64,000 nt of DNA from NCBI GenBank assembly GCA_030390025.1, contig CM059431.1, positions 102,178,001 to 102,242,000 of the forward strand, read 5' to 3'. Both the position numbers and the translations under genes were made by a program. The DNA is from Squalus acanthias. Its lineage: Eukaryota. Shown here in pieces: positions 1 through 64,000 of this stretch; position 1 is the stretch's first letter; every line of letters begins with the position of its first letter. The notes beneath the pieces were generated by a model that saw nothing but the letters and a program-made list of their open reading frames with translations, made no database searches and was not told where the DNA came from.

Positions 1-325
1 CCTTCTTGAATCTATTTAATGAATTGGCCTCTACTGCCTTCTGTGGCAGAGAATTCCACAGGTTCACCACTCTCTGGGTGAAGAAATTCCTCCTCATCTC
101 TGTCCTAAATGGCTTACCCCTTATCCTTAGACTGTGACCCCTGGTTCTGGACTCCCCGACCATCGGGAACATCCTTCCTGCATCTAGTTTGTCCAGTCCT
201 GTCAGAATTTTATACGTTTCAATGAGATCCCCTCTCATTCTTCTATACTCCAGCGAGTATAAGCCCAATCGACCCAATCTCTCTTCATACGTCATTCCTG
301 CCACCCCAGGTATCAGCATCCCAGG
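1..325 (-). mobile_element. CR1 LINE ORF2 3' fragment
   Basis: Reverse strand matches the CR1 RRMRGDLIE...RTRGHSLRIRG...NFFTQRVVNLWNSLP region. Confidence 0.85.
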
Positions 326-996
326 TTAAAACAGAAGAGCAGAGAAGGTTAAAGAGAGATGGGATAGAGGTGTTCAAAATGATGTAAGAATTCGATAAGG
401 TAAATCAGGGTAAACTATGTCCGTCAGTCAGTGAATTGATAACCAGAGGTCATAAATTCAAGGCCTTCACAAACAACAAACGGAGAGGTGTAGAGAAATG
501 ATTTATGGTTGAGGATGGTTGGGACATGGAACGTCTCACCCTAACCAGCGGTGGAAAAAGGATGCCAAATAGCTTTTAAAGAGGGAACTGGATAAATGAT
601 TGAAAAATAAATATTTAAAAGGAATCGGGTCAGGGGAGGGGAAATGGGACTAACTCGAGAGAGCCAGCGCAGGTGCAATGGGCCGAATGGCCTCCTTCTG
701 TGCTGTAAAACTCTACGATCGTGTCTTCCTCAGGAATTGCAGGCAGATGAACCATCCAGAGTACGCTGCGCAGGAAACTCCACCGCGATCGTCACTGAGT
801 ATCTGCTTGGTCTGTAACAGAGTCTGTACGTTGAATTCTTTTTAGTGAGCACTCTTGCCAAAAAAAAATCTGTTGCAGTTTGTGTGTTGAGTCATGCTCT
901 TCCCACCTATATTTGCATTTTCTGGGGTGCAATAAGTTTGAGGAGAGTCTGAAAGCAGCATTAATGCTTTGCCCGAGCTGCTGCTACCAAGACAGC

Positions 997-1612
997 AACT
1001 TGTATTTATACAGCACCTTTAACATAGTAAAACATCCCAAGGCGCTTCACAGGAGTGTCATCAGACACCGAGTCACGTAAGGAGATATTAGGACAGGCGA
1101 CCAAAAGCTTGGTCAAAGAGGTGGGTTTTAAGGAGCGTCTTAAAGGAGCGTCTTAAAGGAGCGCGAGAGAGGTGGAGAGGCGGAGAGGTTTAGGGAGGGA
1201 ATTCCAGAGCTTAGGGTCCAGGCAGCTGAAGGTACGGTCACCAATGGTGGAGCGATTAAAGTTAGGGATGAGCAAGAGGCCAGAATTGGAGGAGAGCAGA
1301 GATCTCGGAGGGTTGTAGGACTGGAGGAGGTTACAGAGATAGGGAGAGGGGGCGAGGCCATGGCAGGATTTGAAAACAAGGATGAGAATTTTAAAATCGA
1401 GGTGTTGCCGGACCGGGAGCCAGTGTAGGTCAGCGAGCACAGGGGGGTGATGGGTGAACGGGACTTGCTGCGAGTTAGGACACGGGGTTTTTAGATGAGC
1501 TCAAGTTTAAAGAGGGTGGACGATGAGAGGCCGGCTAGCAGAGCATTGCAATAGCTGAGTCTAGAGGTAACAATGGCATCAATGAGGGTTTCAGCAGCAG
1601 ATGAGCGGAGGC
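997..1612 (-). mobile_element. L2 LINE 3' fragment
   Basis: LADLHWLPVRQHLDFKILILVFKS...RTFSCLDPKLWNSLP, plus 3' tail ...tataaatacaagttg. Confidence 0.88.
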
Positions 1613-1614
1613 TG

Positions 1615-2172
1615 AAACATAGAATCGTACAGCACAGAAGGAGGCCATTCGGCCCATCGTGCCTGTGCAGGCTCTGTGAAAGAGCTCTCCAATTAGTCCC
1701 ACTCCCCCCCTGCTCTTTCCCCATAGCCCTGCAAATTTCTCCTTTTCAATATTTATCCAATTCCCTTTTGAAAGTTACTATTGAATCTGCTTCCACCGCC
1801 CTTTCAGGCAGCGCATTCCAGATCACAACAACTCGCTGGGTAAAAAAAAATTCTCCTCCTCTCCCCCTCTGGTTCTTTTGCCAATTACCTTAAATCTGTG
1901 TCCTCTGGTTACCGACCCTCCTGCCACTGGAAACAGTTTCTCCTCATTTACTCCATCAAAACCCTTCATGATTTTGAACGCCTCAATTAAATCTCATCTT
2001 AACCTTCTCTGCTCGAAGGAGAACAATCCCAGCTTCTCCAGTCTCTCCGCATAACTGAAGTCCCTCATCCCTGGTACCATTCTAATAAACCTCCACTGCA
2101 CCCTCTCCAAGGCCTTGACATCCTTCCTAAAGTTCGGTGCCCAGAATTGGACACAATACTCCAGCTGAGGCC
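1615..2172 (-). mobile_element. CR1 LINE 3' fragment
   Basis: Contains the CR1 3'UTR gggccgaatggcctccttctgtgctgta and the WNALPERAVEADS ORF2 end. Confidence 0.85.
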
Positions 2173-2900
2173 ACTAAATTTAAGATTTTTTTGATCAATT
2201 TTGAAAGATTGTAATCCTCAATGGTTAGTACTGCTGATCTTCTAAGATAATGTACCATTTATTTGTTGCTGCTGATGTCCAATCCTGTTTTTATAAGGAA
2301 TTTAGTGCTAACTCGTTCCTCGAGATCCACACATCCTCCCCAGGGCGAGAAGGCAGGTCACCTGTTCTCGTGCTCGTCCCTCCGCCACCCATCCCCCCCC
2401 CCCCCCCAAATACCATCTGAAAAGGGCTGCTGAGGCTGCAAAAAGGGGGGCCAGGATAACTTTCCCCACCAATTTCCCCCCTCCGCCCGAGGGGAATTGC
2501 ATGGCCTCTATTTGATGATTCTCCACACCAATACGGCCAGGTTATTGAGAGCGGGGTTTTGGGGTAGTTGACAAGTAGAAAGCCACCTCGGACTGGCTCA
2601 TAGTGCAGCTCCGTGGCAGGTACATACTGATTTCTGTATCGCTTAATCCCATTTCCTCTCTGCTGAGGGACAGCCTAATTCCATTGTGAACAGCAGTTTC
2701 TGAATGTTAAACAATGCCAAATTGAACAGCAGTTTTATAGAGGCCAGTGCAGCAATGAAACACTGAACTCAATATGTACCACAGATGGAAACTTTACAAA
2801 TATTCGAATAATTGTTTCAAAAGGATATTTTTCTTTCATTTCATTGGCCATAAGGTAGCAGTGAAAGCAGGACACCTCTACAACTAACACCACCACCTCT

Positions 2901-3370
2901 AGCTGTGGCTCAGTTGCTGGCTCCCTCGCCTCTGGGTCAGAAGGTTGTCAAGTCCCACTCCAGAGACTCAAGCACAAAAATCTAGGCTGACGCTCCCAGT
3001 GCAGTGCTGAGGGAGCGCCGCACTGTCGGAGGTGCCATCTTTCGGATGGTGAATGTTAAACCGAGGCCCCGTCTGCTTACTCAGGTGGACATAAAAGATC
3101 CCACGGCCACTATTCAAAAAAGAGCGGGGTGGGGGGTGGCGGGCAGAGGAGTTCTCCCCGGTGTCCTGGCCAATAATCCCTCAACCGACATCACTAAAAC
3201 AGATTAACTGATCATTGCTGTTGTGGGAGCTTGCTGTGCGCAAATTGGCTGCCGCGTTCCCTACATCACAACAGTGACTGCTCTTCAAAAACTACTTCAT
3301 TGGCTGTAAAGCGGCTTTGGGACGTCCGGTGGTCGTGAAAGGTGCTACAGAAATGCAGGTCTTTCTTTCT
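2901..3370 (+). mobile_element. Full-length tRNA-headed Deu-domain SINE (SacSINE1/AmnSINE-like) with L2-type tail
   Basis: A-box-like gtggctcagt, central ccgtctgc...caggtggacataaaagatccca, tail gtgaaaggtgctacagaaatgcaggtctttctttc; many copies in the window. Confidence 0.8.
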
Positions 3371-3651
3371 TTTTATTATTGAGCCAGAAAGTTCTGAGCT
3401 ATGATCCTTGAATTGTGCCGAGATTATTTTTGCCTTTCTTCTGAAGGCACTGGCTCCTGCCATTGGTACTGTTCCACAGGCCACGGTCATCCGCCAGACA
3501 GTATCTTCCCCCTTGTTGAGGAGTCTTTATAGGGCCTTTATAGTGAGTATTGGTACAAGGCTCACCGTTGGCGAGACTGACCCTTGCACTTCCATCAGGG
3601 TGCCTGGGATAGCGATCAGGGACAGCGACCGTCACTAGTTTCTCACTCCCT

Positions 3652-3957
3652 ACAACACCTTGTATTTATATAGCGCCTTTAACGTAGTAAAACGTCCCGC
3701 CACGCTTCACAGGAGCGATTATCAAACAAAATTTGACACCGAGCCACATCAGCAGATATTAGGGCAGGTGACCCAAAGCTTGGTGAAAGAGGTAGGTTTT
3801 AAGGAACGTCTTAAAGGAGGAGAGAGAGGTGGAGAGGTGGAGAGGTTTAGGGAGGGAATTCCAGAGCTTAGGGCCCAGGCAGCTGAAGGCACGGCCGCCA
3901 ATGGTAGAGCGAAGGAAATCGTGGGATGCTCAAGCGGCCAGAACTGGAGGAACGCAG
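3652..3957 (-). mobile_element. L2 LINE 3' fragment
   Basis: Same family as 997-1612. Confidence 0.85.
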
Positions 3958-4429
3958 TTATACTCTAATCTTACCAAAAGTAGTGCAACCCATTTGAGGT
4001 GAATGAACCGCGTTTAAGATTGAGGAATTGAATCGAATCGTTAAAATCTTTCAGGCCTAATAGAGGTTGACCAGTTTAGCCGGGGAAACCAAGTGAATTC
4101 TCAATAGCAGGAGTACTTCTTTTAAGAGTTCAGGTGTACCTGCACAGAACACTGGTATTTTGTGTTAAGTAAGAAGTCTTAAATCTGCGTAGAATCCTGG
4201 AGAATCAGCTATACGGTTAAAAGATTTTCCTCAGTCGTAGCAAGCTGCCCATATTTGCCACCTACCTGTGATCTCACCATTCTGACCTTTAAGATGACAA
4301 GACACACGCTGCAGTAACTGCTGGAACACTGCAGGACTAAGCTAAACACATCAACTAATGAGAGTGACAGTAACATCGCCACAGCGTAAACTTCACACAA
4401 CGCGGTCAACGGTTTTACGCAGATATCTA

Positions 4430-4830
4430 CTATCCCTCCAGGGCCTCGCCCCTCCCTATCCATGTAATCTCCTCCAGCCCACAACCCCCCCCCCCCCCCC
4501 CGCACCCCGAGATATCTGCGCTCCTCCAATTCTGCCTTCTTGAACAAGCCCGATTATAATCGCTCCACCATTGGTGGCCGTGCCTTCAGCTGCCTGGGCC
4601 CTAAGCTCTGGAATTCCCTCCCTAAACCTCTCTGCCTCGCTACCTCTCTCCTCCTTTAAGACGCTCCTTAAAACCTACCTCTTTGACCAAGCTTTTGGTC
4701 ACCTGTCCTAATATCTCCTTATGTGGCTCGGTGTCAAATTGTTTGTCTGATAATACTTCCATGAAGCGCCTTGGGACGTTTTACTACATTAAAGGCGCCA
4801 TATAAATACAAGTTGTTGTTGTTGTTGTTG
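4430..4830 (+). mobile_element. L2 LINE 3' fragment with (TTG)n tail
   Basis: ggccgtgccttcagctgcctgggccctaagctctggaattccctccc; ends aaatacaagttgttgttgttg. Confidence 0.87.
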
Positions 4831-5109
4831 TGCTAACGGTGCAGATGGTAAGGCTGTTTTTTCCCATCCCCCTTTTTTTCCCCTTCTTAATAATTCTGGT
4901 AATCAAACAAATTAATTTCTTGCTTCATTGGGTTCAATTAAGTAGGCGAAACGAGCCTGTAAAATCAGTGTTAGTGACATTGGCAAATTAATGCTTAATG
5001 TGTTCATACGACATTCCTGTACCTGCTATTTTAATGGCAGTGTTTACCCATTTAAAATGAATGGTTAGTGCCCTCATTAAAACAGAAGATGGAAGAATCT
5101 TACAAGATT

Positions 5110-5800
5110 ACATAAAATTACACAGAATTTACAGCACAGAAACAGGCCATTCGGCCCAACTGGTCCGTGCCGGTGTTTGTGCTCCACACGAGCCTCCTCC
5201 CACCCCTCTTCATTTCACTTATCGACTTATCCTTCTATTCCTTTTTCCCTCGTGTGTTTATCGAGCTTTCCCTTAAATGCATCTATACTATTCCCCTCAA
5301 CCACTCCCTGTGGTAGCGAGTTCCACATTCTCTCCACTCTCTGGGTAAAGAAGTTTCTCCTGAATTCCCGATTGGATTTATTGGTGACTATCTTATATTG
5401 ATGGCCCCTAGTTCTGGTCTCCCCCACAAGTGAAAACATCTTCTCTACGTCTACCCTATTGAACCCCTTCAGAATTTTAAAGACCTCCAATAGGTCTCCC
5501 CTCAGCCTTCTCTTTTAGAGAGAAAAGAGCCCCAGCCTGTTCAATCTTTCCTGATACCTCTCAGTTCTGGTATCATCCTTGTGAATCATTTTATGCACAT
5601 TCTCCAGTGCCTCTGTATCCTTTTTATAATGAGACCAGATATGTGCACAGTAGTCCGAGTGTGGTCTCACCGAGGTTCTATGCAAGTTTAATATAACTTC
5701 TCTGCGTTTCAATTCTACTCCTCCAGAAAGGTAGCCCAATGCTTGGTTTGTGTTTATTTGTGGCCTTATTAACCGGCGTTGCTACTTTTAGTGATTTGCG
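5110..5800 (-). mobile_element. CR1 LINE 3' fragment
   Basis: EVFKILKGFNRVD...RRNFFTQRVERMWNSLPQGVVE. Confidence 0.87.
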
Positions 5801-6570
5801 ATTATGGGTGAACTGCCCTGCTCTTCTTCGAAATAGTGCCACAGGATCTTTTACCTCCACTGTGCCGCACTGGGAGGGTCAGCCTGGATTTGGTGCTCAG
5901 GTCTCTGGAGTGGGGACTTGAACCCACAACTTTCTGACTCACAGGCGAGGGTGCTGCCCACTGAGCCACGGCAGACACTCTTGTTCACCAGTTCCCTGAA
6001 CCAGAGACCAGCAAAAAAAAAAAAAATCATTTGCTTCAATTCTCAAACCCATGTTGCTCTCAATCACACCAAGTGAAGAAAACTCAATGCATCAACGTAC
6101 TCCTCCCACAACCATGGAGTAACCAGAATGGACCACGGATTCTGAAATCCAGAGAGGAATGTTAACTTTTGAAAATACAAGGAAAATTAAAATGTTCTTT
6201 CAGTCCTGACGAAAGGCGCCTGTAAATGAGCAGAAGAGCTGAAACTAGAGCTATCCCCTCCAACAGAACAGAACTGGGGCAGGGGATCACGGGCGATAGT
6301 TTTATTCCTGCTCATAAAAACTCAACAAATACCTCAGTAACTTGAAAAACTAAAGCCACCGCAGCACGAGACATTGAATGTTATTACATCGGTCACTCTT
6401 CTGACCGTGGGGGAGGGGCCAGCAATTTACAACCAGCTACCACCTTCAAAATGAATCAATCAATCAATCAGCCTCTGATTGACCTCAGGGCATCTCTGAG
6501 GAACTGGCCTCAAGATCTCCTCGCAGCCATTAGACCTTAAAGAGTCAACTCCACTTGAGCAGCAGAACAG

Positions 6571-6955
6571 TACATAAGAACATAAGAAACTGGAGCAGGA
6601 GTAGACCATACGGCCCCTCGAGCCTGCTCCGCCATTCAATGAGATCATGGCTGATCATCCACCTCAACTCCACCTTCCCGCCCGATCTCCATATCCCTTG
6701 ATTCCCCTAGAGTCCAAAAATCTATCGATCTCAGCCTTGAATATACTCATCGACTGAGCATCCACAGCCCTCTGGGGTAGAGAATTCCAAAGATTCACAA
6801 CCCTCTGAGTGAAGAAATTCCTCCTCATCTCAGTCCTAAATGGCCGACCCCTTATCCTGAGACTGTGACCCCTGGTTCTAGACTCTCCAGCCAGGGGAAA
6901 CATCCTCCCAGCATTTATCCTGTCAAGCCCCCTGAGAATTTTATACGTTTAATTA
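6571..6955 (-). mobile_element. CR1 LINE 3' end with (ttcttatg)n tail
   Basis: MFPLAGESRTRGHSLRIRGRPFRTEMRRNFFTQRVVNLWNSLP. Confidence 0.88.
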
Positions 6956-7359
6956 AATTTTTGCTTTACATCCACTATCTCTTTAAAACAGCGTATCCTC
7001 CGACTTACCATGAACAGCATCACAGGACACCTACATCTACCTTAAACATGTCAATTTCTGAAATGTAAACTCCTCGATAGCCACGCAAAAACTGGAAATC
7101 TCAATAAGATAAAGCTCAGATTGTAGGAGGGATCGTTTTTGATGGTTCCCCAGGTGCTGATGACTTTAAGATGTGATTGTACACTGAAATATGACTGTAA
7201 TTCTAGAACATGACTTTATGGGGTTTTTAACAAAATAAAATGCCACCTTTGACATAGTCATGCATTTGAAAAGCAGCTGTAACAGTGTTAAATCCAAAAA
7301 TTAGCTGAGAATGCACTGACCCGTGAAGGTTACAACATGAGTAGCAACAGCTTGCAAAC

Positions 7360-8066
7360 TCCATTCTCTAGCCAGCAACTCCATCCCCCTCTCCCTGGCC
7401 ACGGTCAACCTTGGCATCCTATTTTATCGAGCTGAGGATCCGATCCCATATACTCCCCATCACCAAGACCGCCCACTACTGTCACCCATCTCCGCCCCTG
7501 CCTCAGCTCATCTGCTGCTGAAACCCTCATCCATGCCTTTACCTCTAGACTCGACTATTCCAACGCTCTCCTGGTCAGCCTCCCATCTTCCACCCTCCGT
7601 AAACTGTGGATCATCCAAAGCTCGGCTGCCCCCGTGTCCTAACTCGCACCAAGTCCCGTTCACCCATCACCCCATGTGCTCGCTGACCTACATTTGGCTC
7701 CCGGTCCGGCAATATCTCAAATTTAAAATGATCATCCTGGTTTTCAAATCCTTCCATGGCCTCGCCCCCCTCCCTATATCTCTGTAGCCTCCTCCAGCCC
7801 CTACAACCCTCCGAGATCTCTACGCTCCTCCAATTCTGGCCTCCTGCGCATCCATCTCCGATTTCATTCACCCTACCATTGGCAGCCGTGCCTTCAGCTG
7901 CCTGGGCCCGAAACCTCTCCAGCCTCTCTACCCTCCTTAAAACCTGCCTCTTTGACCAAGCTTTTGGTCACCTGTCCCAATATCTCCTTATGTTGCTCGG
8001 TGTCGCATCTTTGAAGCGCGCTGGGACTTTAAAGGCGCTCTATAAATGCAAGGAGTTGTTGTTGTA
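7360..8066 (+). mobile_element. L2 LINE 3' fragment
   Basis: AETLIHAF-SRLDYSNALL and WLPVRQ-LKFK motifs, L2 tail. Confidence 0.85.
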
Positions 8067-8768
8067 ACAGCTCGCTTTACTTCCGTTTGTCCACATTTAG
8101 TGTCTTCCCCCCCCCCCCCGCCACAAGTTATTAAAGTAGCACATTCACTCAGATCTTGAATTAACCAAATTTCCTGTCAAACAAATGAACTCCGATCCTT
8201 TAACAACCAACCATTGAAAGTTGTCTGACGGTCCTTTCATTGGAAGCGGGCCACTGAGTCAGTTGACGTTTAGACGTGGCGCTATTTTAAACAGCAGCGG
8301 GAAGACTATCTATGTGCAGATGTCACGGATGTGACCTTACAGGAGCTGCACATGTTCAAAACTTGGGCAAAGTCTGACTGGAGCCTCCACAGATGTTATG
8401 GAGCAGTCCATACAGGCCGGCATATTTTAATGACTTTGAAGACAGTGAAAAGTTTCTCCCTGCCTACTCTATCAAAACCCCGCATAATTTTGAACATCTC
8501 CATTGAATCCCCCCTTAACCCTCTCTGCTCCAAGGGAAACAATCCCAGCTTCTCTAGTCTCTACACAGGACTGAATTCCCAAATCCGTGGTGTCATCCTG
8601 GTAAATCTCCTTATATATAAAAATAAATGAAGTTCTGGTACTGAAAGAAAGAACTTTGCATTTATATAGCGCTTTTCACGCCCCAAAGCGCTTTACAGCC
8701 AATAAAGTACTTTCGAAGTAAAAACAGAACAGAAAATGCTGGAAATACTCAGCAGGTCAGGCAGCATC

Positions 8769-9032
8769 TGCCCCTCCGACAGTGCGGCGCTCCCTCAGTA
8801 CTGCCCCTCCAACAGTGCGGCGCTCCCTCAGTACTGCCCCTCCGACAGTGCGGCGCTCCCTCAGTACCGCCCCTCCGACAGTGCGGCGCTCCCTCAGTAC
8901 TGCCCCTCCGATAGTGCGGCGCTTCCTCAGTACTGTCCCTCCGACAGTGCAGCGCTCCCTCAGTACTGCCCCTCCGACAGTGCGTCGCTCCCTCAGTACT
9001 GCCCCTCCGACAGTGCGGCGCTCCCTTAGTAC
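8769..9032. repeat. 33-bp minisatellite x8 (tgcccctccgacagtgcggcgctccctcagtac) within a minus-strand Deu-SINE
   Basis: Counted directly: 8 x 33 = 264 bp; the unit is an internal SINE segment and continues into the SINE head to about 9140. Confidence 0.95.
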
Positions 9033-9519
9033 TGCACTGGGAGTGTCGGTCTAGGATTTTGTGCTCAAGTCTCTCGAGTGGACTGTGAACCCACAACCTT
9101 CTGACTCAGAGGCGAGCGTGCTGCCCACTGAGCCACGGCTGGCCCTCTGGTCTGTACGGGTGGGCCGAGAGATCAGACCCCAGATGAGGAGACTTGCTGG
9201 AAAGCGGAAGCCATTTAAGCTTTGCTCCCGGTCGTAGCTCATGTCAGAGACTCCCAAAGGCAGCCCCACTTACGAACATACCAGCTGGTCCATCAAGCCT
9301 GCCTTGAGATGGTTTCCCTGCCTTTGACCGCCAGTCCCACGTACACCAAATCCTTCACACTACAGGATTGCATACCTGCCATTGAAGGAGTCTCTGTTGC
9401 ACAATGGGAGCATTAAAATCAAGATTACCATGATGAATTATCCAGCATACAAAGCAGATCTCTTGCTATAGCATTAGAACGTTATATTTTATAGTAAAAT
9501 AAATGACTGTATCTATAAC

Positions 9520-9870
9520 TGAGGGGAGGCCTTATTGAGGTGTATAAAATTATGAGGGGCCTAGATAGAGTGGATAGGAAGGACCTATTTCCCTTAGCAG
9601 AGAGGTCAATAACCAGGGGGCATAGATTTAAAGTAATTGGCAGGAGGTTTAGAGGGGATTTGAGGGGAAATTTCTTCACCCAGAGGGTGGTGGGGGTCTG
9701 GAACTCGCTGCCTGAAAGGGTGGTAGAGGCAGAAACCCTCACTGCATTTAAAAAGTACTTGGATATGCACTTGAAGTGCCGTAACCTACAGGGCGATGGA
9801 CCAAGAGCTGGAAAGTGGGATTAGGCCGAATGGCCTCCTTCTGTGCTGTAAATTTCTACGATTCTATGAT
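9520..9870 (+). mobile_element. CR1 LINE 3' fragment
   Basis: YKIMRGLDRVDRKDLFPL...NFFTQRVVGVWNSLPERVVEA. Confidence 0.87.
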
Positions 9871-11269
9871 AACCTTTTTTTTCCGGTTATTATGGACAAC
9901 TTTACAATTACCTTACTAATGATGCTCGACAGCCTTTGTGTCCTAGAGGTTTGCGATCATAATCTGGCTGCTTCATTATTCCACCGACTCTTAGATTACG
10001 TAACCTGAAGTTTAATCTTTCCAAATTTAATTGTTACAAAAAAAATCTGTTTTTAGATTTTAGGGAATTGGATAAGTGCCTGAAGGAAAAAAATTTGCAG
10101 GGCTACGGGGAAAGGGCAGGGCAGTGGGACCAGCTGAAGTGCTCTTGTAGAGAGCCGGCACGGACTCGACGGGCCGAATGGCCTCCTTCCGTGCTGTAAC
10201 GATTCTATGATTTTATTAGACATCTTTTCCCTCCATATGGGAAATAACCAGAAGAAAGGTGGTGTTTACTTTGATGTTTATAGATTAAAAATAAATCTCC
10301 AATTTTCAAAGCAGCCCGTAGTCACTTTGTTGTTCCAAGCGATGTTATTATGGAGCTGAAATCCTTATTAACGAGCTAGCCAGGTGAGGTGAGATGAGAT
10401 GAATGCGCTAGGCTGCCACACACAAGTGTCTGCTGGACGGAATCAGAAGTTAGCAGTGTGCGACCGAAAATGCAAATTAATTCATTCACTGCCTGTAATT
10501 AACACCAATTTATATTCAGCCAACTCTTCAAAACTCGGAGCCCATTGTCCCAGCTTCAAATTCAGCGCTGATAAAAGGAGGTCAGGCTAAAAATGGAATA
10601 AATGCAGCAACGCTGTCCAATTAAGGTTATCGTGGTAGATAATCCGAGAGAATCGCTGGGGGTACTGCCTGCGGCGCAAAGCAGAAGGCAATAAAAACAA
10701 CCTTTTGCGGACATGGGGAATCGTGTTCATCACCAGTCTACAAACGTTAATTTGATAAATAACTTCATTGCTTTCTGAGACCCTGGCAGAACTGTCCACT
10801 GCAAACCCAGCATTTTCTCAAGGTTCACTTCTCAATGAAGTTTGCATTTCTTAATTCCACTATTTCCGATGCTATTGTTTCCAACGAAGCCTGTAATAAT
10901 GTTAGAACTCTGCTGCAATGCTTTTATTGCAAGGCGCCGTAGCAGACTTGCACTGGCAACACAATGAATTGGAAGGTGTTCCACTGTTCTTATTACATTC
11001 TGATATAAATAGCAGAAGGAATGAAACCGGAGCTAAAAGGGTTAAATTAGGAGGACAGGTTGCACAGACTAGGCTTGTATTCCTCGAGTATAGAAGATTA
11101 AGGGGTGATCTAATTGAGGTGTTTAAGATGATTAAAGGATTCGATAGGGTAGATCGAGAGAAACTATTTCCTCTGGCTGGTGGGGGGGGGGGGGGGTGGA
11201 GTCCAGAACAAGGGGGCATAACCTTAAAATTAGAACTAGGCCGTTCAGGGGTGATGTCAGGAAGCACTT

Positions 11270-13240
11270 ACATAAGAACATAAGATGTAGGAGCAGGACT
11301 AGGTCATTTGGCCCCTTGAGCCTGCTCCGCCATTCAATAAGATCATGGCTGATCTGATCTTGGCCTCAACTCCACTTCCCTGCCCGCTCCCTATAACCCT
11401 TGACTCCCCTATCGTTCAAAAATCTGTCTATCTCCACCTTAAATATATTCAATGACCCAGCCTCCACAGCTCTCTGGGGAAGAGAATTCCAAAGATTCAT
11501 GACCCTCAGAGAAGAAATTCCTCCTCATTTCCGATTTAAAAGGGTGCCCCCTTATTCTGAAATTATGCCCCCTAGTTCTAGATTCCCCCACGAGGGGAAA
11601 CATCCTCTCCGCATCTACCCTGTCAAGCCCCTTCAGAATCTTATATGTTTCAATAAGATCACCTCTCATTCTTCTAAACTCCATTGAGTATAGGCCCAAC
11701 CTGCTCAATCTTTCTTCATAAGATAACCCCTTCATCTCTGGAATCAACCTCGTGAACCTTCTCTGAACTGCCTCCAATGCAAGTATATCCTTCCTTAAAT
11801 AAGGAGACCAAAACTGTACGCAGTACTCCAGGTGTGGTCTCACCAACGCCCTGTACAGTTGTAACAGGACTTCCCTACTTTTATACTCCATTCCCTTTGC
11901 AATAAAGTCCAACACTCCATTTGCCTTCCTAATGACTTGCTGTACCTGCATGCTAACTTTTTGTGATTCATGTACAAGGATCCCCAGATCCCTCTGTACC
12001 TCAGCATTTTGTAATCTCTCTCCATTTAAATAATAATTTGCTTTTTTATTTTTCCTACCAAAGTGGATAACCTCGCATTTTCCCACATTAAACTCCATCT
12101 GCCAGATTTTTGCCCACTCACTTAGCCTATCTATATCCCTTTGGAGATTCTTTGCGTCCTCCACACAATTTGCTTTCCCACCTATCTTTGTATCATCAGC
12201 AAATTTAGCTACATTACACTCAGTCCCTTCATCCAAGTCATTAATATAGATTGTAAATAGTTGAGGCCCCAGCACTGATCCCTGCGGCACTCCACTAGTT
12301 ACAGTTTGCCAACCTGAAAATGACCCATTTATCCCGACTCTCTGTTTTCTGTTAGTTAGCCAACCCTCTATCCATGCTAATATATTACCCCCAACCCCGT
12401 GAGCTCTTATCTTGTGTAGTAACCTTTTATGTGGCATCTTATCGAATGCCTTCTGGAAATCCAAATACACGACATCTACTGGTTTCCCTTTATCCACCCT
12501 GCTCGTTACATCCTCAAAGAACTCCAGCAAATTTGTCAAACATGATTTCCCTTTCATAAAACTATGCTGACTCTGCTTGACTATATTATGATTTTCTAAA
12601 TGTCCTGCTGTCACTTCCTTAATGATGGACTCCAGCATTTTCTCAATGGCAGGCTAACTGGTCAATAGTTGCCTGCTTTCTGTCTCCCTCCTTTCTTAAA
12701 TAGGGGCGTTACATTTGCGGTTTTCCAGTCCGCTGGGACCTCTCCAGAATCCAGGGAATTTTGGCAGATTACAACCGATGCATCCACTATCTCTGCAGCC
12801 ATCTCTTTTCAGACTCTAGGATGCGGGTCATCGGGTCCAGGGGACTTGTCCACCTTTAGTCCCATTAGTTTGCCTAGTATTTCCTCTCTAGTGATAGTGA
12901 TTGTTTTAAGTTCCCCACCCCCCCCCCACCCCAATAGCCCCTTGATTATCCATTATTGGGATGCTTTTAGTGTCTTCTACCGTGAAGACCGATACAAAAT
13001 ATTTGTTTAAGGTCTCCGCCATTTCCGTTTCCCATTATTAATTCCCCAGACTCATCCTCTAGGGGACCAACGTTTACTTTAGCTACTCTCTTCCTTTTTA
13101 TATACCTGTAGAAGCTCTTACTGTCTGTTTTTATATTTCTTGCTAGCTTACTCTCATAAGCTGTCTTCTCTCTCTATCATTTTTTTAGTCGTCCTTTGCT
13201 GCTTTTTAAAAATTTCCCAATCCTCTGGCCTTTCACTATT
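11270..13240 (-). mobile_element. About 2-kb 5'-truncated CR1 LINE with a largely intact RT domain (ORF 11439-12638), nested in an opposite-strand CR1 (11010-11268 and 13240-13472)
   Basis: YLDFQKAFDK, SGVPQGSVLGP, FADDTK motifs; host CR1 resumes ...gaagcactt / cttcacacaaaggg... Confidence 0.93.
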
Positions 13241-14429
13241 CTTCACACAAAGGGGTAGTGGCAATCCGGAACTCTCCCAAAAAGCTGTTGAGGCTGGGGG
13301 TCAATTGAAAATTTCAAAACTGAGATTGGTGGATTTTTGTTGGGTAAAGGGTATTAAGGGTTACGGAAACAAGGCGGGTAGATGGAGTTAAGATACAGAT
13401 CAGTCATGATCTAACTGAATGGCGGAACAGGCCCGAGGGGCTGAATGGTCCCCTCCTGTTCTTATGTTCCTATCGGTAAAGGAGGAGGTGGTAGATTGGG
13501 GACATTACAATGGCTGCTGTTCCCATTTTGTATTAAGAGAAACACATTCAGTGATCATTCAAGATCCAAATCAGCAAAGGCCTTTCCTATGCATATGAAG
13601 ATTAAGTTTCCAGCCAGTCAATTTTTTAAAGCATATTATATATTAGTCGAAATCCTGGCGAAATGTTGCACAGGGAGAGTCAAGACCAAGTGAAGACTTT
13701 GGGTGAGGCAGGGTTAGAGGGCAAGGGATAATTGGACCAGTGCGCACAGATGCAATTCAGTCACCATTTTAAAGCCATGCATTCTATCCATATTTTTACA
13801 TATTTGGTTTCAATATGATTATTTATCATTAAACAGCAAAATGTCCGGCGATTTGAGAAGCAGGAAAGCGGAGTTGGTTGGAGCAAAAGATTTTCCCGCA
13901 GGAGCTGGGAGACACAGAACAGCGGCACTTCGACTACTGGTGAGAAGGTGCAATTACAGCGTGACTGACGCGTTTACAATATAAAGGCGGACAGAGGAAT
14001 TTATAATGAAAAAATTGACAGGAAGTGTGCACAGATTTAAGGTTTTTAAAATTATTACTAGTCAAATTGCTGCAGTGCTGCCCACGGTAAGTCAAGGCGG
14101 TAGTCTTCAGCTGAAGGGGGGGGTGGTGTTAAAGGGTAGGGGATCATTGGACCACGATGGATGAATGTAATTCAGTCCCAGTTTTAAAGTCATACATTGC
14201 AACTGTATTTTTTAAAATATATTTTCCATTATCCCCTATTTATATTACAGAATTGTTTTTACTTGAAACACATCAGCAGTTGCTTCCGAGTCACAATTGC
14301 AGCTTTCATTTGCTGGCCACAATCCATGCCCAAAGCCAGAGGAAGGCCCCCTTGTGAATGAGCAATGTAACAAAAAAAATCACATAGAGGTGGACTCAAC
14401 CACTCATGGTCTGAAATAATGGCAGGGCC

Positions 14430-14940
14430 TAATGACACAACAGGGAGCTACTGAAGGTTGGTAGTGCCGGCAGAAACCACGGGGTGGTATCTTGGCCGAC
14501 CAAGGTTTGTATTTGGAGGTTCTTCCATCGTACGGATAACCTCTGGAACAGGCTGCGGACTTGTGCGGCGGACGCCGATTGGCTGAATTCCTGCAAGCGA
14601 GAGCTGGACTTGTTTCTGGCGGAGGCGGAGATCACCCGGTATAAAAGGTAGGCGCTGCATTGAATGATCGGGGTCAGAGTGATCTCCTGGACTAGTTTTG
14701 ATCACCTAGGTGGGGTTGGCTAGGAATTTCCCAGATTTTTGTTCTCCCCGCGTGCCGCCCCCCCACCCCCCCCAAATTGGCCTGGGATTTTAATATGGTT
14801 TTTCACCTCTCCCAGGAGAACACATAGTTTGGGGTGGGGTGGAGTGTATATGTTGTGATACACAAGGTACCGCAATTGTGTGGGACAGGCTGGATGGACC
14901 AGAGGGTCTTTTCCTGTCCGTCATTGTCTGTATTTTCGTA
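14430..14940 (+). mobile_element. Old, divergent CR1-like 3' end with a long 3'UTR (different lineage)
   Basis: Decayed FFHRTDNLWNRL and CKRELDLFL; tail ggacaggctggatggaccagagggtcttttcctgtcc. Confidence 0.6.
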
Positions 14941-15672
14941 ATAGAGTACTTAAGTGTACTCGCACTGAAATAGAACTCTCACCTGCCATCTTTTGTGTTG
15001 TTATATGCCCGGTAACCAAACAATAAAACAGCTATTCTCCTCACCAACTACTGTCCATCACCATGTTGCAATAACAATCATTTGTTCCAGATTTTTAATA
15101 GTGTAAATCAGCAAATATGAGAAAATGATTAGCAGTGAAGATACTTGGTCAGGAAGCGTTAAATGCACAAGTCTTCACTGACGAGCAAGTTAAGCAGTTG
15201 CCAAAAGAAAGGGTGACATGTTTATACAGCAACCAGCAGTTCAGAAAGTATGTAAGACTTAAAAATATAAATCCGCATATGCGAGAAAACAAATGATAAA
15301 AGATCTCATGCATACATTCAGAACATCATTATTCAAAAGTTAATAAGCAGTTTTGACCCAACATGCGTTAACATTCGCCAAGCTAAGGGCTGCTGCAATA
15401 ATGTGCAGCCACAAGATCTTATTCATTACATGCTTTAGTAATCAAAATCTCAGGGAAAAAAGAGAGAAAGTGCATTAAACAGACAGTATCTATCCTGTTA
15501 ACCTCGCTGGTCTTTATCGCAAAACTCACAGCTCCGGTGCCGAACGTTCTTCAGATCAACAAACCCTTTATGTCTTGACGTATCACGGGAAGCTGCCCTG
15601 ACAGGTTACGCTACATGTGACGGTTGCGGAAAGAGGGGAATTAAACACGGAGGCTGAAGTGCCACTGTGACC

Positions 15673-15949
15673 TAGTGTTGCCAACTCTGCTTGGACGCAT
15701 TCCTGGGGGTTACATGACCTCCCGCCTCAACCCTCCAACCGCCCCACCCGGCCAAACAGCCTTTTCCACCCGCCCCCCCAACACTTTTATAACTAATAAA
15801 GAAGTGTTCAAAGAAAATGAGGGAAAAAAAACATTTTTTTAATGCCCCCTATGATTTTTCTCCTGGGTTTTTGCTCCCCGCAGTGTCCAGGAGATCAATC
15901 TTCAATTCCTGGAGACTCCAGGGCAATCCTGGGGAGGGTTGGCAACCTG
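15673..15949 (+). mobile_element. hAT-like non-autonomous DNA element (MITE)
   Basis: Imperfect TIRs tagtgttgccaactct ... agggttggcaacctg; related copies at about 43492-43777 and 46888-47814. Confidence 0.65.
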
Positions 15950-16675
15950 AACTTCGACCCTCGGTGCAAGTCTGGCGTAACTACCAGAGGGGGAGGGGTG
16001 GGGTCAGATCTCGGGTCACCTGGGATTCAGCCCCATGGAGGTGGAGGATGAGGCCAGGAAATTCCGGTGGGGAAGGATCTCGGGCTGTTCATCATCTGTC
16101 TGCTTCCTAACGTCAAGGGGTATGTCGGGGTGGGGGAATGGGGGGGGGGGGGAGACATTCTACATTTCCCGGGAAAATGCTGCAGAGTGCGCCAACCGAC
16201 AGGACCAACCTGAACCCACACCTGCTGAAAGCGGGCATTGGGTTCCGTGATGCGCCTTCCTAAAAGACCTTGGGGATGAGATAATTGATCCCAGAGGTGA
16301 AACGGAGAGCTCCTCCTTTGAGAGCTCAAGACTTTCCTCAGGCGGTTTCCCTTCCCGGGCCTCCTCTGCTGCAGGCCGTTGAGGTGCTCAGATCTTCCAG
16401 ACCTTTGCTGGACACCCACCCTGACCTTGCTAATGACCTGGTCCCCACAATTTGGGACAGGGCCCGCGTTGCTGGAAACTGGCAGAATCTGCCAGATTCC
16501 CACCAGTGGTGTAAGGAGCCATCAGAAATGTGGGCCCCATGATCTTTACGCTACTAATCCCTTCTTGTCATTGGGAGATCTGTTCCCTCAGGGCAGACCA
16601 AAACCTAGGGTTGAGGCAAACTTTAGGCCCAAATTTCAGCTGATTAAAGTTTGAGCCATTTGGCAGAACGGGGAC

Positions 16676-17346
16676 TAAGAACTTAAGAATTAGGAGCAGG
16701 AGTCGGCCACACGGCCCCTCGAGCCTGCTCCGCCACACGGCCCCTTGAGCCTGCTCCGCCCCACGGCCCCTCGATCCTGCTCCGCCACACGGCCCCTCGA
16801 GCCTGCCCCGCCACACGGCCCCTCGAGCCTGCTCCGCCATTCAATCAGATCATGGCTGATCTTCGACCTCAATTCCACTTTCCCGCCTGATCTCCATATC
16901 CCTTGATTCCCCTAGAGTCCAAAAATCTATTGATCTGAGCCTTGAATATACTCAAAGACTCAGCATCCACAGCCCTCTGGGGCGGAGAATTCCAAAGATT
17001 CACAACCCTCTGAGTGAAGAAATTCCTCCTCATCTCAGTCTTAAATGGCCGACCCCTTATCCTGAGACTGTGACCCCTAGTTCTAGACACTCCAGCCAGG
17101 GGCGAAACAACCTCTCAGCATCTCCCGTCAATCCCCTTCAGAATCTTGTATGTTTCAATGAGATCACCTCTCATTCTTCTGAACTCCAGAGAGTATAGGC
17201 CCATTCTACACAATCTCTCATCATAGGACAGCCCTCTCATCCCAGGAATCAATTTAGTGAACCTTCGTTGCACCGCCTCCAAGGCAAGTACATCCTTCCT
17301 TCGATAAGGAGACCAAAACTGTGCACAGTACTCCAGGTGCGGTCTC
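16676..17346 (-). mobile_element. CR1 LINE 3' fragment with an internal 26-bp x5 tandem expansion (16707-16836) in its 3'UTR
   Basis: RPHLEYCAQFWSPY...RRMRGDLIETYKIL; unit ccacacggcccctcgagcctgctccg. Confidence 0.9.
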
Positions 17347-18753
17347 GACTGAGATTGGCTGGATTCAGACAGTGGATCCATATTATTCCCAATCGGGTCA
17401 GTCCTACCCCCAGCGGAATTCTTCCTATTCCCATTGGCTTGGAACTCGAGTGAACTTGAAGAGGGAACAGCAATTGCAGCTCTTGGATTGGCTGGAAAGG
17501 GGAAGGGTCATATGGCAAAGGATTAAATCCTGAAAAATATTTTTTTTAATGTATGCTGTGCTAATAAACTAAATAGCTGCTGCTGATCCCTACAGTGTAG
17601 TTTGTTTTGAGAAGACTGGGCTTTGTGAAAGAGATGCATGCATCCGTTAAACTGATTTAAAAAACTATGTGTAGATCAACAAAAGGAATACCGTCTCCTT
17701 AAAGCACGTTCCTCTCCAGGTGAAGCAGTGATCCCGTTAATAAAAGAAAAGTTACAGTGCAACACACCTTTGTTTCTCTGGACACGGCCGTTACCAACTC
17801 TTACCAAAGAGCCGGCGCAGGCACGATGGGCTGAATGGCCTCTTTCTGTGCTGGATCATTCTACTCCCCCCTACTGCCGAATACAGGTAATTCCCCGGTT
17901 CACCCAGCCCACCTTCATCTTAACAGGATCACTTGCCTTAAAGCACGCGCTTGTGTGTACAAACAATTTGCATTATGGAGACAGAACATTCAGATAGCAT
18001 TTCAAACAGAGCAAGAACAGCCCAACATGCATTGAAAGCCAGGACAGAGTAAGAGGAGCTGTTTCAAAGATACATGCTGACAGAACGACAGTATTTACAG
18101 TGCACAGAAAAAAACCAGCCTTTTGAATATTATTATATCCCCCTTACGGACAAATGACAAGAATGAGAATGAAACCCTAACTGCCGCTAGTAAAAAAAAA
18201 AGAGGCTTTGCTTTTTGATAAGATTCGATTCTTGCCCAGCATCAGTACGATTGAATTCTAAGTTAGAAGCGGAGCTGATTTGATTGTGCGTCTCCCAGCT
18301 TTTTGTGCAAATAACTTGGGAAAAGGGAGAAAAAAAATCTCACGGGAAGCAGAACAATCATCTATTCGACTCAGAAAAAGACAGACTTGCATTTCTATAG
18401 CGCCTTTCACGACCACCGGACGTCCCAAAGCGCTTTACAGCCAATGAAGTACTTTGTGAAGTGCAGTCGCTGTTGTGATGTAGGAAAACGACCGAACAGA
18501 TCGGCAACATTTTACGGCACCGCACCTATCTTTGATCTTTAAAGAGAACCGCGCTTAGCAACACATCCAACTGTTCTTGGGAATATCATGTAGGGGAGTG
18601 AGTGACTTATTAATGGAGTCAAGCAGGGAGCAATGGCTTTCTTCAGTCAGTCTGACAGACGGGGGCTGGGGTGAAACTCGGAAGGCATCGCATCCTATTA
18701 CTCACATGATTCAGGCAACAAATTACGGTCTGAGTATTATTTCCACCTGGCAC

Positions 18754-19013
18754 CACTGCCGGCAGAGTGCGGCTCTAACCACCGCCGGCAGAGTGCGGCT
18801 CTAACCGCCGCCGGCAGAGTGCGGCTCTAACCGCCGTCGGCAGAGTGCGGCTCTAACCGCCGCCGGCAGAGTGCGGCTCTAACCGCCGCCGGCAGAGTGC
18901 GGCTCTAACCGCCGCCGGCAGAGTGCGGCTCTAACCGCCGCCGGCAGAGTGCGGCTCTAACCGCCGCCGGCAGAGTGCGGCTCTAACCGCCGCCGGCAGA
19001 GTGCGGCTCTAAC
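18754..19013. repeat. GC-rich 26-bp minisatellite x10 (cgccgccggcagagtgcggctctaac)
   Basis: Counted directly: 260 bp, near-perfect units, no spacers. Confidence 0.95.
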
Positions 19014-19389
19014 CACTCAGAAATCCGCGTTTGAAAGTGCACCAGGAAGGAAGTCATGAATATTCATTTGGAGACTCTCAACGTCCTATTAGTGCCGGCT
19101 AATTAATATTTGTAATTTAAATGCACTTTCGCATCGGAATTCCAACAGAGTTGCAAAATGACCTCAAGTAGGGCAGGATCTATATAGAAATTGGTTTCCT
19201 CATGTTTTAAGATCACGAGACTTTGGAGGGGGGGGGGGGGTGGAGAAGAGAGGCAAAGTGCTTTGAAAATACAGCACTAAAGCTGTTGGAAACCTCTGGG
19301 CCATCAAGATTAGAGTTGGTCAAGTGTAATTATTTTAATAGGAAGGAATTAATTTCCGTATAATAATACCCATATAAAGATAGCTATAG

Positions 19390-19990
19390 CAACATAGAAA
19401 CAGGAGGAGGCCATTCAGCCCCTCGAGCCTATTCCACCATTCAACTGGATCATGGCTGATCTGTATCTTAACTCCATCTACCCGCCTTGGTTCCGTAACC
19501 CTTAATACCCTTTGCCTAACAAAAATCTATCAATCTCAATTGACCCCCAGCCTCAACAGCTTTTTGGGGGCAAGAGTTCCAGATTTCCACCACCCTTTGT
19601 GTGCAGAAGTGCTTCCTGACATCACCCCTGAACGGCCTGGCTCTAGTTTTAAGGTGATGCCCCCTTGTTCTGGGCATCCTATCACAACAACTTGCATTTA
19701 TATAGCACCTTTAATGTAGTAAAATGTCCCAAGACGCTTCACAGGAGTAGATATTAGGCCAGTTGACCAAAAGCTTGGTCAAAGAGGTAGGTTTTAAGGA
19801 GCAACTTAAAGGAGGAAAGGGAGGTAGAGAGGCGGAGAGGTTTAGGGAGGGAATTCCAGAGCTTGGGGCCCAGGCAGCTGAAGGCACGGCCGCCAATGGT
19901 GGAGGGATGGAAACCAGGGATGCGCAAGAGGCCAGAATTGGAGGAGCGCAGAGATCTCGGAGGGTTGTAGGGCTGGAGGAGGTTAGAGAG
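19390..19990 (-). mobile_element. Adjacent CR1 3' end (19390-19672) and L2 3' fragment (19686-19990)
   Basis: Matches family sequences seen elsewhere in the window. Confidence 0.8.
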
Positions 19991-20309
19991 ATATATTGAC
20001 ACAACAGTGCAGAGAATGTTCCTGAACCATCCAGTTAAAATAAAATATGCTCCTGTGCGCCAGTTTAACACAGGCCCAATTGCTGGGAAGATAGTGCAAC
20101 TGCACAGCTTCTACTGGAGGGGTTAAAAATATACCGATTGGCATCAATGCAGTCTAAGGGCGTGGCCTCATGTCCTGTAGCTTTATTCTGAACACTGGTC
20201 CTATGGTGTCACAATTTGCGTCGGGAAATGGGTGGATAGATTATTTACAGTGAAAATTCTCAAAAATATCTTCATAGGTTATCGTGGAAAGATTAGATAG
20301 AATTTACAG

Positions 20310-20897
20310 AAACAGGAGGTTATGATGGAGCTGTACAAAACGCTAGTTAGGCCACAGCTGGAATATTGTGTGCAGTTCTGGTCGCCACACTATAGGAAGG
20401 ATGTGATTGCATTGGAGAGGGTGCAGAGGAGATTCACCAGGATGTTACCTGGGCTGGAGCGCTTCAGCTATGAAGAGAGACTGGACAGGCTGGGGTTGTT
20501 TTTCTTCAAGCAGAGAAGGCTGAGGGAGGACCTGATTGAGGTGTACAAAATTATGAGAGGCATAGATAGGGTAGATAGAAAGGAACTTTTCCCCTTAGTA
20601 GAGGGGTCAATAACCAGGGGGCATAGTTTCAAGGTAAGGGGCAGGAGGTTTAGAGGGGATTTGAGGAAAAACTTTTTCACCCAGAGGGTGGTTGGAATCT
20701 GGAACTCACTGCCTGAAAGGATGGTAGAGGCAGGAACCCTCACAACATTCAAGAAACATTTAGATGAGCACTTGAAACGCCATAGCATACAAGGCTACGG
20801 ACCAAGTGCTGGAAAATGGGGTTAGAATAGACGGGGCTTGATGGCCGGTGCAGACACGATGGGCCGAAGGGCCTCTTTCTGTGCTGTATAACTCTAT
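20310..20897 (+). mobile_element. CR1 LINE 3' fragment (ORF 20322-20825)
   Basis: LYKTLVRPQLEYCVQFWSPHYRKDVIALERVQRRFTRMLPGL... Confidence 0.92.
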
Positions 20898-21594
20898 GGG
20901 CTGGATTTTGATACTGGGGCGGGTTGGGGTCGTGTTATCCACTTTTCATGTTATCCACCCGACTGCAATTGGATGTGGGAGATTGATGCAATTTTCACCT
21001 AATTGGGCAATTGAGTTCCAGCATGTGGGAACCCATGAACCAATTAGTGTTTTCAGTCTGAAAGTCGCCTCTGATGATGTCATCATTGCTGCTGCATTGA
21101 AGATCTTCAGAGACTGCCTGGCCTTTGCTGTGAGAGGACCTGGATGTTTTGTGTGTGTGTGTGTGTGTGAGAGAGTGAGAGTGAGAGAGAATTTTTTTTT
21201 TCCACCAGCACTCCTAGATATGTCTCCTCCACCACTCCCAGATGCCTGCCAGCCACTCACTCACTGATAGTCAGCCTAGCCACTGATAGTCAGCTATCCA
21301 AATGTGCTCCCGCCAGGTTTCACAATCGTGGTTCAGAACAGGCGTGCTTCACGTAGAACAAGGGTTAAAATCACAAAGGCCTTTCAAAATGGCATTATGG
21401 AGCCAATTTAGTGCTTGTTAAGGGCCTTCACAGCCTATCCCGCCTCTTAAAGGTGGGACGCAGTCCGGACCAGCAGACACGATTTAATGAAAATTGCGTG
21501 GAGGCGGACTTGTGCCCGCCCTGCCAGTTTTTGCAATTTTAACCCCCCCACACGTCTCCAAACCCGCCTCCACGGGTCAATGAAAATCCAGCCC
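20898..21594. mobile_element. PIF/Harbinger-type MITE
   Basis: TIR gggctggatttt ... aaaatccagccc with 3-bp TSD tat/tat, inserted in the (actctatg)n tail of the CR1. Confidence 0.85.
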
Positions 21595-22545
21595 TATGAC
21601 TCTATGAGGCCATTCAGCCCCTCAGGTCTGTGCTGGTGTTTCTGCTCCACACGAGCCTCCTCCCACCCTTACTTCATTCTCACCCTATCAGCGTATCCTT
21701 CTCTTCCTTCCCCCCACCCCTCGTGTACTTATCTAGCTGCCCCTTACTCCGCAGTTTAAAAGCGGGCAAATGGAGTTGAGGTACAGGTCAGCCATGTTCT
21801 GATCGCATGGTGGGACAGGCTCGAGGAGCTGAATGGCCTCCTCTCGTTCCTATGAGGCATTATCCAATCATCTCAACGTACGGGTCTGAGCTGGAGGAGC
21901 AAACCTGTCAGAAAGAGCATGTCTCGTGTACCACTTGGTTGGAAAATATGTCCATTTATTAACCAGGATCTGGTAGTTTCTTATGCTGCTGGACCTTTAC
22001 TCTTCACACATTCAGTCCTGCGAATCGGATTCTTCACCCAGGTTTAGCAGTGCAGACCCATAGTCTAAACACATAATCCAGGTATTATTGATTAACAGGT
22101 TTGTTTTTTTAAAAAGAGGACTATCTACCAAACAGGGGACTTGAGGAGAATCATTTCTCCGAAGCTGGTTTTTGTTAGTTTCTTCCTGTTTCAGGAATAA
22201 TATGGCACCTTTCAAATAACTACAGGAGCTGCAGAAAACTCTAGCCACTGATTCCAGTGCCGCGTTGGACAATGATTACCTGCCATAGCTATCCCCCCAC
22301 TCTGTTGTTTTATTTACAGTGTTAGTTTTTTGCCAAATGCAATTTCGCCTCTGCCTCTATGAATAAGCCAGTAGAAAAACAGGCCTTTGATGACGCAATC
22401 TAACATATTAATTTGTCAGCTTGCCAAGTCAACAGTTTCAGAGTTCCAAGATGTCACCAAATGAGCTCCTCTTGTACTTCCTACGTTGGACATGTGACTG
22501 AGCAGCCTATCTTCCAACAGGTACGGGGGTGGGGGGGGGCGGTGA

Positions 22546-22720
22546 GGGTCATTTTAACCTACACACTGGGCGAGAGACCCATGGGATCGGGCGGAACGAT
22601 GGCTTCACACTCCGCTCGATATTACTCTCCACTGACTTCAATCAGATGGGGTGTAAAACCGGCGTTGCGCCCGTTCCGATCAGTTTCCCCACGGGCGGGT
22701 GAGGTTAAAATTGACGCCCC
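22546..22720. mobile_element. Short palindromic MITE (Harbinger-like)
   Basis: gggtcattttaacct ... aggttaaaattgacgccc imperfect TIRs. Confidence 0.55.
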
Positions 22721-22807
22721 TTTACTCGCTGTTTACCTTCATTCCCAGTTTTCTCTCTTCCTCCCTGAAGATGCTGCAGCACGGTTTCACGAGCATCAAC
22801 CACCCTC

Positions 22808-23441
22808 TGGTATGTTTAGCCTTTATTACAAGAGGATTTGAGTATAAGAGTAAAGACGTCTTACTGCAATTATATAGGGCCCTGGTGAGACCACACCTGG
22901 AGTATTGCGTACAGTTTTAGTCTCCTTACCTAAGGAATAATTTACTTGCCTTAGAGGGAGTGCAACGAATCATTAGACTGATTCCTGGGATGAGAGGATT
23001 GTCCTATGAGGAGAGATTGAGTAGACTAGACCTATATTATCTAGAGTTTAGAAGAATGAGAGGTGATCTCATTGAAACGTGTAAAATTCTTAAAGGGCTT
23101 GTGACAGGGTGGATGCAGGGAGGATGTTTCCCCTGGCTGGGGAGTCTAGAACCAGGGGTCACAGTCTCAGGATAAGCGGTCGGCCATTTAGGACTGAGAT
23201 GAGGAGAAATTTCTTCACTCAGAGGGTGGTGAATCTTTGGAATTCTCTACCCCAGAGGGCTGTGGCGGCTCAGTCGTTGAGTATATTCAAGACAGAGATC
23301 GATAGATTTTTGAATGTTAAGGGAATGAAGGGATATGGGGATAGTGCAGGAAAGTGGAGATGAGGTCGAAGATCAGCCATGATCTTATTGAATGGCGGAG
23401 CAGGCTCGAGGGGCCGTATGGCCGACTCCTGCTCTTATGTT
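22808..23441 (+). mobile_element. CR1 LINE 3' fragment
   Basis: FITRGFEYKSKDVLLQLYRALVRPHLEYCVQF, frameshifted, with 3'UTR. Confidence 0.9.
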
Positions 23442-25518
23442 CTCTGCTACCTCACCAAAGTGGCCCATTCTTCATGGGGACAATTAAAGCATCTCCACAG
23501 CCATGCCAGCCGAGGTCAGCTATCTCATCAGGATTGAATCTGGGACCTTATGGTCCGTGTGGCTTGACACTACACCACCACATGGTGTGCATCTACACAG
23601 TAAGGCCTCCGGGAGCTCCAAAAACAATCTTTTCTAGGTTCAATCTCAGATACACTACTTCTTCAATGCAACTTGGAGGGCAGCCAACACTTCACACTCT
23701 CAACGAGCCAATGGGGAAGAGGGGGCAGGGGTGAGGCCAAAGCAACTGACGTGATCATATTTGGCCGGCATTTCCTATACCCAAGCCAGCCGCTGGATGT
23801 GGATAGGGTTCGGATTATCACCACCAAGACTGGTCACAAATAATAGCCCCATCATTATTAAATGCGCAACAGTGCGAGGCCAGGGGATGGTACAGAACAG
23901 CTGACCAGGAATAATATACCACAGCAGCAACTGGCAAATGCCAAGTCCTTTTGGAATCCCATACTTGAATGGGCATCGTACTCACTGCTGCACTCACGGG
24001 GTTCAAAGTTTTTATGTTTGCGACTGATGAAAAATATCAGATTCTGCCAGTTGGCAGGCCTCCTATAGTCCTAATGTTAACTGCTTTTCCCAATTCAAGA
24101 AAGTCTCTTCCTGTTTTTTTTGCTACTGAGCAGCCTATATAATAGACTCTGTGTAACCGCGCAGTTACTCCCGCTTCCAATCATTTTGTTTCGGGCCAAT
24201 GACTCACTCCAGTGCTTTCGACGCTCCTGGAATGTGACTCGAGCTGCTGAGGTTTACGCGACCGTATTTCCTTTTAATTTCCAGGAAAGGCACTGCAACT
24301 AAATTTAGTCCTGGCAAGTGGGGTGGGGGAGGGACAAAGAAAGAGAAGGATTTAACTTATTTCCATGTTGTGAGTGCTTAATTCGCCAGATTCAAATCAG
24401 CTCCCCCTTCCATTGAAAGACACCTTTTACCATCGCCGAAGAATACAAACCGCAGGACTGAAAGGGCAACGATGACACTTTGCCTATCAATTGGGGCATG
24501 CTTCTTTTATACAGCAACGGTGGGATCTGCTCTCCCCGTAAACGCTCGTGACGCTGAACTCGGACCCTTGTGAGCGGGCTCTCCGTATGACCCATCTTGC
24601 CGGAAGGGCGAAGCAGGTGATGGTGCGCCGCGGGCTGGTTTTACACTCGACGGCAAAGGACACTGGGCGGAGTGCGGTCGGGCGGAGTGCTGGTCCACCG
24701 TCGCCTCTTCTGCGCCAACGGTGAGGTGAATTCCACCCCCCTCCGTCTGAGGTCCCCGTGCGATGCCGGCCCCGAGACACACCAATACTCTAAAAGCTCA
24801 GCTTTCTAAAGCTGAAATATTTTTGATTCGATAAAATAAATTTCGTTAAAAAAAAAATCATATATTTACAATGTTTGAATTTTGAATTTTTTTTAAATTT
24901 AGATTTTGAATTTTCCTCCCTTTGAACGCTGTGGCCGTTGGCTGTGCTATTGAACTATCAGTAACATTGCTCGGAGGAGCTAGCTGTCATCATGTATTTT
25001 ATGCAAAATCTGTCAATGTAAAGTCATGAACAAGTTGCGAGATACTTTAGCCTAGGAGAACAGTTTTAAATCAACTTTCAATGAACTCTTTACCTTCAAA
25101 ATCAGTGGGCAATATGGTTTTGGCAGGACTATTTTGACACGATTATTGTGCGGCTACCCAGTTTACTAGACTTAGAAACTAATGTTCAATTTCACCCCAC
25201 AAGCTCACTTAATACTAACAATTACACAGGTAATCAAGTCACTTGTTAAAGATGTGTATATATTTATATACACATACAAAGACACACACACACACATAAA
25301 AAAGTACACAAAATTCTACGCTTCATCAGTCCTTTCAGGACCGCCAACCACTGTTATAAAAAATCTAGACCTACCTCAGTTCTGTCTAAATGCTTATTTC
25401 ACAAAATGATGTCAAATAAGTTCATTAGAAAGGATAAACCAAACTATTGCACAAACATTAATCATCGTTATTCTCATTCCACCCCTTTCCAACTAAACCA
25501 AACATCTGTTACCATTAG

Positions 25519-25521
25519 ATA

Positions 25522-25562
<41 letters not shown>
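25519..25562. repeat. (TA)n microsatellite
   Basis: Seen directly. Confidence 0.95.
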
Positions 25563-25564
<2 letters not shown>

Positions 25565-26301
25565 AAATATGAAGGCAATTACTTGACAGCCGAACACCCC
25601 TCAGTTATATTGGAAAACCCTTCACAGTCTGAAGTATAACTGAGGTCCTGCCAGTTTGTACTCAGCCCGTATACGCTGTGGTGTGGACGGTGGCCCCAAT
25701 GCTTCAAACACCAACTGAGAACAGCAGTGACAAACAACGTCGTAACCTAAGTTGTTTCTAGACTTCATCTTAGCTTTTAATTCCAAAGATGGACCCATCA
25801 CGAGTGGCATCTGGCTACTTCTAATAGGAGTCAACAGTTTAAGTTTCCTTTGTTAACTGTGATTCACTGCATCTTGCTTGGTATTTTTGGCAGTCCAATA
25901 TTTGTCTGCTATTTAACAGCTTACTTCAACTTTTTTTTTTAAGAAGTGAAACATTGAGTTTTGCCTTTTATCTCTCCTTCTTAAACAATTCTGTAAACAG
26001 CAACGTATAATCCACTTCCGATGTGGCCCCTGAACATTAATCCTTGTCGAGAAGCCTTTAAAATGTCGCTTTTCATTGTACATGAACACCAGTCAGTCTA
26101 ACTGTCCTGCAATGTCATCAATGGCAGCTGGCATAATATCAGAGATGTCACTTTGTCAATCAGAGAATGTCGTGGGATACTACAATAGAGCTCCCTAGTT
26201 TACGCCTGTTTTAGCATCAATGATAGCTTTAGCACAGGACTGCAACCAACTGTATACCGTTGATCAGAAACTGGACAGAGTTAGGAGACTGCTCAAAACT
26301 G

Positions 26302-27549
26302 CTAACATGTGATGACGCCATGTTCACTCACAGGACTGCCATCATCGGGGTCACTGAAGCTAATGGAACTGTCCTCCTCCAAATCCTCCTCTAACTGCAG
26401 ACTCCCAAAAGAAAACGTATTTCTAGGCATCGGTGAGGAACTTACGGCAATGGGGTTCCCGAACACTAGTGGGTGGCTGAACGAATGAATGGCCTCAGAA
26501 TCGGAATCGCTGGATTCGGACCCACTGCTGGTAGACCCATCTATCAGTTGGCCCCCACTCGGGCGGTCCACAAGGCCAGCCGGGAGTAGCCTACGGATTG
26601 GTGGACTTGACTTTGCCAACCCAGCAGGTGACGAGCTGTGACCCACCAACCTGCCTTCCGAGCGTAGCGCTCTGGGCGAGCAGAGCTTGGGTTGGCTGCC
26701 GGTCCTGCACTCATTCAGTGGAGTGGAAGCTACGCGACTGAGGATAAACGGATCGGTCTCCGATCTGTTTCGGGCGCCCGGCACCCTCTGCGGATGCGCT
26801 CGGCTGAAAGTAGGGGAATAGCTGTTGTAACCATGGTGGCTGTACGTATGGCTGCTTGTATCTTCTTGTCTATGCCTACAATGGCCATTCTGTATAATAA
26901 AGCCCTTGGATCCTGCTCTGTTAACACTGGCATTGGGACTGGATCCTTTACTACTCGGACGTATTGGCGTAGCCGAGAGGCTATGATGACTTTCTGAGCC
27001 TCGAAATACCTCATGAACCAAAGAGCTATGTCTGGGCATTTGAGGTGTCCTTCCAGTATAAAAGGACAAGTTGGCCAGCTCATCATCAGTTAACTCTTCT
27101 TTTATATGGAGTGGACTACCTGCGAATCTGAAATCAGGAGAATCCCTACGTCTAAGATGGGTCATGCTTTCATCAAAGTATTCACCACTGTTAAACTCAT
27201 CCTCATAATTGTCATTTGTTTGCGAATGTGACCTGATTATCCGCCCTCTGATTAAATCATGCTCGCTATCTATATCACTGCAGTCAATGTAAGGAATGGA
27301 AGAGCTGCTTCCACGAGCAGCTCGAGATGCTGGACCTGCATTCTGTTGCTCTCTTTGGGCTTTCGCCTGGTGAACCTTGTCCCTCACAGTTTCCTCCTGC
27401 CCGTCCCCTTTGGGGCTCCTCGCTGGTGAGCGGCTCTTGCGTTCAACCCCGTCTTCGTCAGTTGACCGGGAAACTCCCAGATCCTTCCTCTGGTTAGGGG
27501 ACGGCGGTCCTGTTGATGCTGCCTGCGCTCCGAAAGTAAAAACACTGCT
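26302..27549 (-). CDS. FARP1: Extended terminal form of the same exon (415 codons plus stop), giving a putative GEF-less FARP1 isoform with a Ser/Pro/acidic low-complexity tail ending GVITC*
   Basis: 1248-nt stop-free frame continuous with the spliced FERM frame; by far the longest non-TE ORF; no repeats inside. Confidence 0.7.
   Translation of the reverse strand, partial: SSVFTFGAQAASTGPPSPNQRKDLGVSRSTDEDGVERKSRSPARSPKGDGQEETVRDKVHQAKAQREQQNAGPASRAARGSSSSIPYIDCSDIDSEHDLIRGRIIRSHSQTNDNYEDEFNSGEYFDESMTHLRRRDSPDFRFAGSPLHIKEELTDDELANLSFYTGRTPQMPRHSSLVHEVFRGSESHHSLSATPIRPSSKGSSPNASVNRAGSKGFIIQNGHCRHRQEDTSSHTYSHHGYNSYSPTFSRAHPQRVPGARNRSETDPFILSRVASTPLNECRTGSQPKLCSPRALRSEGRLVGHSSSPAGLAKSSPPIRRLLPAGLVDRPSGGQLIDGSTSSGSESSDSDSEAIHSFSHPLVFGNPIAVSSSPMPRNTFSFGSLQLEEDLEEDSSISFSDPDDGSPVSEHGVITC
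27336..27549 (-). CDS. FARP1: FARP1 coding exon (approx. exon 13, canonical spliced form): SSVFTFGAQAASTGPPS...EETVRDKVHQAKAQREQQNAG
   Basis: tcttttcag| acceptor in phase 0. Resembles FARP1 STSLTFGEGAES...EEVVKDRTQQSKPQ. Weak phase-1 donor GCAG|gtccag at 27335. Confidence 0.75.
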
Positions 27550-28127
27550 CTGAAAAGACAAGAGACGTCTTGGAGATAAATCTTTTGTAAAATACTTCTG
27601 CTCAAATTATTTTGTTGCTTATTTTTTTTTTTAAATAAACCCCCTCAGCAATTCCCCCCCCCCCCTCTTTTGAAGACATTGATTGCTTGCTAGAGAACTG
27701 TTCCATGGATGCCAAGTACTCTCCAGTACCTCCATCAAATAGCCACTATTCACGAGTGAGTCTTGACATTGAGGCTCTTCAAGCCTGGGAGAAGCATCAA
27801 TGCTGGCTTCGCACAACATCTACACATGCGGCTCCCGACGGGATAATGATCAGGAGCGGGAACCGTGGACGATTCCACCCCCCCCTCCCCGCTCCCTAAT
27901 CCAGGGTCAAGGAGGTCAAGTGTCATGCTCATGTTGCTGCCAAGGTCAGGTAACTCAACACAGACCAAGGGTCAAACCTTGGACCTTCCCACTCTCTCTG
28001 CTCAGCTAATTTCTCACTTGGCTTCTGCAAAGTTGGAAACAAACAACAGAAGTGTACTGAGAAAAAGAATTGAACTCAACATTTTTGCAAGACACAGTAA
28101 CAGGTTAATTTAGAGCTGGAATATAAA

Positions 28128-28448
28128 GGACTTGCATTTCTACAGCGCCTTTCACAACCTCAGGACATCCCAAAGCGCTTTACAGCCAATGAAGTACTTT
28201 TTGAAGTCCAGTCGCTATTGTAATGTAGGAAACGCGGCAGCCAATTTGTGCACAGCAAGATCCCACAACCAGCAATGAAATAATGACCAGATGGTCTGTT
28301 TTAGGTGATGAGGGTTCAGGGATAAATATTGGCCCCAGGACACCGGGGAGAACTCCCCTGCTCTTCTTCGAAATAGTCCCATGGGATCTTTCACGTCTAC
28401 CCAAGGGGGGCAGACGGGGCCTCGGGTTTAACGTCTCACCCGAAAGAT
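28128..28448 (-). mobile_element. Deu-SINE, 5'-truncated
   Basis: Reverse complement of the 3' part of 2901-3370. Confidence 0.8.
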
Positions 28449-28636
28449 GGACATGGTTCCAAGCATCTCTCTATTTCATCACTCTTAAACGTTCAATATC
28501 CAGAGTATATTCCAAAACCAGCAATGGGATATCAGACAAAGGGCAGCAATCAAGAGTCAGCTATGTTCAGCTTCATCAATGGAAATATTCACCAAATCTC
28601 ACTCGTGGCCACCAATTATATTGCAAAATTTAAATA

Positions 28637-28943
28637 CAGGTTGAGCGTCCAAAATCCGCAGTTCCAGAATCCGGAATGTTCCGGAATCCGGGACGATTGG
28701 TGGCAGGGTCGTCCGGAATCCGTAAAATGTTCCGGAATCCGGACACCCTGTCAAACCGCAGCCTGGGCCCAGGCATTTCCGGACTCGGAATGTGTTTCTG
28801 ATGTCCGAAGTCTGGAAACGTCCGAGCCCAGGTTGCAATATTTCCGGACTTCGGACATCAGAAACACGTTCCGAAGTCCGGAAAAACACGAAAACCGGCT
28901 CGGCCTCGGTCCCGAGGTTGTCAGATTCAGGACGCTCAACCTG
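28637..28943. mobile_element. Tc1/mariner (Tigger-like) MITE
   Basis: Perfect 14-bp TIR caggttgagcgtcc/ggacgctcaacctg flanked by TA TSDs; repeated internal tccgga/ttcgga motifs. Confidence 0.88.
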
Positions 28944-29139
28944 TATATGCAAAACCAGTTTGTTTTTATGACTTTGCAATGACAGAGATATACAAAGATC
29001 TCAAAACTGCTCAGATACATGTGGTGGGGATTTTGATTTTGACTTGGATACATTCCATCTCAGCAGCAGATTATCTTTGAAAAAGCTATCTAATTAGTCC
29101 CACTCCCTGCTCTTTCTCCATCACCCTCCAAATGATTCT

Positions 29140-29865
29140 TTCTGGCCACTGTCTGAGGCTGAACCGGACAGTTCACAGACCCGTCATCCTATTTGACCCT
29201 GAACTCTGCTTCTGTGCCCACACACACTCCATCACCAAGACCGCCTACTTCAACCTCCGTAACATCGCCCGTCTCCGCCCCTGCCTCAGCTCATCTGCTG
29301 CTGAAACCCTCACCCATGCCTTTGTTACTTCCGGACTCGACTATTCCAACGCTCTCCTGGCCGGCCTTCCACCTTCCACCCTCTGTAAACTTGAGCTCAT
29401 CCAAAACTCTGCTGCCCCGTGTCCTAACTCGCACCAAGTCCCGTTCACCCATCACCCCCTGTGCTCGCCGACCTACATTGGATCCCGATCCGGCCACACC
29501 TCGATTTTAAAACGCTCACCCTTGTTTTCAAATCCCTCCGTGGCTTCGCCCCTTCCTATCGCTGTAACCTCCCGAGATCTCTGCGTTCCTCTAATTCTGT
29601 CCTCTTGCACATCCCTGACTTTAATCGCTCCACCATTGGCAGCCGTGCTTTCAGCTGCCTGGGCCCTGAGCTCTGGAATTCCCTCCCTAAACCTCTCCGC
29701 CTCTCTATCCTCCTTCAAGACGCTCATAAAAACCCACCTCTTTGACCTGTCCTAATATCTCCTTATGTGGCTCAGTGTCAAATTTTGTCGAACAGCAACT
29801 CCTGTGAAGCACCTTGGGATGTTTTTACTACGTTAAAGGCGCTATAGAAATGCATGTTGTTGTTG
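29140..29865 (+). mobile_element. L2 LINE 3' fragment
   Basis: TKTAYFNLRNIARLRPCLSSSAAETLTHAFVTSGLDYSNALLAG; (ttg)n tail. Confidence 0.9.
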
Positions 29866-31142
29866 TCCTCAATTGACATTCTCACTTTAAGGGTCACTTG
29901 ACCAGCGATGTGGAGCTGGCTGAGCTTTCCCCCCCCCCCTCGCTAGCCCATTATTGCTAAGGCCAGCCGTAGTACTCCATCTGAGGTCAGCCATCTCAGC
30001 GCATGTCAGGGACTGAACCGCGAACCTGCTGCATGGCTCAGTTCCGCACAGGTCCGTGAATTTACCAAATAAAACACCCCAGAGGCGCTACCAGAAACCG
30101 TGAATCATAGAATCGTACAGCACAGAAGGAGACCATTCGGCCCATCGTGCCTGTTTCCGGCCCTTTGTTAGAGCTCTCCAATTAATTCCCCTCCTCATCC
30201 AAATACTGTCAAACAATGAAAGAACTTTGATATTATCAAATATTTTAAAACATCTTGTGTACAAGTCCCACCTGCGATTTTATATTGTTTACATATAATG
30301 GTGAAACTCAGAGGTTACAGTGCAAGAGGCGGCCATTCGGCCCATCACCCCTGTGCCGGCTCTTTGAAAATGGGCTCGGAAAGGTAATAAAAATGAAGGC
30401 TTAATCAGAGAATGATACAGCACAGGAGGCCGCCATTCGGCCCCTCGTGCCTGTGCCGGCTCTTTGAAAGAGCTCTCCAATTAGTCCCACTCCCCCCTGC
30501 TCTTTGCCCGCAGCCCTGTAAATTTTTCCTTTTAAAGTATTTATCCAATTGCTTTTTGAAAGTTACTATTGAATCTGCTTCCACCGCCCTTTCAGGCAGC
30601 GCATTCCGGATCACAACAAATCACTGCGTAAAAACATTCTCATTTCCCCTCTGGTTCTTTTGCCAATTACCTTAAATCTGTGTCCAACTCTCCTATCAGT
30701 AAACAGAATAACATAAGAAATAGGTATATTGATACAGATTGTGAATAGCTGAGGCCCACACACTGACCCTTGCGGCACTCCACTAGTTACACCCGGCCCT
30801 CCCGAAAATGATCCATTTATTTTTACTCTCTGTTTTCTGTCCGTTAACCAATCTGCAATCCATGCTAATATATTACCCTCCAGTCCCCACAGAGAAACAA
30901 GTGTCTCCTTATTTACTCTATCAAAACCCTTCTATTCACAGGACATTCTTGCGATCAGACTGCGCCTTATAAACGAGATTGTTATGGTAATTGTGTCAGG
31001 ACTGATCTCCCCCCCCACCCCATAACCACGGTAAATTGCTCCCTTTATATCATTAACAATCAAGTGACTCAATAGAAATGACAAACAGGACTTGTCTGTA
31101 ATAAATCTCTTCTCGAGACAACATTGTTCCTGATTTACTGAC

Positions 31143-31206
31143 TTGTTTTGGCACCAGTGACTGATGTTCGGGCAAACTTCGGATGGATCGCATTTTACTA
31201 TGTTTC
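31143..31206 (-). CDS. FARP1: FARP1 coding exon (approx. exon 12): KHSKMRSIRSLPEHQSLVPKQ
   Basis: attttcag| acceptor, |gtcagt donor, 64 nt, restores phase 0; resembles FARP1 RKHSKIHSIRSL. Confidence 0.85.
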
Positions 31207-31364
31207 CTGAAAATAAAATATAAAATAAATGAGTGATCTGAACAGTGAACTATTTTCCACACACACCTCCCCGCCCCAGAAAACAATACTAGTGACAGGA
31301 AGCGGCCTCTCTGCTTGCACTGAACGTGTAAACGAGCGCGCAGAGAACAGGTTAACAGGGTCGA

Positions 31365-31790
31365 TTAGGCTTATATTCGCTAGAGTTTAGAAGAATGAGA
31401 GGGGATCTCATTGAAACTTATAAAATTCTAACAGGACTAGACAGACTAGATGCAGGAAGGCTGTTCCCGATGGCGGGGGAGTCCAGAACCAGGGGTCACA
31501 GTCTAAGGATAAGGGGTAAGCCATTTAGGACTGAGATGAGGAGGAATTTCTTCACCCAGAGAGTGGTGAACCTGTGGAATTCTCTATCACAGAAGGCCGT
31601 TGAGGCCAATTCATTAAATATATTCAAAAAGGAGTTAGATATATTTCTTAAGGCTAAGGGGATCAAGAGATATGGGGAGAAAGCAGGGACAGGGTACTGA
31701 ATTTGGATGATCAGCCATGATCGCATTGAATGGCGGAGCAGGCTCGAGGGGCCGAATGGCCTACTCCTGCTCCTATCTTCTATGTTTCTA
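31365..31790 (+). mobile_element. CR1 LINE 3' end
   Basis: MRGDLIETYKILTGLDRLDAGRLFPMAGESRTRGH; ttctatgtttctat tail. Confidence 0.9.
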
Positions 31791-32709
31791 TAACTTCACT
31801 GCAAACAGCCAGCAGCACAAATCGTCCCTCCATGCGACACATTCTCAGTCCAGGCAGGCCATCTGAGTCCGCGTGCTGATTGTTCCCCACAATGTTGTCA
31901 ACGAGAGCAAGAGAAAGCCATTAAAACAAGCAACGCTGGCACAAACCAGGAAGCAGGAGGAGGGAGGGGCAAAAGGAAAAAATAAAATAAAAAGAGAAGG
32001 GAGGAAAGAAAAAGAGATGGATACAATTTTTGTAGTGCCGTAGCGCCGTAGAATTGGCTTTATTCTCACAGTGTTTTCACATAAGAAATAGGAGCAGCAG
32101 TCGGCCATACGGCCCCTCGAGCCTGCTCCGCCATTCAATGAGATCATGGCTGATCTTCGACCTCAACTCCACTTTCCCGCCCGATCCCCATATCCCTTGA
32201 TTCCCCTAGAGTCCAAAAATCTATCGATCTCAGTCTTGAATATACTCAAAGACCACAGCCCTCTGGGGTAGAGAATTCCAAAGATTCACCACGCTGAGGT
32301 AGGTTGGGAGGCAGAACTCACGCGAGAATACTCCGATACACCCACACAGTGTCGTCCACTGACCGCTACACCGCCGGTCTGAACTGTCTTCAAATGTATC
32401 ATTAGCTGTTTTCAATCAATCAATAAAATGTTAATGGTTTGCTTTTAATTCTCAAAGCTTGCCCTTGATTGGGTAGGCTTTGTGCTACCTGGGTTTAGAC
32501 TACAGCCAATGACCACCTTCAACAGTGACAGACCACCGTTCAACTCCAGTCACCACTACACACTTATTTGTAACCCTATTGCACTTCTGCACAAAAAAGG
32601 GATGCTGCACTGATGTCAAACTGCAGCAAAACCGGTGTAACACAGGAAAAAAATCAGTAAACACTCAACAGGTCAGGCAGCATCTGTGGAGTGACGAACA
32701 ATTTGCATT

Positions 32710-33230
32710 AGATATACTTGCCTTGGAGGCGGTGCAACGAAGGTTCACTAGATTGATTCCTTTGATGAGAGGGCTGTCCTATGATGAGAGATTGTGTAGA
32801 CTGGGCCGATACTCTCTGGAGTTTAGAAGAATGAGAGGTGATCTCATTGAAACATACAAGATTCTGAGGGGGATTGACAGGGTAGATGCTGAGAGGTTGT
32901 TTCCCCCTGGCTGGAGTGTCTAGAACTAGGGGGCATAGTCTCAGGATAAGGGGTCGGCCATTTAAGACCGAGTTGAGGAGGAATTCCTTCACTCAGAGGG
33001 TTGTGAATCTTTGGAATTCTCTACCCCAGAGAGCTGTGAAGGCTCAGTCGTTGAGTATATTCAAGACAGAGATCGATAGATTTTTGGACTCTAGGGGAAT
33101 CGAGGGATATGGGGATCGGGTGGGAAAGTGGAGTTGAGGTCGAAGATCAGCCATGATCTTATTGAATGGCGGAGCAGGCTCGAGGGGCCGTATGGCCGAC
33201 TCCTGCTCCTGATTCTTATGTTATTATGTT
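32710..33230 (+). mobile_element. CR1 LINE 3' fragment (inverted relative to the CR1 end at 32080-32292)
   Basis: DILALEAVQRRFTRLIP...; 3'UTR. Confidence 0.88.
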
Positions 33231-33809
33231 CATTTATATAGCACCTTCAACGTAGTAAAATGTCCCAAGGTGCTTCACAGGAGCGATTATCAGACAAAAT
33301 TTGACACTGAGCCACATAAGGAGATATTAGGACAGGTGACCAAAAGCCTGGTCAAAGAGGTCGGTTTTAAGGAGCGTCTTAAAGGCGGAGAGAGAGGCGA
33401 CGAGGTTGAGGAAGGGGATTCCAGAGCTTAGGGCCCAGGCTGCTGAAGGCACGGCCGCCAATGGTGGGATGAAGGGATTGGGGGGGAGGCCAGAATTGGA
33501 GGCGCGCAAAGTTCTCGAAGGCCTGGAGGAAGTCAAGGAAGGGGGCGAGCCGACGTTTCAGATTTAGCTGCGCCGACAGCTCATCGACCTGAAACGTTTA
33601 ACTCTCTGTTTCTCTTTCTCTCTCCGCAGATGCTGCCTGACCCGCCGAGAGTTTCTGGTTTATGTTGCACGTTTCCAGCATCGGCAGTATCTTGCTTTCA
33701 GTGACATCGGAAAACTAGTTTTAATGACCTTTTCCTGGTTTTTTTCCCTGGGTAGGGCACACAGTGAGAGGGGCAATGGGAGAACAAGTACGAAAAGAAG
33801 CACATTCAC

Positions 33810-33878
33810 CTTTCGAACTGTATTTTTTTGTATCCTCCTTCTTTAACATAATCCAGCAGTTGCTTCTGAGTCCTCCCA
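33810..33878 (-). CDS. FARP1: FARP1 coding exon (approx. exon 11): GRTQKQLLDYVKEGGYKKIQFER
   Basis: tgttgtag| acceptor, |gtgaat donor, 69 nt; FA domain SGRTQ...FER. Confidence 0.93.
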
Positions 33879-34873
33879 CTACAACAGAAAAAGAAAAGTT
33901 ATTTATAAGATTGCATCTCCTGCAAGGCTACAGGAATGTGTGGCTGTTTTTTTGTTGCAAGTCTGCTGGTCTTGTGAGAGAGTTGCTCTGAATTTGCAAC
34001 TGTCCCAGGCATCACTGGGCAGGGGAGGGGGACTAGCGGAGAGCCGGCACGGGCTCGACTGGCCGAATGGCCTTCTTCCGCGCTGTAACCATTCTATGAT
34101 AATCGGCACCAGTTTCAGTTCCCCAAGTGGAGAATCGCACAGTGCAGGAGGAGGACATTCGGCCCTTCGTGCCTGTGCCGGCTCTTTGAAAGAGCTGTCC
34201 AATTAGTCCCACTCCCCCCCTGCTCTTTCCCCAGAGCCCTGCAAAACTTTTTCCCTTTCAAATATTTATCCAATTCCCTTTTGAAAGTTTTTATTGAATC
34301 TGCTTCCACCACCCTTTCAGGCAGCGCGTTCCAGATCACAACAACTTGCGATGTAAAGAAATTTCTCCTCATCTCCCCCCTGGTTATTTTGCCAATTTCC
34401 TTAAACTTGTGTCCTTTGGTTACTGACTCTCCTGCCAGTTTCTCCTTATTTACTCTATTAAAAATCCTTCACGATTTTGAACACCTCTATTTAATCTCCC
34501 CTTAACCTTCGCTGCTCTAAGGAGAACAATCCCAGCGTCTCCGGTCTCTCCTTGGCACTTCCCTGACAGGGAGGTGAGGAGAAAGCAACAGGGAGAGTTC
34601 CCTTCTGGCTTGTGCCCAGTTTCAGAGCAGTACTGGGAGAGGCTGGTGTAAGCCACTCAAAGTCTTCCTTTCGGGGGTGGGGGGGTGGGAGTGTGTGTGA
34701 CACAGGGTTAGAGAGGGGGAAAAGACAGCTGGAAAAATAACAGGACCGCTCTTGCAATGAAAAAAAAATCAGTTTATAAGAATGAACGCTTGTTTGTGCA
34801 TCATCTGCGCTGGTAAGAATGTACAAGCGTGGATTTAACTTCCAACACCCGGAGCAAGGTACAACGTTATTAC

Positions 34874-35034
34874 CTGAACCTGAATGAAGAGCCGCGGCTG
34901 AAAAGAATGGGCTTGGGTTTTGGTTTGGGTTCTTCGAAGAGTCGGAAGAAGGCGTGATATTCAACGCATATCTTCCAGAAGGCCTTGCAGGAATCGCGGC
35001 TAGCCATGGAAAACTCCAAGGTATCCTGGCAGGA
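34874..35034 (-). CDS. FARP1: FARP1 coding exon (approx. exon 10): [54 protein letters not shown]
   Basis: gttgcag| acceptor, |gtaata donor, 161 nt; end of FERM C-lobe and start of FERM-adjacent (FA) domain. Confidence 0.94.
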
Positions 35035-35138
35035 CTGCAACAGACAGACAGAGACACACACGTCATCGCACACACCGCAGAAGAGGCAGCGGCCAGAAAG
35101 CGGCTTCAAGGGGCCTTTCGGAGAGGGCGCACACTTAC

Positions 35139-35234
35139 GTTCATCTCGGGACGGAATTTAATAAGGAATCGTTTCCTCTTAAAACTCAGCTTGCGAACCT
35201 TGGCCCAGTTGAACGAGTTGATCTTGTTGTTACC
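35139..35234 (-). CDS. FARP1: FARP1 coding exon (approx. exon 9): [32 protein letters not shown]
   Basis: gacgcag| acceptor, |gtaagt donor, 96 nt; FERM C-lobe [14 protein letters not shown]. Confidence 0.94.
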
Positions 35235-35245
35235 CTGCGTCAAAG

Positions 35246-35880
35246 AAAACAAAACAAGCACTAGGGTTTATTTCTAGAGGGATAGAATTGAAAAGTAGTG
35301 AAGTTGTGTCGAACCTTGGTTAGACCACACTTGGAGTACTGCGTACAGTTCCGGTCGCCATATTATAAAAAGGATATAGAGGCACTGGAGAGGGTGCAGA
35401 GAAGATTTACAAGGATGATACCAGAAATGCGAAGGTATACATATCAGGAAAGGGTGAACAGGCTGGGTCTCTTTTCTCTTGAAAAGAGAAGGCTGAGGGG
35501 TGATCTAATAGAGGTCTTTAAAATTATGAAAGGTTTTGATAAGAGTGGATACAGAGAGAGTGTTTCCACTTGTGGGGAAGAGCATAACTAGAGGCCATCA
35601 ATATAAGATAGTCACCAAGAAATCCAATAGGGAATTCAGGAGAAACTTCTTTACCCAGAGAGTGGTGAGAATGTGGAACTCGCTACCACAGGGAGTGGTT
35701 GAGGCGAATAGTATAGATGCATTTAAGGGGAGGCTAGACAAGCATATGAGGGAGAAGGGAATAGAGGGTTATGCTGATAGAGTTAGATGAGGAGGCTCAA
35801 GTGGAGCATAAACACCGGCATGGACTGGTTGGGCCGAATGGCCTGTTTCTGTGCCGTATATCCGATGTAATCCTATGTAA
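35246..35880 (+). mobile_element. CR1 LINE 3' fragment abutting the exon-9 acceptor
   Basis: RTLVRPHLEYCVQFRSPYYKKDIEALERVQRRFTRMIPEM; tail gtaatcctatgtaa. Confidence 0.9.
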
Positions 35881-35991
35881 AACACGAGGGTGTCAGTTTA
35901 ACTCCAAGTAGGACAAGTCAGTAGCCTGAGCCGTGTTCTGTAAGCGCAGTGAAGTGGCTCCTTGGATGCCTGCCACGTTCGGCGATCTTAC

Positions 35992-36139
35992 CTGGAACAC
36001 GATGATCCCGGTGTGCGACACAGACAGGTTGATCTTCGTCCCCTCTCTGTCTTTCGCGCGATGTTGCCGGATTCCATACATTTCTAATCTCCTGGCGATC
36101 TCGAGGAGTTGGTAGTCAGAAGCGGCGGGCGTGTGTCCT
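35992..36139 (-). CDS. FARP1: FARP1 coding exon (approx. exon 8): GHTPAASDYQLLEIARRLEMYGIRQHRAKDREGTKINLSVSHTGIIVFQ
   Basis: ccccaaaag| acceptor, |gtaaga donor, 148 nt; LEMYG FERM motif. Confidence 0.94.
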
Positions 36140-36149
36140 CTTTTGGGGA

Positions 36150-36315
36150 AAAAAGTGAGAAGTCGCACAACACCAGGTTATAGTCCAACAGTTTTATTTG
36201 AAATCACAAGCTTTCGGAGCTGCTGCCCCTTCGTCAGGTGAAGTGAAGGAATACGAATCGACAAAGCATATATAGACAGAGAACAATGCATGTGTAGCGT
36301 ACAATCTCAGACGAC
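36150..36315 (-). mobile_element. Penelope-like element terminal-repeat fragment containing a minimal hammerhead motif
   Basis: Near-identical to 62771-62925, which is linked to a PLE endonuclease C-terminus; flanked by an 8-bp direct repeat tttgggga (36142-36149 and 36316-36323). Confidence 0.8.
36204..36242 (-). ncRNA. Minimal type-I hammerhead ribozyme motif (PLE type)
   Basis: Minus strand ttcac-CTGACGA-a-ggggc(agca)gctcc-GAAA-gc-tt-gtga: stem I tcac/gtga, 5-bp stem II, palindromic AAGCTT stem III. Confidence 0.7.
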
Positions 36316-36844
36316 TTTGGGGAGAGAGGGAAAAAAAGGACACAATTTCAGAACATGATATATATATTTTTTTAAATCTCTGCCAATTTCCATTCTCCCT
36401 GTGCATTTCCTGTCCCCCCGCCACATTCTCCTGCTGCTCCTGGCTTCAGCAGAATTGCTCCCCGATTTCCGGCAATACCATGCAAAGACTGTCCACCAGG
36501 GGGTGCATGACATCACCGCACGGTAACCGGCCTCACCAACTCCCAACTCCCCGTCCCATTGGGCCAGAATTTGGCGCCAGAATAAGGGCAAAGACTCTGA
36601 GGAACGAGCTTAAAAAGGTCGTGCATATGTGGGCGTAAATGTAGTTTAACCCTTCACCTCCCCCTGCGCTCGCTGTGGCCTCCTCCTCCTCTTCAAATCC
36701 CTCCATGGCCTCGACCCCCTCCCATACCTCGTCCAGCCCTACAACACTCCGAGATCTCAGCGCTCCTCCAATTCCGGCCTCTTGCGCATCGGATGGAACA
36801 ATGATTTGTGGCAGAGGTTTCGCCATTGGAAGTTGGGAGTATTT

Positions 36845-37680
36845 CATCGGATTACATAAGATATACGGCACATAAACAGGCCATTCGGCCCAACCAGTCC
36901 ATGCCGGCGTTTATGCTCCACTCGAGCCTCCTCCCGTCTTTCCTCATCTAACTCTATCAGCATAACCCTCTATTCCCTTCTCCCTCATATGCTTGTCCAG
37001 CCTCCCCTTAAATGCATCTATACTATTCGCCTCAACCACTCCCTGTGGTAGCGAGTTCCACATTCTCACCACTCTCTGGGTAAAGAAGTTTCTTCTGAAT
37101 TCCCTATTGGATTTCTTGGTGACTATCTTATATTGATGGCCTCTAGTTATGCTCTTCCCCACAAGTGGAAACATTCTCTCTGTATCCACTCTATCAAAAC
37201 CTTTCATAATTTTAAAGACCTCTATTAGGTCACCCCTCAGCCTTCTTTTTTCAAGAGAAAAGAGACCCAGCCTGTTCATCCTTTCCTGATAGGTATACCC
37301 TCGCATTTCTGGTATCATCCTTGTAAATCTTCTCTGCACCCTCTCCAGTGCCTCTATATCCTTTTTATAATATGGCGACTAGAATTGTACGCAGTACTCC
37401 AAGTGTGGTCTAACCAAGGTTCGATACAGGTTTAGCTTAACTTCCCTACTTTTCAATTCTATCCCTCTAGAAATAAACCCTAGTGCTTGGTTTGCTTTTT
37501 TTTAATGGCCTTGCTAACCTGTGTCGCAACATTTAAAATGATTTGTGTATTTGTACTCCTAGACCCCTTTGCTCTTCTACCCCACCTAGACTCGCACCCT
37601 CCAAGTGATAAGTGACCTCCCTATTCTTCCTACCAAAATGTAATACCTCACAGTTATCTGTGTTGAACTTCATTTGCCAA
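36845..37680 (-). mobile_element. CR1 LINE 3' fragment, same subfamily as 35246-35880, in inverted orientation
   Basis: QRRFTRMIPEMRGYTYQERMNRLGLFSLEKRRLRGDLIEVFKIMKGFDRVD. Confidence 0.92.
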
Positions 37681-37929
37681 TTCTGAATCCTCTTCACTAG
37701 AAGACCTGTGGTGTTTACAGCGGGGAGTCAAGTTTCATAGACGGAGTGTCCTGGGTGGCAACACAGGCCTGGAGTTCCCGCACGGCTTCCGCCAAGTTCA
37801 AAGCTTAATCTGGGCCCAATCAGATCGCACAATTTTAAGCAAGCGAGTTGCGCCCATTACAACAACTGGCATATATATAAAAAACACCTTTAACATAGTA
37901 AGGCACTTCACAGGAGCGTTATCAGGCAA

Positions 37930-38337
37930 AAGAGAAGGTTGAGGGGTGATCTAATAGAGGTCTTTCAAATTATGAAAGGTTTTGATAGAGTGGATACAGA
38001 GAGAATGTTTCCACTTGTGGGGGAAGAGCATAACTAGAGGCCATCAATATAAGATAGTCACCAAGAAATCCAATCGGGAATTCAGGAGAAACCTCTTTAC
38101 CCAAGAGAGTGGAGAGAATGTGGAACTCGCTACCACAGGGAGTGGTTGAGGCGAATAGTATAGATGCATTTAAGGGGAGGCTGGACAAGCATATGAGGGA
38201 GAAGGGACCAGAGGGTTATGCTGATAGAGTTAGATGAGGAAAGACGGGAGGAGGCTCGAGTGAAGCATAAATGCCCCATGGACTGTTTGGGCCGAATGGC
38301 CTGTTTCTGTGCCGTATATCCCATGTAATCCTGTGTA
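37930..38337 (+). mobile_element. CR1 3' fragment (same subfamily) splitting an L2 tail (37865-37925 and 38338-38548)
   Basis: L2 sequence ...atcaggcaaaa / aaatttgacaccgagcc resumes after the CR1. Confidence 0.8.
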
Positions 38338-38725
38338 AAATTTGACACCGAGCCACATAAGGAGATATTAGGGACAGGTGACCAAAAGCTTGGTCAAAGC
38401 GGTAGGTTTTAAGGAGCGTCTTAAAGGAGAGAGAGAGGCGGAGTGATGGAGAGGTTTAAGCAGGGAATTCCAGGCTGAAGGCAAGGCCGCCAATGGTGGA
38501 GCGATGAAAATCGGGGATGTGCAAGAGGCTAAAATTGGAGAAGCGCATTGCACAATGAGCTGCAATGATCACCATCAATTCCCTCTTTCATTGCCTCTAC
38601 TTCCTCCCCCTCCCCGCCACTGAAATCGGGTGTTAAAAACACAATTAATGGGGAGTCTTTTTGACCTAGATTTGAAAAGGTGTTCTGACCACAACACCGT
38701 AGAGAGCAGCTACTTGAAGACTTAC

Positions 38726-38840
38726 ACATGCCTGCGGTGAAACTCCGTTATCTTGTCCTCCAGTGCCTCTTGGCGAGGTATGTACTTGTTTTTCTCTAAA
38801 TGCTCGCGGATAACAGCTTCATCATAATCCCCAATTTCCG
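38726..38840 (-). CDS. FARP1: FARP1 coding exon (approx. exon 7): SEIGDYDEAVIREHLEKNKYIPRQEALEDKITEFHRRHV
   Basis: cattgcag| acceptor, |gtaagt donor, 115 nt, phase 1-2; translated by hand. Confidence 0.93.
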
Positions 38841-38899
38841 CTGCAATGAATCAGAGAAGCTGTCGTTAACTCAGTCACTTCATAAAATCACTCACACAA

Positions 38900-39490
38900 A
38901 CAACAACAACAACAACTTGTATTTATATAGCGCCTTTAACGTAGTAAAACGTCCCAAGACAGGAGTATTATAAGACAAAAAATTTGACACCTGAGCCACA
39001 TCAGGAGATATTAGGGCAGGTGACCAAAAGCTGGTCAAAGAGGTAGGTTTTAAGGAGCGTCTTAAAGGAGGAACATAACATAAGAACATAAGAAGTAGGA
39101 GCAGGAGTAGGCCATATGGCCCCTCGGGCCTGTTCCGCCATTCAATAGGATCATGGCTGATCCGAACCTAGACTCACGTCCACTTCCCTGCCCGCTCCCC
39201 ATAACCCTTAATTCCTTATCAGCTAGGAAAGAGAGGTAGTGAGGCGGAGAGGTTTAGGGGGGGAATTCCAGAGCTTAGGGCCCAGGCAACAGAAGGCACG
39301 GCGACCAAAGGTTGAGCGATTATAATCAGGGATGCTCAAGAGGGCAGAATTAGAGGAGCGCAGATATCTCGGGGGGTTGTGGGGCTGGAGGAGATTACAG
39401 AGATAGGGAGGGACGAGGCCATGGAGGGATTTGAAAACAAGGATGAGAATTTTGAAATCAAGGCGCTGCTTAACCGGGAGCCAATGTAGG
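38900..39490 (-). mobile_element. L2 3' fragment interrupted by a CR1 3' tail (about 39073-39222)
   Basis: L2 ...cttaaaggaggaa / aggaaagagagg continues across the insert. Confidence 0.8.
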
Positions 39491-40338
39491 ATCAGTGAGT
39501 ACAGGGACCTTGCAATTTTTCCATCCCCCCACCCCCCGCGCCACCCCACAATTTTTAGTTGAAACATCTGCCATCTCTTGACCCAGGCAGCGGATTTAGA
39601 CAAGATTCACGCAATCCCAACCCAGCTTAACTTGTAAAGTCATCTTCACCAACTTCTGGTGTTGCTGCTGCTGGTGGTGGTGTCCAAGTTGGGAGAGCTG
39701 TTCTGCACACTAACTGAGTTAACAGCCTGGTGCAGTTGTAATCACAAGAGTCATATCGATCAGCGAGTAGAATCTTACAGCACAGGGGGCAGCCATTCGG
39801 CCCATCGAGCCTGAGCTGGCTCTTTGAAAGAGCCGTCCAATTCGAAGGAATCGAAGACAATGAGAAAAGAATAGATGAGTATACGCAAGGATTAGCGTTG
39901 GATGAAGTATGGCAGGAGGAGGCTCATGTGGAGCACAAAAAGAAAGTCTTGCATTTCTATAGCGCCTTTCACGACCACCGGACATCCCAAAGTGCTTTAC
40001 AGCCAATTAAATACTTTTTGAAGTGTGGTCACTGTAGTAATGTAGGAAACGCGGCAGCCAGTTTGCACACAGCAAGCTCCCACAAACAGCAATGTGATAA
40101 TAACCAGATAATCTGTTTTAGTGATGTTGGTTGAGAGATAAATATTGGCCCCAGGACACCAGGGAGAACTCCCCTGCTCCTCTTCAAAATAGTGCTGTGG
40201 GATCTTTTACATCCACCTGAGAGAGCAGACGGGGGCCTCGGTTTAACATCTCATCCGAAAGACGGGACCTCCGACAGCGCGGCGCTCCCTCAGTACTGCC
40301 CCTCCGACAGTGCAACGCTCCCTCACTACTGCACTGGA

Positions 40339-41162
40339 GGGGGCGATTTTGTCAATGGGGACGTGTTGGAGGTGGGACTGCCGCTTGTCGGGTCGATGTC
40401 CCGTCTCCATCGATTTGTGGCCAACCCACGCTATTTTCCCTTGATTGACCTTGTTAAGCCCGCCCAGCGGGCTTAGCAGGCCAATTAAGGGAAAGCCGGT
40501 TACAGAGAACGTCAAAATTTTTTGACAGATGAATTGTCATCGTTTGACAACTCTGTGAAGCTGTCAAACACTGACATTCTCTGTTGTTTGATGAGCCCTT
40601 GTATTCAAGACTCATCAAACCTCTTTTGTGAGCAGAAATTAGATAGTTGTTGCATCGGAGAATGCAGCAGCCATCTGTCATCTCTGCCAGTGAGATGTGA
40701 GACTCTTTGCATCCCCAACTGTTGAAGCCTACAGGAAGAAACAAAGGTAAGGAAACATTTTCTATCACTTTCCACTTACCTCACATACTCACCTCTCCAC
40801 ACTTGCAACCATCACTCACCTCCACAGCGCACTTTTGGACCCCTCCGACCCCCGCAGACCCACTGCTCGCCTCGGTGACCCTGGCGGGGTTTCCCGACGT
40901 CGGGAAGCCCGCGCCTCTGTTGGAAAAATGGGGATAATCCGCTTAACTACCTGTTAACTACCTGTTAACAGGCAGTTAAGTGGCTGTAATCCCCTTCCCG
41001 CCTCCAGGAGATGGGACCTGGCACGGGTCGGCTAACCGCCTCTTGGGAAGATGGCACGGAGGCGGGTTGGGGGCGGGATGGGCACCCGCCCCCAGATTCT
41101 GCCATTTTCCCGGCAGTCCTGCCTCCAAACCCTGCCTCCCCAGGGCTGGCAAGATCGCGCCC
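40339..41162. mobile_element. PIF/Harbinger non-autonomous element A
   Basis: TIR gggggcgattttg / caagatcgcgccc (11 of 13 match), 3-bp TSD gga/gga. Confidence 0.8.
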
Positions 41163-41191
41163 GGAGTGTCAGACTAGATTTTTGTGCTCAG

Positions 41192-42401
41192 GGGGGCGAT
41201 TTTCCCACTGGAAGCGGTTTCGGTTTGGGTGGCTTTGAAAGCCGCCTCCACTGATAGTTTTCAAAAAATTGCGATTTTCCCATGATTGGCCGTTTGATTT
41301 CAGAGGTGTGGGATGCCCTTGGTCAATTAGTGTTTTGGGACTGAAACCCGCCTCTGTTGACAGCATTTTTCCAGTCTGATTTTATGGCTTCTTGCTCCCT
41401 TGGCTCATTCCACAGCATTTCTGCCTATGCTGCATCATCTGCAACATATTTTGAGAAACCACACTGTCCAATTCCAAGGCAAGGGCCTCCCCGAGGCTCT
41501 CGGATGAGGCGCTGCAAAAGTTGTTTGAGGGGGTGACAGCTAGCATGGAGGTGCTCTTCCACTTATCTGGGAGGAAGAGGCCTGCCAAAGAAACCAAGGC
41601 TGTGTGGGTCCAGCTGGCAAGGAATATAAGCTCCAGATCTGTGTGCAGATTGGGAGAATGTTTATGTGTATTGATGAAATGCCATCCCTGTTGGAAAGCA
41701 TTAAAATGATTTGATGCCAAAATGTTGGCGTTATGGCATCTGTTCTTTCGCCTTAGGCAGCTCCACATTGCGGGCTCCGCCACACTTGCATTGTCAGGTT
41801 GGTGGCCAGAGTGAAAGGAGGCCAGAGAGTCATGTCCATTGTCAATGATGTCCTAGGATGGAGCCAAGGACATGTGCCAACTTGGGCAACCTATGCAAAT
41901 CTGGCCAGGATAAGTTCATCCCTTGCATCCCGGGCAGCCATGTGCTCGCGTGCTGCCGCTGCTGCTGGTCGATACACCGGCGCTCTGACCTCCTCTTGCT
42001 CCTCCTCCTGCTCCTCCTCCTCATCTAAGGTCCATGGTGAAAGAAAATGAATGGTTCCCATGCTGCTTGCAGATGCCTCCGTTGGGGAAGCGCTCATTGC
42101 AAGCGGGGAGAGGGTCTTCCAAGGAGGTCCCACAGTTGATAGATTCAAGCTGCAGCACCTCCGACTTCGGAAGGCCTTCTAAAAGTGCTCAAAGACCTTT
42201 TAAAGCAAAGTTCTGTCACCTGCAATTAATCCCTGATGAAATCTCCGATTTAATGTTTGAGCTGCAGCTGTGAGGAGACCACCCACTTGTCAACCCGCCA
42301 GGTTCAGCTGGCGTGGTTTAGGAGGGTCGTGGAACACGCCGAAATGGTCGAAAAATAACAAGGGCCTTTCCCGCCCCCAAAGGCCTCAGAAAATCGCCCC
42401 C
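41192..42401. mobile_element. PIF/Harbinger deletion derivative B with Myb/SANT-like and nuclease C-terminal remnants
   Basis: Perfect TIR gggggcgattttc/gaaaatcgccccc. Plus strand PRLSDEALQKLFEGVTASMEVLF..GRKRPAKETKAVWVQLARNISSRS; minus strand acidic run then AARDARDELILARF*. Confidence 0.78.
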
Positions 42402-42694
42402 CAAGTCTCTGGGGTGGGACTTGAACCCACAACCTTCTGACTCAGAGGCGAGTGTGCTATCCACTGAGCCACAGCTGACACCAGCACAGACCAGCTGGGC
42501 CGAAAGGCCTGTGTCTGTGCTGTGAGCTCTATGTGACTCCTCCTTCTGGCACTATAAAGAATCACCACTAATGCACACGTGTGAAGTCCTGCACACGTGC
42601 AGAAGTAAATCCTCGGGATAAAGTAATGGAAGGGGACTTTGAACAGTCTGCCACCCGAAACCCAGACGAGAGCATCTGCGTAAAGTGCACTCAC

Positions 42695-42792
42695 ACTGGA
42701 CGATATGAGACACCAGGAGCGCCGCACTTGTATCATTGCAGGTCATCCTCCCCGAAGCGAGGTCCTGCTTGATCTGCAGGGCAAAGAGGTAC
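42695..42792 (-). CDS. FARP1: FARP1 coding exon (approx. exon 6): [32 protein letters not shown]
   Basis: ttttgcag| acceptor, |gtgagt donor, 98 nt; FERM central lobe. Confidence 0.94.
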
Positions 42793-42874
42793 CTGCAAAA
42801 TACAAAAATATCCAAATCAGTCGTCTCACTAACAATGAGGCAAAGGTTATGCATTACACAGCCGATGTACACAG

Positions 42875-43390
42875 AACCCTACAGCACAGGAGGAGGCCAT
42901 TCGGCCCATCGTGCCTGTGCCGGCTCTTTGAAAGAGCTCTCCAATTAGACCCACTCTCCCCCTGCTCTTTCCCCACAGCCTACAGTATAACAGTGACTAC
43001 ACTTCAAAAAGTACTTCATTGGCTGTAAAGTGCTTTGGGACGTCCGGTGGTCGTGAAAGGCGCTGTAGAAATGCAAGTCTTTCTTTTTAGCCCCTGCAAA
43101 TTTTTCCTTTTCAAGTATTTATCCAATTCACTTTTGAAAGTTACTATTGAATCTGCTTCCACCGCCCTTTCAGGCAGCGCATTCCAGATCACAACAACTC
43201 GCTGCATAAAAAAGATTCTCATCTCCCCCTCTGGTTCTTTTGCCAATTACCTTAAATCTGTGTCCTCTGGTTACCGACCCTCCTGCCAGTGGAAACAGTT
43301 TCTCCTTCTTTACTCGAACAAAACCATTCATGATTTTAAACGCCTCTATTAAATCTCCTCCTTAACCTTCTCTGCTCGAAGGAGAACAAA
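42875..43390 (-). mobile_element. CR1 3' end interrupted by a plus-strand Deu-SINE tail (about 42981-43088)
   Basis: CR1 ...ccccacagcc / agcccctgcaaa resumes after the SINE tail. Confidence 0.78.
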
Positions 43391-44089
43391 ACCCTTCATT
43401 CATTTAACTATATCTGCGATGCTATTCTGCCGGTCAGCTTTACGAATGGATCTTTTGGCGTCTCAGTCCTGCGTTGCTCATCCTGGTCCTTTGGGGTTGT
43501 CAACTCTGATTGGAGGTTTCATCACATGACCACCTGCTTCCAACCGCTCCCAACCATTGGTCGCCCGACACGTCCACTCTCGCCTCAGCCAATCGGAAAG
43601 CGAACAGACTCTTCATTACCCGATTGGATGCTTCAGTCAAACAGCCATTTCCTCCCATCTCCAATATTTTTTTAAATCACTAACTAAAAAATTAATGCCC
43701 CTATTATTTTTCTTCTGGGTTGCATGCAGCACTGCCCTGGAGATTTACTCTAATTCATGGAGGGTTGGCAATCCAATGGCATTGCCGTGTTGTTGTTGGA
43801 TAGAAATAAACTTTCAATGGATAGAATTCTTAGCAAAAGCCTACACCCTATAAAATCAATTAAAAGCCAACCCCCCCCGTGCTCCTACAGTCAACTTCAA
43901 TGAAAGGGGAGGCACATCACAACTGCAGTCGAAGTAAGGTCTTTTAACAGTAGGAATTGCCGGAGTAATTCCCCTCAGCATTTTCAAGCAACTTTGCAAA
44001 TCATCATTATTTAATACAAGTTATCTATCTTCTCCAATGAGTCACTGGGTAAAGCCAATGTGTAACTGAGCCTCACTAACCAGAAAAGA

Positions 44090-45322
44090 ACAGCTTGTAT
44101 TTATACAGCGCCTTTAACGTAGTACAACGTCCCAAGGAGATTCACAGGAGCGATTATCAAACAAAATTTGACACCGAGCCACGTAAGGAGATAATAGGAC
44201 AGATGGTCAAAGAGGTCGGTTTTAAGGAGCGTCTTAAAGGAGAAGAGAGAGGTAGAGAGGCGGAGAGGTTTAGGGAGGGAATTCCAGAGCTTAGGGCCTC
44301 GGCAGCTGAAGGCACGGCCGCCAATGGCAGAGCGATTAAAACCAGGGATGCGCAAGAGGCCAGAATTGGAGGAGGTTACAGAGATCTCGAAGGGTTGAGG
44401 GGCTGGAGGAGATTTCAGAGATAGGGAGGGGCGAGGCCACGGAGAGACTTGAAAACAAGGATGCAAATTTTGAATTTGAGGTGTTGTCGGACCAAATTGA
44501 ATCAAGTTCCCAATTCCTAATGGGCCCACACTAATTGGCAATGTCTGTTAGAGAGGTTGGGTGAAAATGGAACAAATTTCATATTGGTGCAGTAGGGGGC
44601 CCTCTTCTGAGGATTCCAATGCTCTCCTGGCCGGCCTCCCATCTTCCACCCTCCATAAACTTAAGGTCATCCAAAACTCTGCTGCCCGTGTCCTAACTCG
44701 CACCAAGTCCTGTTCACCCCTGTGCTCGCTGACCTGCATTGGCTCCAGGTTAAACAATGGCTCGAATTTAAAATTCTCATCCTTGTTTTCAAAACCCTCC
44801 ATGGCCTTGCCCCTCCTTATCTCTGTAATCTTCTCCAGCCCCACAACCAACGTTACCCCTAATGTCTTTTATTGGTTGTGTGGCCCCGTCACAGTCTCGT
44901 GCATGCACGCAACTTAACATTGGAAAAGCTGGTCTTGGGCTAAGCGGGCCCGACAGAGAGCCGCGCAGTCACACAGCTTAGAGGAAACATTGCTGAGAAC
45001 CCTCCCAGATCTCTGCGCTCCTCCATTTCTGGCCTCTTGCGCATCCCCGATTTTCATCGCTCCACCATTGGCGGCTGTACCTTCAGCTGTCGAGGGCCTA
45101 AGCTCTGGAATTCCCTCCCTAAACCTCTCCGCCTCTCTACCTCTCCCTCCTCCTTTAAGACGCTCCTTAAAACCTGCCTCTTTGACCAAGCTTTTGGTCA
45201 CCTGTCCCTAATATCTCCTTCTGTGGCTCGGTGTCAAGTTTTGTCCGATAATCGCTCCTGTGAGGCGCCTTGGGATGTTTTACTGTGTTAAAGGCGCTGT
45301 ATAAATGCAAGTTGTTGTTGCT
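44090..45322. mobile_element. Cluster of L2 3' fragments (44090-44492 minus; 44613-44850 and 44998-45322 plus)
   Basis: L2 family sequence and tails. Confidence 0.82.
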
Positions 45323-45724
45323 GTTCGAGCAGAGTAGAGGTAGCTTTATTCTGTATCTAGCCGTGCTCGACATAACCTTGGAGTGTTTGATGATAACACA
45401 GGGTGCCTGAAATGGGAAGAGTTCCATTCACCATCATTAACGTCCCTCATCTTGGAAGAGCGCAAAAATGAAGAAATGTGTTAGAAATTATTTCCGAATT
45501 TTTTCTGCTCCTGGTATTCACCACACGTAATGTCATTGCTAGAAATACAGACTGCCGGGACCACTGACAGATCAGAGCAGCAAGTATTCGCAGTATTGAC
45601 CATTAAACCATCATTAGAAATTAGGGCATCTGTTCATCAATGGCTCAGAATTAGCCACCAATTTCTCTACTCCACACCACAGCTTCGATTGGCTATTGAT
45701 GTGTTGGACCCACATATTTTTTTT

Positions 45725-46316
45725 TATACATTCTTGGGATGTGGGCGTCGCTGGCAAGGCCCAGCATTTATTGCCCATCCCTAATTGCCCTTGAGAAGGT
45801 GGTGGTGAGCCACCTTCTTGAACCGCTGCAGTCCGTGTGGTGAAGGTGCTGCCACGGTGCTGTTAGGGAGGGAGTTCCGGGATTTTGACCCAGCGACGAT
45901 GAAGGAACGGCCGATATATTTCCAAGTCAGGATGGTGTGTGACTTGGAGGGGAACTTGGAGGTGGTGGTGTTCCCATGCGCCTGCTGCCCTTGTCCTTCT
46001 AGGTGGAAGAGGTCGCGGGTTTGGGAGGTGCTGCCGAAGAAGCCTTGGCGAGTTGCTGCAGTGCATCTTGTAGATGGTACACACTGCAGCCACGGTGCAC
46101 CGGTGGTGGAGGGAGTGGACGTTTAAGGTGGTGGACGGGGTGCCGATCAAGCGGGCTGTTTTGTCCTAGATGGTGTCGAGCTTCTTGAGTGTTGTTGGAG
46201 CTGCACTCATCCAGGCAAGTGGAGAGTATTCCCTCACACTCCTTACTTGTGCCTTGTAGATGGTGGAAAGACTTTGGGGAGTCAGGGGGTGAGTCACTCG
46301 CCACAGAATACCTAGC
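45725..46316 (-). mobile_element. 3' fragment of a second CR1-clade LINE (tail gggcaattagggatgggcaataaatgctg)
   Basis: HSLHHRCTVAAVCTIYKMHCSNSPRLLRQHLP; another copy at 49610-49905 (+). Confidence 0.75.
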
Positions 46317-47031
46317 AGTGAAGGTGCTCAGTCCAGTGGCACAGACACTCCCCATGGAGCAACTTCAACCACAGGAGATGTTCACTTTGGAGTTGCACCT
46401 CTAGGGTCAGGTTTAAAAAAAAATGCTACACTCGGCTAAAAACAAAACTCTGCCTGTTTTGGTTCAATAGAGAAATTATTAGCCTTGGGCTCACAGACCA
46501 ATGTTAACTTTGAAACAAAACGAGGGTGGTGGAGGCAGACTCAATCGTGGCTTCCAGAAAGGGAATTGGATAAGTGCCTGAAAGAATTTTTTTTTTGCAG
46601 GGCTACGGGGAAAGGGTGGGGGAGTGGGACGAGCTGAAGTGCTCTTGCAGAGAGCCGGCACAGGCTCGACGGGCCGAATGGCCTCCTTCTGTGCTGTAAC
46701 CATTCTAAAACCAACCACTTATTTCTGTGATATTCATTGGATGGGAATGTGACCTGCATTTCAAACCTTTCAAAAATAGTCCTCACTTAAACCTTTTGAT
46801 TCTACAGCAATATGAATCTTCGGTCTCTCTCACAGTGGAGGGTAGCAGTGCTGGAGATAGATCAAACACTTGCCTCTTGGGCTGCATTGAGGATTGCCAA
46901 TCCCCAGGACACTGCTGGGTGCAAACCCGGGAGAAAAATCATAGGGGCATTAAAAAATATATTTTTCTTCCATTTTCTTTGAATACTTCCATTTATTAAT
47001 TATAACAATACCGGAGATGTTGAAAAAGATA

Positions 47032-47625
<594 letters not shown>

Positions 47626-48777
47626 CTATAAAGGCCGTTTGATTGACAGTCGAGAATCGTCAGATCTGAGTTTTTTCGCTTCCGATTGGCCGTGGGAAGG
47701 CGGGGCACCGTGAGGTGGGACATGGTGGGCGACCAATGGCGGGGGGGCAGTAGGCGGCAGGAGGTCATGTGATGAAACCTCCAGGAATATGTTCCACCAG
47801 AGTTGGCAACACTAGCTGCATTTGAAGTCAAATTCTTTAGCTAAAAAGCACCATGTGACAGCTCATCTGCTGGATAACTAATTTTCTTTCTGTAAACGGC
47901 AGTGGAGTTTCCCCAAGTTCCTCCTTAGTGACAATATCCTGCCACATCTCTGCAATAATATTTGTTTCTATAAGCTGCTTTGAAATGTTTATATGATATA
48001 GTGTTAAGAGATATGTTAAGGCAAATCCTACAAAGCTGATTTTGTTGAGTCAGGGAAAAGAAAAAAAAAGTGTTTTTTTTCCCTTCCCTGTGGAAAAGTC
48101 CGATCTCAAAACGGATTCAAAGTTGGACAAAAGCAGGCGATGAAAGAAGCAGGGAACTGTAGACGGAGGGATCCGCATCAGTGCCAAAGTGAAACGCTGG
48201 CACAAGCAGTAGAACCGTCAAAACCCGCCACAAAGCTGATCTTGCCTTGTTCATGCAGACAAAGCCCAGAATTATCTTCCTAAACCCTAAGCCTCACCAG
48301 CAGCTGATCACAGGAAAACAAATCCCAGCAGCACAACTTCAGTTAAGAATAATACAGATCTTGTCAGGGGAACCGATGTGAGCGCAACAGGTAAGGCAGC
48401 ATTTCGATCCTCGGTGGGCTTCGTGTAACAGCTGGGATAAAGTGACACCACAAATCCTGGCCGGAATGGGGAGCAGGGTAATTCCCCCGTCAACCGCGCC
48501 TGGAGAACGCACTGCTGCAAGTGACTGGGATCGATTTTACGCGCATAATTTGTATTCATTAACTATCCTCAACTCACTGCATTTTGCTGGAGAAATAAGC
48601 CTGCTCTTATCGGGAGACTTTGCTGTAGTTTCGGTCATGAGTTCTGTTGCTTGCTGAGTAAATAAGACTCCCAATTACCCAATCATCTCCATCCTGGCCG
48701 GGATTTGTGGTGTCACTAGACGCAGCCATGAGTGTGGCTCCCTGTTGGGAAATTGGGATTGCTGAACTTACTTAGGA

Positions 48778-49212
48778 GTACGGCAGCATCGTGGTTATGT
48801 TACTGGATTATTAATCCAGAGGCCTGGACTAATGATGAGGAGACATGAGTTCAAATCAAATGTAAATTTAAATTTACATTCAGTTAATTAAATAAATCTG
48901 GAATAAAAAAGCTAGTATCAGTAATGGTGACCATGAAACTACCAGATTGTCGTAAAAACCCATCTGGTTCACTATTGTCCTTAAGGGAAGGAAATCTACA
49001 GTCCTTACCCGGTCTGGCCTCTATGTGACTCCAGATCCACAGCAATGTGGTTGACTCTTAACTGCCCTCTGAAATGGCCGAGCGAGTCACTCAGTATCAA
49101 AACGCTACAAGAAACTATAATAAGACCTTCACCACACGGACTGCAGCGGTTCAAGAAGGCGGCCCACCACCACATTCTCGAGGGCAATTAGGGATGGGCA
49201 ATAAATGCTGGT
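48778..49212 (+). mobile_element. tRNA-headed MER131/MetaSINE-like SINE
   Basis: aaaacccatctggttcact...agggaaggaaat...ccttacccggtctggcct...gtgactccag core; 3' tail shared with the LINE at 45725; second copy at 55115-55490 (-). Confidence 0.65.
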
Positions 49213-49299
49213 CATAAATATTAAAAAAACTTACATTTTCTCTAGGTCCATAATGAAAAGCCTTGAGCGTAAGGAATTTCCCACCCGAGTACAAGGTTA

Positions 49300-49560
49300 A
49301 CGTTGACTCTGACAAAGATATACACCTGGAAGGTGAACGCCTGCAAACTGTGCATTCTATCACCTACTTAAGGCAGTGCTGTGCAAGACAATGGAGACGG
49401 CAGGTCGGAGGTCAAAGCTCACATCAGAGCTTCTCAACCACTTCACTCAATCTGGAAATCAACTTGATCGGAGAGATAAACTAAGGTTGAGAATATTTAA
49501 GCACAGAGTGCTGGCTGTGCTCATCCATGGATCAGGGTGGTCCACATGGATGCTCATAGT
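49300..49560 (+). mobile_element. Highly decayed RTE-clade LINE RT fragment
   Basis: IHLEGERLQTVHSITYL and KLRLRIFKHRVLAVLIHGS..TW resemble RTE-type LE-V-F-YLGS and TKLRIF...LLYGCETW motifs. Confidence 0.5.
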
Positions 49561-50255
49561 GTAGGGAGTTCCCGCCCCCTATTATCCCACTGGCCACAGT
49601 ACATAGGAAGCACCTCCCAAACCCGCGACCTCTACCACCTAGAAGGACAAGGGCAGCAGGCGCATGGGAACACCACCACCTCCAAGTTCCCCTCCAAGTC
49701 ACACACCATCCTGACTTGGAAATATATCGGCCGATCCTTCATCGTCGCTGGGTCAAAATCCTGGAACTCCCTCCCTAACCATTGTGGGAGTACCTTCACC
49801 ACACAGACTGCAGTGGTTCAAGAAGGCGGCTCACCACCACCTTCTCGAGGGCAACGAGGGATGGGCAATAAATGCCGGCCTTGCCAGCGACGCCCAGATC
49901 CCATAAAAACAAATTTTAAAAAAGAAACATAGGAACAGGAGGAGGCCATTCAGCCCCTCGAGCCGGTTCCGCCATTCAATGAGATCATGGCTGGTCCGTA
50001 TCTCGACTCCATCTGCCCGCCTTAGTTCCGTCATCCCTAATACCCTTGCCTAACGAAAACAGGGAGTCCCCGCCCCACTGGCCCCACTGGCTCCACTCCC
50101 AACTCTGCCTTCCCCCCGAAACGCCCGCACGCGGTCAGGACCCGGCATGTCGAGGCCTCGGCCTAATTTCCAGCTCTTCCACCGCACTCCCGCCGAAGCC
50201 ACAGCCACGGAACATCGGCCCCAAAGGTTCAGAGGAGAAAACGCACAGCACCAAC

Positions 50256-50334
50256 CTCGTTAGCTCTTCTTGCAGCTGTGCATGGTCAGGCGGGAAGAAC
50301 TTCACAACGAATCTCATCACAACGTGCCTCGGTC
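50256..50334 (-). CDS. FARP1: FARP1 coding exon (approx. exon 5): RPRHVVMRFVVKFFPPDHAQLQEELTR
   Basis: tttctcag| acceptor, |gttggt donor, 79 nt; VKFFPPDH-QLQEELTR is FARP1-like. Confidence 0.93.
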
Positions 50335-50371
50335 CTGAGAAAAACATTTTGATTCTTTTTTTAAAAAATAG

Positions 50372-50763
50372 GAAAGAAAGACTTGCATTTTTTACAGCGC
50401 CTTTCACGACCACCGGACGTCTGAAAGCGCTTTTGAAGTGTAGTCACTGTTGTAATGTGGGAAACGTAGCAGCCAATTTGCGCACAGCAAGCTCCCACAA
50501 ACAGCAATGTGATAATGACCAGATCATCTGTTTTTTTTAGTGATGTTGATTGAAGGATAAATATTGGCCAGAACTCCCCTGCTCTTCTTCAAAATAGTGG
50601 CCATGGGATCTTTTACGTCCACCTGAGAGGGCAGACGGGACCTCGGTTTAACGTCTCATCCGAAAGACGGCACCTCCGACAGCGCAGCACTCCCTCACTG
50701 GAGAGGGCCTTGAACTCTCAACCTTCTGAGGTGAGAATGCCACCCACTGAGCCACGGCTGACA
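50372..50763 (-). mobile_element. Deu-SINE ending about 40 nt upstream of the exon-5 acceptor
   Basis: Family match; its T-rich tail runs into the polypyrimidine tract. Confidence 0.8.
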
Positions 50764-52033
50764 CCCTGTCTAAAATAAGGTGCATGTTTAATAATGGCCC
50801 GGAATTTGCGGTCAGGACGGTGGCGAACTGGCAGCGTTCGCCGTCATTCCGCCTTTGAAACTGACCGCAACTTCGGGATTTGGCGTAGTCGTATACAGAA
50901 ATCCTGAAGTTGCGGTCCGTCATTGACAGCTCTGACACAGGCTGCGCTGTGCTCCCCCTCTCCCCCCCCCCCCCCCACACACTGCGGTAATACCGCTGTT
51001 AAATTCCCCACTAAAAGTTAGACCCAAAGGGATTCGGTGTAACTGGGGTTTTGACAGCATTATTACTGCTAAACAAAGGTTAAGGGCCTGGAAAACTAAT
51101 TTTAATTTTGTGCAGTGTGAAATTTATTCACTTTAATAAAAAATTAAAATTAAGAAACTTTTCAAAAAAGTTTGTCCAACTTTATTTCCGGTTTGCCTTT
51201 TCCCCATGTGAGAGCCCCAATCTTTCTTTCTTTTGCTCTCTCTAACCGTCTTAAAAAAGTTAGAATTTTAAGAGCTTACTTTCCACTGCCAGGAGGGTCG
51301 GTAACCAGAGGTCACAGATTTAAAGTAATTGGTAAAAGAACCAGAGGGGGAGACGAGGAGACATTATTTTATGTAGCGAGTTGCTGTGATCTGGAATGCG
51401 CTGCCTGAAAGGGCGGTGGAAGCAGATTCAATAGTAATTTTCAAAAGGGAATCGTGATGTATATATAAATAAATATAAACATATAAAAACATTTGCAGGG
51501 CTGCGGGGAAAGAGCAGGGGAGTGGGACTAATTGGAGAGCTCTTTCAAAGAGCCGGCACAGGCACGATGGGCTGAATGGCCTCCTCCTGGGCTGTATTTG
51601 AATCTTTTGAGGTTAGCCATCCATGACTTTGGACAGACACTCAGATAGCAACACGGTCACAAATCTCGGTGTCCTGTCTGAAGAGATTTGGATATCCGAC
51701 AAAAGGCAAGATATCCCGCCGAGGCCCGGCACAAATTTGGCGAGGCAGTTTTTAAATTACGGACGTGACAAATATTCATCCATTAGGGTTTATGGACAAG
51801 GAGAAGATGGATTAACGAGCAATAAATGCCCTATTTTAAATCTCCTTCATCTTCCCACCCACCCACCGCCCCCCCCGCACCCCCCCAAAAAAGGAAAGTT
51901 AAAAGCAAATCTCTTTGGAACGATTGATATGCTGAATTCAAACACCGGCACCGTGATCTGCATATGGAGGGCTCCCAATCTGAAAGAAAGGTACAATTTG
52001 CAATCGGGACCGTACAAAGGAAACCATACTCAC

Positions 52034-52076
52034 TTCTGACTTGTTTCATAATTGGTTTCAACAGGTCCAGCCACAC
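52034..52076 (-). CDS. FARP1: FARP1 coding exon (approx. exon 4): VWLDLLKPIMKQVR
   Basis: ttttag| acceptor, |gtgagt donor, 43 nt; FERM WLD-x-x-KPI-x-KQ motif. Confidence 0.93.
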
Positions 52077-52481
52077 CTAAAAGTACAAGAGCTTATATTT
52101 ACCATTCGATATCAAATATTCAAACAGTAGTTCAAGCAACCAATTTCGATTTCTGTTTGAACAATACATAAGGGATTCAAAAGATCTTTAATGCTATTTA
52201 CATGAACCTGATTAGCGTTAATGGGATTATTTTAAAATCGATTTTCTGTCTTGCAAACCTGGTCTAGGTGTGTTGGACGGGATCAGGTTGAATTACTTTA
52301 CTTGTCAAAATGATGTTCCATTGTTCTGAATGAATCAATTTTGTGCTATTGCGTCAGACTACTTGTGAGAAAGAAGCTGATGTTAAATCATTTTTCTTAA
52401 ATATTCACATCATTTGAATTACATCAAATTTTAAGTACTTTTTTAAGCTCTTGATACCAACACCAGTTTTACTGTTATAGA

Positions 52482-53468
52482 TACATAGGAACAGGAGGAG
52501 GCCATTCAGCCCCTCGAGTCTGTTCCGCCATTCAATGAGATCGTGGCTGATCTGTATCTTAACTCCATCTACCCGCCTTGGTTCCGTAACCCTTAATACC
52601 CTTGCCCAACAAAAGTCGATCAATCTCAGTTTTGAAATTTTCAACTGACCCCCAGCCTCAACAGCTTTTTTGGGGGGGAGAGTTCCAGATTTCCTCCACC
52701 CTTTGTGTGAAGAAGTGCTTCCTGACATCACCCCTGAACGACCTAGCTCTAATTTTAAGGTTATACCCCCTTGTTCTGGACTCCCCCCACCAGAGGAAAC
52801 AGTCTCTACCCCATCAACTCCTTTAATCATCTTTAACACCTCAATTAGATCATCCCTTAATCTTCTAAACTCGAGGGGATACAAGCCCAGTCTGTGCAAC
52901 CCGTCCTCATAATTTAACCCTTTACCACATGCCTGCTGTAATTTAGTCCCTGATTGGACTACCTTAGGATTCCATTTTGTAACTAAAACCATGGCAACAC
53001 TAGGCTGAATTGTGGTGTTCTCTCTCGCTGATGCTCACCAGCTGAGCTCACACATGAAGACTGGTCATTTGGGCAAGGTAACAGAGGGCGTCTGTGGGAC
53101 CGTATCCCAGGACGGGTCAATGGCGATTTGGGGGAGAGAGTTCCAGATTTCCACCACCCTTTTTGTGAAGAAGTGCTTCCTGACATCACCCCTGAACGGC
53201 CTGGCTCTAATTTTAAGGTGATGCCCCCTTGTTCTGGACTCCCCCCACCAGAGGAAACAGTTTCTCTCCATCGACCCTATCAACTCCTTTAATCATCTTA
53301 AACACCTCAATTAGGTCACCCCTTAATCTTCTATACTCGAGGGTAACCTATCCCCATACTTCAACCTTTTTAGCCCCGGTATCACTCTGGTGAATCTGCG
53401 CTGCCCCCCCCCCGCCCCCCCTCCAAGGCCTTCCTGAGGTGCGGTGCCCAGAACTGAACGCAGTACTT
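52482..53468 (-). mobile_element. Two CR1 3' fragments (52482-52922 and 53127-53468)
   Basis: LEFRRLRDDLIEVLKMIKG; GESRTRGHHLKIRARPFRGDVRKHFFTKRVVEIWNSLP. Confidence 0.82.
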
Positions 53469-54139
53469 TAGTTATCACCATTAGCAGTAAGTGACTGCAT
53501 TATTCACTGGCTTTTGCACATTAGTACCAGTCAATTCACCAAGTACGTATGGTCACTGGGAGAAACCAGGATTAGACTAGGCTGTGGATACCCCCCCCCC
53601 CCACCCCCCCGACCTTCCGTACTTTGACAAGGTATCAGAGGCTGCTTGGCGCCAGTAAAATAATTCCCATCGGGAGTCAATGCCTGCGGGATGAATATCT
53701 TAGGAGAAATGTGGAGAGCGAAAAATGAAATGCCATCTGTGCGGGTGAGCCATTCCATAATTGGCACAGTGAAACCAGCAAATTATGGGCACCTCAGGAA
53801 CGCGCACCAGCTGCCCTACTTTTGCAGGTGCCCTTATTTTCAAAATGGGCATTGCATGCACAGTAAACATTTTGAGTAGAATGGGGAGCTCTTTACCCAG
53901 CACCCGTAGTGGTAGAGAAAGCACCCTCTCTCTCTCCTGGGACAGAGCCGCGCCAGCTTTCAGTCCCAGAGATAGAGGCGTTTCTCGACCAATATGCACG
54001 CTGGGTAAAGAGCTCGTCACTCCACAAGGGACGTTCCTTTCACAAAAACCCGCTGCTGCCTCGCGCTGACCGGCAGTGTCCCTGTTTTAAGCTGTGAAAG
54101 GTACTCAGCGCACTGAAGTCTGTCCGTAGTTCATCATTT

Positions 54140-54682
54140 CATAAGAACAAAACATAAGAACATAAGATGTAGGAGCAGGAGTCGACCATTTGGCCCCTCG
54201 AGCCTGCTCCGCCATTCAATAAGATCATGGCTGATCTGACCTTGGCCTCAACTCCACTTCCCTGCCCGCTCCCCATAATCCTTGACTCCCTTACCTTTCA
54301 AAAATCTGTCTATCTCCACCTTAAATATATTTAATGACCCAGCCTCCACAGCTCTCTGGGGAAGAGAATTCCAAAGATTCACGACCCTCTGAGAGAAGAA
54401 ATTCCTCCTCATTTCCGATTTAAAATGGTGCCCCTTTATTCTGAAATTATGCCCCCTAGATTCCCCCACGAGGGGAAACACCCTCTCTGCATCTACCCTG
54501 TCAAAGCCCCTCAGAATCTTACATGTTTCAATAAGATCCCCTCTCATTCTTCTAAACTCCATTGAGTATAGGCCCAACCTGCTCAACCTTTCTTCATAAG
54601 ACAACCCCTTCATCCCCGGAATCAACCTCATGAACCTTCTCTGAACTGCCTCCGATGCAAGTATATCCTTCCTTAAATAAAG
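54140..54682 (-). mobile_element. CR1 LINE 3' fragment (subfamily of 11270-13240)
   Basis: YLRKDILASEAVQRRFMRLIPGMKGLSYEERLSRLGLYSMEFRRMRGDL. Confidence 0.9.
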
Positions 54683-55515
54683 AGTCTCTTGCACATTTTA
54701 CCCTGCCAGTTATTCGGGTCTCTCAATAAGCGCCAATTTAAAAAAAAAATTTTTTTTGCAAGTGTCCGTTTGTTGGGAGCATCCACGATCATGATCATTT
54801 ACGGGGGAAAATAATTTGTACAAGGATAAATACACTAACAAACAAGAACTCTTTAACTCTACATCGCAGTATTTCAGTGAAGTGTCATAACTCACTTGAA
54901 ACGCCATAGCATACAAGGCTACGGACCAAGAGCTGGAAAATAGGATTGATGGCCGGCGCAGACACGATGGGCCGAAGGGCCTCTTTCTGTGCTGTATAAC
55001 TCTATGACCTTTATGTAGTCAGACTGTCCTAGTGTGCGTTTCATTTTTAAGGGGATCTATTTTGTATTGCTAAATGGAGGAGGGGGGGGGGGGGGGGAGC
55101 ACTATATATTTTTTTTATTCATTCACGGAATGTGACAAGGCCAGCATTTATTGCCCATCTCTAATTGCCCTCGAGAAGGTGGCGGTGAGCCGCCTTCTTG
55201 AACCACCGTGATGCCTCTTTGTAGTGGTTTGGGACATCCCAGTGGCTCGCTCGGCCATTTCAGAGTCAACCACATCGCCGTGGGCCTGGAGTCACATAAG
55301 CGGCCAGACCGGGTAAGGGCGGCAGATTTCCTTCCCTGAAGGACAGTAGTGAACCAGATGGGTTTTTATGACAATCATGGTCATCATTACCGATACTAGC
55401 TTTTTATTCCAGATTTATTTAATTAACTGAATTTAAATTCTGAATTGGATTACTAGTCCAGTAACATAACCACTATGCTACCGTATCCCATATGGTAACA
55501 TTTTATTTTACATAC

Positions 55516-55620
55516 CATAACCTTTCGATGGTCTAGAAATTCCAGTGCAAAGTAATCGCTCTCAACTAGGTTAAGGTTGTGGCAGATCATGTCCATCAGA
55601 AGCTTCCCGGAGGCCTTTAG
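55516..55620 (-). CDS. FARP1: FARP1 coding exon (approx. exon 3), FERM N-lobe: LKASGKLLMDMICHNLNLVESDYFALEFLDHRKVM
   Basis: ctctttacag| acceptor, |gtatgt donor, 105 nt, phase 0-0. Resembles FARP1 QRAPGKVLLDAVCNHLNLVEGDYFGLEF. Missed by the ORF track. Confidence 0.9.
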
Positions 55621-56984
55621 CTGTAAAGAGTAACAAAAAATTGTTAAGAGTCTGTACGATATTAATTTGCATTTCCAAAAAAAATAAGCAAAGGTTTATT
55701 CATCAACCAGCAATATAGTTATTTGTGAAATTAGTGTATCCTGGCCAAAAGTTTTTCCTCAACCCACATCGCAAAGAGATTACCTGGTCATTTATCACAT
55801 TGCTGTTTGTGGGAGCTTGCTGGGCGCAAATTGGCTGCCGAGTTTCCTACATTACAAAAAGCTCTTCATTGGCTGTACTGAATAATAAATATTGGCCCAG
55901 GACACCAGGGAGCACTCCCCCTGCTCTTCTTCGTAATAGTGGCCGTGGGATCTTTTACGTCCACCTGAGAGAGCAGACGAGGCCTCGGTTTAACGTCTCA
56001 TCCGAAAGACGGCCCCTCCGACAGTGCAGCCCTCCCTCAGCACTGCACTGGGAGTGTCAGCCTGGATTTTTGTGCTCGAGTCTCTGGAGCGGGACTCGAA
56101 CCCACAACCTTCTGACTCAAGAGGCGAGGGAGCTGCCCAGTGAGCCACGGCTTTGCAGAAAGTAGGTGGATATGGAGAGTGTCGGCCCTTCAGAGATGGC
56201 TGTAGAAATGCCAGGGTAGATTATTATTCAAGGAGATGGCACTAAACTTCATTCACCTCCCCCTATAGGCTTTCCACACTAGGCAGTCTGCCGAGGTCTA
56301 CACTTGGGTCTCAATTTCCTCTTCCTTGTGGATTCTGTACCTTCAGTTTCGTGGGAATTCAATTACAAGTGAAGACACTGTGCTGTGAAGGAAGACCCAG
56401 GGGACCAGAACCATACCTATTTCACAGAGTGGGTCACAGTGACAAGATAACTTCATTAAGTCAAGTGTTGAGAAGGCTAAAATTGCCAGCAAGGTTATTT
56501 AGATACTTACACTTGACAACAAGGAGAAATACATAAACGATGGCAGTGAGAAAGCAGAAGTGATACAAATCTCATCATACTGAAGAACATGACATTGTCT
56601 TCAGTCCCCATCTGGAGCATTCGACATCTAAACTAAAACTGTCTGGAGCCCATCATCCTTATGCTTGTAGATATTTGCAACATGGAGTATTTGCTCAGTG
56701 CCCAAACACTGCAAGAAGTCCTGGCACTAATACTGCCACTTGAGGCAGCTAACCTCTGAAATCATACCTCATCGCACACAGATATCAGGCCACTCTCAAA
56801 CCAGCTTCCCACCCGCCTCGTAACAAAAGAATCTTCGGCTCTGCAACGGCTCAGTTCAAAACAGCATAGAAGCGAGCCATGAAGATCAGGTAGGTCTTGG
56901 GTAATCTCTGTAACCTCCTTAAGCCCCTGCAACCCGCTGAGATCTCTGCGCTCCTCCAATTCTGGCCTCGTGCGCATCCCCCGA

Positions 56985-57325
56985 GTTTAGGGAGGGAATT
57001 CCAGAGCTTAGGGTCCAGGCAGCTGAAGGCACAGCCACCAATGTTGGAGCGATGAAAATCGGGGATGCGCAAGAGGCCAGAATTGGAGGAGTGCAGATAT
57101 CTCGGAGGGTTGTGGGGCTGGAGGAGATTAGAGAGATAGGGAGGGGAGAGGCCATGGAGGCATTTGAACACAAGGTTGAGAATTTTATATTTGAGGTTTT
57201 TCTGGACTGGGAACCAAGGTAGGCCACGGAGCACAGGGGTGATGGGCGAACAGGACTTGGTGCGAGTTAGGATACGGGCAGTTTTGGATGAGCTCATGTT
57301 CACGGTGGGTGCAAGGTGGGAGGAT
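56985..57325 (-). mobile_element. L2 fragment with an adjacent inverted duplicate (56905-56983)
   Basis: ARILTRTKSCSPITPVLRGLPWFPV...AFSCLDPKLWNSLP. Confidence 0.8.
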
Positions 57326-57326
57326 G

Positions 57327-57930
57327 GCCTTTCACAACCACCAGATGTCCCAAAGTGCTTTACAGCCAATGAAGTACTTTTGAAGTGTAGTCACTGTTGT
57401 AATGTAGGAAACGTGGCAGCCAATTGCACACAGCAAGCTCCCACAAACAGCAATGTGATAATGACCGGATAATCAGTTTTACTGATGTTGATTGAGGGAT
57501 AAATTCTCTACCCCAGAGAACTGTGGATGCTCAGTCATTGAGTACATTCAAGACAGAGGTCGATAAGTTTTTAGGAACGATGGGAATTAAGGGATATGGG
57601 GATAGTGCGGGAAAGTGGAGTTGAGGTAGAAGATCAGCCATGATCTTACTGAATGGCGGAGCAGGCTCGAGGGGCCGAATGGCCGACTCCTGCTCTTATT
57701 TCTTATGTTCTTATAAATATTGGCCAGGACACTGGGGGGAACTCCCCTGCACTTATTCAAAATAGTGCCATGGGATCTTTTACGTCCACCTGAGAGGGCA
57801 GAAGGGGCCTCGATTTAACACCTCATCGAAAGATGGCACCTCTGACAGTGCAGCACTCCCTCAGGGGAGTGTCAGCCTCGATTTTTGTGCTCAAATCTCT
57901 GGAGTGGGGACTTGAAGCCACAATCCTTCT
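57327..57930 (-). mobile_element. Deu-SINE interrupted by a plus-strand CR1 3' end (about 57505-57712)
   Basis: ataaat duplicated at both junctions. Confidence 0.78.
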
Positions 57931-57931
57931 G

Positions 57932-59535
57932 CATAAGAACATAAGAAATAGGAGCAGGAGTCGGCCATTCGGCCCTTCGAGCCTGCTCCGCCATTCAATG
58001 AGATCATGGCTGATCTTCTGCCTCAACTCCATTCACCGGCCCTATCACCATATCCCTTGATGCCCTTACTAGTCAGAAATCTATCGACTTCTGTTTTGAA
58101 TATACCCAATGACTGAGCCTCCACAGCCCTCTGGGGTAGAGAATTCCAAAGATTCACCACCCTCTGTGTGAAGAAATTTCTTCTCATCTCAGTCCTGAAT
58201 GGCCTACCCTTTATCCTGAGGCTGCGGCCCCTGGTTCTAGACTCCCCAGCCAAGGGAAACATTCTCCCAGCATCCACCCTATCAAGCCCTGTAATAATTT
58301 TGTATGCTTCAATGAGATCCCCTCTCATTCTTCTGAATTCAAGAGAATACAGGCCTAGTTTACTCAATCTCTTCTCATACGACAGTCCCACCATCCCAGG
58401 AATCAATCTCGTGAACCTCCGTTGTACTCCCTCTATGGCAAGTATATCCTTCCTTAGGTAAGGAGGCCAAAATTGTACACAGTACTCCAGGGGTGGTCTC
58501 ACCAAGGCCGCATATAATTGAGTAAGACTTCTTTACTCCTGTACTCAAATCCTCTTGTAATGAAGACCAGCATACCAACTGCCTTCCTAATGGCTTGCTG
58601 CACCTGCACATTCACTTTCAGTGACTCATGTACAAGAACACCCAGGTCCCTTTGAGCATCTGCATTCCCCAATCTTTCACCATTTAGGAAATACTCTGCC
58701 TTTCTGTTTTTTCTACCAAAGTGGATAACTTCACATTTATCCACATTATATTCCATCTGCCATGTTCTCGCCCACTCACTGAGCCTGTTGCGATCTCCTT
58801 GAAGCCTCTTCACATCCTCTTCACAACTGACACTGCCACCCAGCTTTGTATCATCAGCAAATTTGGAAATGTTACATTTAGTCCCCTCATCCAAATCATT
58901 GATATAGATTGTGAATAGCTGGGGCCCAAGCACCGATCCTTGCGGTACCCCACTAGTCACAGCCTGCCATCCTGAAAAAGACCTGTTTATCCCTACTCTT
59001 TGTTTTCTGTCTGTTCACCGATTCTCAATCCATACTAGTATATTACCCCCAATTCCATGTGCCCTAACTTTGTTCACCAACCTCTTGTGTGGGACCTTAT
59101 CGAAGGCCTTCTGAAAATCCAAATACACATCTACCGGTTCCCCTTTGTCTACTCCACTAGTTACATCCTCAAAGAACTCCAATAGGTTTGTTAAACAGGA
59201 TTTTCCTTTCATAAATCCATGTTGACTCTAACCAATCTTACTATTAGTTTCTAAGTGCCCAGTTATTGCATCCTTTATAATAGATTCCAGCATTTTCCCA
59301 ACTACTGATGTGAGGCTAACAGGTCTGTAGTTCCCCGTTTTCTCTCTCTCTCCTTTCTTAAATAGCGGGGTTACATTTGCTATCCTCCAATCTGCAGGAA
59401 CCGTTCCAGAATATATAGAATTTTGGAAGATGACAACCAGTGCATCCACTATCCCAATGGCCACCTCTTTCAAAAACCCTAGGATGTAGGATGTAGGGAT
59501 TTATTGACTTTTAGTCCCATTAATTTTGCTAGTAC
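57932..59535 (-). mobile_element. About 1.6-kb 5'-truncated CR1 LINE with a frameshifted RT
   Basis: WRIANVTPLFKKG, GNYRPVSLTS, YLDFQKAFDKVPH, GVPQGSVLGP, FADDTK in several frames. Confidence 0.93.
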
Positions 59536-60089
59536 TGACTCAGAGGCGAGGGCGATACCCACTGAGCCACGGCTGACACAAGGAGAGAGCATTGGAATAG
59601 TCGAGTCTAAAGGTAAGAAAGGCAATAACAGGCCAATATTGCCGTTTCCCAATCATTGGCCTTTATGAACCTTCCCCGGCTCTCAGGTGGGGGGATGATT
59701 GGCTAAGTCTCGAATATGCGACTCTCAAGCAACTGCGCACATCTTCATTACCTCAGCACTGTGGAATCTGCCCTGTAATACAAAGAGGGCAGATTTCGCA
59801 GCACCAGCAACCAAAGCTATTAAAGAACCACTTTGACTTGTGGTAATCTAAACATGATAGTACATGAACAAAACAAACCATGTGTGTGACAACTGGATGT
59901 TTCTACTTCCACTCTAACCCACTGAACTGACCAATACCAGGCCGAGAAACAAACCACTCTGGCATGAAGCCTATTCCATTCTGGATGAGAGAAAGGCTGC
60001 TTTTCAGTCATCTCTCATAAAAGGAACTTTTACAGGTCCTCTGATGATTCAAGGAGTCACTGAGCGAAACTTTAAAAGAAAAAGAAAAA

Positions 60090-61287
60090 AACATGCATTT
60101 CTACAGCGCCTTTCACGACCACCGGACGTCCCAAAGCACTTTACAGCCGATGAAGTACTTTTTTGAAGTGTAGTCGCTGTTGTAATGTAGGAAACGCGGC
60201 AGCCAACTTGCGCACAGCAAGCTCCCACAAACAGCAATGTGAACTTGAGGTCATCCAAAACCCGGCTGCCCCGTGTCCTAACTCGCACCAGGTCCCGTTC
60301 ACCCATCTCCCCTGTGCTCGCTGACCTACATTGGCTCCCGGTTAAGCAGTGCCTCGATTTCAAAATTCTCATCCTTGTTTTCAAATCCCTCCATTACCTC
60401 GCCCCTCCCTATCTCTGTAATCTCCTTCAGCCCCACAACACAACCTCCCGAGATATCTGCGCTCTTCTAATTCTGCCCTCTTGAGCATCCCTGATTATAA
60501 TCGCTCAACCTTTGGTGGCCGTGCCTTCTGTTGCCTGGGCCCTAAGCTCTGGAATTCCCTCCCTAAACCTCTCCGCCTCGCTACCTCTCTCTCCTCCTTT
60601 AAGACGCTCCTTAAAACCTACCTCTTTGACCAAGCTTTTGGTTACCTGCCCTAATTTATCCTTATGTGGCTCGGTGTCAAATTTTTTGTCTTAAAATACT
60701 CCTGTGAAGCTCCTTGGAACTTTAAAGGCGCTATATAAATACAAGTTGTTGTTGATAATGACCCCATAAAGTTGTGTTTTCGTGTTGTTGGTTGAGGGAT
60801 AAATATTGGCCAGGATACCATAACATAAGAAATAGGAGCAGGAGTCAGCCATTTGGCCCTTCGAGCCATTCAATAAGATTATGGCTGATCTTCTACCTCA
60901 ACTCCACTTTCCTGCACTATCCTCATATCCCAATATCCCTTGATATTCAAAAATCTATCTATCTCAGCCTTGAATATACTCAATGACTGAGCCTCCACAA
61001 CCCTCTGGGGAAGAGAATTTCAAAGATTCACCAGCCTCTGAGTGAAGAAATAACTCTCCAGCTCTTCTTCCAATAGTACCATGGGATCTTTTACGCCCAC
61101 CTGAGAGAGCAGACGAGGCCTCGGTTTAACGTCTCGTCTGAAAGACGGCACCTCCAACAGTGCAGCACTCCCTCAGCACTGCACTGGAGTGTCAGCCTGG
61201 ATTTTTGTGCTCCAGTCCCTGGAGTAAGACTTGAACCCACAACCTTCTGACTCAGAGGCGAGAGTGCTACCCACTGAGCCACGGCCG
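60090..61287. mobile_element. Minus-strand Deu-SINE split by an L2 fragment (60242-60755, +) and a CR1 end (60820-61050, -)
   Basis: SINE pieces are collinear across both inserts. Confidence 0.78.
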
Positions 61288-61859
61288 ATATCCCAATATG
61301 TGGTCAGTAGCTGATCTCCACCAAGGTGGCTGCCGGAGCCCTTACACTTGTTCTCAGTGACTCTGGATTAGAGAGATGAATGTCTTTGAGTGTGTTTGTT
61401 CCTTATTAGTATCCAGTAGCCCATGCCAGAAGCCCGCTTGTCCACACATCAAGTGAGCACAGGATGTGCCTTGGCTGTGTTGCTTCCCCCATCCTCTCGT
61501 GGAGTCGAATATCCCGGCAACACTCACTGCCAAGGCTCACTTGTGAATATTACTACTTGGGCGAGGTATCAGACAGTGCTGCTAAGAGTCAATGCCTTCC
61601 ATGGAATTAATATTTACAGCACAGAAACAGGCTATTAGGCTGGTGTTTATGTTCCACACGAACCTCCTCCCATGCTATTTACTTCATCTCACCCTATCTA
61701 CTTAACCTTCTATTCCTTTCGCCCTCATGTGTTTATTTAGCTTCCCCTTAAATGCACCGATGCTATTCGTCTCAACCACTCCCTGTGGTAGCGAGTTCCA
61801 CGTTCTCACCACTCTCTGGGTAAAGAGGGGAGAAAATTAGCAGAAAAGGAGGATTTATT

Positions 61860-62295
61860 TCAACAACACCATGCCTTATACAACGCCTTTAACATAGTTA
61901 ATAGGTCCCAAGGTGCTTCACAGGAGCGTAAATCAAACAAAATTTGACACCGAGCCACATAAGAAGATATTAGCACAGGCGACCAAAAGCTTGGTCAAAG
62001 AGGTAGGTTTTAAGGAGGATCTTAAAGGAGGAGAGGTAGAGAGGCGGAGAGGTTTAGGCAGGGAATTCCAGAGCTTGGGGCCTAAGCAGCTGAAGGCACG
62101 GCCGCCAATGGTGGGGAGAAAGGAATTCAAGGATATGCAAGTGGCCAGAATTGGAGGAGCGCAGATATCTCGGAAGGTTGTAGGACCGGAGGAGGTTACA
62201 GAGATAGGGAGGAGGCGAGGCCATGGAGGGATTTGAAAACAAGGATGAGAACTTTAAAATCGAGGCATTGCCGGACCGGGAACCAGTGTAGGTCA
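61860..62295 (-). mobile_element. L2 3' fragment
   Basis: TIGGRAFSCLGPKLWNSLPKPLRLSTS. Confidence 0.85.
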
Positions 62296-62770
62296 GAAAA
62301 AATTTACCTTTTTGATTCCAGAAGCCAGTTAAAAGATTGCCGAGTGGCTACCTAACTGTACTGCCCCGAAATGTAACCGTTCTTTCTGAAGCTCGCGTTT
62401 AGCTTTAAGTTCCAGACCAGATCTTCGGTTTTACACTTCAAATCAGATTTTAAATATAATTACCTGGACTTCACAGATCTATCATGTAGATTCATCAATG
62501 CTACTCTCAATTACAAGGTGAATTATTGTAGAGGGCAAGTGTTCTGTGCTGCCGTTGCATAAAACCAATTTAAATACTTATCTGGTCTCTGCAGGCCATG
62601 CCTGCTATTTGAGGCTGTTCATCACCTATTTAGATAACTGGCATATTTCAAGAAAGGAAAACGAACAGATTTGCATTTATATAGCGCCTTTCACGACCTC
62701 AGGACGTCCCAAAGTGCTTAACAGCCAATGAAGCACTTTTTGCAGTGCAGTCACTGTTGTAATGTAGGAA

Positions 62771-63321
62771 GTTGCACAACACCAGGTTATAGTCCAACAG
62801 TTTTATTTGAAATCACAAGCTTTCGGAGCTGCTGCCCCTTCGTCAGGTGAAGTAAAGGAATACGAATCGACAAAGCATATATAGACAGAGATCAATGCAT
62901 GTGTAGCATACAATGTCAGACGACTACATTTAATCCTCCTGACTGTTTCTCTGCTGAGGTGTGACGAAAGGCAATCAGGTCAGCCAGGAAGGCACCACAT
63001 CAAAGACATAGCAAGATACAACTGAGACAATGAGGTCACAGGGGGTCTAATGTGTCAAATGCTGCAGTCTGTATGGAAAACCATAAACTTTAAAATTTTT
63101 ACTTTTTTTTTACTGGAAATCATATCTGTGAACAAGCCAACGACGACTTGAGTCTGGATGATTCTACGTCATGTAGCGTGACATTAACCCTAGATGCCGG
63201 TTGAGGCCGTCCTCATGAGTGCGGAGCTTGGCTATCAGTTTCTGCTCGATGATTTTGCGTTGTCGTGTTGGACTATAACCTGGTGTTGTGCGACTTCTCA
63301 CTTTTGTCCACCCCAGTCCGC
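62771..63321 (-). mobile_element. Penelope-like retroelement 3' fragment with inverted terminal repeats, inserted in a Deu-SINE
   Basis: 12-bp TSD gtaatgtaggaa (62759-62770 and 63322-63333). RQRKIIEQKLIAKLRTHEDGLNR resembles a PLE GIY-YIG endonuclease C-terminus. gcacaacaccaggttatagtccaaca is inverted at the other end. Confidence 0.82.
62813..62851 (-). ncRNA. Minimal type-I hammerhead ribozyme motif (identical to 36204-36242)
   Basis: ttcacCTGACGAaggggcagcagctccGAAAgcttgtga. Confidence 0.7.
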
Positions 63322-64000
63322 GTAATGTAGGAAACGCGGCAGCCAATTTGCGCACAGCAAGCTCCCACTAACAGCAATGCGATAAATGACCGGGTAATCT
63401 GTTTTTAACGATGCTGGTTAAGGGATCAATCTTGGCCCCAGGACACCGGGGAGAACTCCCCTGGCTCTTCTTCGAAATAGCGGCCGTGGGATCTTTTACG
63501 TCCACCTGAGAGGGCAGACGGGGGCCTCGGTTTAACGTCTCATCCGAAAGATGAAAAAGAGAATGTAATACTTCACTGCAATTCTGCTGAGGAGATCGTT
63601 TTGTGTTTTAAGAAGCAGGACTGAGCTCCCGAGTGGACAGCACTTGGTGTTACTGTACCAGGATAATCAAGGTGAATCCCAGCTGGACTGCCAACAATGG
63701 AAATCTGTTATACTCCAATTAATAATGATTAATAACTATTTCACAGGATATGATTGGCATATCTTGATCCAGAAATAATCCTACAGACCTAAAATTAGAA
63801 ACTTAGTAAACTAATTTTTTTTTAAAGCAGGCAGAGTTGCTCTCAAGTGATCCCAGGTTATAGAGGGTGGGAGAAACAGGTAGAGTTTTGGGTCTTTGTC
63901 GCTAAAGAAAAAAAAAGACTTGCATTTCTATCGCGCCTTTCATGACCACCGGACGTCTCAAAGCGCTTTACAGCCAATGAAGTACTTTTTGAAGTGTAGT

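What the first reader, a model, noticed from the sequence alone, without database searches (positions are those of the whole stretch)
26302..27549. Read-through of a weak donor gives a ~345-aa alternative C-terminus: a GEF-less, FRMD7-like FARP1 isoform
Seen: the spliced FERM-FA frame (978 nt over 10 exons, phases consistent) enters this exon in phase 0. It passes a poor phase-1 donor (GCAG|gtccag, 27335) and stays open for 1034 more nt to TAG at 26302. The region from about 23450 to 28100 has no recognisable TE, although the rest of the window is TE-dense. The tail holds motif-like blocks: SSSIPYIDCSDIDSE, GSTSSGSESSDSDSE, PMPRNTFSFGSLQLEE and terminal GVITC. Known: FARP1 normally continues into DH-PH-PH domains, whereas the paralog FRMD7 is FERM-FA plus one long terminal exon. 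Inference: this locus encodes both architectures by a splice-versus-read-through choice, possibly retaining the ancestral FARP/FRMD7 tail. Alternatively it is a FERM-only paralog, since no DH exon was recognisable in positions 1-26000.
Basis: partly seen in the sequence, partly recalled or inferred. Interest (0 to 1): 0.8.

Follow-up and report, generated by a model that had tools for sequence, protein, structure and literature searches.

The report
FARP1 read-through isoform, FRMD7-like tail
A shark FARP1 gene can skip a weak splice site and read on into a conserved 344-residue tail, giving a short protein without the enzyme half; this short form is already annotated in other vertebrates, and its tail proves to be related to the tail of the eye-movement gene FRMD7, which papers describe as having no relatives.

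Summary
On the minus strand an exon starts at 27549 in phase 0. It passes a weak phase-1 donor (CAG|GTCCAG, last exon base 27336) and stays open to TAG at 26304-26302.

The gene is true FARP1. Its DH-PH-PH exons lie outside the window, the next one 39.6 kb downstream, so the "FERM-only paralog" alternative is rejected. Contigs of two RNA-like runs show the short exon spliced at exactly these sites. The same runs hold genome-collinear sequence through the tail, the stop and about 2.8 kb beyond.

The tail is 41-68% identical to 19 other vertebrate FARP1 short forms. FERM-FA-tail models of 729-903 aa are annotated in many vertebrates. A 2021 paper found nine tail peptides in mouse brain. The isoform itself is therefore already known.

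What I did not find in print:
- The tail is homologous end to end with the FRMD7 terminal exon (hhalign E 2.6e-19; 21 controls E >= 0.13).
- It is also homologous with the read-through part of the same exon in FARP2 (E 2.4e-15).
- FRMD7 lacks the donor at the homologous spot.

FRMD7 thus looks like a fixed copy of the GEF-less isoform of an ancestral FARP gene. A second in-frame donor overlaps the last codon and the stop.

The parts
27550..27570 (-). Polypyrimidine tract and acceptor (..cgtctcttgtcttttcag|) of the large exon
   Evidence: Sequence. The matches of the spliced contigs X1 record 5 and X2 record 30 end exactly at 27549.
27336..27549 (-). Proximal 214-nt part of the exon, shared by all forms (SSVFTFGAQ...QQNA + first base of Gly), entered in phase 0
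   Evidence: Two contigs (1,637 and 4,552 letters) match only 27334-27549 of the 6-kb stretch laid.
27330..27338 (-). Proximal weak 5' splice site CAG|GTCCAG, phase 1. None of positions +3 to +6 matches the consensus GTRAGT (consensus recalled). These positions also encode Pro-Ala of the tail.
   Evidence: The next exon (L007) begins with GT, which explains why the contigs match on to 27334.
26305..27335 (-). Read-through coding extension: with the split Gly codon, 344 residues (GPASRAARGSSSSIPYIDCSD...GVITC). Predicted disordered, with about seven conserved motif blocks.
   Evidence: 41-68% identity to 19 other FARP1 short forms; pLDDT under 50, no secondary structure.
26302..26304 (-). Stop codon TAG of the short isoform
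   Evidence: The Callorhinchus model P0002 ends with the same GVITC.
26301..26310 (-). Candidate distal 5' splice site ACAT|GTTAGC, phase 1. It overlaps the last (Cys) codon, and the stop TAG occupies intron positions +3 to +5. Joined to the next exon it would stay in frame (T+GT = Cys, then SLACSPHV..). No transcript evidence here.
   Evidence: In 5 of 21 long gene models that carry the STSSG motif, the tail runs to its last residue and then continues with next-exon sequence.
23450..26301 (-). Putative 3' UTR of the short isoform. It is single-copy and TE-free. Its end was not determined: contigs reach at least the edge of the stretch laid.
   Evidence: X2 records 25-29 and X1 records 1-3 are collinear with the genome. 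ATTAAA at 25781 and 24278, and no AATAAA before 22827.
31143..31206 (-). 64-nt exon (R)KHSKMRSIRSLPEHQSLVPKQ that brings the frame to phase 0
33810..33878 (-). FA-domain exon GRTQKQLLDYVKEGGYKKIQFE(R), ends in phase 2
34874..55632 (-). Eight further FERM-domain exon matches (about 55632-55513, 52076-52035, 50374-50180, 42797-42690, 38847-38725, 36138-35992, 35237-35139, 35040-34876)
   Evidence: tblastn with P0002, P0015 and P0005. Exact ends were only roughly rebuilt.

Best explanation
This is the composite exon of a shark FARP1 gene that follows the FA-domain exons. The choice is between splicing and 3'-end formation.

If the weak proximal donor (last exon base 27336) is used, the mRNA continues 39.6 kb downstream into the exons for the DH-PH-PH exchange-factor half. 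This gives canonical FARP1. If the donor is passed over, the exon reads on in frame for 344 residues to TAG at 26304-26302 and a long 3' UTR. This gives a FERM-FA-tail protein of FRMD7-like build that cannot act as an exchange factor.

The donor is weak because its intron positions +3 to +6 double as codons of the most conserved tail motif (G-P-A-S). The tail is an old, probably disordered module shared by FARP1, FARP2 and FRMD7. FRMD7 has lost the donor and the GEF exons, so it is the fixed, stand-alone version of this isoform.

Shown here: the frame, the sites, the conservation, the homology, the spliced form, and the presence of collinear tail and downstream sequence in RNA-like runs.

Inferred: that the collinear sequence is mature mRNA ending in this exon, and what the short protein does. 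Going by FRMD7 and C. elegans FRM-3A, it would be a membrane/CASK-type scaffold, or a competitor of the long form for FERM ligands.
For: Gene identity.
- FERM/FA exons lie upstream. DH-PH-PH exons lie on the same strand at C7:102165727 down to 102093534.
- The next exon starts GT TCC CTG, so the junction reads G|SLACSPHVSELS.
- Its DH exon scores better against solved FARP1 (4h6y, E 1.3e-35) than FARP2 (9.1e-27).

Splicing.
- X1 record 5 (1,637 letters) and X2 record 30 (4,552 letters) match only 27334-27549.
- Record 30 has 2,906 further letters on the donor side and 1,430 on the acceptor side.
- So these runs hold spliced cDNA, and the proximal donor is used.

Read-through.
- In the same runs X1 record 4 (591 letters) lies on 26773-27363.
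- X2 record 29 (1,055 letters) lies on 26066-27120, through the stop.
- X2 records 28, 27, 26 and 25 continue to 23529, and X1 records 3, 2 and 1 reach 23450.

Conservation.
- One search gave 82 hits of 728-2075 aa. By my count of its table, 53 have no RhoGEF domain in the precomputed Pfam column, and 51 of these are 729-903 aa. Many are named FARP1.
- Callorhinchus P0002 is 65% identical and ends with the identical GVITC.
- Identity to 19 short forms from chimaera to mammals is 41-68%, without frame breaks.
- Three of the 4 single-letter differences seen in the tail are synonymous.

Prior record (passages read).
- PMC8248162 reports a mouse Farp1 'intron-retained' isoform of 800 aa, with nine intron-specific peptides and 244 spectra in 132 brain samples. 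The human transcript ENST00000319526 annotates the stretch as exon.
- PMC7260190 reports that C. elegans frm-3 makes FRM-3A (FERM-FA plus a domain-less C-terminus) and FRM-3B (the FARP ortholog) by alternative splicing.

FRMD7 link.
- The tail alone hits Latimeria FRMD7 (P0215) at E 8.7e-13 in a library of 1.84 billion proteins (named).
- BLASTP gives two collinear matches to P0248.
- The profile of 20 FARP1 tails against 16 FRMD7 tails gives Prob 99.2, E 2.6e-19, 259 columns, 2-333 of 344 against 52-317 of 327.
- The reversed control and 20 column-shuffled controls give E >= 0.13.
- The FARP2 read-through part against the FARP1 tail profile gives E 2.4e-15.
Against: - No listed run is on record as RNA. 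'RNA?' is the tool's guess. I infer cDNA from the spliced contigs.
- The contig that crosses the donor (X1 record 4) has only 28 letters on the exon side.
- Contig depth cannot quantify isoforms.
- The collinear sequence could in part be unspliced precursor.
- The poly(A) site was not found. The only signals in 26301-23450 are ATTAAA at 25781 and 24278, and contigs run past both.
- Coding conservation of the tail would also be kept if it served only as an insert in a long GEF form made through the distal donor.
- The mouse peptides cannot tell these two forms apart.
- No protein evidence exists for the shark.
- No nucleotide-level dN/dS could be computed.
Confidence: 0.8

Rival explanations
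1. The tail is coding, but only as an internal insert. The exon is always spliced, either at the proximal donor or at the distal donor that overlaps the last codon and stop (last exon base 26307). This would give canonical FARP1 or a long FARP1 of about 1,350-1,400 aa that carries the tail inside the FERM-DH linker. Under this reading the FERM-only protein is not a real product.
For: - The distal site ACAT|GTTAGC is in phase 1 and stays in frame with the next exon.
- By a crude consensus matrix, with frequencies recalled from memory, it scores higher (-0.2) than the proximal site (-3.8).
- One search lists 29 models with a RhoGEF domain.
- Of the 29 models of 1,000 aa or more that I examined, 21 carry the STSSG tail motif.
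- In 5 of those 21 (P0003, P0005, P0017, P0029, P0066) the tail runs to its last residue and then joins next-exon sequence.
- The last residue is Cys in 13 of 20 FARP1 short forms, as a T|GT donor would require.
Against: - X2 contigs run collinear with the genome through 26307-26302 and on for about 2.8 kb.
- 51 short models without GEF are annotated.
- FRMD7, and FRM-3A of C. elegans, show that the stand-alone FERM-FA-tail build is viable (PMC7260190).
- The two readings are not exclusive: the exon may have all three fates.
Confidence: 0.12
2. Non-functional intron retention. The read-through is splicing noise at a weak donor, and the open frame has no role.
For: The donor is weak. The first literature report called it intron retention (PMC8248162, passages read).
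Against: - A 344-codon open frame has a chance probability of about 7e-8.
- It is 41-68% identical across jawed vertebrates without frame breaks, which unconstrained intron sequence could not keep.
- It is homologous to the coding terminal exon of FRMD7.
- Nine peptides were found in mouse (PMC8248162).
Confidence: 0.03
3. One reading: the locus is a FERM-only paralog with no GEF exons.
For: No DH or PH match lies in window positions 1-26000.
Against: - All DH-PH-PH exons lie on the same strand 12-84 kb beyond the window's low end.
- The first of them has a fitting phase-1 acceptor.
- A 4,552-letter spliced contig continues 2,906 letters beyond the donor.
- The true FERM-only paralog, FRMD7, lies on another contig, C6.
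Confidence: 0.01

Closest known systems
FARP1 'intron-retained' / short isoform: mouse, 800 aa (Li et al. 2021, PMC8248162, passages read); human ENST00000319526 as cited there; 729-903-aa FERM-FA-only FARP1 models in UniProt/NCBI
   Same: The same exon is extended past the same G|GT-CCA donor. The tail is collinear, with the same motif blocks. FERM-FA is kept and DH-PH-PH is lost.
   Different: The shark and chimaera tails run to ...SDPDDGSPVSEHGVITC. The mammalian models end earlier (..EEEDE or ..LHG). The paper treats it as intron retention in an Alzheimer context. In the passages I read it does not mention FRMD7, deep conservation or a splice-versus-polyadenylation choice.
[quoted passage not shown]
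   Same: FERM-FA followed by one long terminal coding exon. The FERM exon matches cover the same stretches of the query protein. The tail is homologous over 259 aligned columns, including PAS..SS..PYI.(D)S, the PRHSSL..E block, SSGTESSDSDSE, HP.(L/V)FG and SLQ.(D/E)E.
   Different: It is a separate gene (C6 in this genome) with no DH/PH exons nearby. At the homologous spot it reads EAA-PAS, with no GT, so it has no splice option. It ends ..HLTIYTEFI, not ..C. My FRMD7 set is 14 cartilaginous fishes (including this genome's own copy) plus the coelacanth. Tetrapod and teleost FRMD7 were not tested.
FARP2
   Same: In the same genome (C5) the exon after FA is a 406-aa open frame. It has a phase-1 donor CAAG|GTTCTG at the equivalent place (LQG|SVA). 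Its read-through part is homologous to the FARP1 tail (E 2.4e-15). DH-PH-PH exons follow.
   Different: I have no transcript or database evidence here that FARP2 reads through. Its tail does not match the FRMD7 profile significantly on its own (E 0.081).
C. elegans frm-3 isoforms FRM-3A and FRM-3B (Zhou et al. 2020, PMC7260190, passages read)
   Same: One FARP-type gene gives a FERM-FA protein with a domain-less C-terminus and a FERM-FA-DH-PH-PH protein by alternative processing. FERM-FA alone is functional as a synaptic scaffold that recruits LIN-2/CASK.
   Different: No sequence comparison of the FRM-3A tail with this tail was possible here. The exon mechanics in the worm were not examined.

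Membership tests
FARP1 gene | FERM (N, M, C lobes) and FA coding exons | tested here: met
   Nine exon matches by tblastn. The joined frame GRTQKQLLDYVKEGGYKKIQFERKHSK.. is open. The hits carry PF09379, PF00373, PF09380 and PF08736.
FARP1 gene | DH-PH-PH exons downstream in the same transcription unit | tested here: met
   One search finds 14 matches on the minus strand of C7, from 102165727 down to 102093534. The acceptor and phase fit. Spliced contig X2 record 30 carries 2,906 letters beyond the donor.
FARP1 gene | Closer to FARP1 than to FARP2 | tested here: met
   The C7 DH exon scores 4h6y (FARP1) E 1.3e-35 against 4gyv (FARP2) 9.1e-27. The C5 paralog gives the reverse order. Named hits of the tail are FARP1.
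FARP1 FERM-FA-tail short isoform | In-frame extension of the same exon past the proximal donor, collinear with the annotated tails up to the stop | tested here: met
   Identity is 68% to the Callorhinchus tail, with the identical C-terminus GVITC.
FARP1 FERM-FA-tail short isoform | Mature mRNA that reads through the donor and ends in this exon | tested here: inconclusive
   Collinear contigs cover the tail, the stop and about 2.8 kb beyond in two runs. No record bridges the donor by 31 letters. The runs are only guessed to be RNA. The poly(A) site was not found.
FARP1 FERM-FA-tail short isoform | Protein product detected | not testable with these tools
   The only evidence is for mouse, from PMC8248162 (nine peptides). 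Those peptides do not separate the short form from a long insert form.
FRMD7 | Orthology to the FRMD7 gene | tested here: not met
   The FRMD7 ortholog of this genome lies on C6. Its tail P0232 is 81% identical to a shark 'FERM domain-containing protein 7-like' protein. The window gene is FARP1.
FRMD7 | C-terminal region homologous to that of FRMD7 | tested here: met
   E 8.7e-13 to Latimeria FRMD7; E 2.6e-19; 21 controls, all E >= 0.13.
FRMD7 | No GEF module in the product | tested here: met
   This holds for the read-through product only: the stop at 26304-26302 precedes all DH/PH exons.

The most novel reading that the evidence does not exclude
FRMD7 did not invent its 'orphan' C-terminal half. 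It is the fixed, stand-alone descendant of the GEF-less read-through isoform of an ancestral vertebrate FARP gene.

All three paralogs keep the same large exon after FA. FARP1 and FARP2 keep a weak phase-1 donor inside it, and FRMD7 has lost that donor together with the GEF exons.

The shared tail is a disordered module at least as old as jawed vertebrates. It carries about seven linear motifs, which may dock on the protein's own FERM-FA. In FARP1 the stop codon itself sits inside a second 5' splice site, so one exon has three fates: canonical, long-insert and FERM-only.

I found no paper stating the tail homology. Two FRMD7 papers state the opposite.
Probability: 0.5. Interest if true: 0.55.

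Novelty: already known. Interest (0 to 1): 0.4.

Why it matters
The isoform call itself is ordinary: databases and one proteomics paper already hold it.

What may be useful is the link between two literatures. [quoted passage not shown] FARP1 papers treat the FERM-DH linker as non-conserved (PMC6041286, passage read).

The comparison here points the other way:
- The FRMD7 tail is a paralog of an alternative FARP1 tail, and likely of a FARP2 tail.
- The comparison pins down which short motifs have been kept since before sharks and bony vertebrates split. These would be natural candidates for binding sites and for reading FRMD7 nystagmus variants outside the FERM domain.
- Brain FARP1 may supply an FRMD7-like, GEF-less protein. 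This bears on the redundancy that Watkins et al. raised.

It is also a clear example of a 5' splice site kept weak by the coding demands of the read-through frame.

Tried and rejected
- RNA runs: no RNA holder listed. All 13 rows are 'RNA?' guesses or '?'.

- Parts without cover. The upstream intron bins 27692-28095 have depth 0-2.3 in X1 and X2, and X1 has none over 25470-26681.

- Relatives' DNA. The two large runs of related organisms (X11, X12) gave no listed pieces over 25250-27700. The planned check for stops, frameshifts and dN/dS in related sharks therefore failed. Their pieces over 23451-25249 (about 5.8% other letters) and over the intron 27716-28152 (about 5.9%) differ equally, so nothing can be said about UTR constraint.

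- Poly(A) site: no AATAAA between 26301 and 22828, so the 3' end is left open.

- Pfam on the three tails: no family.

- 'Near' length search: 139 hits, with the best 120 listed. None is named FRMD7. The unnamed ones are stand-alone copies of the same exon in short contigs.

- Names of ten weak hits: two are FARP1-type or FERM proteins of teleosts, one is an unnamed hypothetical protein, and the rest carry no name. No further FRMD7 turned up.

- ESM Atlas on the FARP2 tail: best score 0.82 (growth hormone receptor fragments), which is within chance.

- AlphaFold2 of the Callorhinchus short form with 35 sequences. Mean pLDDT is 46.8, and even the FERM lobes F1 and F2 are poor. The flat, low-confidence tail fits disorder but the model is too weak to prove it.

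- Automatic rebuild of all ten upstream junctions. Some junctions were chosen wrongly, including the last one. I fixed the last two by eye and left the others approximate.

- Earlier findings of this scan: nothing on this genome or on FARP1 or FRMD7.

- Distal phase-1 donors. By a crude matrix whose frequencies I recalled from memory, none inside the tail is good (best: 27186 at 1.7 and 27120 at 0.6). The mammalian-type junction after HPL(V/M)FG has no GT in the shark (GGG).
Full report
**1. What is in the sequence**

On the minus strand a stop-to-stop frame of 434 aa spans 26302..27606. It is the longest of the six frames of 200 aa or more in the window. A good acceptor (cttgtcttttcag|AGCAGT) puts the exon start at 27549.

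After 214 nt comes CAG|GTCCAG. The last exon base is 27336 and GT lies at 27335-27334, phase 1. The frame then stays open for 1,034 nt, counting the TAG at 26304-26302.

The quoted motifs are all there. With the local stop frequency, 344 stop-free codons have a probability of about 7e-8.

Upstream, tblastn with three homologues finds nine FERM/FA exons between 55632 and 33812. A tenth exon of 64 nt lies at 31206-31143. Exon 33878-33810 ends in phase 2 and the 64-nt exon restores phase 0, so the large exon is entered in phase 0. The joined frame carries only the terminal stop. My automatic rebuild of all the junctions was imperfect, so I did not re-derive the figure of 978 nt.

The TE-free zone is real. 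No repeat family of the window falls between 23439 and 29581. Contig depth is single-copy from 23450 to 28095 and rises to 1e4-1e6 from 28096 on.

**2. Which gene**

The window is G000:C7:102178001-102242000 of a 3.7-Gb genome. The best protein matches of the tail and of the paralogs are cartilaginous fishes.

The DH-PH-PH part of a bat FARP1 model finds 14 exon matches on the same strand of C7, from 102165727 down to 102093534. The nearest one lies 12.3 kb below the window's first base. The intron after the proximal donor is therefore about 39.6 kb.

That exon has the acceptor ttgttccag|GTTCCCTGGCG. With phase 1 the junction reads ..QQNA-G-SLACSPHVSELSLNSQSG, which matches the mammalian ..G-SLTGSPHLSELSINSQGG.

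The C7 DH exon matches solved FARP1 better than FARP2. The paralog on C5 does the reverse. The first coding exon lies at C7:102405407-102405565, so the gene spans more than 310 kb.

**3. Transcript evidence**

No run is on record as RNA. I laid two small runs from two studies (X1, X2) and two large ones (X11, X12) on 23450-29500.

X1 record 5 (1,637 letters) and X2 record 30 (4,552 letters) match only 27334-27549. The match is bounded by the acceptor on one side. On the other it runs to the donor plus the two letters GT that the next exon shares. The rest of each contig lies elsewhere. For record 30 that is 2,906 letters on the donor side and 1,430 on the acceptor side. These are spliced cDNA contigs, so the proximal donor is used.

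In the same runs, genome-collinear contigs cover the rest of the region:
- X1 record 4 lies on 26773-27363.
- X2 record 29 lies on 26066-27120, through the stop.
- X2 records 28 to 25 run down to 23529.
- X1 records 3 to 1 run down to 23450.

Record 4 overlaps record 5 by 30 letters (27334-27363). This is what a branch in a 31-mer graph looks like, but it leaves only 28 letters on the exon side. That is less than the 31 the tool asks for, so bridging is not formally shown.

I read the data as one composite terminal exon with a 3' UTR of at least 2.8 kb. That extent coincides with the TE-free zone. This is inference. Precursor RNA or DNA in the runs is not excluded, and the poly(A) site was not found.

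**4. Conservation and prior record**

The tail alone finds 82 longer proteins. By my count of that table, 53 have no RhoGEF domain in the precomputed Pfam column. Of these, 51 are 729-903 aa with FERM and, in most, FA domains. Many are named FARP1, from chimaera, sturgeon, teleosts, frogs, a marsupial, bats, pig and a lemur. The other 29 carry RhoGEF.

A search of the whole library of 1.84 billion representatives gives only 40 hits.

Aligned from the GPAS motif, the window's tail is 41-68% identical to 19 other short forms over 307-338 aligned residues. Five of the 24 rows I chose were dropped because my motif search missed them. The near-invariant blocks are:
- GPASRAARGSSSSIPYIDCSDIDSE
- SQTNDNYE
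- PRHSSL.DE.FRG
- NRSETDPFILS
- GSTSSGSESSDSDSE
- HPLVFGNP
- SFGSLQLEE

Three of the 4 single-letter differences seen in the tail in X1 and X2 are synonymous.

Li et al. 2021 (PMC8248162, passages read) report the same stretch in mouse as a translated 'retained intron'. They describe an 800-aa isoform, nine intron-specific peptides and 244 spectra in 132 brain samples. They note that human ENST00000319526 annotates it as exon. A 2025 review repeats this (PMC12294458, passages read).

**5. The FRMD7 and FARP2 link**

Searching the shark's own genome with the tail gives two weak matches inside large open frames:
- C5, a 406-aa frame, E 1.2e-3
- C6, a 333-aa frame, E 9.7e-3

Both loci have FERM exons just upstream, and these match the same stretches of the query protein as the FARP1 exons do. 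C5 also has DH-PH-PH exons that match solved FARP2 best. C6 has none nearby. Its open frame is 81% identical to a shark 'FERM domain-containing protein 7-like' protein, and 50% and 37% identical to Callorhinchus and Latimeria FRMD7.

One of the 40 hits, P0215 at E 8.7e-13, is Latimeria FRMD7. BLASTP of the tail against the full Latimeria protein gives two collinear matches, 59-183 with 385-506 and 311-408 with 591-684.

A profile of 20 FARP1 read-through tails, starting at GPAS and so holding no canonical sequence, was compared with a profile of 16 FRMD7 tails. The result is probability 99.2 and E 2.6e-19 over 259 columns. It covers 2-333 of 344 against 52-317 of 327. One reversed and 20 column-shuffled controls give E of 0.13 or worse and scores of 19 or less, against 139.

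The read-through part of the FARP2 exon matches the FARP1 tail profile at E 2.4e-15 over 255 columns. It does not match the FRMD7 profile on its own (E 0.081).

The junction itself is homologous:

| Paralog | Protein at the junction | DNA | Source |
|---|---|---|---|
| FARP1 | NAG\|PAS | CAG\|GTCCAG | |
| FARP2 | LQG\|SVA | CAAG\|GTTCTG | |
| FRMD7 | EAA-PAS | no GT | |

No Pfam family covers any of the three tails.

[quoted passage not shown] A FARP1 structure paper calls the FERM-DH linker non-conserved (PMC6041286, passage read). In the searches I found no paper that links the FRMD7 tail to a FARP1 isoform. The library does not hold most subscription journals, so this is not proof of absence.

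My FRMD7 set holds cartilaginous fishes and the coelacanth only.

**6. A possible third fate**

The last codon and the stop read ACA T|GT TAG C. This is a phase-1 GT whose intron positions +3 to +5 are the stop codon. Joined to the next exon (GT TCC CTG..) it gives ..GVIT-C-SLACSPHV.. in frame.

Twenty-nine models of 1,000 aa or more were examined, and 21 of them carry the STSSG motif. In five of those (two sturgeon, Aldrovandia, Danionella, Prochilodus) the tail runs to its last residue and then continues with next-exon sequence. The Cys is kept, or replaced by Ser or Tyr, as a split T|NN codon would give. Other models join earlier, for example a bat model after HPLMFG. There the shark has GGG and no GT.

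Thirteen of the 20 short forms end in Cys.

These are gene predictions, and I have no shark transcript for this junction. It is a lead only.

**7. How it most likely works**

The choice is between recognition of a poor 5' splice site and 3'-end formation within the extended exon.

The site is poor for a reason that can be read off the sequence. Positions +3 to +6 (CCAG) are the Pro and Ala codons of the most conserved tail motif. The coding demand of the read-through frame therefore holds the donor away from consensus. FARP2 shows the same weakness (GTTCTG).

The short product keeps the lipid- and receptor-binding FERM-FA unit. It lacks the exchange factor.

From what is published for its relatives, I infer a scaffold role, or competition with the long form for FERM ligands:
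- FRMD7 binds CASK and promotes neurite growth (PMC3633374).

This is untested.

AlphaFold2 gives the tail no structure, but the model is weak overall.

I also folded FERM-FA (residues 38-362 of P0002) together with the tail (405-751). The verdict was 'weak support':
- Score 0.51 (runs 0.51, 0.52, 0.51), best of 3 controls 0.02.
- The mark was reached by 51 of 78 solved complexes and 2 of 108 mismatched pairs.
- At 0.60 or under, it was reached by only 5 of those 78 solved complexes and by all 4 mismatches that passed (of 180).
- The runs agree in at least 12% of their contacts.
- The partner's pLDDT is at least 29.
- No interface was given, and disordered chains are untested.

I take it only as a hint that a tail motif may dock on FERM-FA.

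**8. Verdict**

- The isoform is already known.
- The added value is the family-wide picture. One large exon after the FA domain is shared by FARP1, FARP2 and FRMD7, and FRMD7 is the fixed GEF-less form.
- Read-through as mature mRNA in this shark, the 3' end, the third splice fate and any function remain to be shown.

Noticed in passing
L002:1231-2451 (+) = G000:C5:80795574-80796794: The FARP2 paralog has the same build. It is a 406-aa open exon after FA, with the acceptor at L002:1231 and a weak phase-1 donor CAAG|GTTCTG near L002:1471-1472. The read-through part of 325 aa is homologous to the FARP1 tail (E 2.4e-15). Whether FARP2 makes a GEF-less form here is untested.
   Followed up: partly
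L003:760-1743 (+) = G000:C6, FRMD7 last exon: The FRMD7 terminal exon aligns with the FARP1 tail. At the place of the FARP1 donor it reads GCC CCA GCA (A-P-A), with no GT. It ends ..HLTIYTEFI in 9 of the 16 cartilaginous-fish and coelacanth tails compared (..TDFI in 4..GFI or ..GII in 2, different in the coelacanth). That resembles a C-terminal ligand motif (my guess).
   Followed up: partly
window 26301-26310 (-): The stop codon TAG lies at intron positions +3 to +5 of a possible phase-1 donor, T|GTTAGC. This donor would splice the whole tail in frame to the DH-PH-PH exons. The last residue Cys is kept in 13 of 20 short forms.
   Followed up: partly
window 31143-31206 (-): The 64-nt exon (RKHSKMRSIRSLPEHQSLVPKQ) and the first 29 residues of the large exon are absent from the Callorhinchus model P0002. 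This may be alternative use or a model error.
   Followed up: no
window 11439-12653 (-): A 404-aa open frame with a reverse-transcriptase domain (RVT_1, E 1.2e-26) lies inside the long FARP1 intron. It is a retrotransposon copy. I only observed it.
   Followed up: partly
window 28096-29500 and 22970-23438: These are very high-copy repeats. Contig depth there is 1e4-5e6 in all four runs. Repeat families D1-D5 recur at 31360-33200 and 35400-38340, and some form 94-99% inverted pairs (35305-35793 with 36941-37428). They frame the single-copy block that holds the exon and its putative UTR.
   Followed up: no
G000:C7:102093534-102405565: By exon matches the FARP1 gene spans more than 310 kb. The window holds only its middle part. 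The first coding exon lies 163 kb above the window's last base.
   Followed up: partly
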